Part shown: piece after piece, positions 1 to 39,119 of the stretch | Layout of the letters: every line of letters begins with the position of its first letter | How positions within the stretch are numbered: the first letter of the stretch is position 1 | Source of the DNA: Candidatus Woesearchaeota archaeon | GTDB lineage: Archaea > Nanobdellota > Nanobdellia > Pacearchaeales > GW2011-AR1 | Length of the DNA stretch: 39,119 nt | Assembly: GCA_964600565.1 (NCBI GenBank) | Contig: CAZRJS010000005.1 | Coordinates: forward strand, 1-39,119 | Direction: 5' to 3' | Notes under the pieces: model-generated | Told to the model about the DNA's origin: nothing | The model's database searches: none | The model's input: only the letters and a program-made list of their open reading frames with translations | Made by a program: the position numbers and the translations under genes

Positions 1-34
1 TCACTTTATATTTGATTAACAAGCATACTTTATA

Positions 35-108
35 CGTCCCGAGCTGGACTCGAACCAGCGACACCATGGTTAACAGCCATGCGCTCTAACCAACTGAGCT
101 ACCGGGAC
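35..108 (-). tRNA. tRNA-Asn (anticodon GTT)
   Basis: Reverse complement of 36-108 reads GTCCCGGTAGCTCAGTTGGTTAGAGCGCATGGCTGTTAACCATGGTGTCGCTGGTTCGAGTCCAGCTCGGGAC. It has a 7-bp acceptor stem (one G-U), D arm GCTC/GAGC, anticodon stem CATGG/CCATG with loop CTGTTAA, and T arm GCTGG-TTCGAGT-CCAGC. No intron; CCA not encoded; position 35 is taken as the discriminator. Confidence 0.85.
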
Positions 109-130
109 TTAATAGAAAACAGAGATTTCT

Positions 131-140
131 CTATTTAAAA
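131..140 (-). promoter_or_regulatory. TATA-box-like element upstream of tRNA-Asn
   Basis: The minus strand reads TTTTAAATAG, ending 22 nt upstream of the tRNA 5' end. This is the spacing expected for an archaeal TATA box. Confidence 0.35.
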
Positions 141-152
141 CTTATCATATTA

Positions 153-650
153 CTATTTCAATCCCAAGTCTAAAACAGGCTTTATTTGATTTTTCTCAAG
201 ATGTGCATAAACATTTGTCTGCTTTGTACCATGAACCAGGGATATTATTGCCTCCTGAGCATTTTTTATCAACTCTGCATAACCAATTATCCCAACTAAA
301 TGCCCATTTATTTCCAAATCACATTTAGTTAAGTTGCTTATAGTTTGCTTTGTCTTACCCTGCTTACCAATTATTCTTCCTCTAATTAAATTAATATCTT
401 TTCTAGTTGTATGATCCTTAATATTTATTATTTCAAATAATTTTTCCTCATTTTTTATTGACAAAGCATCTTCAATTAAAAAACCAAAATTTATTGCATC
501 AATAACTTTTTCAGCTATATATTCCTCTTCAGGTTCTCCAGAGATATAAACTTCTTTTCCACGATTAGAAATTTTTACATTTAATTCTTTTTCAAGTCTT
601 AATTTTGATTTTAAAACTCTTGGGAGTTTATCTGAAATTATTTTCTTCAT
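153..650 (-). CDS. KH-domain RNA-binding protein (archaeal Dim2/Pno1-like)
   Basis: ATG-started 165-aa ORF with two KH-type modules and a GxxG loop (RIIGKQGKTKQTI). Size and layout resemble archaeal Dim2-type proteins. Confidence 0.65.
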   Translation of the reverse strand: MKKIISDKLPRVLKSKLRLEKELNVKISNRGKEVYISGEPEEEYIAEKVIDAINFGFLIEDALSIKNEEKLFEIINIKDHTTRKDINLIRGRIIGKQGKTKQTISNLTKCDLEINGHLVGIIGYAELIKNAQEAIISLVHGTKQTNVYAHLEKNQIKPVLDLGLK

Positions 651-700
651 AACAAAAAGAATACATAATAGTTTTTAAATAAAACTATTTTACTCTTAAT

Positions 701-1261
701 ATGAAACTTTTTATGCTAAGACATGCTCATTCTATGGGTAATGAAAAACATATTCTTGATTCAAGCAGTTCTAAATTTGACTTTGGATTATCTAAAAAAG
801 GAAAAATACAGGCGGAAAATTTAATTTTAAAATTGAATAAGTACAACTTTGATATTTTTATTATAAGCCCATTAAAAAGAACAATAGAAACAATAAAACC
901 TTTTTTAAAAACACTGCATAATCCCCAAATAATAACCAATCAATTAACCCTGGAAAGAAATGCAGGAGAATTTATTGGAAAACCAGTAACTTCAATAAAA
1001 GAATTTTATGAAAAAAATAATATCAAAAATAAAGTTTCATTTAAACCTCAAAAGGGAGAATCAATTTTAGAAGTTTATGAAAAAGCGAAAAAATTTCTTG
1101 AATTTTTAAAGAAAAATTTTGTAAATAAAAATATTTTAATTTGCGGGCATAAAAATTTTCTTATGTGTTTTGAAATTCTCCTAAGAAATAAAAATATCCA
1201 AGATTACTACTTGTTCAAACCCTTAGAAAATTCTGAAATCAAAGAATTTGAAATTAATTAA
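701..1261 (+). CDS. histidine phosphatase family protein (phosphoglycerate-mutase-like)
   Basis: Ordered motifs LRHAHS, SPLKRTIET, GES and CGHKNF match the histidine-phosphatase fold. A TTTTTAAATA box lies about 25-32 nt upstream of the ATG. Confidence 0.6.
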   Translation: MKLFMLRHAHSMGNEKHILDSSSSKFDFGLSKKGKIQAENLILKLNKYNFDIFIISPLKRTIETIKPFLKTLHNPQIITNQLTLERNAGEFIGKPVTSIKEFYEKNNIKNKVSFKPQKGESILEVYEKAKKFLEFLKKNFVNKNILICGHKNFLMCFEILLRNKNIQDYYLFKPLENSEIKEFEIN

Positions 1262-1313
1262 AAAGTAAATAAACTAATCTTTTCATTATCACAAACTCCT
1301 AATAATTTTTATA

Positions 1314-1685
1314 TTAAAACTCAACTTTTTCTTTTTTAATATAACCTTTTTTCTTTAACAAGAAAATTTGGCTTGGAGTATATTTAAATAAAATATCTCC
1401 TTTATTATTATCTAACTCCCATGGTTCAATAATAACAATATCTTCAACTCTTAACCATAATCTTCTTCTTAATCTTCCTGGAACCCTACAAATTCTTGAT
1501 TTTCCATCAAAACAACTAACAGAACTTTTATTTCCTCCAAGGCGTTGTTCTATAACCCCAATAAGCTCATTTTTTCTAGGAAGTCTGACTCTTATCTTAA
1601 TTTGTTCTTGTTCATTATCTTTAGGATTATTTTTATCTGGAATTTTTTCTGTTCTATCTTCAAATTCTTCATTTTCTCCAACCAT
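1314..1685 (-). CDS. eif1a: translation initiation factor aIF-1A
   Basis: The OB/S1 core LIGVIEQRLGGNKSSVSCFDGKSRICRVPGRLRRRLWLRVEDIVIIEPW is typical of aIF-1A/eIF-1A. Confidence 0.85.
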   Translation of the reverse strand: MVGENEEFEDRTEKIPDKNNPKDNEQEQIKIRVRLPRKNELIGVIEQRLGGNKSSVSCFDGKSRICRVPGRLRRRLWLRVEDIVIIEPWELDNNKGDILFKYTPSQIFLLKKKGYIKKEKVEF

Positions 1686-1969
1686 AAATTAAATGGGTAA
1701 AATGCATTTATAAGGGTTGAGGTAAAAAATTATAATGAAAAAGAACTTAATAAAAAGAGAAAAAAATAATTAAAAAAAAATAAAATAAGAAGAAAATTAA
1801 AAGAAATAAAAACTAAATTAATTAAAAAATAAATATTTTTAATTTACCTAAATAAAATAAGATAAAATGAGGTGTTTAATATATCCGAGAAAAAAGTTAA
1901 AGAGATTGCTGAAAAATTGTGATTATATCCTCAAAAAGCATTATTCTGCTAAATTGATTTTATTGACTA

Positions 1970-1990
1970 TAAAAAATAGGGAATCCCTTT
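1970..1990 (-). terminator. hairpin plus oligo-T, terminator-like, downstream of the DUF424-like gene
   Basis: The minus strand reads AAAGGGATTCCCT followed by ATTTTTTAT: inverted repeat AGGGA/TCCCT, then a T6 run. A similar imperfect copy (AGGGAAAAATCCTT) lies at about 2027-2041. Confidence 0.3.
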
Positions 1991-2057
1991 AAAATAAATA
2001 ATCATATTTTCTGAACTTTTATTTAGAGGGAAAAATCCTTTTAAGAAAATATTAAAC

Positions 2058-2354
2058 TCATAACAAAACCATCGCAAAGGGAATATTTTTGATTTTTTTA
2101 ACCCCCTCCTCTGTTACTAAACCGGATTGAATAGCACAATTTATAGATTTTTCTCCAATAAAATTAAAAGTTGCATCTTCTTTGGAAAAATTCTGGAGTA
2201 TTCCCAAAAGCTCCTGCTTTGAAACTTTTTCTCCATTAAAAAAATTTTCCTTAACCTCTAATTGGAAAATGTCCTCTTCAAATTTCTTTCCAAGTAAATA
2301 AGAATCACATACTGCAATAATCTCTCTATAAGATTTATGAACTTTTACTAACAT
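2058..2354 (-). CDS. DUF424-like small archaeal protein
   Basis: 98-aa ORF whose overall pattern I recall from the archaea-specific DUF424 family. This is a by-eye call only. Confidence 0.45.
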   Translation of the reverse strand: MLVKVHKSYREIIAVCDSYLLGKKFEEDIFQLEVKENFFNGEKVSKQELLGILQNFSKEDATFNFIGEKSINCAIQSGLVTEEGVKKIKNIPFAMVLL

Positions 2355-2386
2355 AATAAAAAAATAAAAAAATTTAAAATAGGATA

Positions 2387-2581
2387 TTAAAATCCTTTTT
2401 TAGCTTCTCCTGACTCTATAGCTTTTTGTGCATTCTCTTTTGACATCATTACTGCCATTGAAGTTCCACAAACAGAACATTTTCCTTTTGCCATAAAACC
2501 CCCTCTAACTGTTTGACTAATAACTGACTCATTCATATCTCTTCCTTTTTGTTTGCATTTAACACAATATCCTTTAACCAT
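2387..2581 (-). CDS. small zinc-ribbon protein (DUF5679-like)
   Basis: 64 aa with two CxxC pairs (CVKCK ... CSVCG). It resembles the small DUF5679 zinc-ribbon proteins common in reduced genomes. Confidence 0.5.
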   Translation of the reverse strand: MVKGYCVKCKQKGRDMNESVISQTVRGGFMAKGKCSVCGTSMAVMMSKENAQKAIESGEAKKGF

Positions 2582-2653
2582 TTTTTATTATCCTCCTTCT
2601 AACTTTATTTAAAATAATGTTATAAGTATTTTTAAAGATTTACATAAGGAATT

Positions 2654-3181
2654 TTAAGAGTAAAATTCTGAAATTGAAGAACATTCATAAATTTCATTAG
2701 TTGAATCTGAAATTTTACAATTTTCTCCATTAATAAAAGGGCTTATACTAACATAATCAGGAGAATTAGAAAACCCTATCACTAACAAATCAACAGAATA
2801 AACTTTTCCAGATTCTCTTTCAGGTAATTTAACTGGATTTAGATAATTACCAGATAAATATCTTAATCCATTTATTGCAATCAGATCATTAGTTAACTCA
2901 AAACTTTTTGTTTCTCCAACAGAATCTATTAAAATTATCACCTTGTCTATATCTACATCTCCTATATTTAATGAAAAATAAAACTCATTACTCGTTGAGT
3001 TATAACAAGTATATGAATTACTTAATGTTATCTTATCTTTGTTTTGAAAACAAGAACTTGCTTTTTCTGTTTCTTTGATTAAAATATCTTTTAAAAAAAA
3101 CAATACAACTGCAACAGCCATAATCACAAATAATACTAAAAACAAAGTTGCTACAATATTTGAAATGGCTCTTTTTTGCAT
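2654..3181 (-). CDS. archaeal type IV pilin-like protein (class III signal peptide)
   Basis: The N-terminus MQKRAISNIVATLFLVLFVIMAVAVVLFF has basic residues, a small residue, then a long hydrophobic helix, as in archaeal pilin N-terminal domains. Confidence 0.5.
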   Translation of the reverse strand: MQKRAISNIVATLFLVLFVIMAVAVVLFFLKDILIKETEKASSCFQNKDKITLSNSYTCYNSTSNEFYFSLNIGDVDIDKVIILIDSVGETKSFELTNDLIAINGLRYLSGNYLNPVKLPERESGKVYSVDLLVIGFSNSPDYVSISPFINGENCKISDSTNEIYECSSISEFYS

Positions 3182-3182
3182 A

Positions 3183-3602
3183 TTAATTTATCTTTCCTCT
3201 GATAGGATATTTTGCACCACAAGCAAGACAATTAATAAAAGAAATCCTTTTTTGAGGATCTTTAATTATTTCTGTATCAGGTTTTCCACATTCTTTGCAT
3301 AAAATAAAACTCTTAGCATATTGTTCTATTTTTTGGTTTATCTTCAAACTTGGAATCCTAATATTTAAAATAAGCTTATCTCCTTCTTTATACCCTGAAG
3401 TTGCAAGTTCTCTAAAAAGAAATTTCTGAAAATGCTCTGGAGCTCTTCTTATATAAGAAACAATTTGGGGGAAATTAGTCAATATTGTTTTTTTACCCTG
3501 GAAATAACCTTTAATTTTTGGAATTTCAAACCGATTGTTAGTTTTATCTACTTTCTTAATATTTTTATATGCTTCTTCTAACATCTTTTCATAATTTTCC
3601 AT
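3183..3602 (-). CDS. eif2b: translation initiation factor aIF-2 subunit beta
   Basis: Has the aIF2-beta/eIF2-beta pattern, including RFEIPK and the C-terminal zinc ribbon CKECGKPDT...CLACGA. Confidence 0.85.
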   Translation of the reverse strand: MENYEKMLEEAYKNIKKVDKTNNRFEIPKIKGYFQGKKTILTNFPQIVSYIRRAPEHFQKFLFRELATSGYKEGDKLILNIRIPSLKINQKIEQYAKSFILCKECGKPDTEIIKDPQKRISFINCLACGAKYPIRGKIN

Positions 3603-3651
3603 ATTTTAAATTCGAAATAAAAGTTTATAAAGTTTTTATATTGAATCTATT

Positions 3652-4179
3652 ATGGAAATAAAGAACATAATCCTAGGAATTGCTATTTTAATACTAACTA
3701 TGTTTGTAACTATTTATGGAATAAAAGTTATTCTTCCTAATATTGAACGTTCAGATTTTTGCGGTAAAATGGTGTATGTTCAAAATACAGAAGGAGATTG
3801 TTTAGATGTAGGAGGGGTTTGGGTAGAAAAAGATGAAAATATAGAATATGAAAAAATTCAAGTTCCTAGTAAAGAAAATTGCAAAGAGCCTCTAGGATGT
3901 TATGAAGATTATGATTCTGCTAGAGAAAAAAGAGCAAAAAAAGTATTTTATATTATGCTTCCTTTAGGAATTTTAATTTTAGTTATTGGAGGATTTTTAT
4001 TTTATCTAGATGCTGTTGGAGCTGGATTAATGGGTGGAGGAGTTGGAACAATTGTTTATGGGGCAGGAAGCTATTGGCAATACGGAGGTAATCTTTTCAG
4101 ATTTATTCTCTCTTTATTAGGATTAATAGCAGTCATATTTCTAACTTATTGGTTTAATAGAAAATTTCATAAAGAATAA
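3652..4179 (+). CDS. membrane protein, unknown function
   Basis: One N-terminal and several C-terminal hydrophobic helices, with a Gly-rich stretch GAGLMGGGVGTIVYGAGSYW. No family recognised. Confidence 0.5.
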   Translation: MEIKNIILGIAILILTMFVTIYGIKVILPNIERSDFCGKMVYVQNTEGDCLDVGGVWVEKDENIEYEKIQVPSKENCKEPLGCYEDYDSAREKRAKKVFYIMLPLGILILVIGGFLFYLDAVGAGLMGGGVGTIVYGAGSYWQYGGNLFRFILSLLGLIAVIFLTYWFNRKFHKE

Positions 4180-4186
4180 TTATTTT

Positions 4187-6070
4187 TTATTTCAATCTTA
4201 AAGTTTCAAGATTTCTTGGAACATTTGTTTCTATTCTATTTATCTTATATAATGCAGAAGATAAATCAAGACATTTTGAAACCTCTCCGTGATTAAGAAT
4301 TATTCTTTTTGGTTTAGGTTTCATATTATTAAAAAAGGATAAAATTTCATTTCTTCCTGAATGAGCACTGAAACCTTCAATTGTGTTAACCTCTAAATTT
4401 ATTTTAACATTCTCTTCTTTTCCATCAACAATCATTTTTGTCTCTTCAAGGCCATCTTGAATTTGTCTACCTAAAGAGCCAACTCCTTGATAACAAACAA
4501 AAATAACTGAATTCTTTTCATTATCTGCAAACTCTCTTAAATATTCAACTGATGCTCCTCCAACAAGCATACCACTTGTTGCCAGAACTAAACAAGGACC
4601 TCCTTCAATTACTTTTTTTCTTTCTTGAGAGGAACCTACCCTTGAAAAAATTTCTTGTGTAAAAGGATTTTTATCCTGGAAAATCTCTACTCTAACTTTG
4701 CTACTTAAAAAATCTGGATATGCTGTATGGATAGCATTAATATCCCAAATCATTCCATCAATATAAATGGGAATTTTGGGGAGCTTTCCATTTTTTATTG
4801 CATCTTGAATAACAAGCATTGTTTCCTGAGCACGACCAAGACCTAATTCAGGCACAAGAATTTTTCCTCCTCTATTAATTGTTTTTTTAATCAATTCAAT
4901 TAATTGTTCCTCTGATTGAGCTCTTGGAGGGAGAATATCTCTCTTTGAACCATAAGTTGCTTCTGTTATTACTGTTTCAACCCTTGGAAAATTAGCATTG
5001 GCAGGATCCAAAAGCCTTGATTTTCCATACTTATAATCTCCAGTATAAACAAGATTATGACAACCATTACCAATATTTAGATGTGTTATTGCTGAACCAA
5101 GAGCATGTCCAGCATTATAAAACGTTAATCTTATATCAGAGGTTACATCAGTTACCTCATTATAATTTAAACAAATACTATGTTTTACCATTTCTTTTAT
5201 ATCTGAAGAATTAAACAAGGGCTGTGCAGCTTGTTTATATGCAACTCCTATAAAATCAAGAGATAAAAGCGCAGCAATATCCCTTGTAGGAGTTGTCATA
5301 TATACTGGACCTTTATAACCCATTTTATATAAATAAGGCAATAAACCAACATGATCTAGATGAGCATGACTTATTATAACTGCATCTAATTGACTAATGT
5401 CAAATTCAGGAATATTAAAATAAGGGAATTTATCTTTTCCTTGAGATGCAACATCAACTCCGCAATCCAAAAGAACCTTTGAATCAGGGGTTTGCAGTAA
5501 AATTCCACTTCTACCAACCTGCCTTGCTCCACCTAAAAAAGTTACTCTTATCCAATTATCTCTTTTTTCATCATTAAAATCCTTATAAATTTTCTCCCCT
5601 ACTGAATTAAGAAATTTTCTTCTGTAATTATTATTTGCATAAAGAACTTCTCTTACATTCTCGGTTATTTTGCTTTTTATTGAAGGAGACCTTTGAATCT
5701 GTGGTGTCCAAATAGTTGATTTTCTTATTTCTTCAAGAATAAATCCTTGTTTTCCTATAACTAACCCTGGTTTTTTAGCTTCAATAACAACAATACTTCT
5801 TTGTTTATCAAAGATAATATTTGTTACTTCTGCATCTTTTGGAACAATTTTATTAATTTTATCAGTTGTTTCCTCTTCAGATAAAAGGATTTTTTTATCT
5901 GCTCTTAATTCAATTCTTTTCTTAATCTGATTTACAATTTCCCTAATCTTTTTTTCACCATCTTTAAAGAAGTTTTCATTATCTGTATAAAGAACAATAT
6001 TTGCTCCTTCAAAATTCGCTTCAGTAATACTCTCCCTTAATTGTTCAGTTATTTTTTTTAGAATATTCAT
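4187..6070 (-). CDS. aCPSF1 (KH-domain beta-CASP metallo-beta-lactamase ribonuclease)
   Basis: N-terminal KH modules (LVIGKQGFILEEI), the metallo-beta-lactamase motif SHAHLDHVG and a beta-CASP region. At 627 aa this is the aCPSF1 architecture. Confidence 0.85.
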   Translation of the reverse strand: MNILKKITEQLRESITEANFEGANIVLYTDNENFFKDGEKKIREIVNQIKKRIELRADKKILLSEEETTDKINKIVPKDAEVTNIIFDKQRSIVVIEAKKPGLVIGKQGFILEEIRKSTIWTPQIQRSPSIKSKITENVREVLYANNNYRRKFLNSVGEKIYKDFNDEKRDNWIRVTFLGGARQVGRSGILLQTPDSKVLLDCGVDVASQGKDKFPYFNIPEFDISQLDAVIISHAHLDHVGLLPYLYKMGYKGPVYMTTPTRDIAALLSLDFIGVAYKQAAQPLFNSSDIKEMVKHSICLNYNEVTDVTSDIRLTFYNAGHALGSAITHLNIGNGCHNLVYTGDYKYGKSRLLDPANANFPRVETVITEATYGSKRDILPPRAQSEEQLIELIKKTINRGGKILVPELGLGRAQETMLVIQDAIKNGKLPKIPIYIDGMIWDINAIHTAYPDFLSSKVRVEIFQDKNPFTQEIFSRVGSSQERKKVIEGGPCLVLATSGMLVGGASVEYLREFADNEKNSVIFVCYQGVGSLGRQIQDGLEETKMIVDGKEENVKINLEVNTIEGFSAHSGRNEILSFFNNMKPKPKRIILNHGEVSKCLDLSSALYKINRIETNVPRNLETLRLK

Positions 6071-6099
6071 TTTAAAATTCTCTTTTTATTTTTTAAATT

Positions 6100-6759
6100 T
6101 TATTGGTCTTTATACTCTGAGGAAATCTCTTGTGAAACAACCTTTTTTATTCCCTCTTTTGTTATTGTGAAAATATCAATTCCATAACCTGAACCAATAT
6201 CCCTTTGTGTTGATGATTTCAAAGCTTCTTTTGCTAATTCAATTCCTTCTTTTATAGTTATATCTTTTTTATACTGTCTTTCAAAAAGCCCTAAAACATA
6301 AGGCATACCACTTCCATAATTTGCATCATACTCTCTTACCTCTGAAATTCCTCCAGCAGGATCAATAGAAAAAAGTTCTGAAGAACCATCTTCATTTACT
6401 CCCCCAATTAAACTTCCCACCATAAATTGTAACATTGTTGGCTGTCTTATAGATTGGTAGATTATTGTCGCAGATAAATTTGCAGCTTGTTTAACTGTTG
6501 GCCTTGATTTTGACCTTAATTCTTTTAATTTTAATTCTGCTGCAACTAACTTAATAGATTTTTGAATATCTGCCACCATACCTGTTCCAGCAAAAAGAAT
6601 ATAATTATTTACTTCTTTTATTTTTTTAGAATCTTTACTCATCACTATTGTTCCTGCAGTGGATTGCCTATCTGCAGCCATTATAATTCCATCTTTGCAA
6701 ACTATTCCAAGAATAGTTGTTCCTGTTTTCAGAATTGAATTTTTTAAATCATTATCCAT
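6100..6759 (-). CDS. psmB: 20S proteasome subunit beta
   Basis: A short propeptide is followed by TGTTILGIV (active-site Thr). Length and pattern are typical of archaeal PsmB. Confidence 0.9.
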   Translation of the reverse strand: MDNDLKNSILKTGTTILGIVCKDGIIMAADRQSTAGTIVMSKDSKKIKEVNNYILFAGTGMVADIQKSIKLVAAELKLKELRSKSRPTVKQAANLSATIIYQSIRQPTMLQFMVGSLIGGVNEDGSSELFSIDPAGGISEVREYDANYGSGMPYVLGLFERQYKKDITIKEGIELAKEALKSSTQRDIGSGYGIDIFTITKEGIKKVVSQEISSEYKDQ

Positions 6760-6879
6760 TTTAATAGAATAAATCTAGAATTTCTAGTTTAGATTATTGA
6801 GAATAAAGCATATTTAAAGTTTTTGGTAAGAATGACTTTAGTGAAATCATTGATAAAACTTCTTATTTTAAGTTTAGGT

Positions 6880-7632
6880 TTATTTGCCTTCTGCACAGGT
6901 AAATACATTAAGACTATTATTTAAGAATCCGAACTTACTATCAATATACAAGCGAGCTCCATTAGTAGTGCTAGTATCAAAACAAAAATTACAATCTTTT
7001 CCTGGAGTTAAAAAGAAAAAAGTTTCCCCTGGTTCAAACTCTTGTATATGAGCTTTTTGAGTTGGAAATCCCTGAGAATTCAAAGAAGATAGTTCAGCAT
7101 AACAACTCTCATTTAAAGAATCCTCTAAAGGTTCTCTATTAGTTATAAATTTTCCTTTTTCATCTAATCCCACAACTGTCTCTAAATCCAATCCTTTAAA
7201 TCCTGAACCTTTTACAAATTTTCCATTTAACCAAACCCAACAATCATGATTTAACATATTAACATAGTCCTTTAAATTCTCTCTTTTAATTAAATCTCCA
7301 GAAGCATAATATAAAACAGATTCTTCTTTTAAAGCATCATTAACATTTTTATAATGAGGCATAAAAATTCCAGGAGTTGGAACAGTTAAACCATCTTTTA
7401 GAACTTTTTTAATTGTACCCTCTTGATTATTCCCCCCATAATTTTGTTTTATAGAAATAGCTCTTGTTGCTTTATTCCCTTCTTGAACCAAGATATAATC
7501 TGTAGGAATTATTGAAGTGGCAGTTTCGAGAAAACCCACCTTTTTTGGGAATGTATAAAGTTCTCCATTTTTTTCTACAAAAACTTCGTTTGAGGTTTTT
7601 CTAATTTTTCTCTCAATTATATTAATTGCCAT
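6880..7632 (-). CDS. hypothetical protein directly downstream of rad50
   Basis: Long ORF with no family recognised. The track start at 7650 is a GTG. The ATG at 7632 is preceded by the Shine-Dalgarno-like GGGGGTGA about 14 nt upstream, so I prefer it. Confidence 0.5.
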   Translation of the reverse strand: MAINIIERKIRKTSNEVFVEKNGELYTFPKKVGFLETATSIIPTDYILVQEGNKATRAISIKQNYGGNNQEGTIKKVLKDGLTVPTPGIFMPHYKNVNDALKEESVLYYASGDLIKRENLKDYVNMLNHDCWVWLNGKFVKGSGFKGLDLETVVGLDEKGKFITNREPLEDSLNESCYAELSSLNSQGFPTQKAHIQEFEPGETFFFLTPGKDCNFCFDTSTTNGARLYIDSKFGFLNNSLNVFTCAEGK

Positions 7633-7720
7633 TATTTTTTCACAATTCACCCCCTCTTTTAAAGATTATGTAAGTGTTAGGAATTTATAATTAATATCTT
7701 TCTATATAATTAATTGAAGT

Positions 7721-9787
7721 TTAATCAGAATAATCCCCAGAAAATTCAACCTTACTTATTCCTGCATCTTTTCTGAATTTTATAACATTTTCAACAAAAC
7801 CTTCTATTTTTGGACCATGGCTAACAATAATAAGTTGCTTTACATCAAGCTGCTGTAAAACATCACGCATTTTGTCTAATTGAGATTCACTGAAACCATC
7901 TGTAGGTTCATCTAAAATAACTAAATTTTGTGTTTTTATCTCACTTAAGACAGAATTAATCACTTGATTTAAAGCTAAACGATAGGCAAGAGCAACAGCT
8001 GTTCTCTCCCCGCCTGAAAGATAAGCATAATCAATTTCATAATCTTCTTGCTCAATAACAGGGGTAAAATCATCTTGTAAAAAAGTATTAAAAGAATCTG
8101 AAACAAGCATACAAAACCATTCATTAAAAAATTTAGAAAACTCAGATTTTAATTTAATCATAACATTTTTTTCTATAAAATAAATAAGGGAAATAAATTT
8201 CTTTAAAAGCCAATTTTCTAATTCAGAAAGATAATTTATCTTAATTTCAATCTCTTGTGTTTTTTTTATTTTTTCATCAAGTTCCTTAATCTGCTTTATA
8301 AAAAATTCTATCTCTTTTTTTAATTCAGCAATTTTTATTTCGGAATTTTTCTCTTGCCCAGAAATTTCATTAAAATTATTTTTAGTTATTTTAAAGATAT
8401 TATCAAATTTTGACATTTCCAAGATAGAACTTTTCAATTTTTCAATATGTTTATCAAGTAAATCTATATCTTTAGTAAATTCACTATTAATTTTTTTTAT
8501 ATCCTCAAGATATCTTTGTTTTTCATTAATCCCTTCCATTTTAATTTTTAAAATTTCTAATCCAGAAATTTCTTTTTCTTTAGAAAAAATAGATGAATTA
8601 ATTTCTGAAACTTGAGCTAAAATAGAATTTTTTTCTTTTGTTAATCTCTCTATTTTTTCAGAATTATCCTGAATATTTGAATCTAATTGTTTAATAACAT
8701 TTAACTTATAAATTTGGTTTACATCCTGCAAACAAGTGGGGCAAACTTCTATATAAGTAATTTTTTCCTTTATTTTTTGATTATCTTTATTTTTTAAATC
8801 AAAAGCACTTATCTTAGAAGAAATTTCAAGAATTCTTTGATTATCCATTTCTTTTTCTTTTTTATAATTTCCAATTTCTTGATTTAATCTATCTATTTTT
8901 GAAAAATCAAATTTCAACTGCTCAAGTTCTTTAATCTGGGATTCTATCTGATTAATTCTCTTTAAATTATCTGAAAAAGAATCTTTTTTAGTTAAAATCA
9001 TTATTTCTGTTTTTTCAATTTCTTGACTAAACTTATTTTTTTCCTCTATTTTTTTAGAAATTTCTGAAAGTTCTTCTTCAATCTTTTTCCTTTGTTCTCT
9101 TTTATCAAATAATTCTTTTTCAACAGAAATAAGTTCATATTTTTTTGAATCAAGTTCCTTTTCCTTTAATGATAAAAATTCTTTATCTATTTCAATATTA
9201 GATGTAAGAGCCTGTTTTATTCTTTTTTCTTCTCTTATTTTAGAAAGAACAACTGAGACATTTTCTATTATTGTTTTGTATTTATCAATTCCAAAGATAT
9301 GCCTTAATGTATTAATCCTGGTTTCAGGATCTTGGAGAATTATCTGCTTCATTTCTTCCTGAGGAGTATATACTGTAAACTTATACAAAATATTTTGTTT
9401 TTTTGAAAATTCCATTGGATAATTTAATAACTCCAGAACTAAATTCTTCAATTCTGTGACAGAAATTTCTTTTTTCTCTCCATCTATTGAAATAGAGCAG
9501 AAACTTTGAGAGATTGTCTTTCCTTTCTTCAAAACTCTCTCAATAATTATATCTTTATCATTTATCTCAAATTCCAAAATAACCTTCCCTTCATTTTTAC
9601 TATTCCTTAATAAAGAAGAGCCTCTCTGTCCAGGTTGTAATCCAAATAAAGCAAATTCTATTCCTAAAAGAACTGATGTTTTTCCTGAGCCTATATCTCC
9701 AGATAATAAAATAGAACCTTCTGGAAATTCTATTTCTTGAAATTCATAACTTCTTATATTTTCAAGGATTATTTTTTTCAATATCAT
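7721..9787 (-). CDS. rad50: DNA double-strand break repair ATPase Rad50
   Basis: Walker A GDIGSGKTS, a long K/E-rich coiled coil with the zinc hook CPTC in the middle, signature LSGGERTAVALAYRLAL and Walker B LVILDEPT. Confidence 0.85.
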   Translation of the reverse strand: MILKKIILENIRSYEFQEIEFPEGSILLSGDIGSGKTSVLLGIEFALFGLQPGQRGSSLLRNSKNEGKVILEFEINDKDIIIERVLKKGKTISQSFCSISIDGEKKEISVTELKNLVLELLNYPMEFSKKQNILYKFTVYTPQEEMKQIILQDPETRINTLRHIFGIDKYKTIIENVSVVLSKIREEKRIKQALTSNIEIDKEFLSLKEKELDSKKYELISVEKELFDKREQRKKIEEELSEISKKIEEKNKFSQEIEKTEIMILTKKDSFSDNLKRINQIESQIKELEQLKFDFSKIDRLNQEIGNYKKEKEMDNQRILEISSKISAFDLKNKDNQKIKEKITYIEVCPTCLQDVNQIYKLNVIKQLDSNIQDNSEKIERLTKEKNSILAQVSEINSSIFSKEKEISGLEILKIKMEGINEKQRYLEDIKKINSEFTKDIDLLDKHIEKLKSSILEMSKFDNIFKITKNNFNEISGQEKNSEIKIAELKKEIEFFIKQIKELDEKIKKTQEIEIKINYLSELENWLLKKFISLIYFIEKNVMIKLKSEFSKFFNEWFCMLVSDSFNTFLQDDFTPVIEQEDYEIDYAYLSGGERTAVALAYRLALNQVINSVLSEIKTQNLVILDEPTDGFSESQLDKMRDVLQQLDVKQLIIVSHGPKIEGFVENVIKFRKDAGISKVEFSGDYSD

Positions 9788-9847
9788 TTTAAATTAATGA
9801 AATGTAAATTGAGATATATATAAAATTAGTTGTAGTAAAAATCTATA

Positions 9848-10195
9848 TTACTTATAATTAAATTTTTTATTGTAAGTTTTATGGTTAATTATGTCGCGTA
9901 CAAAAGATATTATTTCTATTTTTGTTTCTCCTTCTGTTAAGGTATATAACATCCTCCAGAAGTTTGGGAGCTCAACTCTAAATAAATTTGTCACATTATA
10001 TTTTTCTTTATATTCTTTAGGAATTAATCTTTTTAAAATAGGGTTTCCATAATGAGGATTTATCTTAATCAGTTCTGACTTTTGTTTTATTGAATTCAAA
10101 ATCATCCTCTCTGTTTTTGAATTACTAGATTCTTTACTTAAATATTCATAAACTTCTCTTGCTTCAGAGGAGAGAATTATTGTTACTTTCTTCAT
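9848..10195 (-). CDS. RelE/ParE-superfamily-like toxin (copy 1)
   Basis: 115 aa with the pattern NPHYGNP...LPNFWRMLYTL...IEIISFVRDIINHKTYNKKF, comparable to the RelE/ParE core (wRiiY ... H.k.Y). ATGA start/stop overlap with the upstream small gene. Paralog of 32026..32355. Confidence 0.5.
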   Translation of the reverse strand: MKKVTIILSSEAREVYEYLSKESSNSKTERMILNSIKQKSELIKINPHYGNPILKRLIPKEYKEKYNVTNLFRVELPNFWRMLYTLTEGETKIEIISFVRDIINHKTYNKKFNYK

Positions 10196-10470
10196 ATTTG
10201 CAAACCTTTACTAATTGCTTTTTTTAAATTTGGATTTGTATTGTGAATCCAAGTTATTCCATTAAGTGAAGTAAAAATTTTATTACTCTGCTCTAAATAC
10301 TGAAGAATAAGCATAAGGGTATTGTGATTAACTTGTCTAGGAAGATTTCTTTTAAGTTCTGCAATAGAAATAACACTTTCATTTGCCTCTTTCAAAATTT
10401 TTTCTATCATAATTACAGTATTAAGTGTTGGCCAATGAATTACTTTTCTTCCTTGTACTAAACTTGACAT
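10192..10470 (-). CDS. small winged-helix-like protein, putative antitoxin (copy 1)
   Basis: 92-aa ORF translationally coupled to the toxin-like gene by a 4-nt ATGA overlap. Homologous by eye to 31745..32029 (HWPTLNTVIMIE vs HYPQLDTILRME; W.H/W.W near the C-terminus). Confidence 0.45.
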   Translation of the reverse strand: MSSLVQGRKVIHWPTLNTVIMIEKILKEANESVISIAELKRNLPRQVNHNTLMLILQYLEQSNKIFTSLNGITWIHNTNPNLKKAISKGLQI

Positions 10471-10604
10471 TTTAATAATTAATAGTTATTTACTTGTAAA
10501 TATTAACGATAAGTTTGTATTTAAGGTTTTTGGTTTAAATTTTATAATTAATTTTTTTATTAAATCTAAAAATATTAATTACAAAGGAGTAACAAAAAGA
10601 AAGA

Positions 10605-10612
10605 TTTATATA
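10605..10612 (+). promoter_or_regulatory. TATA-box-like TTTATATA upstream of 10635..11384
   Basis: TTTATATA at -30 to -23 relative to the ATG. The identical element sits at the same spacing in the second duplication unit. Confidence 0.4.
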
Positions 10613-10634
10613 GCCATTATGTGTTTAAAAAAAC

Positions 10635-11384
10635 ATGAAACCAACATTAATAGAACAAATAGGAGTAAAAAATAAACCCCTGCCTATGCTTTTAGGAGAA
10701 GAAAGTTTCTTAGAAAGAAAAGATAAGCCTTTATTACAAGTTTTAACATATAGGGAAATTTTCAACCCAGAAAAATCAAGAGAAACTGCCTTGAATATTT
10801 TAGAAAATGAGTCTTTGAAAGAAAGAGGAATTGTTTATAAAGGACATCCATGGAAATTTGATGAATTTAATAATCCTGAAAAATTAAAAAAAAATCTTGA
10901 TTATTCCCAAAAAGAATTTGATTTTCTTAGTGTTTCAGGGACTTACATTCCCTGGAAAGGACCTTGGGAGAAAGGCAGAATTGTAGATAATTTAGAAAAA
11001 AAATATTGGGCATATTATGGATATTTTGTTGGAGGAGCTTCTATATTATCCTTAGCATCAGGATCTCCTTTTTTAGGAGTTGGAAGTGCATCTTTATTAG
11101 TTTTTGCTTTGGTAGAAAAAAATAGAAGAAACAAAAAAGAGATAGTAAGAATTAAATTGAATAAATTAGAAAATGCAGCTGATTCTTATAATACTATCCA
11201 AGATAATTTAGAAAGAGCAGAAATTGAAGTTTATTCCCCAGATTCTGCAAAGAAAATTTTTGGAAAAGTTAAAGAGATTCGAAAAAGAAAAAATAATCCA
11301 TATGAATTAAAAAGTATTAATTTAAAAAAAGTGAATAAAGATTTGATAAATTCATACGATAATTTCTTAAGAGCAAATCCTTAA
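10635..11384 (+). CDS. hypothetical membrane protein, tandem paralog A
   Basis: 249 aa with a hydrophobic hairpin GGASILSLASGSPFLGVGSASLLVFALVEK and a coiled-coil-like C-terminal half. No family recognised. Confidence 0.6.
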   Translation: MKPTLIEQIGVKNKPLPMLLGEESFLERKDKPLLQVLTYREIFNPEKSRETALNILENESLKERGIVYKGHPWKFDEFNNPEKLKKNLDYSQKEFDFLSVSGTYIPWKGPWEKGRIVDNLEKKYWAYYGYFVGGASILSLASGSPFLGVGSASLLVFALVEKNRRNKKEIVRIKLNKLENAADSYNTIQDNLERAEIEVYSPDSAKKIFGKVKEIRKRKNNPYELKSINLKKVNKDLINSYDNFLRANP

Positions 11385-11434
11385 TTTAATAATAATTTAT
11401 AGAGAGTTGGAATTGATTTTTCAGGATTTTCTAT
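11381..11434 (-). pseudogene. orphan copy of the 3' end of gene 12245..13129
   Basis: The minus strand translates IENPEKSIPTLYKLLLN*, against the genuine C-terminus IENHEKSIPTLYRLLLN* at 12245-12298. It lies at the equivalent position of duplication unit 1 with no upstream ORF. Confidence 0.7.
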
Positions 11435-11471
11435 CTATTTTATTAATTTCAAAGGAGTAACAAAAGAAAGA

Positions 11472-11479
11472 TTTATATA
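11472..11479 (+). promoter_or_regulatory. TATA-box-like TTTATATA upstream of 11502..12248
   Basis: Duplicate of the element at 10605-10612, with the same -30 to -23 spacing to the ATG. Confidence 0.4.
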
Positions 11480-11501
11480 GCTATTATATGTTTAGAAAAA
11501 C

Positions 11502-12248
11502 ATGAAACCAACATTAATAGTACAAATAGGAGAGAAAAATAACCCTATACCCATGCTTTTAGGTGAAGAGAGTTTATTAGAAAAGAAAAACAATCCTTTG
11601 TTACAAGTTTTAACATATACAGAAGGATTAAAACCAGAAGAAGCAAGAGAAACTGCTTTGAATATTTTAGAAAATGAGCCTTTGAAAGAAAGAGGAATTT
11701 TCTATAAAGAACTTAAATGGGAGCAAGAATTCTTGAATAATTCTCGTAAATTGCAAGAAAGTGCTAAGGTTATTCCAAGAGAATTAGATTCTTATAGTTC
11801 TATTTCAAAAATTTATCTTCCTTGGAAGAAAGGGGAGATTCGGTTTGATTTAGCTAAAAAAGCAGGGGCATTATACGGAGAAGTTATAGGGATGTATGGT
11901 TTGACTTTAGCATCAATAGGTTTTCCTTTTTTAGGACTTGGAGTTGGAAGTGCATCTTTATTAGTTTTTGCTTTGGTAGAAAAAGATAGAAGAAACAAAA
12001 AAGAGATAGCAAGAACTAATTTGAATAAATTAGAAAATGTAGTTGATTCTTACAAAAACCTTGAAGATAATTTAAAGAGAGCAGAAATTAAAATTTATTC
12101 TCCAAAACCAGCTAAAGAAATTTTTGAAAAAGTTAAAGAGATTCGAAAAAGAAAAAATAATCCATATGAATTAAAAAGTATTAATTTAAAAAAAGTGAAT
12201 AAAGATTTGATAGATTTATACGATAATTTCTTAAGAGCAAATCCTTAA
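11502..12248 (+). CDS. hypothetical membrane protein, tandem paralog B
   Basis: 248 aa. The N-terminal ~65 and C-terminal ~45 residues are nearly identical to paralog A, while the central ~60 residues are strongly diverged. Its stop overlaps the convergent gene's stop (TTAA). Confidence 0.6.
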   Translation: MKPTLIVQIGEKNNPIPMLLGEESLLEKKNNPLLQVLTYTEGLKPEEARETALNILENEPLKERGIFYKELKWEQEFLNNSRKLQESAKVIPRELDSYSSISKIYLPWKKGEIRFDLAKKAGALYGEVIGMYGLTLASIGFPFLGLGVGSASLLVFALVEKDRRNKKEIARTNLNKLENVVDSYKNLEDNLKRAEIKIYSPKPAKEIFEKVKEIRKRKNNPYELKSINLKKVNKDLIDLYDNFLRANP

Positions 12249-13129
12249 TTTAATAATAATCTATAGAGAGTTGGAATAGATTTTTCATGATTTTCTATAA
12301 TAGTTAATCCCTTTCCTTTAAAATAAGTTGGTCTTTCGACCACATTTTTTCTAGGTCGATAATGATCTATTTTATCTAAATTTGCTGCAGTAAATTTTTC
12401 CACATTAAAACCTAAATTTCTAGTTATTGAAAATGATTTAAGAAAAACCTCAGGCATTATTACAGCAGAACCTAAATTAACCACAACTCCTTGTTTTAAT
12501 TTTGAAATAGAATCTGTTAAAATCTTAAAATCATTATATGAAGAACTCCCTAATGCTCCTGCATCACATTCAGGATGTTCATAAATTATCTCAGCCCCAA
12601 TTGCAGTGTGAACTGTGAGAGGAATATTTAACTTATATGAATGATAAAATAAACTAAATTCTTTATACTTCAAATTCATATCAGATATTAATTTGCCAAT
12701 AGAATATCCTAATCCAAGATTCTTTTTAGAAGCTTTTTTTGCAGCTAAGTTCAAATAATGCCCTGTTTCTTCAGCCATTCCAAAACTTCCATCTTTAAGA
12801 TTTTCTAAAACATCTTCTGAAGTTGCACCAATATAAGCTATCTCAAAATCATGAATTGGAACTGCTCCATTTACTGCAATATGAGTAATAATATCTCTCT
12901 TCATTAAATCAATAATAAATAAAGATAAACCTAATTTAATTGCATGTGCACCCATCATAAAAATAAATTGCTTGTTATTTTTTCTTGCTTGAGTTATTTT
13001 TTCTGAAAGTTCAATCAAGTTTTTGTTATTAGATAAAATTATAGGGTCTGATAAAGAAATTATATTCTCTAAATTAAATTTATTTTTTCTCTTGCTTAAA
13101 GAGATAGTTTTTATTTTATTAAAATCCAT
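12245..13129 (-). CDS. conserved hypothetical protein with weak deoxyhypusine-synthase-like (DS-fold) resemblance
   Basis: The ORF starts 1 nt after the mre11 stop. Segments MMGAHAIKLGLSLFIIDLMKRDIITHIAVNGAVPIHDFEI and SLFYHSYKLNIPLTVHTAIG resemble by eye the Rossmann-like layout of deoxyhypusine synthases. I do not see the SWGK-type lysine region I recall from true DHS. Confidence 0.35.
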   Translation of the reverse strand: MDFNKIKTISLSKRKNKFNLENIISLSDPIILSNNKNLIELSEKITQARKNNKQFIFMMGAHAIKLGLSLFIIDLMKRDIITHIAVNGAVPIHDFEIAYIGATSEDVLENLKDGSFGMAEETGHYLNLAAKKASKKNLGLGYSIGKLISDMNLKYKEFSLFYHSYKLNIPLTVHTAIGAEIIYEHPECDAGALGSSSYNDFKILTDSISKLKQGVVVNLGSAVIMPEVFLKSFSITRNLGFNVEKFTAANLDKIDHYRPRKNVVERPTYFKGKGLTIIENHEKSIPTLYRLLLN

Positions 13130-13130
13130 T

Positions 13131-14318
13131 TTAAAACTTCAAAATTTTTTTTGCATCATCTAGTAAACGAGTATTAAAATTTTCAGTTGTTTCACCTTCT
13201 TGTTTTTCAATTGAAAAAGAACTCATTAATTGATATACCAGATTGTTAAATTCAGAAGGATTTTCTTTAGAATAAAATTTTATTGCTTCTTCTTCAATAT
13301 TTTCTGTTTTTTCTTCTTCTATCTTTACTTCTAATTCATCTTCTTTTGTTTTTAAATTATGAATATTTTTTAACAAAAAATAAGCTCCTTTTTGCTTTAC
13401 AAATTCTTCTATTTGCGAAAATCTAATATCTGAATTTTTACTATTTTCAAGCTCTCCTCTTAATCTTATCAAAACAACTTTATCTTTAATATCATACTTT
13501 CCAATTTCAGAAATTATGTAATCTGTGGCAACTAAAGCATTTTTTATTTCAAATTCAAAACTTTTAACAGATTTTACTTTTATCTCTACTCTTTCAAGTA
13601 ATTTTTCTTTATTAGTATCAACTATATAAAAACCTCCAAAATTAATATCTTCTAGTTCCTGAAAATTATTTGGAAAAACTGGTCCTGGATAAACAAAATT
13701 TTCATATCGAAAATCAATATGTAAATGCCCCATTGCATAATAATCTGCCTTTGGAAGCTTTTCTTCCTCAATTGCATCAATAGGTAAAGAGCCTTTTGCT
13801 TTATCAAGAGTTGTGTGCAACATAAGTATCCTAAACATTCCAGGAGAATCATTAATTTTTATTCTTCTTAAATCATTTATTTCTAACCCGGATTTTTTTC
13901 CAGGATACCCATAGATTGCAACCCCTTTATAGATCGTTGGGTGAAGAACTATTTGATTATTTCTTTCTTCAGAAGTTGCTTCTTCAGGGTCAAAAGAGGT
14001 TACATTTTTACAAAAACCTGCTTTTTCTAAAACATCAAGAAAAGTTTTTCCAGAAACAGAATAATCATGTGAACCTGCAATTATAAAACATTTTAATCCA
14101 ACTTCATTTAATCTTTTAAATTCTGCAAAAGTTTTTTTCAGTATCTCAATTGAAGGAAATGCAGAATCAAATAAATCTCCTGCTATTAAAACAAAATCAA
14201 GTTTGGATTTTAAACATATATCTACTGCCCTCTTAAAAGATTCTGAATTTAAATCCTGCATGGGTTGTTGCTTCCACCCTCCAAGATGAACATCAGCCAT
14301 ATGTGCAAAGCGAACCAT
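13131..14318 (-). CDS. mre11: DNA double-strand break repair nuclease Mre11
   Basis: Calcineurin-like phosphoesterase motifs FAHMADVHLG, IAGDLFD, GSHD and GHLH in the Mre11 order; 395 aa. Confidence 0.85.
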   Translation of the reverse strand: MVRFAHMADVHLGGWKQQPMQDLNSESFKRAVDICLKSKLDFVLIAGDLFDSAFPSIEILKKTFAEFKRLNEVGLKCFIIAGSHDYSVSGKTFLDVLEKAGFCKNVTSFDPEEATSEERNNQIVLHPTIYKGVAIYGYPGKKSGLEINDLRRIKINDSPGMFRILMLHTTLDKAKGSLPIDAIEEEKLPKADYYAMGHLHIDFRYENFVYPGPVFPNNFQELEDINFGGFYIVDTNKEKLLERVEIKVKSVKSFEFEIKNALVATDYIISEIGKYDIKDKVVLIRLRGELENSKNSDIRFSQIEEFVKQKGAYFLLKNIHNLKTKEDELEVKIEEEKTENIEEEAIKFYSKENPSEFNNLVYQLMSSFSIEKQEGETTENFNTRLLDDAKKILKF

Positions 14319-14411
14319 AAAATTTGCAAAGATTTTGAATATATAAAATTTATTGTTATAAATAAGGGGTTTGAATAATTCTTTTTATAAAATATCAAAA
14401 AATTTGGTAAA

Positions 14412-14954
14412 TTATTTTCCAGTTAATTCCCAAACATAAATTTCCTCAAAAAATAATTTCTTTTTAGCTAATAAAATTTTTTTATAATTTAACCATTTAA
14501 TTCCTTTTGTTAAAGAGCTTGTAATTAAAAATATCTTCCCTTTATCAGTTAAATGAAATTTTGCTTGTTTCAAAAATTTATTAACTATTTCGGAGCCTTT
14601 TTTCCCCCCGGTTGTGGCAAGTCTCGAATCTCTTGGCTCTCTTTTATCTTCTGGAAGATAAGGGGGATTAAAAATAATTAAATCAAACTTAGATTTTATA
14701 TTTTCAAATAAATTTGATTTCATACAATTAAAACCTAATTTTCTGCAGTAATCAACAGCATTTAAATTTATATCACATGCAAAAATATTTTGTTTTTTTA
14801 TTCCTGCATTAAAAGCTGTTTGTAAATTAATTCCCCCTCCACAACCCATCTCTAAAAATTTCAAATCAGAAACTCTTAATTTTTTAGTGAGTTGTTTTTT
14901 CAAAATTTCTGAAAAAAAATAAGAATCTTCAGAAAAAGGATAAACTTCACACAT
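14412..14954 (-). CDS. HemK/Mtq2-like protein N5-glutamine methyltransferase
   Basis: SAM-binding motif LEMGCGGGIN and catalytic FNPPYLP (NPPY), with the size of archaeal Mtq2-type enzymes. The track start at 15017 is a TTG and would overlap the upstream gene by 44 nt, so the ATG at 14954 (MCEVYPF) is preferred. Confidence 0.7.
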   Translation of the reverse strand: MCEVYPFSEDSYFFSEILKKQLTKKLRVSDLKFLEMGCGGGINLQTAFNAGIKKQNIFACDINLNAVDYCRKLGFNCMKSNLFENIKSKFDLIIFNPPYLPEDKREPRDSRLATTGGKKGSEIVNKFLKQAKFHLTDKGKIFLITSSLTKGIKWLNYKKILLAKKKLFFEEIYVWELTGK

Positions 14955-14973
14955 TTTAAAAATTTTAGAAAGG

Positions 14974-15486
14974 TTAAGAAATAAAATCAATAATTTTATC
15001 TTTAAAAAAACAAACAACTATTGAAACACCTAATAAAAAAATCACTACATATAGAAGAATCATTAATAATCCATTTTTGCATTTTACAGGTTTTTCAGAA
15101 TAATCTGAAACTTTTGGTGTATTATTTACTGGTCTTTTCTCAATTTTTTGAGGTTGCTCTTCAAATTCTTGTTTTTTTTCAGTTTTACTATCTTCTAAAA
15201 ATTTCTCTTCTACTTTCTTTTTTTCAATTTTTTGGATTACTGGTAATTGATTTTTCTTCTGAATTTGATCAATTTTTGGAATTGTTGGTTTCTGCAGTTG
15301 CCCTTGTTTATCCTCAGAAAAATTTATTTTTTCCCCATTAAAATCCCCTTGATAAAGTTCTAATGCAGATGCTTCAATTTCTTCTTTTACATATCCTGCA
15401 TTATAAAAAGACATCATTGCATCTTTTAGAGTTTCTCCTTTTGACAATGCAGCTCTTAATCCGACAAGAATTTCTTTATTCACCAT
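14974..15486 (-). CDS. tail-anchored membrane protein with K/E/Q-rich linker
   Basis: 170 aa: a small N-terminal domain, a low-complexity KKVEEKFLEDSKTEKKQEFEEQPQKIEK region and a C-terminal TM helix LLMILLYVVIFLLGVSIVVCFF. No family recognised. Confidence 0.5.
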   Translation of the reverse strand: MVNKEILVGLRAALSKGETLKDAMMSFYNAGYVKEEIEASALELYQGDFNGEKINFSEDKQGQLQKPTIPKIDQIQKKNQLPVIQKIEKKKVEEKFLEDSKTEKKQEFEEQPQKIEKRPVNNTPKVSDYSEKPVKCKNGLLMILLYVVIFLLGVSIVVCFFKDKIIDFIS

Positions 15487-15515
15487 ATAACTTTAATTAA
15501 TTAAAGTTTAAAAAC

Positions 15516-16859
15516 TTATAGTTTAATCTCATGATTATCTTGCATAAGATGAACTTCTTTTCCAACCCTATAACCCATTTCTTTTGCAAGCTCTAACATT
15601 GGAATTAATTGTTGTGTAGAACCATGAGAAGGAATTATATTTTCTGGATTCACAATTAAAATTAAATCTCTTAAATCTTCTCTTCCCCCATGACCAGAAA
15701 CATGAACATTATCAAAAATCCTAACACCAGATTTTTTAAGCTTTTTATCCATATTCTCCTTATTTGCGATATTTATCGGAGCAGGAATTGTTTTTGAAGA
15801 AAAAATTATATTATCATTTGATTTAAATTCAAAAGGAAGTTTTCCTCTCGCAAGCCTGTCCATTATACTTCCTGGTTCCCCTTGATGTCCTGTACAAATA
15901 ACTAAAGAACTTTCTTTATTATTGCTAACTTTTTTAAGGATTGAATCTACCTGTCTTTTATAGGTTCCAATCTGGATATCTTTTTTAAAAGGACATAAAC
16001 CAACTTCTTGAGCAGAAGAAAGATATTTTCCCATACTCCTTCCAATAACATAAACTTTCCTGTTAAGTTTTTTTGCAAAATCAACAATACTTTTTATCCT
16101 TGCTATATGTGAAGAAAAAGTTGAAACAAAAATTGCTGATTTTTCATTTTTTATTGTTAACATAACCTCTTCAAGAAGAGCTCTTGCAACTTTTTCACTA
16201 GGAGTTTTTCTATTTTCTCCTGAATATAAAGAATCTGCAATTAAAACTTTTACACCTTTTTTAGAAAGTTCTTTTAATTTTTCATAATTAGGTGGAAGCC
16301 CTAAAATAGGGGAATTATCAAGCTTAAAATCATTTGCATAAAGAATAATTCCTTCAGGAGCATGAATAGCAATCATTGCTGTTTGAAGAGTTGAATGGGT
16401 TATATTAATAAATTCTACTTTATAATCTCTTTTTTTCCCCTTTACCATAAAAGAAGAGTTTGGATTTACTACTTGAATTTTATTTCCAAAAACTAGCTTA
16501 TCATCTTTCATTATTCTTTTTAAAACAGAAATTGTGAAAGGAGTTCCTACAACTGGAGCATTATATCTATAAGCTATATAAGGAACTGCGCCAACATGAT
16601 CTAAATGAGCATGCCCAATTAAAATTGCACGGATTTTTTTTCTTAATCCAAGCCTATCAAGAATAAGATCATCGGGAATAGCACCAATTCTTCTTAATTT
16701 TTTTTCAGAAAGAGGTTGTTGTACTGTCTCTTCTTCTTGTAATTCGACTACTGCAGGAAGAAAAAGGCCTGCATCAAGCATAATAGCATCATCTCCCAAA
16801 TCTATCACAGTCATATTTTTTCCTACTTCATTATATCCCCCAACTGTATAAATCTTCAT
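15516..16859 (-). CDS. rnj: archaeal RNase J (beta-CASP metallo-beta-lactamase ribonuclease)
   Basis: N-terminus KIYTVGGYNEVGKNMTVIDLGDDAIMLDAGL and GHAHLDHVGAVPY; about 447 aa. Two in-frame ATGs exist (16877 and 16859). A TTTTTAAA box just upstream of the first sits about 25 nt from the second, which fits a leaderless start at 16859. Confidence 0.8.
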   Translation of the reverse strand: MKIYTVGGYNEVGKNMTVIDLGDDAIMLDAGLFLPAVVELQEEETVQQPLSEKKLRRIGAIPDDLILDRLGLRKKIRAILIGHAHLDHVGAVPYIAYRYNAPVVGTPFTISVLKRIMKDDKLVFGNKIQVVNPNSSFMVKGKKRDYKVEFINITHSTLQTAMIAIHAPEGIILYANDFKLDNSPILGLPPNYEKLKELSKKGVKVLIADSLYSGENRKTPSEKVARALLEEVMLTIKNEKSAIFVSTFSSHIARIKSIVDFAKKLNRKVYVIGRSMGKYLSSAQEVGLCPFKKDIQIGTYKRQVDSILKKVSNNKESSLVICTGHQGEPGSIMDRLARGKLPFEFKSNDNIIFSSKTIPAPINIANKENMDKKLKKSGVRIFDNVHVSGHGGREDLRDLILIVNPENIIPSHGSTQQLIPMLELAKEMGYRVGKEVHLMQDNHEIKL

Positions 16860-16946
16860 ATTAAATAAAAAAAACATAGTTTAAAAATGTTTTAGAATTA
16901 TATTCAAATTCTAATATGAATATGCTTTAGTGAAACAATTAATAAT

Positions 16947-17025
16947 ATATTTATTTCAGAAAAAATTATTTACTGAATAAAATAAAAGTAATTAATAAAA
17001 AATTAACTATTAATAAAACTCCTAA
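16947..17025. repeat. 79-nt intergenic repeat, copy A (upstream of RNase J)
   Basis: Matches 33739-33817 at 68 of 79 positions by my hand alignment, including exact runs ATATTTATTTCAGAAAAAA (19 nt) and AAAAGTAATTAATAAAAAATTA (22 nt). Confidence 0.7.
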
Positions 17026-17117
17026 GATGGAAATTGAATTAAACTTATTTTTTGTATTTTGGGTATATAGAAAAAGATTATTAAAATAAAGGCAATTAAT
17101 AAAAAATTATATTGCAT

Positions 17118-19499
17118 CTAAATTCTAAATCTTAAAATAGCCCCCATTCCTGAAAGATTATAAAATTGCTCTCCTTCTGTTGTCTCTCTTGAAACTATTT
17201 CTATCTTGGCAGAGATTTCTTCTGCAAGTTTTTTTAATTCCTTAAATAAAATTTTTTTATATCCTTTTGTAAAAATTAGGGTTTCTATAGCACCATATTG
17301 CAAAGCTTTTCTTATTTCAGATTCTTTATAAACTACAAGTTCAGAAGTTTCTCCAAGAATTCTGAAAAATTTCTCAAGTAATTTTTTTTCATAAATTATT
17401 TCTTGATTAGCAAGTAATTCTTGTGATCTCTGAACTAATTCATTTAATCCTGTTTCAGATGAATCTCCAATATCTACTCTTCCAATTACTTTTTCTTTAA
17501 GTTTTGTTTTTAAATAATCTCCATCAAGAAATTCATCTTTTGTAGGAACAGGCCCACCAACAATTATACCTCCTAATTTAGGCATTTCAAAAAAACTTTT
17601 TTTCATCTCTTCTGCAATTCTTTTATAAAATTCCTTTGTTAGGTTTTCTGTTATTCTATGAAATCTCTGAGAGGAATTATGAACAATTAACCCATTAGCT
17701 ATAAAATTATGATTTTTAGTTTCAATATCAACAGTACAATTAAACCCAATATTTTCAATTTTATTTATTTTTACTGCTATTAAATTTGAATTATAAAACA
17801 TCTCAAGTCTTCTCTTTAAATCAATATCCAAAATTTTATCCAAAATTTTATTCTTAAAAACTTCTTTGCTCATTTGCCTTTTATTACAAAAGAAATAACC
17901 GCAATGAAAACCTCTCGTATTTAATCCAGAATTTCTAATTATTTTTGCAACTTCAGACCCATTTACTGCTAATTGCCTAACCTTATTCCTGTTACTTCTA
18001 CTTTTAATTAGTTTCTTAACTTTATCTTGTTTTTCTGACGAGGAAAATTTGATTGTATTACAAAATTTTTTTAAAGATTCTAAGTCATCAATTGCTAAGG
18101 TATACCTTAAATTATTGGAATAAGGATTTCTTTTATTATCATATTCACTAACTGAAGAAATAACCCCTAACCTCAATAATGCAAATTGAAATTGTTTTGC
18201 TAAAGTTTTATTGTTAATTCCAAATGCAATTTTGCCTTTAGAAACATATCCTTCTGCATCAAAAAATCCTGAAACAAATCCAGAAAGAGATTTATCAGAA
18301 GATTTTAAAATAATTTGTGGAATTTTTCCTTCCAAAGTTTTATTTTTGTCTGGAAAGATTTGTTTAAATAATTGACTAATTATTCTACTATACACTCTCA
18401 ATTGCCAATAATTTTTAGATTTTCTAAACCTTAAATCAGAATGAATTTCAAAAATTTCCTTAATTAAATTTTTATAATAATTTGCAAACTCCTCTCGTTG
18501 TTCAAAAAAGGTTATTCTATCCTCTTCATAACTTCCATCTCCAAGATAATAACCTAAAATTTTTGCTAATTTTTGATTAATTTTTTTTGGAATTTCAACT
18601 TTTTTAATATTAAAAAATTGTTTAATTTTTGGATAAAAATCTATTTTTTGATCTTTTAAATCAAGATTAATTTTCTCTGGAAAAATTAAATAATCTCCTT
18701 CTTTAATCTCACAAAGAGGTTTCTCAACTATTCCTTTATCACATCTAACAAAAAAAGTGTGCTCTTTTGAAGCATTAATCTCAAATCTAGGGTAAGCAGT
18801 GATTATCTTAAATAATTCTTTTTTATCTTCCCATTTTACAACAAGCGGAGTTTCTTCTATTTTCTCTTTATTAAAATTTTCAGAAATTATTATTAAAGGA
18901 TTATGGGAATCTTTAATCTCAATAATCTCACCATTATTTTTCATGATTAATGTTTCAGGACTTAAGCATTGCCCTCCAGCCCTTATTTTACTTGGAATTC
19001 CAGAAGTCATTTTATGAAGCATCTCTATTCTTTTTCCTTCAAGCATCCCAATAGTGGCTTCTTTTCTATCCATGACTAACAATCCAAAAACTTCAGAAAC
19101 TTCTAACATAAATTCTAATGCTTCAAGAACAAATTCTTTATCACATCTATAAAGACGAGCTTTAAGAGGTATTGGGGGTTCAATCAACCATAATTGCAAA
19201 TCACTCTGACCTTCTACTTTTGAAACATTACCAGAAAAAACCGCTAGTCCATTTTTAGGAGTTTTTTTAAGACCTTTAAGTTCACGAACAATTTTTTCAA
19301 GAGCCTCAATAACATTTTTTCTATTTGAAGCAGATTTTATATTTTTAGCTGTTGCTTTTTCTGCCTCTAATTGTCTCTGAACTGTATTAATATCATAATT
19401 CTCAGGAACATAAACTGTAATCAATTCCGTATGTCTTCCTTTGTAATTTTTCAACTCTTCAACAACTTCTTCAAGCTCTTGTTTTGTTAATATAGTCAT
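17118..19499 (-). CDS. prf1: peptide chain release factor aRF1, interrupted by an intein
   Basis: NIKS motif (AKNIKSAS), then GGQ (RAGGQ) followed immediately by a 431-aa insert. The C-extein resumes SSQRFHRI. At 793 aa it is roughly twice the normal aRF1 length. Confidence 0.9.
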   Translation of the reverse strand: MTILTKQELEEVVEELKNYKGRHTELITVYVPENYDINTVQRQLEAEKATAKNIKSASNRKNVIEALEKIVRELKGLKKTPKNGLAVFSGNVSKVEGQSDLQLWLIEPPIPLKARLYRCDKEFVLEALEFMLEVSEVFGLLVMDRKEATIGMLEGKRIEMLHKMTSGIPSKIRAGGQCLSPETLIMKNNGEIIEIKDSHNPLIIISENFNKEKIEETPLVVKWEDKKELFKIITAYPRFEINASKEHTFFVRCDKGIVEKPLCEIKEGDYLIFPEKINLDLKDQKIDFYPKIKQFFNIKKVEIPKKINQKLAKILGYYLGDGSYEEDRITFFEQREEFANYYKNLIKEIFEIHSDLRFRKSKNYWQLRVYSRIISQLFKQIFPDKNKTLEGKIPQIILKSSDKSLSGFVSGFFDAEGYVSKGKIAFGINNKTLAKQFQFALLRLGVISSVSEYDNKRNPYSNNLRYTLAIDDLESLKKFCNTIKFSSSEKQDKVKKLIKSRSNRNKVRQLAVNGSEVAKIIRNSGLNTRGFHCGYFFCNKRQMSKEVFKNKILDKILDIDLKRRLEMFYNSNLIAVKINKIENIGFNCTVDIETKNHNFIANGLIVHNSSQRFHRITENLTKEFYKRIAEEMKKSFFEMPKLGGIIVGGPVPTKDEFLDGDYLKTKLKEKVIGRVDIGDSSETGLNELVQRSQELLANQEIIYEKKLLEKFFRILGETSELVVYKESEIRKALQYGAIETLIFTKGYKKILFKELKKLAEEISAKIEIVSRETTEGEQFYNLSGMGAILRFRI
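17676..18968 (-). mobile_element. intein with LAGLIDADG homing endonuclease domain (aRF1 residues 178-608)
   Basis: Starts with Cys (CLSPETLIM, block A) and has an SKEH block-B-like motif. LAGLIDADG motifs LGYYLGDGSY and GFFDAEGYV. Ends NHNFIANGLIVHN, followed by the +1 Ser. Boundary codons were checked at 18966-18968 (TGC) and 17676-17678 (AAT). Confidence 0.85.
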
Positions 19500-19723
19500 A
19501 TTAAAGAAAAAAGAATAGAGTTTTTAAAAGTGGTGAATCAAAGCTTGGGTAAACAATATTAAGAAAATATTTATTCCATAAAAAAATTAATTATTATAAA
19601 ACTTCCAGAGGGAAAATTGGATTAAATTAATTTTCTAAATCTGGATATATAAAAAGAAAAACATTAAAAAACAGGTTTTTAGAAAAAAATCATTAAAATA
19701 AAAAGAATTCACCAAAGCAGGGA

Positions 19724-19993
19724 TTAGTAATCATCTGGGGGATTTAAGCAAAATAAAGATTCTATATTAGAATAATCCAATAAATTGCTTTTTTTATTTG
19801 AATGCATTTCATATTGTTGCTTATCTATATATTTAGCTCTTCCTAAAAAAGGCTCTTTAAATTTAGAATCTATAGCAACTATTAGTTCTCCTTCAAGAGA
19901 TTTTATAGTCTCTGGAAGGATTCCCTTAAATCCTATAGGAAGAAATCCAAAAATAAGTCTTTTGATTAATAAATCTCTTTCTTTTCCTTCCAT
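19724..19993 (-). CDS. hypothetical small protein
   Basis: 89-aa ATG ORF with the 34-nt repeat ending 20 nt upstream of the ATG. No family recognised. Confidence 0.4.
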   Translation of the reverse strand: MEGKERDLLIKRLIFGFLPIGFKGILPETIKSLEGELIVAIDSKFKEPFLGRAKYIDKQQYEMHSNKKSNLLDYSNIESLFCLNPPDDY

Positions 19994-20013
19994 ATTTAAT
20001 TATTAAAGTTTAA

Positions 20014-20047
20014 TTTAAATAAATTTATATCCTGGAAAATAAATATT
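20014..20047. repeat. 34-nt perfect direct repeat, copy 1
   Basis: TTTAAATAAATTTATATCCTGGAAAATAAATATT is identical to 21304-21337. Confidence 0.9.
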
Positions 20048-20090
20048 CTATAAAGAAAGAATAATTAAATAGCTGTAAATTATTAGGTCA

Positions 20091-20750
20091 ATGACAAACA
20101 AAAGACCAACAAAATTAAGTTACATAGAAAAAACTACTGGTTTTTCTGTATCTCATGTTTTAGAAGAGCTCCCAACTTATGAATCTTTTTGCAAAACTGT
20201 TTCAAAAGATAAAAGAATTTTAGTAAATGAATCTTGCTCTACAGATGAAAAATGGTTTCCGGGGATTGTCAATATACATCAAAGAAAAATTGGAATTGCT
20301 AAAAATAATATATATGCTTTTCTAGATGGAAACTCTATCTGTGCTTCTGAATTTTATGATTGGGCTTTCCAAGCTGAAGATAAATCCAATAATTCAATGA
20401 TAACTGGCCTCTATAAACAATATAGACCGATGTTTGCATTTGAAGGCAATTATTCAGTTCTTAGTAAAGCGCCGTTTGTAATATTTGCATTTGGTATAAA
20501 TATTAATCACGAAAAATTGGAAAGAACAATGAACCAATTTTTTGACAGCACAAAATTAAACCCAAAAAAATTATCAGAAAAAGACATCTTAGATTTTAAT
20601 GCAAGAAAAAGAGATATAATAACCTCTATAGATGACGCATATGAAAAGATGCATAGATTCAAAGATTTTTCTGCTGATTTTGGATATGAATTAATGCAAA
20701 AGAATCAATTATATGATCGTTTTGTTCATGGTGCTGATTTTGGGGCATAA
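20091..20750 (+). CDS. hypothetical protein with possible N-terminal HTH
   Basis: 219-aa ORF. The N-terminus LSYIEKTTGFSVSHVLEEL looks helix-turn-helix-like; the rest is unrecognised. Confidence 0.5.
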   Translation: MTNKRPTKLSYIEKTTGFSVSHVLEELPTYESFCKTVSKDKRILVNESCSTDEKWFPGIVNIHQRKIGIAKNNIYAFLDGNSICASEFYDWAFQAEDKSNNSMITGLYKQYRPMFAFEGNYSVLSKAPFVIFAFGININHEKLERTMNQFFDSTKLNPKKLSEKDILDFNARKRDIITSIDDAYEKMHRFKDFSADFGYELMQKNQLYDRFVHGADFGA

Positions 20751-20794
20751 TATTTTTCTGTTCTAATCCCAACTTGCATAGGTTATTCCAATAA

Positions 20795-20808
20795 CTTTGT
20801 ATACAAAG
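20795..20808. terminator. perfect 14-nt palindrome between convergent genes
   Basis: CTTTGTATACAAAG lies between the stops of 20091..20750 (+) and 20815..21258 (-). It may be a bidirectional terminator hairpin. Confidence 0.3.
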
Positions 20809-20814
20809 AAAAAT

Positions 20815-21258
20815 TCAAGTAAACAAAGACTTCATTAAAAAATTCTTGGGGATTCTCTTTTCTTCATAAAATAAATTTTCAAGATTTTTTAATTCAATAC
20901 TATGGATTTTAAAAGCATTCTTTTGCCAAAATTCTAATCCCCCTTTTGAATAATCTCCAAATGGTTTATACAATTCTCCAAATTTTAAAGTATCTAAAGA
21001 ATTTCCAATTTCATTGTTAATATAAATTTGCCAAAAGGGATTATTAGGGAGAAACCAAATAGTCATTAAAGAGAGTTTATCATTCTCCCTTCCTTTAAAA
21101 TCAATTAAAGGTTCAGAGAATTCAAGGGAAGATTTATATGAACTAATATTTAATTTTGGAGGAAAATAAAGAGAATAACAAGAATTGTTAAAATTTGCTT
21201 TTGTTTTAACAGTAATCATTTTATATCCTCGCTTTTTTTTCAAATTTTTTTGTGACAT
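20815..21258 (-). CDS. hypothetical protein
   Basis: 147-aa ATG ORF with the 34-nt repeat 45 nt upstream. No family recognised. Confidence 0.45.
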   Translation of the reverse strand: MSQKNLKKKRGYKMITVKTKANFNNSCYSLYFPPKLNISSYKSSLEFSEPLIDFKGRENDKLSLMTIWFLPNNPFWQIYINNEIGNSLDTLKFGELYKPFGDYSKGGLEFWQKNAFKIHSIELKNLENLFYEEKRIPKNFLMKSLFT

Positions 21259-21303
21259 TTCAAAAGAACCCCTTATCTTTATATTTTAATGACAGAAATG
21301 TAT

Positions 21304-21337
21304 TTTAAATAAATTTATATCCTGGAAAATAAATATT
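21304..21337. repeat. 34-nt perfect direct repeat, copy 2
   Basis: Identical to 20014-20047. Confidence 0.9.
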
Positions 21338-21360
21338 AAATAGAAAAAATTAAATTGCTT

Positions 21361-21630
21361 TTACCTAAGAATATATTTTTCATAACCCCGGATATCAATC
21401 CAGTTTGTTACAGATAAAGAATCCCATATTTTAGAATTAACCTCACAATATTTTTTCTCTCCATCAAAAATTATCCTTTTTTCAGATTGATTAAATCTTG
21501 CAAAATTACACCTTATAGCTAATCTATCATTAAAAATAGATTTTACTTCATAAAGAACAGCTTCATCTCCTTTAAACAAAACAACATCCCCTATTTTATA
21601 AGGTTTTCCTTCTAATTCTTCTAATTTCAT
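21361..21630 (-). CDS. hypothetical small beta-rich protein
   Basis: 89-aa ATG ORF. KPYKIGDVVLFKGDEAVLYEVKS is reminiscent of an SH3/KOW-like barrel. No family recognised. Confidence 0.45.
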   Translation of the reverse strand: MKLEELEGKPYKIGDVVLFKGDEAVLYEVKSIFNDRLAIRCNFARFNQSEKRIIFDGEKKYCEVNSKIWDSLSVTNWIDIRGYEKYILR

Positions 21631-21682
21631 AAAAATAATTAATTATTTTTCTTTTTTAAAAATTTATATTGTTTAAACTATC

Positions 21683-24136
21683 TTAATTAAACTCTACATT
21701 AAACTTCCCCTCTTTAATCTCTTTGGCATTTGTAACATTTTTTAAATCAGGTAAAACACTTTTTAATTTATCTTTATCTTTTTTACTAATTGACAAAATA
21801 ATTTCTGAATTCATTGGTTTTTTTGCTTTTGTTTTTTCCTGCCTAACTAGAGAGATAATCTCTGTAAGAGCATCCCAAATAATTTTTTCATTATTAACTT
21901 CTTTTAAATTAAATAACTTAAATTCTGGCCATTTAGAGAGGTGAATAGATTTATCTTTTTCATATTTCTTAAAATAAGTTTGATAAATCTCTTCTGTAAT
22001 AAAAGGAACTATTGGAGAAAAAACATTTATTATTGCTAGAAGAGAAGTATATAAAGTATATTGGGCAGATTTTTTTTCATCTTTATCCCCATTATAGATT
22101 CTTTTTTTAATAATTTCAAGATAATTATCACAAAAATCTTTCCAAAAAAATTGTTCTACTTCTTGTTTCACTTTTGAATATTCATAATTTGAAAAATGTT
22201 TTGTAATACTTTTTATTATAACAAAAAGCTTATTAAGAAAAATTCTATCCAAAATTTCAAGATTTTTTGGTTTTTTAAAATCATAATCTTCTAAATTCAT
22301 AAAAACAAATTTTGAAGCATTTGTTAATTTTATTATGAATTTTTTTCCTGAAATAACATCTTGTTCCTGATAATCAAAATCTTTTCCAAGTTTTGAAGAA
22401 GCTGCCCAAAATCTCATAGCATCAGCACCATATTTTTCAATAACCTCTTGAGGCCTTATTATATTTCCTTTTGATTTAGACATTTTCTCTCCTTTAAGTG
22501 TAACAAAACCAGAAATAGCGACATCTTTCCAGGGATTTTTATTAAAATGTAGTCTTGATTTAACAAGTGTATTAAAAAGCCAAAAAGAAATTATTTCATG
22601 TGCCTGAGGCCTTAAACTCATGGGAAATATTTTTTTTGAATATTTTTCTTCAACTAATCCGGCAACAATCTGTGGAGTCATTGATGAAGTAAACCAGGTA
22701 TTAAGCACATCTTTTTCAGGAATAAAACTTTTTGATTTGCACTTTGGACATTGTTTAACATAAGGTTTATCTTTAAAAGGGTCTACAGGCAAATCCTCTT
22801 CTCTTGCTAAAATAATCTCTCCACATTTTCTGCAATACCAAACAGGAAATGGAATTCCAAAATGTCTTTGATTAGAAACCAACCAATCCCATTGTAATCC
22901 TTTAACCCAATTATCATAACGAGTTTTCATGAATTTCGGATACCAGTTTAATTCAGCCCCCCAACTTAACATATCTTTTTTAATATCAAGATATTTCAAA
23001 AACCACTGCTTTGTTTTAATAAATTCTATTTCAGTTCCACATCTCTCGTGAACATTAACAGGATGAACAATTTCTTCTTGCTTAACTAATAAATTTTGCT
23101 CTTTTAAATCACTAATAATTGCTTTTCTTGCTTCTTTAACTCTCATTCCTTTATATTTTCCAGAAATAGAAGTCATTTTTCCCTCCTTACTTATAGCTTC
23201 TTTTATTGGAAGATTATAAGCTTTCTGCCATTCCATATCTGTTTGGTCTCCAAAAGTAGCACAATAAGCAATACCTGTTCCTTTTTTAGGGTCTGCTCTT
23301 TTATCTTCTAAAATTGGAACTTCAAAATTAAACAAAGGAATTTCAGCTTTCTTCCCTTTTAAGTGCTTATATCTCTTGTCATTTGGATTATAAAAAACAG
23401 CAACACTTGCAGGAAAAAGTTCTGGTCTTGTGGTAGAAATAATTAAATCTTCTTTTCCAACTTTAAGTATAACATCAATAAAATTTGAATGTAAATTTTT
23501 ATCTTCAACCTCAACCTGAGCAACACCTGTCCTGCATTCTGGACAATACATTGCAGGAGCATCTCTTCTTTCCATTCTTTTTTTCTTATATAAATCTAAA
23601 AAACTCCATTGTGAAATTATCCTGGAATTTTTTTCAATTGTTGAATAAATCATATTCCAATCACAACTTATTCCTATATTTTTCCAATCTAAAATAAATT
23701 TAGGCATTTCCTTCTCAACAAAATTTGTGCAAAGAAGTATGAAATCATTTCTTGACATTTCTTTTGACTTAACATTATTCTTTCTTTCAACAAGTCTCTC
23801 TGTTGGAAGTCCATTATTATCTACCCCAAAAGGATAAAAAACATTATAACCAATCTTTCTTCTAAACCTTGCTATAAAATCTTGTTGTGAATAAGAACAT
23901 GCATGCCCAATATGCATCTCTCCAGAAAAAGTTGGGGGCGGGGTGTCTATAGAAAAAACAGGTTTATCTGAATCTAGATTAAAATTATAAATTTTCTCTT
24001 TTTCCCAAAATTCCTTGTATTTTTTTTCTATTCCAACGAAATCTGGTTTATTTCTGCGCGAAGGCACAGTCTTAGATTTCGTGGAGCCAGAAATCAAAGA
24101 TTTCTGAGCGTCTTTAAAATCAATTTGGTTTTTCAT
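21683..24136 (-). CDS. valS: valine--tRNA ligase
   Basis: Class I signatures TPPPTFSGEMHIGHA (HIGH) and KMSKSKGN (KMSKS). FGVDNNGLPTE and the overall length fit the archaeal-type ValRS. The track start at 24145 is a TTG; the first ATG is at 24136. Confidence 0.85.
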   Translation of the reverse strand: MKNQIDFKDAQKSLISGSTKSKTVPSRRNKPDFVGIEKKYKEFWEKEKIYNFNLDSDKPVFSIDTPPPTFSGEMHIGHACSYSQQDFIARFRRKIGYNVFYPFGVDNNGLPTERLVERKNNVKSKEMSRNDFILLCTNFVEKEMPKFILDWKNIGISCDWNMIYSTIEKNSRIISQWSFLDLYKKKRMERRDAPAMYCPECRTGVAQVEVEDKNLHSNFIDVILKVGKEDLIISTTRPELFPASVAVFYNPNDKRYKHLKGKKAEIPLFNFEVPILEDKRADPKKGTGIAYCATFGDQTDMEWQKAYNLPIKEAISKEGKMTSISGKYKGMRVKEARKAIISDLKEQNLLVKQEEIVHPVNVHERCGTEIEFIKTKQWFLKYLDIKKDMLSWGAELNWYPKFMKTRYDNWVKGLQWDWLVSNQRHFGIPFPVWYCRKCGEIILAREEDLPVDPFKDKPYVKQCPKCKSKSFIPEKDVLNTWFTSSMTPQIVAGLVEEKYSKKIFPMSLRPQAHEIISFWLFNTLVKSRLHFNKNPWKDVAISGFVTLKGEKMSKSKGNIIRPQEVIEKYGADAMRFWAASSKLGKDFDYQEQDVISGKKFIIKLTNASKFVFMNLEDYDFKKPKNLEILDRIFLNKLFVIIKSITKHFSNYEYSKVKQEVEQFFWKDFCDNYLEIIKKRIYNGDKDEKKSAQYTLYTSLLAIINVFSPIVPFITEEIYQTYFKKYEKDKSIHLSKWPEFKLFNLKEVNNEKIIWDALTEIISLVRQEKTKAKKPMNSEIILSISKKDKDKLKSVLPDLKNVTNAKEIKEGKFNVEFN

Positions 24137-24245
24137 AATAACCAATCAAGATACAGGAAAGTTATAAAGTTTTCTTAAGATAAAATCTTAGATTTTCCCT
24201 TTAAAAAAATCATTAAGAATTAAATTGATAAATAAATTTTATCTT

Positions 24246-24749
24246 TTAATAAAATTTCCCCTTTACTAAAGACTTTGCTCTTTTCCAATAAAACCAAGCT
24301 CCTAAAAAAACAACTAATCCTATTCCAATAAAAACTAAACCTGCAATAGAAGTTGTAATTAAAAAATATATCCCAAATCCGAAAAGCGCTATTGCAATAA
24401 CTGCTGTAATAATTGCTTTTATTCTCAAATTCCATCCACTAAACTTATATGTTGTAGATAGAATTTTGCTTCCTGTGCTTTGTTCATCTTGCTTAGGCAC
24501 TATATTTTGTTCCATTTTTTTAAATTTTTCCTCTTGTTTTTTTTGATAATTAAATAAAAACCAAGTCATCCCAAAAATTAAGGCTCCTAGTAAGGTTATT
24601 ATGATTTTAATACCCCAAGTTGATTTAATAACTTTTCCTTCAACATTAGTAATTTCACCTAAATCAAACCACAAAGCAATAACCATGAAAATATAAACTA
24701 AAGAAATAAAAATCAATTTAATAAATATTTTTTTATTTGAGGCAACCAT
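24246..24749 (-). CDS. membrane protein, unknown function
   Basis: 167 aa with four hydrophobic helices. No family recognised. Confidence 0.55.
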   Translation of the reverse strand: MVASNKKIFIKLIFISLVYIFMVIALWFDLGEITNVEGKVIKSTWGIKIIITLLGALIFGMTWFLFNYQKKQEEKFKKMEQNIVPKQDEQSTGSKILSTTYKFSGWNLRIKAIITAVIAIALFGFGIYFLITTSIAGLVFIGIGLVVFLGAWFYWKRAKSLVKGKFY

Positions 24750-24861
24750 ATTTTAAAAAAAACCTTTTTAATTTATAAATACTTTCAATCAATTAATCCT
24801 TAAATAATTCTATGAGTTTTCTATACACAATCTTTTTATACTAATCTCCTCTTGAAATATT

Positions 24862-25023
24862 ATGGCTCAAGAAAATGTTAATCTTCCAGCAGGATTTGGA
24901 GGACTTACAAGGTTTAAAGAAGAATATGAGAGTAAATTTAATCTAAAACCTTCTCAGGTAATTATGTTTGTAATATTAATAATTGTATTTAGAATTAGTT
25001 TAGAATTTTTGATTAAACAATAA
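24862..25023 (+). CDS. preprotein translocase subunit Sec61-beta (below the ORF-track size cut-off)
   Basis: My translation is MAQENVNLPAGFGGLTRFKEEYESKFNLKPSQVIMFVILIIVFRISLEFLIKQ*. It has the GL.R motif, the K..P..V segment and a C-terminal TM helix typical of archaeal Sec61-beta. A TATA-like CTTTTTATAC lies upstream. Confidence 0.7.
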   Translation: MAQENVNLPAGFGGLTRFKEEYESKFNLKPSQVIMFVILIIVFRISLEFLIKQ

Positions 25024-25027
25024 AAAA

Positions 25028-25363
25028 ATGTTTCCAGAATTAAACCCAAAAAAAATGCAAGCTGTAATGAAACAGATGGGAATCTCCCAACAAGAAATAG
25101 ATTCTTCTAAAGTTACAATTGAAAAAAATGACGGGAATAAAATAATTATTGACAATCCTTCTGTAACTAAGATTCATATGCAAGGACAGGAAACATTTCA
25201 AATTGCAGGAGGCTCTATTAGGGAAGAGAGTTCTAAACCTGAAATAAGTAAAGAAGATATACAAACAATTATTGAAAAAACTAATTGTTCTGAAGAAAAA
25301 GCCAGAGAAACCCTTGAAAAAACAGGGGATTTAGCTGATGCGATTATGGAATTAAGTGAATAA
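25028..25363 (+). CDS. nac: nascent polypeptide-associated complex protein (NAC)
   Basis: NAC domain NPKKMQAVMKQMGI...IIIDNPSVTKIHMQGQETFQIAG and a C-terminal UBA-like EEKARETLEKTGDLADAIMEL. Confidence 0.85.
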   Translation: MFPELNPKKMQAVMKQMGISQQEIDSSKVTIEKNDGNKIIIDNPSVTKIHMQGQETFQIAGGSIREESSKPEISKEDIQTIIEKTNCSEEKARETLEKTGDLADAIMELSE

Positions 25364-25391
25364 TTTTTTAAAAATTTTTACAAAAATAGGG

Positions 25392-25661
25392 TTATTTCTC
25401 GAATAAAATGAAACTTATATCTGTTAAAGATTTAATCTTATGGAAAGTTTCTGCTGGAAATTCTACTTTTGCAGGAGATTTAACAATCCAAGTTTTATCT
25501 CTTAAGGTTATTTCAGCTGAACCAGTAATAAAATAAATTATTTCACGAACATTTTCAGAATTATCACCTGCAATTACCCCTTTATACCTATAAAGAATTT
25601 TAAAATTATCAGCTTGATAAGTTTTACCCTCATCATTTTCTTTAATAAGTTCTATATCCAT
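25392..25661 (-). CDS. small cupin-like protein
   Basis: 89-aa ORF with a beta-strand-rich pattern (IYFITGSAEITL...FPAETFHKI) suggesting a single cupin barrel. Weak call. Confidence 0.4.
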   Translation of the reverse strand: MDIELIKENDEGKTYQADNFKILYRYKGVIAGDNSENVREIIYFITGSAEITLRDKTWIVKSPAKVEFPAETFHKIKSLTDISFILFEK

Positions 25662-25818
25662 TTTATAAATAAAATAATCATTAGTTAAATAATCTTTGAA
25701 AATAAAAATATTTGATTAATATCACACTAAAACTTATTACAAAAAATTAAACTAAAAATATACAACCAAATTACATAAAAACTTATAAGGAATATTATCT
25801 TTTTACAAAAAGACTAAA

Positions 25819-26226
25819 ATGGGAGATAAATCAAAATACACTTTTGAGATTAAACTTAGATATTTAAATTCAGACTTACTAAGAAAAAATAATCATTTCC
25901 AATCAAAATTAGAAGAGACAATTCAATTGGGAAGAGACAGTGGAATTAATATTGAAATTGGAATATATCCGGAAATAACATCAGAACTAAAAAATAAAGT
26001 AGAAGTTTATTTTTCTAATAAGACTTATAAGGGATTTAAATTAAATTTTAATCTAAAAAAATTAGAAAGATCTAACTTAGACCCAGCTACAATTTATGCT
26101 GTGACAGAAAAGATTGATTTTAAAGAATGTGTGGGAGATGATGAAAACTGGGAAACTGCCTTAGCAGATATTGGAAAAGAATTTGGTGTATACTTAAAAC
26201 CTAAATATTTGTTTAAAGAAATTTAA
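25819..26226 (+). CDS. hypothetical protein, tandem paralog 1 (135 aa)
   Basis: Shares YPEITSELKNKVEVYF, IYAVTEKI and NWETALADIGKEFGVYLK blocks with the next gene. No family recognised. Confidence 0.55.
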   Translation: MGDKSKYTFEIKLRYLNSDLLRKNNHFQSKLEETIQLGRDSGINIEIGIYPEITSELKNKVEVYFSNKTYKGFKLNFNLKKLERSNLDPATIYAVTEKIDFKECVGDDENWETALADIGKEFGVYLKPKYLFKEI

Positions 26227-26304
26227 GAACAATTATCTAATAAATTATTAAAAATTATACTAAATAATATAAATCCTTATAAAATCTATTTTTTTTATTG
26301 TAAA

Positions 26305-26712
26305 ATGGTAAGCGAGCTAGATTATACTATAAATATAGAATTAAAACATCTAGGTCCAGAAGGGCTTAGTGATGATAAAGAACTTTTATTAAGTTTAGAA
26401 AATATTGTTGTTTTAGCAAAAGAGAAAGGAATTGATGTTAGAGTTGATAAATATCCTGAAATCACATCAGATTTAATAGATAAAGTTGGAGAGTATTTTA
26501 CTAAAACTACTCATTTAGGATATGAAGAAAAGGCTGGAAGACTTAAACTCAAAAGATTAGAGATATCAACTGTAGATTCAGATATTATTTATGCAGTAAC
26601 AGGTAAGGTCCCCCTAGATTTAAAAAGAGATTCTAAATGGGAAGAAGGGTTAGAAAACATCGGAGAAGAGTTGGGTGTATTTTTAAGAGTTAATTATTCT
26701 TCTGAGGATTAA
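26305..26712 (+). CDS. hypothetical protein, tandem paralog 2 (135 aa)
   Basis: Shares YPEITSDLIDKVGEYF, IYAVTGKV and KWEEGLENIGEELGVFLR blocks with the previous gene. Confidence 0.55.
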   Translation: MVSELDYTINIELKHLGPEGLSDDKELLLSLENIVVLAKEKGIDVRVDKYPEITSDLIDKVGEYFTKTTHLGYEEKAGRLKLKRLEISTVDSDIIYAVTGKVPLDLKRDSKWEEGLENIGEELGVFLRVNYSSED

Positions 26713-26721
26713 AAAATATAT

Positions 26722-27354
26722 TTAACCTAAATATCTTACTTTTCCAGGATAAGGTTCAAATACAATTCCCTCTTCAATAAACTTCTGAATTTCCTGGTTT
26801 ATTATTTCAGGTGAAATTTCTTGAAGAGTCATTATTAATTTATCCCTCTCTATCCCCCCCTCAACCTCTGCATTTTTTATAGTCCCAAGTATCTTGTCTT
26901 TAACAGCAGTAATTTGCTCTTTGCCCAAAATATCTTTTCCTTTAGATTTTTGTTTTTCAACTTCTAATTTTCTTACCAAAAGATATTTAGGATCACTTTT
27001 TCTTATTATTTCAGGTGCAATATAAAGTTCATTATTATAATTTCTCAAAAGTCCTATCACAATAACTGTATCTCCTTGATTTAAATCTTTAAATTTCAAA
27101 ACATCATCTCCAAAAATTTTCAAACTTATCTGCCCAGAACCATCATCAATTTTCAAAAAAACATATTTTTTCCCTGTTTCAGAATTTTCATTTTCAAATA
27201 CCTCTATGATATTGCCAATAACATTTACTCTTATTATTTTTTTATCACCTAATTCAAGAAAAGAAAATCTATCTCCCTCCATTATAGTCTTGCCTATTAA
27301 TAAATCTCCAATTCTTTTCTTAAATGCTATATTTCTCTTAAACTGATCTGTCAT
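26722..27354 (-). CDS. OB-fold nucleic-acid-binding protein with C-terminal winged-helix (RPA32/Stn1-like layout)
   Basis: OB-like core IIRVNVIGNIIEVF...YVFLKIDDGSGQISLKIFGDD...GDTVIVIGLLRNYNNELYI and a C-terminal wH-like segment EISPEIINQEIQKFIEEGIVFEPYPGKV. It starts 1 nt after the upstream gene's stop. Confidence 0.5.
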   Translation of the reverse strand: MTDQFKRNIAFKKRIGDLLIGKTIMEGDRFSFLELGDKKIIRVNVIGNIIEVFENENSETGKKYVFLKIDDGSGQISLKIFGDDVLKFKDLNQGDTVIVIGLLRNYNNELYIAPEIIRKSDPKYLLVRKLEVEKQKSKGKDILGKEQITAVKDKILGTIKNAEVEGGIERDKLIMTLQEISPEIINQEIQKFIEEGIVFEPYPGKVRYLG

Positions 27355-27355
27355 T

Positions 27356-27886
27356 TTAAATAATTGTTTTTAAAACTTTTTCTATAATATCACTCTCAGG
27401 AGTAGATAAATTGTTTTTTAAACTTATATATTTAACATTAAATATTTTTAATATTTTATCAAATTTTTCCTCAATATCTCTTTGAAATTTTTTATTTGTT
27501 GATCTTATTTTATCCTTTGTTAAAAACCCTTGTCTAATTGGAATTTTTAATAAAGAACTATATGTTTTTAGATGAGCCCTAATCAAAGGTTCTAAAAAAT
27601 CAGATCTCCCAAATTTATTGACATAATAAACATAATAATCAATAACACTTCTATCACTAACTAAAATATTACATCTTTCCTCAATTTCCATTTCAGAAGT
27701 TATTTGTTTCAAAATCATCCAAATCTGTGATTTTTTTGTAGTTTTTTCATTTATGGGAAAGGGGCATTGCCTAGCAATTTCACCTAAAAAATCTACATCA
27801 AATCCTCTCTTCTTTAATTTAGAAACAATTTCATGCACAATAGTTGTCTTGCCTGTTCCATGTGTTCCTATTAATGCTATTTTCAT
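27356..27886 (-). CDS. P-loop NTPase (AAA_28/NadR-kinase-like)
   Basis: Walker A IGTHGTGKTT, a Walker-B-like ILVSDRS, 176 aa. It starts 15 nt after the MCM stop. Confidence 0.6.
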   Translation of the reverse strand: MKIALIGTHGTGKTTIVHEIVSKLKKRGFDVDFLGEIARQCPFPINEKTTKKSQIWMILKQITSEMEIEERCNILVSDRSVIDYYVYYVNKFGRSDFLEPLIRAHLKTYSSLLKIPIRQGFLTKDKIRSTNKKFQRDIEEKFDKILKIFNVKYISLKNNLSTPESDIIEKVLKTII

Positions 27887-27901
27887 TTTTTAGATTTATT
27901 T

Positions 27902-29935
27902 TTATTGTGTTCTACTTATATAACCTTTACGAGGCTCATATAAATCTCCTTTCTTTTTTAGTTCTATAATTGCTTCATCAATATCTATTTTTTCCATTTT
28001 TCCTTCAAGTTCATTTTCAATTTCTTTAAGGGGAACCATTTTTCCTAATTTTCCCTCTAATTCTATGATTATCCTATTAACAACCAAAACCCTGCTTCTT
28101 TGTGAGGCTGTTTTTCCTAATTGTATCTTATCAATATCAAATGTTTTTGATTCATAATCATAACCCACTTGCATTAGATAATCTCTCATTATTTTTATAG
28201 CAATTCTTGCATCATCTTTTGTTACTGTATGACTTAATCTTATCTTTGCAGAAGCCTGAGACATTCTTATTAAAGCTTCTAATTGTCTTGCGGAAATTGG
28301 AATAGGTCTTATAGCACTTTCTGAAGATACAGGTTTATTTCTTAAATCAACATAAAATTTTTTTATTTCAGAAGAAGCTTCATCATTTAAAATAGGTTTT
28401 ATTCTCTGTTTTGCATAAGCTACATATTTTCTAAAAAGCTCTCTAGGAACCAGCATATCACTTGTACTTTTTTTATGTTCAGCCAGAACATGCAAGGCTA
28501 TCTGATCATCTTTTTTTCTATCCGGAATATCCCTTAAAGTAAAAATTATATCAAAACGATTTATTAAGGTGGGAGGGATATCAATTTGTTGAGCAATAGA
28601 TTGATAAGGGTCAAATCTACCAAATTTTGGATTTGCTGCTGCTAAAACAGAGGTCTCAGCACGAAGTGTGGCCTGAACATTTGCCTTGCTTATTGTCACA
28701 GTTTGTTGCTCCATTGCCTCGTGCATTGCACTTCTATCTTGAGGATCCATTTTTTCCAACTCATCTATACAAACAAGTCCTTTATTTGACAAAACCATTG
28801 CTCCTGCTTCTAAAGACCATCCTCTTAAATACTCATCACGCACAACTGTTGCAGTAAGGCCTGCTCCAGAAGTAGATTTTCCTACAACATATCTTCCTTT
28901 AGGAGAAATATTTGCCATAAAGGTTAAGGTAACAGATTTAGCCACCCCTGGATCTCCTACTAAAAGAATATGAATATCTCCTCTTTTTTTCTGCCCATCT
29001 CTTGATGTTTTTGGAACACCTGAAAATAATTGGAGGACAAGAGATTTTTTTATTTCACTATATCCCCATACACTAGGGGTAATACTGCTAGCAAGTTTTT
29101 CAAATATCTGGGGATCTTCAGCAAGTTCTAATATTTGTTTTTCATCTTCTTCTGTAATATCAAGGTCTTCAAAAGTTTCTTCTAAAGGAATTAAATTAAT
29201 TGCCTCAATTGCTATTTCAAATCTTGTTGATAATCCTCCTGTACTTAATGGAACAGGAACTTCTTTTAATACCCCTATAACTTTTACCCTGCTTCCAGGT
29301 GTTGTTTTTTCCTCCATTTTTGGCTCAACTAAATCTTCTTTTACAAAAACTGTAACTCTTTTTGGTTGTTCTCCACCTGACAATGATTCAGGGGATTCTT
29401 CAATTATTAATCTTTGAGTATCAACCATATCTTTACTAATAAGTTTAAAACCACCTTTTCTTCCGCAAGAACATCTTGAGGGTTCTCTAAATTTTTTATC
29501 AATTTGTAAAACAGAAATTACTGTCCCGCAACTAGGACATTCAAATTTAGCATTAACTACCTGGGGCCTTACTTCAGAAGCTTGTCTGATAATACCCTCT
29601 ACTGTAATCAGTTCGTTAATATGCTTAGAACGAATACTTCTAATTTTAATTTCTTGTGATTTGGAAAGATTATAAAGTCTTGCCCTTACATTGCTCACAA
29701 GCCCTGATTCTTCTATTGCTAATTCAATAAGCTTTAGAGTTTCTTCAGGATTTGTGATTATTTCATCAGAAAGACCACTAGAAAACTCAGTAATTTTCAT
29801 AAAATCAATATAAATAACATTTGCTCCTTCGCGTAATGAAGCCCCTATTTCTTTTTTATAAAAATCAAAAAAATTCTTAGATTCACTTATTATCTCATCT
29901 TGTTTAAGTCTTTTTCCTTGAGTTTGTTCAGGCAT
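27902..29935 (-). CDS. mcm: replicative helicase MCM
   Basis: Zinc finger CPSCG...CSCG, Walker A GDPGVAKS, Walker B CIDELEKM, arginine-finger region SVLAAANP and a C-terminal wH; 677 aa with no intein. Confidence 0.9.
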   Translation of the reverse strand: MPEQTQGKRLKQDEIISESKNFFDFYKKEIGASLREGANVIYIDFMKITEFSSGLSDEIITNPEETLKLIELAIEESGLVSNVRARLYNLSKSQEIKIRSIRSKHINELITVEGIIRQASEVRPQVVNAKFECPSCGTVISVLQIDKKFREPSRCSCGRKGGFKLISKDMVDTQRLIIEESPESLSGGEQPKRVTVFVKEDLVEPKMEEKTTPGSRVKVIGVLKEVPVPLSTGGLSTRFEIAIEAINLIPLEETFEDLDITEEDEKQILELAEDPQIFEKLASSITPSVWGYSEIKKSLVLQLFSGVPKTSRDGQKKRGDIHILLVGDPGVAKSVTLTFMANISPKGRYVVGKSTSGAGLTATVVRDEYLRGWSLEAGAMVLSNKGLVCIDELEKMDPQDRSAMHEAMEQQTVTISKANVQATLRAETSVLAAANPKFGRFDPYQSIAQQIDIPPTLINRFDIIFTLRDIPDRKKDDQIALHVLAEHKKSTSDMLVPRELFRKYVAYAKQRIKPILNDEASSEIKKFYVDLRNKPVSSESAIRPIPISARQLEALIRMSQASAKIRLSHTVTKDDARIAIKIMRDYLMQVGYDYESKTFDIDKIQLGKTASQRSRVLVVNRIIIELEGKLGKMVPLKEIENELEGKMEKIDIDEAIIELKKKGDLYEPRKGYISRTQ

Positions 29936-30023
29936 AAATAAAGAATAATTAATTGATTTTTATAGATTGTTATTGAAAAAAACAAGTTTATTAATAAGAT
30001 TATCTATTAATTGGTGGTAAAAA

Positions 30024-30734
30024 TCATCTAATTGCATATTTCCATAAAATCTCAAAATGACTTTTATAAGATTCAGCTATCTCTTTATTTTTAATTAAAA
30101 TTACTAAAGGTTTTTGAGTAAGAAGATGAATTGAAACATAATCTCCAAAAATTCCGGTTGTTGCATTACTTTTTATATCGAGATATTTAAATTTTATATA
30201 TTTAAGTGAATTCATTTCATGAGATTCATAATGTTTAGAAGTAATGATTCTAGCAGAATAACCTTTATTTTTCAATTTCTTTGATTGTGATTGTAATTCA
30301 TATAACAAATCATATGCCTTACCTGTTGCTCCAAATATACATAGATTTTTGTATTTAATCATTAATCTGAAAAAAGTCTTTAATCCTCCTTTTCCTTCAT
30401 ATATTTTAATTTCATAAGGAGAGTCTTTTATTTGTTTGATTTTTTTTAATTGAGAAATTAATTTTTTTGTTAAAAATTCTTTTTCTTTTAGGGAATTTAA
30501 TAAATTTTCAGGATTTTCTGATTTGAAAAACTTTTTATTTGATTTTATTACATAACTAATCATACCTTTTTCTATTAGATTATTCAAAAGAGTATAAACC
30601 AATGTTCTATCCATAGAAATTTTTTTAGCGATTTCATTTGCAGATAATTCTCCTTTTCTAAATAATTCTAAATATACTTTTGATTCATTCCCAGTTAGTC
30701 CTGATTCTTTTAGCCTTTCTTGGAATTCATCCAT
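30024..30734 (-). CDS. TrmB-family transcriptional regulator
   Basis: N-terminal wHTH LTGNESKVYLELFRKGELSANEIAKKISMDRTLVYTLLNNLIEKGMISY followed by a TrmB-type C-terminal domain. Confidence 0.75.
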   Translation of the reverse strand: MDEFQERLKESGLTGNESKVYLELFRKGELSANEIAKKISMDRTLVYTLLNNLIEKGMISYVIKSNKKFFKSENPENLLNSLKEKEFLTKKLISQLKKIKQIKDSPYEIKIYEGKGGLKTFFRLMIKYKNLCIFGATGKAYDLLYELQSQSKKLKNKGYSARIITSKHYESHEMNSLKYIKFKYLDIKSNATTGIFGDYVSIHLLTQKPLVILIKNKEIAESYKSHFEILWKYAIR

Positions 30735-30820
30735 AAACTAAAAAATTTTTAGAACTATAAAAATGTTGTTATTATTTATAACAACTTAAATTTAAAAAGA
30801 TAAATTGGAAAAGAGTTTTT

Positions 30821-31165
30821 ATGAAAATAATAAAAAATTTAGATTCTCTATCAATAAGTAAAGATTATTTTAAAAATGAAGATTATCTTAAAAGTACTGG
30901 TGAATTTGATGCATATAAGGAACGAATAAACAGAAAAATTCAAAGGAGAAAAAGAATAACAATTGTTGTCCTCCCGTTATTAGTTATGTTAGCTGGATAT
31001 ACTTATATTGGGTATAGTACTTCAAAATATCTTCATCAAAAAGGTTTTTCTCTAAAAGAAATAGAAAATATAAGATTTGTAGAAAAAGAGGATTCTATTG
31101 ATCCTTTAAAATTCGTAACAACACCTGGGAGAAAGTTATACTATCATACTCATAATATTGAATAA
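30821..31165 (+). CDS. single-pass membrane protein, unknown function
   Basis: 114 aa with one TM helix ITIVVLPLLVMLAGYTYIGY. Divergent from the TrmB gene. Confidence 0.45.
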   Translation: MKIIKNLDSLSISKDYFKNEDYLKSTGEFDAYKERINRKIQRRKRITIVVLPLLVMLAGYTYIGYSTSKYLHQKGFSLKEIENIRFVEKEDSIDPLKFVTTPGRKLYYHTHNIE

Positions 31166-31261
31166 TTACTTTAAATATTAAAAATGGAGATATTTAATAT
31201 AACAAATTCATTATAAGAAACTGTGAATAATTATCTGCGCAGCACGACGCAAGAGCATTCT

Positions 31262-31435
31262 TTATTTGAGCAACCTGTATTTTGATGTTTCAATTAATGC
31301 AATTCCTACAACAAGAATGATTATTTGAATGGATATTGGAATATCCTGATTTCCTAAGAACATTAAAATTGTGCTAATTAAAATAAATATAATCCCTATT
31401 ATGAATTTAATTAAACTTTGTAATTTATTTTTCAT
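31262..31435 (-). CDS. possible 57-aa two-TM membrane peptide (below the ORF-track cut-off)
   Basis: My translation is MKNKLQSLIKFIIGIIFILISTILMFLGNQDIPISIQIIILVVGIALIETSKYRLLK*. It has two clean hydrophobic helices and an ATG start. Confidence 0.35.
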   Translation of the reverse strand: MKNKLQSLIKFIIGIIFILISTILMFLGNQDIPISIQIIILVVGIALIETSKYRLLK

Positions 31436-31744
31436 ATAATTAAAATATACTTTGATTTACAATATTTTTTAGTTTTGTGCAACATCACAATTAAGGAACA
31501 TAAAGAACTCAAGCTGAAAGAAAAATTTGGGAAAATTCTGCAAGGATTTTCTGTTTAATCTGCTATTCATTTTCCCGAGCGAATGAAAGGGGGTAAGATC
31601 TTACAAGAATATTTTTAACTAGGTAAAGGAAGTTTTTTCTTCGGTGTTAAAAGAAATTTAAATCTCCATTTTTTAGTATGAGAAAGCGAGCGATTTATTT
31701 TTCAACAACAAAAGTCTTATATAGTTATACAAGTATGTATAACC

Positions 31745-32029
31745 ATGCCACAAGCAATGTTAAAAAGAAATATTTTACATTATCCTCAATTAGACACAAT
31801 TTTGAGGATGGAAGATTTTATTAGAGAAAACTCTGGAGAATACAAGAAAAAAGCTCTTTGGGAATCCCTACCTAAAAAAATGATTTATCAGACTTTTTGT
31901 GTAATTTTCGATTATCTTTCAGAATCTGGAAAAATAGCTCAAGACAAGGAAGGATGGATTGTTTGGATTTGGAATCCAGAACTCGTCCAAAAATATCTAA
32001 ATAAACCTAATTTAAGTTGGAGAAAATGA
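31745..32029 (+). CDS. small winged-helix-like protein, putative antitoxin (copy 2)
   Basis: 94 aa, homologous by eye to 10192..10470. TCTTATATAG box about 30 nt upstream. ATGA overlap with the next gene. Confidence 0.45.
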   Translation: MPQAMLKRNILHYPQLDTILRMEDFIRENSGEYKKKALWESLPKKMIYQTFCVIFDYLSESGKIAQDKEGWIVWIWNPELVQKYLNKPNLSWRK

Positions 32030-32355
32030 AGTCGGAAATAAAATTTGCAGATGAAAAAATTCAGAAGAATTTTAAAGAATTAAAAGATTCCAAGACAGAA
32101 GATAAAAAATTATATAAATGGATTTGTCAAGCTTTTGAAAACTTAGAAGAAAATGGTTTTAGTGGAATTAGAATACAAAAAAGACTAATCCCTAAAGTTT
32201 ATATTAAAAAATATGAAATAGATAATTTATGGAAATATGATCTACCTAAAGGATGGCGTTTAATTTATTCTGTAGCAAATGGAGAGATTAAAATTTTATC
32301 AATTATTTTGGAATGGATAAGTCATAAAGATTATGAAAGAAGATTTAAGTATTGA
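32026..32355 (+). CDS. RelE/ParE-superfamily-like toxin (copy 2)
   Basis: LPKGWRLIYSV...IKILSIILEWISHKDYERRF matches the copy 1 pattern. The track start at 32017 is a TTG. The ATG at 32026 forms an ATGA overlap with the upstream stop, exactly as in copy 1. Confidence 0.5.
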   Translation: MKSEIKFADEKIQKNFKELKDSKTEDKKLYKWICQAFENLEENGFSGIRIQKRLIPKVYIKKYEIDNLWKYDLPKGWRLIYSVANGEIKILSIILEWISHKDYERRFKY

Positions 32356-32527
32356 GATTCTTCAAAGTTGTCTAAAAATTCATTTTCAAAATTAATTTCT
32401 TAAAATTCGTATCCTTTATAATGAATAAATCCAGATCTAGTAAAATTATTGTTTGAAACTCTTACCCTTCAATATTTGCCCTGATTTATTCTTAAAAAGA
32501 AATGGAATTTTTATTAAATATAACCTC

Positions 32528-32625
32528 GCGATTAAGAGAAATCATGCGTAGCACGATTTGGGTGTAGCGGAGTGCAACGGAGCAGAATTTTAATCGCTGT
32601 TATACGTTTTTTCTGCAAGAAAAAA
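32528..32625 (+). ncRNA. candidate structured RNA or remnant in a locally GC-richer patch (class unknown)
   Basis: Perfect 8-bp stem GCGATTAA (32528-32535) / TTAATCGC (32590-32597) enclosing a G/C-rich 54-nt segment. This is followed by the hairpin TTTTTTCT-GCA-AGAAAAAA (32607-32625). Strand and reality are uncertain. Confidence 0.2.
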
Positions 32626-32745
32626 TCGCCGAAGGTGAAAGTATGACGCAGATAGGCACACTATATTAAAAATTAAATAGTAAAAATATCTATATAAATA
32701 AATTCCAGAATATTTATCTAGGTTTATAATTTTCCATAATTTAGA

Positions 32746-32907
32746 ATGAAATATGGAATAAAAGTTAAAACATTTCAATCTGCAGGGAGATATCAGCACA
32801 AAGTATATGATATTGGGGTAAAGCCAGATAGAGTTGGGGAACTCAGCAATGATTTTATTGAAGCTCAAAAAAGAGTGAATGAAAAATTATGGGATGAATT
32901 GCCTTAA
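32746..32907 (+). CDS. possible 53-aa ORF (below the ORF-track cut-off)
   Basis: My translation is MKYGIKVKTFQSAGRYQHKVYDIGVKPDRVGELSNDFIEAQKRVNEKLWDELP*. The composition is protein-like and TTTATAA lies about 20 nt upstream. It is more plausible than the antisense track ORF 32590..32868. Confidence 0.3.
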   Translation: MKYGIKVKTFQSAGRYQHKVYDIGVKPDRVGELSNDFIEAQKRVNEKLWDELP

Positions 32908-33027
32908 GGAGCTACAGGATTAGTTACTATAATACAATATAAGGCTCCAAAAAAATAAAATTAATATTTTTACTATTTCTATAAATAAGTGCCTACAGAG
33001 CAATATTGCGTTTAACATATATTACAT

Positions 33028-33591
33028 CTACTTTTTATAATTCTTCAATGCAACCTTAACATCTTTTAAAAGTTGTACCATGCTATGTTCAAGTTGCTGT
33101 TTATTTTTTGTTCCAGTGCAAACAAGTTTTCCATTTGTAAAAAGGAGAAATGTTGCATTTGGTTCTAGTAATTTATATACCAAACCAGGGAATTGCTCAG
33201 GCTCATATTCTGTATTTTGCATTTCAATAGCAAGAAAATTTAAATTAAGTTTTAAATTTATTGAACCAGAAGCCACAATATTTTGAACAGTAATTTTTGG
33301 TTTTGCAGTTATATTTACATTTATTTTTCTCAATTGTTTTATAACAGCTTCAAGAACTTTTCTTACCTGAACAACAGATTTTGTTCCAGTACACACTATA
33401 TTCCCTGAAGAGAAAACAAGAACAGCTGATTTTGGCTCTTTTATTCTTAAAACTAAACCAGGAAATGTTTCAGGATTATATTCTGTATTTGGTTGTGTGC
33501 GAGCAAGTTTTGTTAAGGGGATCGGTTTTCCTAATGAAGTTGTTGCTACAATATTTTGAATCTTGTACTCGCTATCTTTTTTGTTAGTCAT
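33028..33591 (-). CDS. tbp: TATA-box binding protein
   Basis: Two direct TBP repeats (IQNIVATTSLG...FPGLVLRIKEPKSAVLVFSSGNIVCTG and VQNIVASGSIN...FPGLVYKLLEPNATFLLFTNGKLVCTG). Confidence 0.9.
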   Translation of the reverse strand: MTNKKDSEYKIQNIVATTSLGKPIPLTKLARTQPNTEYNPETFPGLVLRIKEPKSAVLVFSSGNIVCTGTKSVVQVRKVLEAVIKQLRKINVNITAKPKITVQNIVASGSINLKLNLNFLAIEMQNTEYEPEQFPGLVYKLLEPNATFLLFTNGKLVCTGTKNKQQLEHSMVQLLKDVKVALKNYKK

Positions 33592-33738
33592 TTTAATTAC
33601 TAAAAAAAATCTATTTATAAATGCTTCGACGGGAAATAAAAATTATTTACTTAAAAAATAAGGTGTTAATAAAATTATTAACTACATAATTATCCTGAAA
33701 ATTTCTATTTATAATATTAATAAGGACTATTAAATAAA

Positions 33739-33817
33739 ATATTTATTTCAGAAAAAACTACTTATAGCATAAAAGAAAAGTAATTAATAAAAAATTAGTT
33801 ATCAATAAATCTCTTAA
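33739..33817. repeat. 79-nt intergenic repeat, copy B (upstream of TBP)
   Basis: See 16947-17025; 68 of 79 identical by hand alignment. Confidence 0.7.
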
Positions 33818-33888
33818 CAAAAAATTTACAGAATTAAGTTTAGGTTTACTAAAGACCAAAATAAAAATATAAAAATTGTTATAAAAAT

Positions 33889-35001
33889 TTACTCATTAAA
33901 TTTTTTATCAATATATTCTATAAGATTGCTTCCTTCAATTCTTGTGCTTGCAGGACCAATTCTTATATAAAAATTCTCATTATCTTCTTCTTTTAAAAAA
34001 ACAGGAGATTTACTCCTTGCACATCTAATTTCTAAAATAAACTTATTTTTTATCTTTACTAATTCAAAATTAATTAAAGAAATGTATTTTTTTCCTATTT
34101 TTTCCTTGATAAGATTTGTAAAATGTAATAAAAACTTATCATTACTTGAAAAATTATCTTTATCAATCCCAATTATCTCCCCTTTATCTCCCACCCCAAT
34201 CAAGAGAATTCCTCCTTCAGAATTTAAAAAAGCATTTATAGTTTTCAGGACAGCATATTCAACTTTTTTATCAATTTCCTGAGTATACAAATTTTTTCTT
34301 AGTGTAGATTTGAACTCTAAATTACCACTCTCTCCAACCTCTAATAAATTTTCAACATCACTAACTGTATTCTTTTTCCTAAAGTGAAGATTTGGATTTG
34401 ATTTTTCAAACATCTCTATTATTTTTTTAAAAAAAGAAATTCTGCCCCTCATGTAAAAATATCCAATAACCGAAGCTATAATTGAACCAAGGGTAACTGA
34501 AATCATTAGATTCATTGTAAAAATATAGATATTATCACTAAGTGTATGTTTAAGTATAAATTTCAAACAATATTTGGAAAGTTCAATTAAAAATCCTGTT
34601 GTAACAGAAAAACAAAATGCAAATAATGAAATAAATAAAGGGTCTTTTTTTATTTTTCCATTTGAATAAAGAATTAACATAATTAAAAAACCAAAAAATC
34701 CCATTGCAATACCAAAAAAAATTGGTGTGACTAAACTGCTAATTTTCCTTGAAAAAAATGCAATAATCACAAAAATTAACAGTAAAAATTCAAATTCTTT
34801 TGGAATTTTTATTTTATGACTTTTCTTAATTAATTGGGGAAGAAATAATAACAAAAGCAATAACAGACTAATAGACATCATATGCCATAAATTATAATAA
34901 ACACTGCTAATCACAGAAACAAATAATAAAAATTTTAATATAACTGATAAAGAAGTGTTTATTTTTCTGGTTTTTTTATTAATCCAGTTTAAAAATTTCA
35001 T
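33889..35001 (-). CDS. multi-pass membrane protein fused to an AlbA_2 (Schlafen-like, divergent AAA) domain
   Basis: The N-terminal ~200 aa carry about six hydrophobic helices. The C-terminal domain has ESGNLEFKSTL...EYAVLKTINAFLNSEGGILLIGVGDKGEIIGI, the AlbA_2 signature. The track start at 35019 is a TTG; the first ATG is at 35001. Confidence 0.65.
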   Translation of the reverse strand: MKFLNWINKKTRKINTSLSVILKFLLFVSVISSVYYNLWHMMSISLLLLLLLFLPQLIKKSHKIKIPKEFEFLLLIFVIIAFFSRKISSLVTPIFFGIAMGFFGFLIMLILYSNGKIKKDPLFISLFAFCFSVTTGFLIELSKYCLKFILKHTLSDNIYIFTMNLMISVTLGSIIASVIGYFYMRGRISFFKKIIEMFEKSNPNLHFRKKNTVSDVENLLEVGESGNLEFKSTLRKNLYTQEIDKKVEYAVLKTINAFLNSEGGILLIGVGDKGEIIGIDKDNFSSNDKFLLHFTNLIKEKIGKKYISLINFELVKIKNKFILEIRCARSKSPVFLKEEDNENFYIRIGPASTRIEGSNLIEYIDKKFNE

Positions 35002-35066
35002 TAAAATAAAAGATTTCAAAGTTTAAAGATTTTTGGAAAAAAGATTTATATACTTCTATTGTTTTT

Positions 35067-35726
35067 ATGAAAATGGTAAAAAAAGAAGTTTCTAATTTGA
35101 ATTTGGCGAGGAAGAAAGGAAAAGGCACTAAATATTTTAAAAGAGGTCTTGTAGGGGTATTATTGACATTAGGACTTCTTGGTGGAGCAACTAAAGGAAA
35201 ACAGCTCTACGAATTTAGAAAAACTGAGGATGCTTTTGCTGGCGAATACATTCAAACAGTATTACCTTCTGTGGGTATAGAAACTAAATATAAAGATAAA
35301 AGAGATACCGAAGCCATTAGACTCGTGGGTGCTGAGATTTTTGCAAGAGAGGCAAGTACAAGAATAGGTGGAAAAAAAGGAAATCCTCGTTATGATGGGT
35401 TATTCGTTGCTGCAGATAAATATGCTAAAGAAAGAGGCATGTCTAAAGAAAATGCTTATGGAGAATTAACATTAATTGTGGGTAGAAATGGGGATTATTT
35501 TAGAATAGCAGATCAGATTGATGGGGAAATAGCTAAAGGGGCTATGAGCACAAAAGGAGCATTGAGAGTAATTGGAATTGCAGGATTTGTAGGAGGAATT
35601 ATCTTCATTGCACCAAATATCACAGGCAATATTGTTTCTGAATTTTCAAAGGCAAGTTCAAGCATGATAGGACTCGCACTTCTTTTGATTGGATTTATTT
35701 TAACTGCTATTTCTTTTAGAAAATAA
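35067..35726 (+). CDS. membrane protein, unknown function
   Basis: 219 aa with an N-terminal TM (LVGVLLTLGLLGG), a soluble middle and two C-terminal TM helices. TTTATATA upstream. Visibly less AT-rich than its neighbours. Confidence 0.5.
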   Translation: MKMVKKEVSNLNLARKKGKGTKYFKRGLVGVLLTLGLLGGATKGKQLYEFRKTEDAFAGEYIQTVLPSVGIETKYKDKRDTEAIRLVGAEIFAREASTRIGGKKGNPRYDGLFVAADKYAKERGMSKENAYGELTLIVGRNGDYFRIADQIDGEIAKGAMSTKGALRVIGIAGFVGGIIFIAPNITGNIVSEFSKASSSMIGLALLLIGFILTAISFRK

Positions 35727-35769
35727 GAATAATTCTGAACTTTATATTTTTAACTTTTTTAAAAAAATA

Positions 35770-35970
35770 CTAATTAATAAAAGTATGATATAATTTTCTT
35801 ACCTGAGATGTATTTCTTTTAGGTTCAATACCCTTAAAAAAATATTCTTTTCCTTTAACCATTTTTAACTCCCTGCCATTTTCACTTAAGAATATTATTT
35901 TAGAATGATCGTCCACAAAAGATTGATATATATCTTTTTTTTGTGTCTCAGTTGCATCTTCTAAATTCAT
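35770..35970 (-). CDS. hypothetical small protein downstream of DNA ligase
   Basis: The track ORF starts at a GTG (35985). The first ATG at 35970 gives a 66-aa product, MNLEDATETQKK... No family recognised. Confidence 0.35.
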   Translation of the reverse strand: MNLEDATETQKKDIYQSFVDDHSKIIFLSENGRELKMVKGKEYFFKGIEPKRNTSQVRKLYHTFIN

Positions 35971-36008
35971 TTTAAAAATATTCACAATTTTATAATTCTA
36001 TATCTATT

Positions 36009-37733
36009 TTAACCATATTTATAATTTTCTTTTTTCTGATTCATTAATTCCTCTTCTATTTCCTTAATAGTGTTTATCTCACTAAGAGGTTTATCTTCTC
36101 TAAGAGCTGTAAATCTTGGGAATCTTAAAGCAATCCCAGAATTATAATTTGGAGATTTTTGAATTTCTTGATATGTAACTGAAACAATAATTTTAGGTTT
36201 TATTGTAACTGTTTTTCCTTTTTCTTTAATAATCAAAGGTTTTAATTTTTCTGATAATTCTCCATAAGAAAGGCTATTTTCTTCATCACTTTTTTTTTCT
36301 TTTAATCCTGTTGAAACTTTTCCAACTTCTAAATATTCTCCAGATTTTGAATTTTTACAAGACAAGATAAAACTTGTTAACCAACCAGAACGCTTTCCTG
36401 TACCATATTCTGCCCCGGTTATAACTAAATCAAGGTCTTGCTCTGCAGGTTTTATTTTTAACATATGCCCAACCCTTCTTCCAGGTTTATACTCTGCATC
36501 AAGTTTTTTCATCATTATCCCTTCTTGATTTTGTTTTAAAGCTTTTTTATAAAATTCTTTAGCTTTTTTTACATCACTGGTAATAATTTGTTTTGAGACT
36601 GCAATCTTATAAGGATAATTTTTTACAATTTTCCTCAAAAGTTTTGTCCTTTTTTTAAACGGTTCATCAAGAAAAGATTTCCCATTGTAATAAAGAATAT
36701 CAAAAACATTTATCTCTATTGGGAGTTTTTTTTGTAGTATCCCTATATCATATTTTCTCCTGATTCTCTGGCTTATAGATTGAAACGGGGTATATTTTTT
36801 TGTTTTTTTATCATATCCTACAGCTTCTGAATCTAATATAAATGATTTTCCTTTAACATATTTCTTTAAATAATCAACAACTTCTGGAAATTGTTTTGTT
36901 ACATTTTCTAAACTTCTTGTGAATAAAGTTAATTTCTCTGAATCATCTTTATGAATTATTAATCTAAATCCATCATATTTAAATTCTATAACACAGGGTT
37001 TTCCCAAATCTTTAAATCCTTGTTCAATAGATTCAGTCTTTTGAGCTAACATTGCTTTTATTGGTTTTCCAACTGTGATTGATATCTGTTCAAAATTTTT
37101 TAATCTGCCTTTTTTTGCTATTTCAAAAACAACTGCAGAATCATTTGAATTATCAAAGGCTCTTTGTATAGTCTTTGATGCTTCTTTTTTATCCTCAAAA
37201 AAAGCATTAGCAATTGAATTTCTTAGTGTGCTTTCCTGAACACCCATTCTCAAATCTCCTAATAAAGTTCTCACAATATATTTTGCTTCTAGAGGAGAGG
37301 CAGATGTTAAAAGTTCTGTTATAAAATTAATTTTTTTATTCACAGTTCCCTTACCCTCAAGATCAGGAAGTTTTCTTAAATTATCTAAAACTTTTTTAAT
37401 AGTTAGATTTGTTTTATGCAAGGTAGATTGGGATTTAATCTTAACTAATTTTTCAACAACCTCTCCCAAATCCCCTATTTTTTTCCATTCATTGATAGTG
37501 TTTTCTTTGTTTATTCCAATTGAGATTGAAATAGCTTTTATGGTTAATTGATTACTTATACCAATTTTTCTATCGTCGTAAGCAGCATAAATATTACCCA
37601 GAAGTAAATATAAAACCTCTGAATCCTCTTTTGGAATGTTTTTGAGAAAATTTGATAATAATTCTATTTTTTCTAATCTCTTACTTGTATTTTCAAGAGA
37701 TTGATATATTTCTGCAAGTTTTTTATAATCCAT
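36009..37733 (-). CDS. lig: ATP-dependent DNA ligase
   Basis: Adenylation motif I EFKYDGFR (KxDG) plus downstream nucleotidyltransferase and OB-domain motifs (EGIMMKK, MLKIKP); 574 aa. Confidence 0.9.
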   Translation of the reverse strand: MDYKKLAEIYQSLENTSKRLEKIELLSNFLKNIPKEDSEVLYLLLGNIYAAYDDRKIGISNQLTIKAISISIGINKENTINEWKKIGDLGEVVEKLVKIKSQSTLHKTNLTIKKVLDNLRKLPDLEGKGTVNKKINFITELLTSASPLEAKYIVRTLLGDLRMGVQESTLRNSIANAFFEDKKEASKTIQRAFDNSNDSAVVFEIAKKGRLKNFEQISITVGKPIKAMLAQKTESIEQGFKDLGKPCVIEFKYDGFRLIIHKDDSEKLTLFTRSLENVTKQFPEVVDYLKKYVKGKSFILDSEAVGYDKKTKKYTPFQSISQRIRRKYDIGILQKKLPIEINVFDILYYNGKSFLDEPFKKRTKLLRKIVKNYPYKIAVSKQIITSDVKKAKEFYKKALKQNQEGIMMKKLDAEYKPGRRVGHMLKIKPAEQDLDLVITGAEYGTGKRSGWLTSFILSCKNSKSGEYLEVGKVSTGLKEKKSDEENSLSYGELSEKLKPLIIKEKGKTVTIKPKIIVSVTYQEIQKSPNYNSGIALRFPRFTALREDKPLSEINTIKEIEEELMNQKKENYKYG

Positions 37734-37835
37734 AATTTCCTCCTTATTTATTTTTTAAAGAAAAAGATGTTTTTAAGTTTGTTTATAAAATTTTATTCCA
37801 GATAATTGGATTATTAAAATGTAAACTTAAAAAAT

Positions 37836-38117
37836 TCATTCAATTAGTTCTTCAACTTCTTTTTTTCCTTTTTCAAGTGCATTAATTTGTTCTTTATCTC
37901 TTTCAAGAAGTAATGCCTGAAATTCTCCAACATGCTCTTTTTCTTCTTTTGCGATATCTAACAAAACATTTTTAATTTTTTCATCTGAAACTATTGCAGC
38001 AAATTGCTCATAAAGATTTACAGCATCAAGCTCTGCAATAATCCCTAGTCTTAAAACTTCTTTATCAATATCTTCTTTACAAACTTTAGATAAATCAATA
38101 GGTTCTTTTGCAAGCAT
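37836..38117 (-). CDS. ferritin-like protein of the encapsulated-ferritin (EncFtn)/rubrerythrin-like type
   Basis: 93 aa. AELDAVNLYEQ and EEKEHVGEF reproduce the E..E/ExxH di-iron pattern I recall from EncFtn proteins. Confidence 0.55.
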   Translation of the reverse strand: MLAKEPIDLSKVCKEDIDKEVLRLGIIAELDAVNLYEQFAAIVSDEKIKNVLLDIAKEEKEHVGEFQALLLERDKEQINALEKGKKEVEELIE

Positions 38118-38139
38118 ATTTTAATGAGGACTCCATTAT

Positions 38140-38874
38140 TTATATACTTTTCTTTTTAATTGTTATCGGCATATAAACAATTCCTATTAAACTTTTTAAA
38201 ATCTTTTTCCCAGAATGCTTAAAATCTGTAAAAAATCTATACGACCATTCTAATCCTATGTTCTGCAAAAATTTTGGAGATTCCTTTTTCTTCTCATTTA
38301 TAAAATCAAGGGCTGCTCCAACATTAAATAAATACCCTTTCTCTAAATTATCATACAAATCCCCTGAGAGTATTTCTTGTTTAGGATTTCCAACACCTAC
38401 CCAGATAAAATCTACTTTTTCAGAATTAATAATTTTGGTAATTTTTTCAACTTCTTCCTTAGAAAAGCGAGATTTTTTTATATAAGGAGGATTATAACAA
38501 AGAACATTCTTTTCATTAAGGTAATTAAATTTATTTATTATTTTATTAATACTTTCTTTATCTTCACTATCTACTCCAATAAAAAGATGTTTTCTTTTTT
38601 CTGAAAGCTCTTTATCATTTAAGACAAATAAAGTGAAATCAGTTCCCCTATTTCTTTTTAATCGCAAAAAAAGTGATATTGGAAAACCATCTGCAGAATT
38701 TATACTACTTTTTTGCATATTATCTATTGATTCTGCAACATCTTTATCTGTTCTATAAAGATAAACACTATATAGATTAAGAAAATTAAATATTACCTTA
38801 TCTCTCTTATCATTTAATATAAATTCTCTCAAGTCTTCCCTATTTTTTTGAGTAAATTCAATTTTTTTTCTCAT
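38140..38874 (-). CDS. WecB/TagA/CpsF-family glycosyltransferase
   Basis: Family motifs VGVGNPKQE, GAALDF and GLEWSYRF appear in the expected order. Confidence 0.7.
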   Translation of the reverse strand: MRKKIEFTQKNREDLREFILNDKRDKVIFNFLNLYSVYLYRTDKDVAESIDNMQKSSINSADGFPISLFLRLKRNRGTDFTLFVLNDKELSEKRKHLFIGVDSEDKESINKIINKFNYLNEKNVLCYNPPYIKKSRFSKEEVEKITKIINSEKVDFIWVGVGNPKQEILSGDLYDNLEKGYLFNVGAALDFINEKKKESPKFLQNIGLEWSYRFFTDFKHSGKKILKSLIGIVYMPITIKKKSI

Positions 38875-38895
38875 TTTTTTAAAAGAATATGTTGT

Positions 38896-39119
38896 TTATA
38901 AATTTCCCATACTTAAAAATTCTAAATTTTTTCTCTCTTGCATTAAATCATATGTAGTCATCTCTGTAACTAGCTCGTCAAAACCTATTTCAGGACTCCA
39001 TCCTAATTTTTCTTTTGCTTTGCTGGAATCTCCTAGAAGAGTTTCTACTTCTGTAGGTCTAAAATATTTTTTATCTATTTCAATTATTACCTTGTTTGTA
39101 TTTCTATCAATGGCTTTTT
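38896..39119 (-). CDS. gmd: GDP-mannose 4,6-dehydratase, C-terminal fragment (truncated by the window edge)
   Basis: My translation of the minus strand is KAIDRNTNKVIIEIDKKYFRPTEVETLLGDSSKAKEKLGWSPEIGFDELVTEMTTYDLMQERKNLEFLSMGNL*. The YFRPTEVETLLGD..KA.EKLGW.PE block is the conserved Gmd C-terminus. Stop codon at 38896-38898. Confidence 0.75.
   Translation of the reverse strand, partial: KAIDRNTNKVIIEIDKKYFRPTEVETLLGDSSKAKEKLGWSPEIGFDELVTEMTTYDLMQERKNLEFLSMGNL

Follow-up and report, generated by a model that had tools for sequence, protein, structure and literature searches.

The stretch of DNA analyzed here (the window), 39,119 nucleotides of contig CAZRJS010000005.1 from a Candidatus Woesearchaeota archaeon, carries a tandem segmental duplication that is confirmed as genuine and that doubled the gene of a predicted membrane protein together with the 3′ end of its convergent neighbor. 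The similarity of the two copies rises and falls along their length, at silent sites as well as at the protein level. The history that we regard as probable, albeit with reservations, is an older tandem duplication that was partly homogenized by repeated short gene-conversion or unequal-crossover tracts between the copies.

The duplicated units and the captured gene end

Repeat search and MAFFT alignment place the two units head-to-tail on either side of a novel junction and reveal that they are collinear over their whole length (Table 1). The tandem duplication of ~868 bp reported in the preliminary description is borne out, the units being spaced by 868 nt when measured at their left ends and by 864 nt at their right ends, with the borders now refined. 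A microhomology (TCTA) at both duplication borders was considered and rejected, as 4 nt are not meaningful in DNA of 26% GC and the junction is no simple join. Assemblies differ at junction position 11439, which is either T or C (CTATCT in L005 and L006), and a second strain-level polymorphism at the locus, G/A, falls at position 12023.

Table 1. Features of the duplicated locus and its surroundings (positions in the window).
Feature	Position	Strand	Basis or remark
Lineage-specific insert, 2,457 nt (orf115, orf92, ORF1, ORF2), flanked by rad50 and the GSU2086-family gene	9788..12244		
Overlapping two-gene module, 92 aa + 115 aa	9848..10470	-	without family match
Repeat unit 1: putative core promoter, ORF1, orphan 50-nt tail	10573..11434	+	repeat search, MAFFT alignment
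TATA box TTTATATA, 30 nt 5′ of the ORF1 ATG, purine-rich BRE-like stretch before the box	10605..10612	+	sequence
ORF1, 249 aa, predicted TM-hairpin protein, unannotated family	10635..11384	+	
Variable block of unit 1, codons 69-147	10839..11075	+	counterpart 11706-11939 in unit 2
Putatively converted patch A, codons 148-176 (second hairpin helix and basic flank)	11076..11162	+	
Old patch inside the 3′ half, codons 177-210	11163..11264	+	dS 0.57, dN/dS 0.34
Putatively converted patch B, codons 211-249, stop and orphan tail	11265..11434	+	
Orphan copy of the last 17 codons and stop of the GSU2086-family gene, IENPEKSIPTLYKLLLN*	11381..11434	-	start-less, stop directly upstream
Junction CTATTT, 6 nt, between units 1 and 2	11435..11440		alignment
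Repeat unit 2: putative core promoter, ORF2, tail formed by the genuine 3′ end of the neighboring gene	11441..12298	+	repeat search, MAFFT alignment
TATA box TTTATATA, 30 nt 5′ of the ORF2 ATG	11472..11479	+	sequence
ORF2, 248 aa, ORF1 paralog (67% aa identity)	11502..12248	+	
Convergent GSU2086-family (deoxyhypusine-synthase-like) protein, 294 aa	12245..13129	-	NCBIfam NF052581

Both units hold an intact ORF, of the lengths first read from the sequence (248 and 249 aa), and 50 nt past its stop codon. The TTTATATA box had been placed at -30 and lies exactly there, relative to the ATG, in both units; judging from sequence, it presumably acts as a promoter, and its distance of 30 nt from the ATG would imply a leaderless mRNA. 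TTTAWAWA at -27 to -30 is common to many genes of the window.

The tail of unit 2 belongs to the convergent neighbor, whose protein matches profile NF052581 with 374.1 bits (cut-off 250), residues 1-290 of 294 aligning to profile positions 2-300 of 301. The stop codons of ORF2 and of this gene overlap in TTAA, and the 54 nt at 12245-12298 encode on the minus strand IENHEKSIPTLYRLLLN*, the genuine C-terminus of the neighbor. In unit 1 the corresponding tail is a start-less copy that is 94% identical (3 differences in 50 positions), and the earlier claim that the duplication captured the 3′ end of the neighbor thus holds, the last 17 codons having been duplicated. The motif ..HEKSIPTL.. of the neighbor's C-terminus is kept in homologs, and the orphan copy carries a His to Pro change at the conserved His. 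Since the profile covers the neighbor to residue 290 of 294 and the motif is conserved, the unit-2 tail is supported, at the level of sequence comparison, as the functional copy. The neighbor matches the GSU2086 family over its full length, and its place in the operon, between mre11 and rad50, is shared with the nearest relatives; ORF1 and ORF2, in contrast, are not members of that family, of which only the last 17 codons were copied with the duplicated unit.

Contigs of 4 other samples, from ENA and JGI, carry the two-copy locus too, with 0-3 mismatches overall and no more than 1 in a 36.9-kb contig and in short contigs across the junction; further long contigs, of up to 78.9 kb, are reported with both proteins. 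One contig from another assembly (L008, 1,417 nt) reads unit 1, junction, unit-2 ORF, unit-1-type tail, junction and the start of unit 2. An unequal crossover within 12218-12260, where 43 nt are identical, would be expected to yield this order, and this single 1.4-kb MEGAHIT contig suggests a three-unit variant in the population. It combines two junction alleles, the T/C junction polymorphism existing independently, and two strain variants may have been joined in it as a chimera.

Uneven divergence and silent sites

The alignment of the units contains 161 differences in 846 ungapped columns, in addition to in-frame indels, and the differences are far from evenly spread (maximum chi-square along the alignment 115.6, reached in 0 of 200 shuffles). 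The per-window identity profile, too, rules out uniform divergence and agrees with the unevenness first described. In 60-nt windows the leader is 92% identical, codons 1-68 are at 78-93% (the high similarity noticed over the first ~65 codons) and the center (10843-11075) is at 43-58%; identity then returns to 93-97% at 11074-11163, drops to 72-82% at 11164-11253 and reaches 95-100% from there to the unit end, so that the 3′ half is itself a patchwork of alike and diverged stretches.

The center is indeed barely alignable, with 37% amino acid and 57% nucleotide identity and in-frame indels of +1, -4 and +2 codons. Its extent has to be corrected, however, from residues ~70-130 before the hairpin to residues ~69-147, a block that takes in the first hairpin helix besides low-confidence loops, a helix at 81-99 and a conserved PWK motif. 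Downstream, patch A differs from its unit-2 counterpart (11940-12026) by 0 synonymous and 4 nonsynonymous changes. Codons 177-210, which follow, have 8 of 20 synonymous sites changed and coincide with the most conserved motif of the family, Y.NF..N.E.A.I.IYSP.EA. The ORF part of patch B again has 0 synonymous and 2 nonsynonymous differences, matching the two substitutions counted earlier in the last ~120 nt of the ORFs (2 in the last 117 nt).

Block-wise Nei-Gojobori estimates of dS, based on few sites in a genome of 26% GC, are 0.39 (codons 1-68), 0.66 (69-147), 0 (148-176), 0.57 (177-210) and 0 (211-249), the value of the center being possibly inflated, as some of its identical residues may be chance alignments. 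Synonymous changes at identical-residue codons amount to 12, 38, 7 and 3% in four blocks (chi-square p = 1e-4), and the zero-dS blocks differ from the block between them (0/40 against 8/20; Fisher p = 4.9e-5). A permutation of the same changes that is free of block boundaries gives p = 0.005 for the maximum chi-square and p = 0.007 for the two longest change-free runs, whereas the N-terminal and 3′ blocks, compared on their own, do not differ significantly (p = 0.13-0.18). Silent changes also occur in well-aligned motifs of the center, such as Y.PWK, where 3 of 4 degenerate codons differ. Such a silent-site patchwork cannot arise from protein-level selection. The gene conversion proposed in the preliminary description is therefore favored by the patchy dS and the permutation result, being read from two sequences only, with no outgroup near enough to polarize the changes. 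The description of the duplication as recent, on the other hand, is not supported: since three blocks have dS of 0.39-0.66, the copies or their alleles are old, and only the converted patches look young.

Over the center as a whole dN/dS is 0.95. In a family-wide alignment and in the AF2 model this region is the least conserved and has the lowest confidence, which accounts for a ratio near 1. Its codons 69-100 reach a dN/dS of 2.1, a value that rests on ~4 synonymous changes and is therefore not taken as a sign of positive selection in the center.

Proposed history and alternatives

The duplication with its borders, the orphan fragment and the patchiness of silent divergence are shown by the sequence. 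The history that we favor further includes, as inferences, the succession of events, conversion as the mechanism, the roles of promoter and terminator, and an N-in/C-in topology. A segment of 860-870 bp, comprising the core promoter, the orphan membrane-protein gene and the first 50 nt past its stop, would have been doubled in tandem through illegitimate or unequal recombination; those 50 nt, in which the convergent GSU2086-family gene ends, include T-rich stretches that likely terminate transcription. As the copies then diverged, purifying selection would have constrained their N-terminal domain and C-terminal motif, with nearly neutral change in the central linker and in the first helix of the hairpin, while short gene-conversion or unequal-crossover tracts repeatedly made stretches of the two units alike again. 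Codons 148-176, and codons 211-249 with the orphan tail, may have been covered by the latest of these tracts, the leader and 5′ part by older or weaker ones. The center would keep its true age, because its identity is too low for conversion. The orphan tail is free of coding constraint, yet it is 94% identical and contiguous with the 117-nt stretch of ORF devoid of silent changes, as expected if one tract covered both.

Patchy silent divergence and a preserved orphan tail would be accounted for equally well by a recent duplication of alleles that had already diverged, brought together by Campbell-like recombination between the chromosomes of two strains, or by patches of a foreign allele entering a recent duplicate, the mosaic then being one of allelic recombination. 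The strain-level polymorphisms at 11439 (T/C) and 12023 (G/A) point in this direction, as does the union of two junction alleles in L008. However, no single-copy or third allele was found among 5.8 billion proteins, 1.84 billion cluster representatives hold only homologs at ≤51% identity, none of 60 relatives has a close homolog, and the donor must also have had its gene convergent to a GSU2086-family gene; this alternative thus appears possible, though rather unlikely.

Highly improbable, in our opinion, is a recent duplication after which only the central segment of the protein underwent accelerated or diversifying change, with no recombination between the copies, although the dN/dS of 0.95 in the center and of 2.1 at codons 69-100 would suit it, and the center is also the most variable region of the family. 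The silent divergence of the center and of codons 177-210 is 3-10 times that of the flanking zero-dS blocks, codons 177-210 have a dS of 0.57 despite purifying selection (dN/dS 0.34), and the value of 2.1 is burdened by its ~4 synonymous changes. Accelerated diversification, which the preliminary description had offered as one of two explanations, is not supported as a sufficient cause.

That one gene was assembled as two, or that two strain variants were concatenated, might be suspected in a metagenome-assembled genome of 170 contigs, the more so as short contigs break within the repeat in some samples. Such an artefact is barely credible, given the 161 differences and the in-frame indels, the two intact ORFs with a unique junction between them, and the same arrangement in an ENA contig of 36.9 kb as well as in contigs of three other samples (including one JGI assembly) that span the junction; the possibility of an assembly artefact, raised at the outset, fails against these independent assemblies. 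Diversity-generating retroelements are known in some DPANN archaea, and they resemble the present locus in a localized variable block, in repeated sequence and in a small archaeal genome. Hypermutation of the center by such an element (a template/variable repeat pair), suggested by a hypervariable block between two otherwise similar repeats, can be dismissed, as the tests for adenine specificity and for a reverse transcriptase both failed: the center shows all 12 substitution types without a preference for adenine, indels are present, the block measures ~235 nt at 57% identity, both copies are complete genes, and a Pfam scan covering 36 ORFs of the window detected no reverse transcriptase.

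Repeated conversion of this kind has counterparts among duplicated prokaryotic genes. Classic cases of concerted evolution are tufA/tufB and the archaeal chaperonin paralogs. Gene conversion between duplicated genes of prokaryotes has been surveyed (Wang and Chen, 2018; PMC6053082), and there, likewise, identical tracts that include silent sites stand beside old diverged stretches within one genome. The present case differs in that the gene is a lineage-restricted orphan and not a core gene, in that the tracts are short (~90-170 nt) and one of them reaches past the ORF into the orphan fragment of a neighboring gene, and in being based on two sequences only. [quoted passage not shown] Tandem paralogs and, in the history proposed here, recombination at conserved stretches are common to both loci, but the geometry is inverse (conserved center and variable ends in lpl, conserved ends and variable center here), and the present locus is archaeal and has two units, or perhaps three in one variant.

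A patchwork produced by repeated conversion is a real but ordinary form of genome evolution, and this locus provides a clean small example of the evolution of tandem duplicates in a reduced archaeal genome, where the duplicated unit would form a complete expression cassette whose terminator region is borrowed from the coding end of a neighbor. Dated from its similarity profile, the duplication would be misjudged, since an old pair appears young where conversion has left its patches. The value of the case lies in annotation and in caution when duplicates are dated in metagenome-assembled genomes, general concepts being unchanged.

Protein family and genomic setting

ORF1 and ORF2 encode proteins with no signal peptide, with an uncharged stretch of 37 residues (124-160) containing a GSP turn, and with a strongly basic flank (EKNRRNKKE) after the predicted hairpin. 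Kyte-Doolittle maxima over 19 residues are 1.63 and 2.06, and the AF2 helices span 118-142 and 145-194, the hairpin being a prediction from hydropathy and this model. On account of the missing signal peptide, the uncharged hairpin and the basic flank, the predicted topology is N-in/C-in; the variable segment, which had been presumed to be exposed, is thereby probably placed in the cytoplasm.

The two proteins gave nothing above the cut-offs in profile searches of Pfam, NCBIfam, PHROGs, PADLOC or PDB, and the PDB profile "hits", consisting of designer repeat proteins only, were rejected as compositional noise. Foldseek with the AF2 model (pLDDT 72) yielded no fold match, with best E-values of 0.44 (PDB) and 0.18 (viral, BFVD). 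A word search of 5.8 billion proteins retrieved only the ORF1 and ORF2 proteins themselves, both of whose 90% clusters are single-member, and a profile word search added P0008 only, while an exhaustive search of the 1.84 billion cluster representatives uncovered 6 distant homologs. The nearest ortholog is ~30% identical over its full length, and 51% is reached in one C-terminal fragment of 80 aa. In an order-wide profile search the family is present in 3 of 301 genomes, i.e., 2 besides the source. A two-sequence alignment search of metagenome and genome contigs brought up no related loci, and an exact 40-nt pattern from the unit 3′ end had no match in metagenome contigs, a set that possibly lacks records of the source population.

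ORF1 and ORF2 thus document a sparse, unannotated family of archaeal membrane proteins. Its copies cluster by genome and not by position, as in concerted evolution. An independent tandem pair in L012 has a 78-nt block that is ~93% identical at the conserved motif, which, given the strong AT codon bias, is only suggestive of conversion. We consider it distinctly unlikely, albeit worth stating, that this undescribed and patchily distributed family has been duplicated repeatedly, lineage by lineage, that the locus is actively recombining in the natural population into two- and three-unit arrays, and that copy number and the variable juxtamembrane segment are under diversifying or frequency-dependent pressure and not neutral drift. 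If true, that pressure could come from, e.g., host or virus interaction of the DPANN cell.

The pair and the adjacent two-gene module mark a lineage-specific insertion that splits the ancestral and otherwise tight mre11-GSU2086-rad50 operon. In the nearest relatives (L059, L060 and L061) rad50 and the GSU2086-family gene overlap by 4 nt, and among 12 relatives examined mre11 and rad50 are adjacent in all 10 whose examined stretch holds both. A counterpart of the two-gene module, 65-70% identical, is found at a different site in the relative G014 (L056, 1943-2550).

The two-copy locus and the copied gene end

The repeats are collinear and direct (table below), and each carries TTTATATA (10605-10612 in unit 1, 11472-11479 in unit 2) exactly 30 nt 5′ of the ATG within a leader of 62 nt (unit 1) or 61 nt (unit 2), a predicted membrane-protein gene (67% amino acid identity between ORF1 and ORF2) and 50 nt past the stop codon; the sequence thus confirms the two-unit layout of the preliminary description. 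Genes of the window commonly have a TTTAWAWA box at -27 to -30 relative to the start codon; judging from sequence, each unit therefore seems to have an ordinary archaeal core promoter that would give a leaderless mRNA.

An assembly artefact can be ruled out, as the units differ at 161 of 846 ungapped positions, plus in-frame indels, and the locus is repeated in ENA and JGI contigs. The exact ORF1 and ORF2 proteins are recorded on 7 and 6 contigs, respectively, a 36.9-kb ENA contig contains the whole two-copy locus (one mismatch in 8.7 kb), and the junction is spanned by short contigs from one JGI sample and two further ENA samples. Two sites are polymorphic among assemblies: 11439 in the junction (T/C, with C in contigs L005 and L006 and in the second junction of L008) and 12023 in unit 2 (G/A, with A in L004/L007).

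Features of the repeat units and of the surrounding insert (identity, unit 1 versus unit 2, in 60-nt windows and unit-1 coordinates; dS and dN/dS, Nei-Gojobori estimates)
Feature	Position	Strand	Description
Unit 1	10573-11434	+	direct repeat, collinear with unit 2
Unit 2	11441-12298	+	direct repeat, collinear with unit 1
Junction			six bases, CTATTT, between units 1 and 2
ORF1	10635..11384	+	intact, 249 aa
ORF2	11502..12248	+	intact, 248 aa
Leader			92% identity
Codons 1-68			78-93% identity; dS 0.39, dN/dS 0.30
Centre	10843-11075		43-58% identity
Codons 69-147			dS 0.66, dN/dS 0.95
Segment after centre	11074-11163		93-97% identity
Next segment	11164-11253		72-82% identity
Last segment	11254 to unit end		95-100% identity
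Codons 148-176			dS 0 (0/18.8 synonymous sites changed), dN/dS not defined
Codons 177-210			dS 0.57, dN/dS 0.34
Codons 211-249			dS 0 (0/20.8 synonymous sites changed), dN/dS not defined
Insert	9788-12244		2,457 nt, between GSU2086-family gene and rad50
Two-gene module	9848-10470	-	overlapping 92-aa and 115-aa genes

The stop codons of ORF2 and of the convergent gene 12245..13129(-) share TTAA, and the minus strand of 12245-12298 translates to IENHEKSIPTLYRLLLN and a stop, the 3′ end of this neighbour. The copy at 11381-11434 in unit 1, the orphan tail, encodes IENPEKSIPTLYKLLLN and a stop, with another stop directly upstream and no start. This neighbour matches the GSU2086 family (deoxyhypusine-synthase-like) over its full length, scoring 374 bits with NCBIfam NF052581 (cut-off 250 bits) and aligning to residue 290 of 294. 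Its homologues conserve ..HEKSIPTL.., and the orphan copy has Pro where the conserved His should stand. Hence the functional copy is in unit 2, and the duplication left the one in unit 1 as a by-product.

Uneven divergence and the history of the units

The uneven divergence described earlier is upheld by windowed identity (maximum chi-square 115.6, reached by none of 200 shuffles) and extends to silent sites. Outside the ORFs, the leaders show 4 substitutions in 60 positions and one indel, the tails 3 substitutions in 50. At codons with identical residues, synonymous changes amount to 12%, 38%, 7% and 3% in four blocks (chi-square p = 1e-4), and permutation without pre-selected blocks gives p = 0.005 (maximum chi-square) and p = 0.007 (two longest runs free of change). 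The silent divergence of the centre is not merely an alignment effect, since its certainly aligned, family-wide conserved Y.PWK has silent changes in three of four degenerate codons. Protein-level selection cannot give zero silent change beside dS 0.57 within one purified domain; the silent-site pattern matches the traces expected of short recombination tracts, and this patchiness supports gene conversion, one of the two explanations first offered.

The history that we consider most likely is an older tandem duplication, after which gene conversion or unequal crossing-over made parts of the units alike again; the dS of 0.39-0.66 in three blocks does not support the initial view of a recent duplication. 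The most recent tracts would have covered, in one place, helix two of the hairpin and the adjoining basic flank and, in another, the final 39 codons plus the orphan tail. This tail is free of coding constraint, yet 94% identical, and adjoins a 117-nt stretch without silent change, as expected if a single tract spanned both. The centre, almost neutral and the least conserved part of the family alignment, would at ~57% nucleotide identity be too diverged as a conversion substrate.

Contig L008 (ERZ27316679) carries, in order, the unit-1 centre, a junction (T allele), a complete unit-2 ORF, a tail with three unit-1-type bases, a junction (C allele) and a unit-2-type leader with ORF start. Unequal crossover in the 43-nt identical stretch 12218-12260 would yield exactly this order. 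The contig fits ongoing exchange between units about as well as a chimera of strain variants, since the C allele also occurs at the ordinary junction of units 1 and 2 in two other assemblies. Patches of concerted evolution in tandem duplicates are a familiar phenomenon in prokaryotes (PMC6053082), and a similar case, of inverted geometry, is the lpl cluster of S. aureus, in which tandem genes recombine (PMC2568036).

The same mosaic would be left, less probably, by two already diverged alleles recently put in tandem, or by a recent duplicate given foreign patches, but no third allele was found among 60 relatives, in a 5.8-billion-protein collection or among 1.84 billion representatives. Selection on the centre alone, the accelerated diversification first offered beside gene conversion, is contradicted by the silent sites. 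A diversity-generating retroelement is excluded: all substitution types and indels are present, and a Pfam scan of 36 window ORFs detected no reverse transcriptase.

A sparse, multi-copy protein family

ORF1 and ORF2 match nothing in Pfam, NCBIfam, PHROGs, PADLOC or a PDB sequence profile search. Searched exhaustively with HMMER, 1.84 billion representatives yielded six remote homologues (29-51% identity, E 2e-8 to 4e-4), one a stand-alone 80-aa C-terminal domain and five similar in length and architecture. The shared layout has four parts: a beta/alpha module at the N-terminus, a variable linker that closes on PWK(K), ~37 uncharged, glycine-rich residues with a turn in the middle, and a basic flank with a conserved C-terminal module (Y.NF..N.E.A.I.IYSP.EA). 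In the AF2 model (pLDDT 72, pTM 0.62) helices 118-142 and 145-194 form a hairpin, confidence is lowest in the centre (pLDDT <50 at 65-74 and 101-121), and Foldseek found no match to the model in PDB or BFVD. As there is no signal peptide and positive charge follows the second helix, the predicted topology is N-in/C-in, which would place the variable segment in the cytoplasm; the suggestion that it is exposed thus finds no support.

The family occurs in 3 of 301 genomes of the order and is multi-copy wherever present. Contig L012 (GCA_964451185.1) carries an independent tandem pair (4071-5480; 227 and 215 aa, 36% identity), and in the tree pairs cluster by lineage (support 100/100 and 83/86). 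At the conserved C-terminal motif this pair shares a 78-nt block of ~93% nucleotide identity with a 35-nt exact run, possibly a conversion tract, or codon bias plus constraint. Genomic contexts differ between lineages and thus give no functional lead. In two lineages (L012, 1979-2533; contig L014, 3800-4354) the surroundings of the family member include LemA, a small ferredoxin and a multi-pass membrane protein of ~290 aa that is homologous between the two.

Genomic setting and other features of the window

Twelve relatives from the same taxonomic family were examined; in all ten with both genes on the stretch analysed, mre11 is followed or preceded by rad50 at a distance of 1-22 nt. Reference genomes of this taxonomic family lack the GSU2086-family gene and have mre11 directly beside rad50. 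The contigs with the closest homologues of the GSU2086-family protein (72% and 68% identity; nearest metagenomic relatives) show the order mre11-GSU2086-rad50, the latter two overlapping by 4 nt (contigs L059, 3839-7933, and L061, 3025-7932), with an extra radical-SAM gene in one lineage. Since relatives keep these orders contiguous and the window has an insert between the GSU2086-family gene and rad50, the duplicated gene belongs to a lineage-specific accessory stretch inserted into a core DNA-repair operon.

The insert holds ORF1 and ORF2 on the strand opposite to rad50 and the two-gene module on the rad50 strand. The module, without family match in Pfam, NCBIfam, PHROGs or PADLOC, recurs at 65-70% identity in the relative genome G014 (contig L056, 1943-2550), between RNase J and a 170-aa gene; being at a different chromosomal site there, it behaves like a mobile module.

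Elsewhere in the window, a second tandem pair of unannotated genes, each of 135 aa, lies at 25819-26226 and 26305-26712 (+); the two, without Pfam match, are 38% identical (BLASTP E 4e-26), suggesting that their tandem duplication is much older. An intein containing a LAGLIDADG domain (Pfam Intein_splicing and LAGLIDADG_3) splits the aRF1 gene (eRF1 domains 1-3; 17118-19499, -). Intergenic direct repeats lie at 16941-17025 and 33733-33817 (85 nt, 86% identity) and at 19995-20058 and 21285-21348 (64 nt, 83% identity, including TTTATATCC). TBP (33028-33591) has as its neighbour a 376-aa protein (33889-35019, -) whose C-terminal domain is of the Schlafen/AlbA_2 type.

What the first reader, a model, noticed from the sequence alone, without database searches (positions are those of the whole stretch)
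17676..18968. Full-size LAGLIDADG intein inserted in aRF1 immediately after the catalytic GGQ glutamine
The 793-aa product of 17118..19499 is about twice the usual aRF1 length. Residues 1-177 carry NIKS and end ...SKIRAGGQ.

Residue 178 is Cys (CLSPETLIM). The insert contains an SKEH block-B-like motif and two LAGLIDADG motifs (LGYYLGDGSY, GFFDAEGYV). It ends NHNFIANGLIVHN and is followed by Ser.

Excision would join RAGGQ|SSQRFHRI, restoring the canonical GGQS..RF peptidyl-tRNA hydrolysis loop. The selfish element therefore sits at the most conserved catalytic residue of the only archaeal class I release factor. The unspliced precursor should be inactive, making termination dependent on splicing.

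I do not recall aRF1 among the classical intein host proteins (polymerases, MCM, RFC, RNR, VMA, helicases and others), so this insertion site may be uncatalogued. That recollection needs checking.
Basis: partly seen in the sequence, partly recalled or inferred. Interest (0 to 1): 0.7.

Follow-up and report, generated by a model that had tools for sequence, protein, structure and literature searches.

The report
Mobile intein splitting archaeal release factor
A self-splicing, self-spreading protein insert (an intein carrying a homing endonuclease) sits exactly at the catalytic GGQ loop of the stop-codon release factor of a small DPANN archaeon. It is a real and widespread example of a well-known kind of element, at an insertion site I could not find described in any paper.

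Summary
ORF 19499..17118 encodes a 793-aa aRF1. A 431-aa insert (17676..18968) follows Gln177 of GGQ. It starts with Cys, has a block-B S..H, two LAGLIDADG motifs, ends in His-Asn and is followed by Ser.

Pfam, NCBIfam, PDB sequence search and an AlphaFold model with Foldseek all identify a class-1 intein with a LAGLIDADG endonuclease inside a bona fide aRF1. Natural intein-free alleles (about 362 aa, 71-77% identical) read ...RAGGQSSQRFHRI, exactly the in-silico splice product.

The allele is common. More than 120 clusters at 90% identity carry the same 431-aa intein in Pacearchaeota. Related inteins occupy the same site in Woesearchaeota, Aenigmarchaeota, Micrarchaeota, Diapherotrites and Nanohaloarchaea.

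Splicing and endonuclease residues are almost invariant. Intein and host phylogenies are discordant, and mini-inteins and empty sites coexist. This is the picture of an active homing cycle.

No paper in the searchable library describes an aRF1 intein. JGI automatic annotation already labels such genes, and NCBI mislabels them.

Verdict: a new member (insertion site) of a known kind, of moderate interest. In passing, many Aenigmarchaeota relatives have Met or Trp instead of the GGQ Gln at -1, with a Gln at +2.

The parts
17118..19499 (-). aRF1 precursor gene (793 aa plus stop) that contains the intein
   Evidence: ORF listing. Pfam eRF1_1/2/3, Intein_splicing and LAGLIDADG_3. NCBIfam TIGR03676 374 bits against a cut-off of 234.7. 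An identical protein is found on 7 public contigs from 4 sources.
18969..19499 (-). N-extein, residues 1-177: aRF1 domain 1 (NIKS 19332-19343, YRCDKEF 19131-19151) and the start of domain 2, ending in GGQ (18969-18977)
   Evidence: It aligns end to end with intein-free aRF1.
17676..18968 (-). Intein, 431 aa (Cys178 to Asn608)
   Evidence: The boundaries are fixed by comparison with intein-free alleles.
18630..18968 (-). N-terminal splicing (Hint) region: block A CLSPETLI (18945-18968) and block B S-K-E-H (18759-18770)
   Evidence: Across 120 homologs, Cys1 is present in 119 and the block-B Ser and His in all 120. The AF2 model shows beta strands here.
17865..18602 (-). LAGLIDADG homing-endonuclease domain: motif 1 LGYYLGDGSY (18528-18557), motif 2 GFFDAEGYV (18243-18269), plus a conserved helical C-terminal extension
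   Evidence: Pfam LAGLIDADG_3, two stretches. The acidic residues D321 and E416 are each conserved in 119 of 120 homologs. PDB sequence hit PI-PfuI 1DQ3 at 2e-10. Foldseek hits 7QSS, 1DQ3, 2CW7, 1VDE and I-DmoI 2VS7.
17676..17792 (-). C-terminal splicing region (blocks F and G), ...VDIETKNHNFIANGLIVHN, ending in His607-Asn608
   Evidence: TIGR01443 above its cut-off. His-Asn is present in 120 of 120 homologs.
17118..17675 (-). C-extein, residues 609-793 plus stop: the +1 nucleophile Ser609 (17673-17675), the rest of aRF1 domain 2, and domain 3
   Evidence: Pfam eRF1_2 resumes at profile position 41 at residue 608/609; eRF1_3 covers 701-793. Ser+1 is present in 120 of 120 homologs.

Best explanation
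The segment 17676..18968 (minus strand) is a class-1 intein carrying a two-motif LAGLIDADG homing endonuclease. It is inserted in frame in the aRF1 gene of a Pacearchaeota-type DPANN archaeon, between Gln177 of GGQ and Ser.

Inferred mechanism, by homology with characterised inteins:
1. The 793-aa precursor is translated.
2. Cys178 makes an N-S acyl shift at the Gln177-Cys178 bond.
3. The acyl group is transferred to Ser609.
4. Asn608, assisted by His607, cyclises and releases the intein.
5. An O-N shift leaves a normal Gln-Ser peptide bond. The product is a 362-aa aRF1 with an intact GGQSSQRF loop and a free 431-aa endonuclease.

The endonuclease is inferred to cut intein-free aRF1 alleles at the DNA encoding GGQ|S. 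Repair then copies the intein in (homing).

The comparative data show a population in an active homing cycle: occupied sites, empty sites, endonuclease-less mini-inteins, and intein lineages that do not track their hosts.
For: Shown by computation:
- All catalytic hallmarks are at the right places, with Pfam and NCBIfam hits above curated cut-offs.
- Sequence similarity to solved inteins: PI-PfuI and the Tli/Pho VMA inteins.
- An AF2 precursor model (pLDDT 80.8) has an insert that superposes on the TliVMA intein 7QSS (E 3.5e-21, TM 0.73) and on PI-PfuI, PI-TkoII and PI-SceI. Its remainder superposes on aRF1 4AF1 (TM 0.70) and on eRF1.
- Intein-free aRF1 of close relatives has exactly the predicted spliced junction, at protein and DNA level.
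- Across 120 intein-bearing clusters: Cys1 in 119, block-B Ser and His in 120, His-Asn in 120, Ser+1 in 120, both LAGLIDADG acidic residues in 119 each, and intein length 431 aa in 108.
- The intein (mean pairwise identity 70%; endonuclease part 68%) is at least as conserved as the extein (66%).

Evidence for mobility:
- 39 of 120 intein-bearing exteins have an intein-free allele as their nearest neighbour. The closest such pair differs by 4.4%.
- P0013 and P0016 have exteins 98-99% identical but inteins only 73% identical.
- P0008 and P0111 have exteins 52-53% identical but inteins 77% identical.
- Intein divergence plateaus near 0.30 whatever the host divergence.
- 133- and 141-aa mini-inteins occupy the same site.
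- Synonymous differences cluster within about 12 nt of the insertion point in the two closest occupied/empty pairs.
Against: - No experiment: splicing and DNA cleavage are both inferred from sequence.
- The window (39 kb) cannot show that this is the only aRF1 of the genome.
- The correlation tests between intein and extein distances have low power, because intein distances are compressed.
- The flank-mismatch cluster rests on two pairs, and the region is rich in four- and six-fold degenerate codons.
- A Cys1-to-Arg variant seen in three assemblies (P0097) shows that alleles that should not splice can appear in assemblies. This is either error or a real defective allele.
- High conservation of the endonuclease could also reflect a host-beneficial role rather than ongoing homing.
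Confidence: 0.9

Rival explanations
1. This is a domesticated or regulatory intein. It is retained because splicing is conditional (on redox, temperature or host-contact cues) and gates the supply of active release factor. The conserved endonuclease domain serves a host function rather than homing.
For: - The intein, including its endonuclease, is as conserved as or more conserved than the essential host protein.
- It sits at the catalytic loop, so splicing is obligatory for activity.
- In Aenigmarchaeota relatives no intein-free allele appeared among the best 120 hits, suggesting near-fixation there.
- There is precedent for regulatory intein splicing in archaeal RadA (PMC11409957, listed).
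Against: - In the window's own clade, empty sites are abundant and interspersed with occupied ones. The intein is therefore dispensable.
- The intein/extein discordance is what selfish homing predicts.
- No sequence feature specific to conditional splicing was identified.
Confidence: 0.06
2. This is a non-splicing insertion or decaying pseudogene. The interrupted aRF1 is non-functional, and termination is carried out by another copy elsewhere in the genome.
For: - Only 39 kb of the genome is visible.
- A Cys1-to-Arg variant exists in a related cluster.
Against: - The ORF is intact over 793 codons.
- NIKS, YxCxxxF and GGQ are kept.
- All splicing residues are invariant in 119-120 of 120 clusters.
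- The extein is as similar to intein-free orthologs (71-77% identity) as those are to each other.
- aRF1 is normally single-copy in such small genomes (general knowledge).
Confidence: 0.03
3. This is an assembly chimera or sequencing artefact that joins an endonuclease gene to aRF1.
For: None beyond the metagenomic origin of all related sequences.
Against: - The identical protein occurs on 7 contigs from ENA, JGI, Logan and NCBI assemblies.
- More than 120 divergent clusters share the same in-frame architecture and junctions.
Confidence: 0.01

Closest known systems
PI-PfuI (Pyrococcus furiosus RNR intein endonuclease, PDB 1DQ3), the Thermococcus/Pyrococcus VMA inteins (7QSS, 7QSU, 7QST) and PI-TkoII (2CW7)
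   Same: These are archaeal class-1 inteins with a Hint splicing domain interrupted by a two-motif LAGLIDADG endonuclease. They are the best sequence hits and fold hits, and their size (360-540 aa) is similar.
   Different: - The host protein differs: RNR, V-ATPase A or DNA polymerase against aRF1.
- Only 13-21% of residues are identical in the structural alignment.
- The +1 residue here is Ser.
- The aRF1 intein has its own conserved helical extension after the endonuclease core (about residues 490-570).
PI-SceI / VMA1 intein of yeasts (1VDE, 1LWS), the textbook homing-cycle intein
   Same: - Bifunctional splicing plus homing endonuclease.
- Presence/absence polymorphism among related hosts.
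- Horizontal transfer inferred from intein/host discordance, as seen here.
   Different: - It is eukaryotic and has a distinct DNA-recognition region.
- Homing has been demonstrated experimentally for PI-SceI and not here.
Inteins in other archaeal translation factors (aIF2 listed by Novikova et al. 2016, PMC4760082)
   Same: An intein in a core translation protein, at a conserved functional motif.
   Different: - That survey lists aIF2 (15 cases) but no release factor in its main text. It states that core translation and transcription components contain few inteins.
- The aRF1 site is in the peptidyl-tRNA hydrolysis loop, not a P-loop.
Intein-free aRF1 of Pacearchaeota/Nanoarchaeota (for example P0122, P0157, P0178; loci L001-L011)
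   Same: The extein is 71-77% identical and of the same length (about 362 aa). The junction sequence RAGGQSSQRFHRIT is identical.
   Different: They lack the 1293-bp insert. Half of the sampled empty alleles use AGT for the Ser after GGQ, whereas all 36 distinct occupied junctions use TCN.

Membership tests
Class-1 intein (Hint-domain protein-splicing element) | Nucleophile (Cys or Ser) as the first intein residue | tested here: met
   Cys178 directly follows GGQ. It is conserved in 119 of 120 homologs.
Class-1 intein (Hint-domain protein-splicing element) | Block B (T/S)xxH motif | tested here: met
   S244-K-E-H247. Ser and His are invariant in 120 of 120 homologs.
Class-1 intein (Hint-domain protein-splicing element) | C-terminal His-Asn followed by a +1 Ser, Thr or Cys | tested here: met
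   H607-N608 | S609, all 120 of 120. TIGR01443 scores 22.8 bits against a cut-off of 15.6.
Class-1 intein (Hint-domain protein-splicing element) | Hint fold or profile match | tested here: met
   Pfam PF14890 scores 57 bits against a cut-off of 35.8. The AF2 model matches 7QSS, 1DQ3 and 1VDE by Foldseek at E 1e-21 to 1e-9.
Class-1 intein (Hint-domain protein-splicing element) | In-frame insertion whose precise removal restores an uninterrupted conserved host sequence | tested here: met
   Natural empty alleles read RAGGQSSQRFHRI. The eRF1_2 profile is split at position 41.
Class-1 intein (Hint-domain protein-splicing element) | Demonstrated protein splicing | not testable with these tools
   This needs expression of the precursor and detection of the ligated exteins.
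Intein-associated LAGLIDADG homing endonuclease | Two LAGLIDADG motifs, each with the catalytic acidic residue | tested here: met
   LGYYLGD321G and GFFDAE416G. Each acidic residue is conserved in 119 of 120 homologs.
Intein-associated LAGLIDADG homing endonuclease | Profile and fold match to the LAGLIDADG domain | tested here: met
   PF14528 scores 71.3 bits against a cut-off of 22.5, in two stretches. Foldseek matches I-DmoI 2VS7 at TM 0.72, and PI-PfuI.
Intein-associated LAGLIDADG homing endonuclease | Site-specific cleavage of the intein-less allele and homing | not testable with these tools
   Only indirect support is available: patchy distribution, intein/host discordance and flank co-variation.
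aRF1 (archaeal class I release factor, TIGR03676) | Equivalog model score above the curated cut-off; three eRF1 domains | tested here: met
   374 bits against 234.7. eRF1_1, eRF1_2 and eRF1_3 are all present. The fold matches 4AF1 and 3AGK.
aRF1 (archaeal class I release factor, TIGR03676) | NIKS, YxCxxxF and GGQ motifs | tested here: met
   NIKS 53-56, YRCDKEF 117-123, GGQ 175-177.
Previously catalogued intein insertion sites (InBase or published surveys) | aRF1/eRF1 listed as an intein host | tested here: inconclusive
   Ten full-text searches and three surveys read gave no mention. InBase and the supplementary tables of Novikova 2016 are not available here. JGI automatic annotation does recognise the combination.

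The most novel reading that the evidence does not exclude
The aRF1 intein family to which this element belongs may have lived in DPANN release factors long enough to reshape the 'universal' GGQ active site.

In most Aenigmarchaeota relatives the residue before the intein is Met, Trp or Phe instead of Gln. A Gln then appears two residues into the C-extein (79 of 82 cases). Splicing would therefore yield GG[M/W]SQ. This loop is of the GGxSQ type, known so far only from Vms1-like release-factor paralogs.

If these are the sole release factors of those organisms, GGQ is not universal, and the intein's -1 position has been freed by moving the catalytic Gln. For the window's own allele, the corresponding reading is that splicing is an obligatory and possibly regulated maturation step for translation termination.
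Probability: 0.25. Interest if true: 0.8.

Novelty: new member of a known kind. Interest (0 to 1): 0.55.

Why it matters
- It adds the class I release factor, and specifically its peptidyl-tRNA hydrolysis loop, to the list of intein targets. That list is otherwise dominated by replication and repair proteins.
- In many DPANN archaea, translation termination would then depend on a protein-splicing step.
- The allele family is large and polymorphic: occupied sites, empty sites, mini-inteins and HTH-bearing variants. It is a natural system for studying homing and gene flow among uncultured episymbiotic archaea.
- In practice, NCBI names these genes 'hypothetical protein', 'LAGLIDADG family homing endonuclease' or 'helix-turn-helix domain-containing protein'. 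aRF1 therefore looks missing from those genomes, and its 430-510 extra residues can disturb marker-gene completeness estimates and phylogenomic alignments.
- The endonuclease would have a roughly 20-30-bp target in a universally conserved archaeal gene, and the intein has a Gln at -1 and Ser at +1. Both may interest protein engineers.

Tried and rejected
- **Plus-strand reading.** The + strand translation of 17118..19499 is full of stops. The gene is on the minus strand.
- **Genome-collection scan with the full precursor.** The patterns were too specific to this sequence. They returned only 12 loci, all intein-free, so the scan could not give the fraction of species carrying the intein. The loci were reused as empty-site DNA.
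- **Correlation of pairwise distances between extein and intein.** The result is weak (r 0.3-0.45, against 0.69 between the extein halves). The intein halves themselves correlate at only 0.48, because the distances are compressed. I relied on explicit discordant pairs instead.
- **Base composition as a sign of foreign origin.** The intein is 24.4% GC, the extein 30.0% and the window 26.9%. This is not informative.
- **Synteny comparison of Met-, Trp- and Gln-type Aenigmarchaeota loci, to decide orthology versus paralogy.** The neighbourhoods differ. Only the Met-type shares the aaRS-aRF1 adjacency with Pacearchaeota, so the result is inconclusive.
- **Supplementary tables of Novikova et al. 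2016.** They are not held.
- **Other intein-bearing genes in the window.** MCM (677 aa), DNA ligase and the class I aaRS showed no intein domains.
- **tRNA and Rfam scans.** They found only tRNA-Asn at 35-108.
Full report
**Observation**

The ORF 17118..19499 is real but lies on the minus strand; the plus-strand translation is riddled with stops. It encodes 793 aa. Residues 1-177 carry NIKS (53-56) and YRCDKEF (117-123) and end in ...SKIRAGGQ. Residue 178 is Cys.

The insert contains S244-K-E-H247, LGYYLGDGSY (315-324) and GFFDAEGYV (411-419). It ends ...NHNFIANGLIVHN at residue 608 and is followed by Ser609. The finding's coordinates 17676..18968 are exactly the 431 codons of the insert. In-silico excision gives a 363-aa protein reading RAGGQ|SSQRFHRI.

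**Identity of the parts**

- Pfam finds eRF1_1, eRF1_2 (split in two, resuming at profile position 41 at residue 608/609) and eRF1_3. Inside the gap it finds Intein_splicing (57 bits, cut-off 35.8) and LAGLIDADG_3 (71 bits, cut-off 22.5, two stretches).
- NCBIfam gives the aRF1 equivalog TIGR03676 at 374 bits (cut-off 234.7) and the intein C-terminal model TIGR01443 above its cut-off.
- The insert alone hits solved inteins by sequence: PI-PfuI 1DQ3 at 2e-10, and the Thermococcus/Pyrococcus VMA inteins 7QSS, 7QSU and 7QST.
- An AlphaFold2 model of the whole precursor, built on 40 homologs, has mean pLDDT 80.8. Confidence is low only at the junction loops (169-176, 200-215, 609-616).
- Foldseek places the insert on the TliVMA intein (E 3.5e-21, TM 0.73), PI-PfuI, PI-TkoII, PI-SceI and I-DmoI. 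It places the rest on archaeal aRF1 4AF1 (TM 0.70) and on many eRF1 structures.

The element therefore meets every testable defining feature of a class-1 intein with an intein-type LAGLIDADG endonuclease, and the host is a bona fide aRF1.

**Does excision restore the host?**

A search with the in-silico spliced extein returned, as its best 120 hits, almost only proteins of 360-364 aa. They are 71-77% identical and named aRF-1 of Candidatus Pacearchaeota or Nanoarchaeota. They read ...RAGGQSSQRFHRITEGL. The predicted splice product is thus a sequence that exists in nature in close relatives, at both protein and DNA level.

**Distribution**

- A search with the full precursor returned 626 hits. 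The best 120 clusters (at 90% identity) are all 789-801 aa, have the same domain set, and are 62-100% identical.
- The identical protein sits on 7 contigs from ENA, JGI, Logan and NCBI, with the same neighbours as the window. That excludes an assembly artefact.
- I searched the intein alone against 1.84 billion representatives at 50% identity. About 64 of the 150 best are aRF1 proteins split at the very same extein position.
- Other hosts (RNR, RadA) appear only from about E 1e-34.
- The names that sources give these proteins cover Pacearchaeota, Woesearchaeota, Nanoarchaeota, Diapherotrites, Aenigmarchaeota, Micrarchaeota and Nanohaloarchaea. All are DPANN lineages.
- Variants at the same site include mini-inteins of about 133-160 aa without an endonuclease (P0166, P0233, P0464 and others). 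They also include inteins of about 500-570 aa with an extra Cro/C1-type HTH domain between the N-terminal splicing region and the endonuclease.

**Is it functional and mobile?**

Conservation across the 120 Pacearchaeota-type alleles:
- Cys1 is present in 119.
- The block-B Ser and His, the terminal His-Asn and Ser+1 are each present in all 120.
- The two LAGLIDADG acidic residues are each present in 119.
- Intein length is 431 aa in 108.
- Mean pairwise identity is 70% for the intein (68% for the endonuclease part) against 66% for the extein. Both activities are under purifying selection.

Presence is patchy. 39 of 120 intein-bearing exteins have an intein-free allele as their nearest neighbour, and the closest occupied/empty pair differs by 4.4% in extein sequence.

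Intein and host histories are discordant:
- P0013 and P0016 have exteins 98-99% identical but inteins only 73% identical along their whole length.
- P0095 and P0098 show 97% against 79%.
- Conversely, P0008 and P0111 have exteins 52-53% identical but inteins 77% identical.
- Intein divergence plateaus near 0.30 whatever the host divergence.

These are the signatures of a homing cycle: invasion, spread, endonuclease loss giving mini-inteins, precise loss, and re-invasion.

At DNA level, the two closest occupied/empty pairs show synonymous differences concentrated within about 12 nt of the insertion point. The positions are -1, -4, -7, -10, +3, +4, +5, +10, +12 in one pair and -1, -4, -7, +4, +5, +6, +9 in the other, against about 10% mismatch elsewhere.

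All 36 distinct 431-type junctions use a TCN codon for Ser+1. Among empty alleles, 7 of 14 use AGT (Fisher p = 3e-5, not phylogenetically corrected).

Either pattern could come from co-conversion of flanks during homing or from resistant target variants. I regard both as suggestive only.

**Mechanism**

The steps are inferred from the homology, not shown. They are the canonical four-step class-1 splicing reaction, using Cys178, Ser609, Asn608 and His607. The reaction leaves Gln177-Ser as a normal peptide bond in the GGQ loop.

The free intein would act as a double-strand endonuclease on the uninterrupted GGQ|S-coding DNA. Because 431 residues interrupt the loop that must reach the peptidyl-transferase centre, the precursor is expected to be inactive. 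Whether this genome has another aRF1 could not be checked in 39 kb.

**Rivals**

- A domesticated or regulatory intein is not excluded, but it is disfavoured in this clade by the abundance of empty sites.
- A dead insertion is disfavoured by the conservation pattern.
- An artefact is excluded by independent assemblies.

**Novelty**

- Ten full-text searches found no paper that describes an intein in a release factor. The terms were intein with aRF1, eRF1, peptide chain release factor, release factor plus archaea, GGQ, DPANN, Woesearchaeota, and translation termination, plus Aenigmarchaeota with release factor.
- Novikova et al. 2016 list aIF2 but no release factor. They note that core translation proteins hold few inteins. 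The eukaryotic and Anaeramoeba surveys do not mention eRF1.
- InBase and supplementary tables could not be consulted.
- The sequences are abundant in public databases, and JGI's pipeline annotates them as 'eRF1/intein/homing endonuclease'. NCBI calls them hypothetical, LAGLIDADG endonuclease or HTH protein.
- I therefore class it as a new member (a new host and insertion site) of a well-known kind.

**Things seen on the way**

(a) Three genes downstream on the same strand lies a HemK2/MTQ2-family methyltransferase (14412..15017; TIGR00537 93.7 bits, cut-off 87). This is the enzyme family that N5-methylates the GGQ glutamine, which here is the intein's -1 residue.

(b) In relatives named Aenigmarchaeota, the residue before Cys1 is Met (60), Trp (22), Phe or Tyr (1 each), or Gln (30).
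- Non-Gln alleles start their C-extein with SQxRY in 79 of 82 cases. Gln alleles start with SA or SS in 25 of 29.
- These hosts keep NIKS and YxCxxxF.
- Splicing would give GG[M/W]SQ. [quoted passage not shown] A relocated catalytic Gln is therefore a plausible reading.
- I could not establish that these are the only release factors of those genomes.

(c) Two representatives (P0305, P0362) carry a second intein in domain 1, inserted directly before the Cys of YxCxxxF.

(d) A Cys1-to-Arg variant (CGT for TGT) appears in three assemblies of one cluster, and a Ser-Arg variant in another member.

**Verdict**

The element is an ordinary kind of thing in an unreported place. It belongs to a large DPANN-wide allele family that shows active homing.

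- Interest: 0.55.
- Confidence that it is a splicing-competent intein: about 0.9.
- Confidence that its endonuclease is currently active in homing: about 0.7.

Noticed in passing
window 14412-15017 (-): A HemK2/MTQ2-family protein methyltransferase (TIGR00537 93.7 bits, cut-off 87) lies on the same strand three genes downstream of the aRF1. This family methylates the Gln of GGQ, which here is the intein's -1 residue. The listed 201-aa TTG ORF overlaps the upstream 170-aa ORF. Public gene calls give 180 aa.
   Followed up: partly
related proteins P0249, P0265, P0273, P0274, P0277, P0278, P0285, P0293, P0402-P0454 and others; loci L103, L104: In aRF1 of Aenigmarchaeota the intein sits at the same site, but the residue before Cys1 is Met (60), Trp (22), Phe or Tyr instead of Gln. 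The C-extein then begins SQxRY in 79 of 82 cases. The spliced protein would read GG[M/W]SQ (a GGxSQ-type loop known from VLRF-1 families) rather than GGQ. NIKS and YxCxxxF are kept. It is not resolved whether these are the only release factors of those genomes.
   Followed up: partly
related proteins P0305 (1187 aa) and P0362 (1452 aa): These aRF1 proteins carry two inteins. One is at the GGQ site. The other is in domain 1, inserted directly before the Cys of the YxCxxxF stop-codon-recognition motif (...YLYM|C...HN|CDDHY).
   Followed up: partly
related proteins P0243, P0245, P0246, P0252, P0260; loci L060, L066, L070-L075, L082, L084: A variant of the aRF1 intein, about 500-570 aa long, has a Cro/C1-type HTH_3 domain between the N-terminal splicing region and the LAGLIDADG domain. 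It occurs in Woesearchaeota, Aenigmarchaeota and Micrarchaeota. NCBI names these aRF1 genes 'helix-turn-helix domain-containing protein'.
   Followed up: partly
loci L016-L055 compared with L001-L012, L096, L098: The codon for Ser+1 is TCN in all 36 distinct 431-type occupied junctions, but AGT in 7 of 14 empty alleles. In the two closest occupied/empty pairs, synonymous differences cluster within 12 nt of the insertion point. This is a possible co-conversion tract or a set of endonuclease-resistant target variants.
   Followed up: partly
loci L100-L102 (protein P0097) and cluster member P0398: One cluster of intein-bearing aRF1 has Arg (CGT) instead of Cys1 in three assemblies, and Ser-Arg in another member. 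Four other members have Cys. The allele should be unable to splice, so it is either a real defective variant or a shared read error.
   Followed up: partly
related proteins P0009, P0010, P0049, P0061, P0115, P0287, P0313, P0391: NCBI annotation of intein-bearing aRF1 is 'hypothetical protein', 'LAGLIDADG family homing endonuclease' or 'helix-turn-helix domain-containing protein'. One record (P0115) is filed under the bacterial name Candidatus Paceibacterota. aRF1 therefore appears missing from those genomes.
   Followed up: no
window 4187-16877 and 21683-37733: The surroundings are an ordinary archaeal information-processing neighbourhood at 27% GC: FttA/aCPSF1 (4187-6070), Rad50-like (7721-9787), Mre11-like (13131-14318), RNase J (15516-16877), a class I aaRS (21683-24145), MCM (27902-29935, no intein), a Schlafen/AlbA_2 protein (33889-35019), DNA ligase (36009-37733) and tRNA-Asn (35-108). 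No other intein is in the window.
   Followed up: yes

Follow-up and report, generated by a model that had tools for sequence, protein, structure and literature searches.

A duplicated core promoter probably underlies an exact 34-nt direct repeat between the ValRS and aRF1 genes of a Woesearchaeota archaeon

The gap between the ValRS and aRF1 genes of a Candidatus Woesearchaeota archaeon contains four small ORFs and two exact copies of a 34-mer, TTTAAATAAATTTATATCCTGGAAAATAAATATT, which precede two unrelated genes. This 34-mer is probably a duplicated archaeal core promoter, i.e. a case of promoter reuse within a variable islet. As such, the case neatly exemplifies a type of event that is already known rather than a new system, and no mobile element, defence system or regulatory mechanism of a new type emerges from it. 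The whole stretch of DNA that was analysed (39,119 nt of contig CAZRJS010000005.1) is called the window below. The features of the gap are the following, with PWM scores taken from the promoter model described further on.

19500–21682, no strand: ValRS–aRF1 gap of 2183 nt, a variable slot in a conserved gene pair
19521–19539, minus strand: aRF1 promoter-like site, 21 nt upstream of the ATG at 19499 (PWM 7.2 bits)
19724–19993, minus strand: ORF1, 89 aa, an orphan without family match, predicted to be leaderless, with repeat copy 1 upstream
20014–20047, minus strand: repeat copy 1 (P1), core at 20032–20014 (PWM 8.5 bits)
20091–20750, plus strand: ORF2, 219 aa, from a rare and patchy family of unknown function
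20795–20808, no strand: 14-nt palindrome CTTTGTATACAAAG between the convergent ORF2 and ORF3, with T5 runs after both stops
20815–21258, minus strand: ORF3, 147 aa, from a rare DPANN family, a core-promoter gene in relatives
21304–21337, minus strand: repeat copy 2 (P2), core GGATATAAATTTATTTAAA at 21322–21304 (PWM 8.5 bits)
21361–21630, minus strand: ORF4, 89 aa, an orphan with its own promoter-like site
21671–21653, minus strand: ORF4 promoter-like site, 22 nt from the ORF4 ATG (PWM 9.0 bits)

The four ORFs have the lengths and strands originally described, and codon usage is gene-like in all of them (the ORF1 score, for instance, is 0.39 for an in-frame mean of 0.40). The original prediction could assign none of them to a family. 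This is true of Pfam, NCBIfam, PHROG and PADLOC, in which no ORF has a match, but it is too strong a statement for ORF2 and ORF3, which have rare homologues. No defence or toxin–antitoxin family was detected in the islet with PADLOC and Pfam, and no paralogy or relatedness was found among the four ORFs. More specifically, ORF1 has neither a homologue in 300 genomes of the same family nor a paralogue, and shows no similarity to ORF3 by BLASTP or hhalign, so that the genes downstream of the two repeat copies are non-paralogous. As for ORF4, the only sequence retrieved from 5.8 billion proteins was ORF4 itself, and the 300 family genomes contained nothing significant.

ORF2 is absent from 60 relatives. 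Its four homologues (33–51% identity), which surfaced only in an exhaustive search, are found in unrelated contexts with a GC content of 25–52%. Two giant proteins (P0009 and P0010) listed as further homologues are spurious: they are repetitive, and their scores were summed over 10 short stretches. The AF2 model of ORF2 (pLDDT 67, pTM 0.72) displays a β-hairpin at the N-terminus, formed by strands 8–13 and 16–23 (pLDDT 74–86 for residues ~9–27), where a helix-turn-helix had been proposed; no Pfam HTH family matches either. Sequence-profile searches of the PDB gave a weak match to PH1320 (E = 0.0025 over 72 residues). The ORF3 family is present in 4 of 401 family genomes, this one included, and a profile scan revealed no relatives in metagenomes. 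A contig in which ORF3 is joined to a phage head gene (L007) proved to be a chimera, the junction being a 22-nt stretch that also occurs in a phage contig of 43% GC. The ORF3 model is of better quality (pLDDT 84, pTM 0.82), and its PDB sequence-profile match is weak (E = 0.35). Neither model has a fold match with E < 0.03 or TM > 0.37: the fold search returned no PDB match for ORF2 and no PDB or viral match for ORF3, a Whirly fold match for the latter (E = 0.12, TM 0.19) not being meaningful. As a by-product, the analysis thus describes two rare protein families whose models do not match known folds. Note that a second gene caller starts ORF3 at Met14 (position 21219).

The perfect direct repeat is present at 20014–20047 and 21304–21337, as first reported, and is far above chance, with 0 matches expected on the basis of 100 shuffles. 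There is no third copy in the 1,405,116-base assembly, even when up to 6 mismatches are allowed; with two copies genome-wide, the repeat does not have the many copies and terminal inverted repeats of a dispersed repeat or MITE. The ENA and JGI assemblies, which derive from the same population, are 100% identical across 19500–21700, and the repeat sequence is identical in MEGAHIT, JGI and Logan assemblies obtained from different samples. One Logan contig of 1316 nt corresponds exactly to the 1256-nt inter-repeat segment plus 2 × 30 nt, the length to be expected of a k=31 assembly graph broken at a repeat of at least 31 nt; the repeat is thus not an assembly artefact. The probability that it reflects an artefact or a chance match, for which the AT-richness of the region alone could be invoked, is therefore negligible, both the shuffles and the concordant assemblies refuting it. 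Scanning metagenomes for the exact 34-mer yielded none, near-identical records being possibly masked. Around the 34-mer, similarity extends weakly (64 nt at 83%), and outside it DNA similarity is not significant (local alignment p = 0.13 downstream and 0.18 upstream); the residual identities in the adjoining positions (12/20 and 11/20) are not significant in AT-rich DNA. Since ORF1 and ORF3 are unrelated and the flanks dissimilar, only the promoter appears to have been copied.

Copy 1 occupies the divergent intergenic region between ORF1 and ORF2: the minus-strand ATG of ORF1 (19993) follows it by 20 nt, the plus-strand ATG of ORF2 (20091) by 43 nt. Copy 2 is situated 23 nt past the ORF4 stop and 45 nt ahead of the ORF3 ATG (21258). 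The spacings of 20 and 45 nt given in the original prediction are correct.

Core promoters of archaeal leaderless genes consist of an A-rich BRE followed by a T/A-rich TATA box, placed at a fixed distance from the start. The upstream profile of this genome displays the same order relative to the ATG: an A-rich stretch at −35 to −32, TTT at −29 to −27 and a second A-rich stretch at −26 to −22. An EM-refined PWM learned from 1133 upstream regions gave a distance between motif end and ATG that peaks sharply at 21 nt (106 genes, compared to 50 at 20 nt and 41 at 22 nt). This provides, as another by-product, a promoter model for the lineage, in which BRE/TATA ends ~21 nt before the ATG and genes are mostly leaderless. 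The 19-nt core GGATATAAATTTATTTAAA, read on the minus strand, fits this model with 8.1–8.5 bits, ranking 149th of 1133. Its near-matches in the genome (≤4 mismatches) cluster 19–22 nt upstream of ORF starts, the 20–24 nt bin containing 12 of them versus 1 for the reversed control. Thus, the suggestion that the repeat might be a generic promoter found upstream of many genes fails for the full 34-mer, which occurs nowhere else in the genome, but stands in spirit for the core. The distance between copy 1 and ORF1 is the canonical leaderless one. Copy 2 is the sole strong site upstream of the ORF3 ATG at 21258; its spacing falls outside the canonical 20–22 nt, and a leader of ~24 nt would be needed. 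The alternative start at Met14 is preceded, 15–18 nt upstream, by weaker promoter-like sites.

The core recurs in other genomes, first of all in front of ORF3 homologues. In one relative (L006), the ValRS stop is followed after 6 nt by the identical 19-mer; a further 21 nt separate the latter from the ATG of an ORF3 homologue (51% identity), behind which comes aRF1. ORF1, ORF2 and ORF4 are absent from this slot. The core of L006 and copy 2 are thus placed alike, between ValRS and ORF3. In a second relative (G137), AAATATAAATTTATTTAAA lies 22 nt before the ORF3 homologue and is the only match with at most one mismatch in that genome; in a third one (G073), AGATATAAATTTTATTAA lies upstream of the ORF3 homologue. 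Furthermore, in Woesearchaeota and Nanoarchaeota MAGs, unrelated genes have the identical 19-mer 22 nt before their starts, and near-matches of the core precede an RFC small-subunit gene and one other gene at +22. The occurrence of the core 21–22 nt before ORF3 homologues and 22 nt before unrelated DPANN genes argues for a promoter and against the end of a mobile element. Altogether, the match to BRE/TATA, the spacing of copy 1 and the presence of the core before ORF3 homologues in relatives support the shared-promoter reading put forward in the original prediction.

The gap itself is variable. Of the 29 closest relatives, 22 have ValRS and aRF1 as neighbours on one strand, aRF1 coming second. 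Among these 22, the gap is at most 148 nt long and devoid of ORFs in 15, and contains one or two unrelated ORFs of 55–291 aa in the remaining 7. In G073, the slot contains a 142-aa ORF. The empty gaps (14 relatives with gaps of 9–148 nt and one overlap) contain no core-like motif, and they provide an empty-site baseline for this slot. An empty site with a single repeat copy, which had been suggested as something to search for, was found in none of the relatives, the one that bears the core, L006, also having ORF3. The 14-nt palindrome between the convergent genes does exist but is nothing special, since ten perfect palindromes of this kind occur in the window.

These data also bear on the proposal that the two copies mark the junctions at which a 1.29-kb segment with ORF3 and ORF2 was inserted; this segment would have come in, and might be lost again, through recombination over the 34 nt of identity, with one copy at each end. 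Consistent with this proposal, (i) the repeats are direct, exact and sharp-edged, and bracket a discrete segment; (ii) ORF3 homologues with the core are found in differing genomic contexts in different genera; (iii) the ValRS–aRF1 gap is a recurrent landing site of foreign small genes; (iv) a deletion between the repeats would keep a promoter at the canonical distance from ORF1. However, the arrangement in L006, where ValRS, the core, ORF3 and aRF1 occur without ORF2, indicates that ORF3 and its promoter did not enter recently as a unit with ORF2, and genes of the ORF2 and ORF3 families do not co-occur anywhere else. No integrase, transposase or other recombinase is present in or near the islet, in agreement with the original prediction and with the lack of Pfam, NCBIfam, PHROG and PADLOC matches for the four ORFs. 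Moreover, all independent assemblies with ORF2 display the same arrangement, the chimeric contig L007 being the sole odd one, and the core is a generic promoter sequence, which also serves unrelated genes of other DPANN members. An inserted cassette is, in our opinion, an improbable origin for the repeat.

In the promoter model, no information is attached to the outer 15 nt of the repeat (AATATTTATTTTCCA as read on the minus strand), so that their exact identity is unexplained by promoter function alone; it points to recent copying, to gene conversion or to an additional binding site. The last of these corresponds to an unlikely alternative: the 34-mer could be mainly an operator, i.e. a regulator site overlapping or adjoining the TATA box, in which case a small regulon would comprise ORF1, ORF3 and perhaps also ORF2, which lies 43 nt away on the opposite strand. 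The 15 nt of identity in excess of what the basal promoter model needs and the location of copy 1 in a divergent intergenic region are both consistent with such a role. So is the recurrence in the phylum of an extended motif, TCYAGGATATAAATTTATTTAAA, with 5 near-matches versus 1 for the control in 270 genomes; 28 identical nt are shared with one Nanoarchaeota MAG. On the other hand, no regulator is identifiable, none of the four proteins matching a DNA-binding family; ORF2 fails as a candidate because its model shows no HTH. In addition, inspection of the sequence revealed no convincing dyad symmetry in the 34-mer, the genome has just two copies of it, and the genes behind the extended motif elsewhere are functionally mixed. 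The outer half does not correspond to the genome-wide motif TTTTATGAAATAAATATTTT, which is located 64–66 nt upstream of several genes: a one-base insertion separates the two, and the outer half lies 43 nt from ORF2 instead of ~65 nt.

Gene conversion could also account for the identity of the two copies, if old duplicates or convergent strong promoters had recently been made identical over their central tract, a recent duplication then being unnecessary. The leftover similarity of the flanks would fit this scenario, as would the strong constraint on the core across genera; but that similarity does not reach significance in such AT-rich DNA, and a conversion tract seeded by just ~19 nt of homology would be unusual. 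We consider this scenario quite improbable; besides, it departs from a duplicated promoter only in how identity arose.

If the 34-mer is a duplicated core promoter, then TBP and TFB would bind the minus-strand 3′ 19 nt of each copy, where the A-rich BRE precedes the TATA box, and would set RNA polymerase ~20–25 nt downstream. Copy 1 would give rise to a leaderless ORF1 mRNA, because the ATG is 20 nt from the motif, and copy 2 to an ORF3 mRNA with a leader of ~24 nt including a G-rich, Shine–Dalgarno-like stretch; one promoter sequence, along with any factor reading it, would be common to two unrelated genes. The ORF3 family would have inherited the core as its promoter. The ValRS–aRF1 gap, which is normally empty, would have gained three further small genes in this lineage, one of which, the orphan ORF1, would be served by a verbatim copy of its neighbour's promoter, by promoter reuse or capture. 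The copy could have originated by short-patch duplication, gene conversion or recombination. We infer the transcription starts, the co-expression and which copy came first. Note that the geometry of copy 1 (20 nt, then ATGGAAG) is nearer than that of copy 2 to the ORF3 starts of relatives, which makes it ambiguous which copy is the original; the ATGGAAG start is weak evidence in this respect because it is found at 2.1% of starts.

The comparison with relatives illustrates how small genes continue to be acquired by a streamlined DPANN genome at one set place, between two essential genes, and that one gained gene apparently obtained its expression signals through a word-for-word copy of a neighbour's promoter. 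It therefore offers a testable instance of promoter reuse in Archaea, of which, to our knowledge, few cases have been described. The extended motif, TCYAGGATATAAATTTATTTAAA(TTAAA), occurs in identical or almost identical form 22 nt before an RPA-like gene, an RFC small-subunit gene and ORF3-family genes in different orders. It could tentatively, though this is unlikely, be a conserved promoter module that is spreading, or the site of a DPANN-wide regulator. If so, a fresh copy would here have just switched on a newly born or acquired gene, ORF1, and the islet would be a snapshot of gene birth via promoter capture in a reduced archaeal genome.

Several known systems resemble this case in part. 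Like variable islets between core genes, the slot lies in a conserved pair, is mostly empty and contains different small accessory genes elsewhere; it differs by its very small scale (0–4 genes) in a reduced DPANN genome and by the lack of mobility genes and recognised defence families. Elements flanked by att repeats share with it two exact direct repeats of tens of nt around a gene-bearing segment and a location between two conserved neighbours where relatives have no genes. In contrast to these elements, there is here neither an integrase nor a tRNA target, the repeat is a promoter used elsewhere, and the bracketed ORF3 is present at the same site in a relative without the rest. With respect to archaeal BRE/TATA promoters, the architecture is the same as in this genome's own upstream profile, copy 2 standing apart in that a leader is predicted for ORF3 but not for the ORF3 homologues of relatives, which have the core at 21 and 22 nt. 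Finally, putative mobile promoters are highly similar upstream sequences that precede non-homologous genes, are not associated with any known mobile element and provide a route to rewiring or switching on genes; they were defined by upstream regions that agree at 80% or more of positions over a minimum of 50 nt, within a window from −150 to −50 relative to the start codon, and the examples are mainly bacterial (Matus-Garcia, Nijveen & van Passel 2012; PMC3575422). The present repeat likewise associates similar upstream sequences with non-paralogous genes, ORF1 and ORF3, in one genome. It differs in that only 34 nt are exact, the 64-nt extension not being significant alone, and in that the copies lie nearer to the start codons than −150 to −50, spanning −54 to −21 for ORF1 and −79 to −46 for ORF3. 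The host, moreover, is a DPANN archaeon with leaderless BRE/TATA promoters.

The islet fills the 2183 nt separating aRF1 from ValRS, and the four ORFs of the original prediction are borne out there:

Genes of the ValRS–aRF1 interval
17118..19499, minus strand: aRF1, intein-bearing
19724..19993, minus strand: ORF1
20091..20750, plus strand: ORF2
20815..21258, minus strand: ORF3
21361..21630, minus strand: ORF4
21683..24145, minus strand: ValRS

The listed start of ValRS is a TTG (820 aa), and other gene callers begin three codons later (817 aa). The source assembly (30.6% GC, 1.4 Mb, 170 contigs) is 87% complete; the genomes of its relatives range from 0.4 to 1.3 Mb, as is typical for DPANN archaea. 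We surveyed the same junction in the 29 relatives whose ValRS is most similar (loci L091–L119), counting aRF1 if it lay no more than 1.5 kb away on the ValRS strand. ValRS is followed by aRF1 in 22 of the 29. The gap is ORF-free and at most 148 nt long in 15 of these 22 (9–148 nt, with one overlap), genome G137 included, and in the other seven it measures 345–1076 nt and holds one or two ORFs of 55–291 aa. The latter, among them a methyltransferase-like gene and one resembling a membrane transporter, are unrelated to ORF1–4 and to one another. The slot of genome G073 holds a 142-aa ORF (L027 11950–12378) homologous to the 138-aa slot ORF of locus L106 (28% identity, E = 7e-15). The four-gene, 2183-nt version described here is the largest seen among the genomes surveyed. 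Thus, the ValRS–aRF1 junction is a slot that is conserved across the family and whose small-gene content varies (0–4 unrelated genes).

All four ORFs have gene-like codon usage; none matches Pfam, NCBIfam, PHROGs or PADLOC, and none is paralogous to another or to any other gene of the genome. Homologues of ORF1 and ORF4 were looked for in 300 genomes of the taxonomic family, and that of ORF4 also among 5.8 billion proteins; none was detectable. ORF2 (219 aa) was not found in 60 relatives nor, by word-indexed search, in 5.8 billion proteins; exhaustive phmmer searching recovered four true homologues (33–51% identity), in unrelated contexts of 25% to 52% GC, one adjoining a GGDEF gene. Since in other genomes no ORF2-family gene has a relative of ORF1, ORF3 or ORF4 nearby, the four genes do not form a conserved module. 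The AlphaFold2 (AF2) model of ORF2 (pLDDT 67, pTM 0.72) has a β-hairpin where an N-terminal HTH had been proposed, and finds no fold match in the PDB. One ORF2 homologue, P0006, belongs to an AT-rich, bacterial-looking island (L035 4414–8650, GCA_002919055.1) of unrelated, family-less ORFs of about 200 aa, an accessory region in which a neighbouring ORF carries a HELGH motif and a hydrophobic N-terminus. The family of ORF3 (147 aa) is rare: of 401 genomes from the taxonomic family, 4 have a member, source genome counted, and one metagenomic contig adds another. The AF2 model of ORF3 is confident (pLDDT 84, pTM 0.82), yet neither the PDB nor BFVD yielded a matching fold. Another gene caller starts ORF3 at Met14; the longer, 147-aa version agrees with the homologue lengths and with the model, in which residues 2–10 form a strand.

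The exact repeat reported originally, TTTAAATAAATTTATATCCTGGAAAATAAATATT, is confirmed at 20014–20047 (copy 1, upstream of ORF1) and 21304–21337 (copy 2, upstream of ORF3), where chance would yield none. Sequences assembled independently from the same population (ENA MEGAHIT, JGI) match the whole islet without a difference, and a Logan contig of 1316 nt is the exact product of a k = 31 assembly graph broken at a repeat of at least 31 nt. The 34-mer repeat is therefore real. No third copy exists in the whole genome assembly, even with up to 6 mismatches, and similarity past the 34-mer is weak (64 nt at 83%, not significant).

One contig, L007 (ENA ERZ27316021 k141_119021), might be taken as a sign of mobility: in it, copy 2 and the first 137 codons of ORF3 run into the beginning of a gene for a phage minor head protein (junction at window position 20847/20848). 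We rejected it as an assembly chimera, uninformative on mobility, because a 22-nt stretch, TATGAAGAAAAGAGAATCCCC, located exactly at the junction, is common to ORF3 and to two 43%-GC phage contigs carrying that gene (IMGVR_UViG_3300005915_001185 and IMGVR_UViG_3300025697_000651); a 147-aa "protein" in the protein collection (P0002) is an artefact of this chimera.

Other repeats were noted in the genome. Many direct repeats measure exactly 55 nt and differ in their flanks (e.g. C6 23852/24098, C18 10295/10359, C1 37532/37726), and contig-end overlaps have the same length; 55 nt is probably the assembler k-mer size, so that these repeats are likely assembly features rather than biology. Contig C96 (1–3837), outside the window, has ends identical over 55 nt, so that a circle of 3.78 kb is probable. 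Its products are a rolling-circle Rep (Pfam REP_ORF2-G2P, 35.7 bits, cut-off 27.8; phrog_3419) and two paralogous, family-less proteins of about 226 aa; a small plasmid or virus of the ssDNA type may thus have been binned with the DPANN genome. Exact repeats of 30–150 nt containing a tRNA 3'-end-like sequence (…GGATTTGAACC…), tandem on C18 (~16.6–17.9 kb) and dispersed on C54, C65, C3, C6, C29, C31 and C1, may be tRNA-linked repeat units.

Upstream regions of the source genome are A-rich from -35 to -32, have TTT from -29 to -27 and are again A-rich from -26 to -22. After EM refinement, the 19-nt model (BRE, then TTTAWAAA) most often stops 21 nt short of the ATG (106 genes), with 50 genes at 20 nt and 41 at 22 nt, which is a leaderless architecture. 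The core of the repeat, its 19-nt 3' part on the minus strand, scores 8.1 bits against this model (rank 149 of 1133), and near-matches to it concentrate 19–22 nt upstream of ORF starts (12 versus 1 in the reversed control). The exact 19-mer has 45 copies in 185,579 species genomes, mostly in scattered bacteria; five are in DPANN MAGs, and three of the five precede, by exactly 22 nt, genes that have no relation to ORF3: one for a 91-aa protein in a Woesearchaeota MAG and, in two Nanoarchaeota MAGs, one for an RPA-like OB-fold protein. Near-matches to an extended 23-mer number 5 versus 1 in the control (270 genomes of the phylum), and two of the five lie at +22, one before an RFC small-subunit gene (L122) and one before another gene. 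Together, the upstream profile, the distance peak, the clustering of near-matches and the occurrences before unrelated genes mark the core as a good predicted BRE/TATA promoter for this lineage.

Promoter-like sites of the islet (minus strand) and 19-mers in other genomes
21671–21653: ORF4 site, 9.0 bits, 22 nt to ATG
21322–21304: ORF3 site, core of copy 2, 8.5 bits, 45 nt to ATG
20032–20014: ORF1 site, core of copy 1, 8.5 bits, 20 nt to ATG
19539–19521: aRF1 site, 7.2 bits, 21 nt to ATG
L062 1044–1062 and L081 1397–1415: 19-mer before the RPA-like OB-fold protein gene, +22 nt

ORF2 has no promoter-like site of at least 5.5 bits. No strong site other than copy 2 lies upstream of the ORF3 ATG (21258); transcription from copy 2 would give the ORF3 mRNA a leader of about 24 nt that includes a G-rich stretch. 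Copy 1 and L062 have 28 identical nt in common, TCCAGGATATAAATTTATTTAAATTAAA; the RPA-like protein (L062, L081) and the RFC small subunit (L122) are encoded by replication genes, in other DPANN genomes. Several unrelated genes (C6, C7, C19, C32) share a second positional motif, TTTTATGAAATAAATATTTT, 64–66 nt ahead of their ATG. Sequences resembling it are found in an 85-nt repeat (16941–17025 / 33733–33817) that precedes RNase J and TBP, and a partial match lies at 19561–19592, ~61 nt upstream of aRF1; the motif could serve as an upstream element or as a promoter from which leadered transcripts start.

The core also precedes ORF3 homologues. Contig L006, from a relative, reads on one strand: ValRS C-terminus, 6 nt, GGATATAAATTTATTTAAA, 21 nt, ATG of an ORF3 homologue (51% identity), 170 nt, aRF1 N-terminus; on the minus strand of the window, GGATATAAATTTATTTAAA makes up the 3' 19 nt of the 34-mer. 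In G137, where the homologue sits between Sec61-beta and NAC, AAATATAAATTTATTTAAA stands 22 nt ahead of it and is the sole match in that genome at ≤1 mismatch. The homologue is preceded by AGATATAAATTTTATTAA in G073 and by a looser version in G267. The G267 gene (L026 = G267:C9, ~4847–5368) has no in-frame ATG, GTG or TTG near its 5' end, the nearest ATG (4872) being out of frame; this may reflect a frameshift or an error in the MAG, or the gene may be a pseudogene or use an unusual start codon.

The promoter reading proposed originally is thus supported, as the core fits the lineage model and precedes both ORF3 homologues and unrelated genes. The other original proposal, in which the two copies that bracket ORF3 and ORF2 are the junctions of an inserted 1.29-kb cassette, is unlikely on four counts: L006 carries ORF3 at the same site without ORF2, the two families never co-occur elsewhere, no recombinase was found, and the repeat is promoter-like. 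The best-supported reading is a putative promoter duplication: the inherited ORF3 promoter would now be present twice, its second copy placed before the orphan ORF1 at the canonical leaderless distance. Only the promoter would have been copied, because the downstream genes and flanks are unrelated. The outer 15 nt are identical as well, although the promoter model has no information at these positions, suggesting that the copy is recent, was homogenised by gene conversion or contains an extra site. The direction of copying is uncertain, since the context of copy 1 (20 nt, then ATGGAAG) is closer than that of copy 2 to the 5' ends of the relatives' ORF3 genes, a weak indication given that ATGGAAG occurs at 2.1% of starts.

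Such a duplication would be an ordinary kind of event, well documented in an unusual organism. In a published study (PMC3575422) it goes by the names of promoter reuse and putative mobile promoters; although the 34-mer does not fit the operational window of that study, the phenomenon would be the same.
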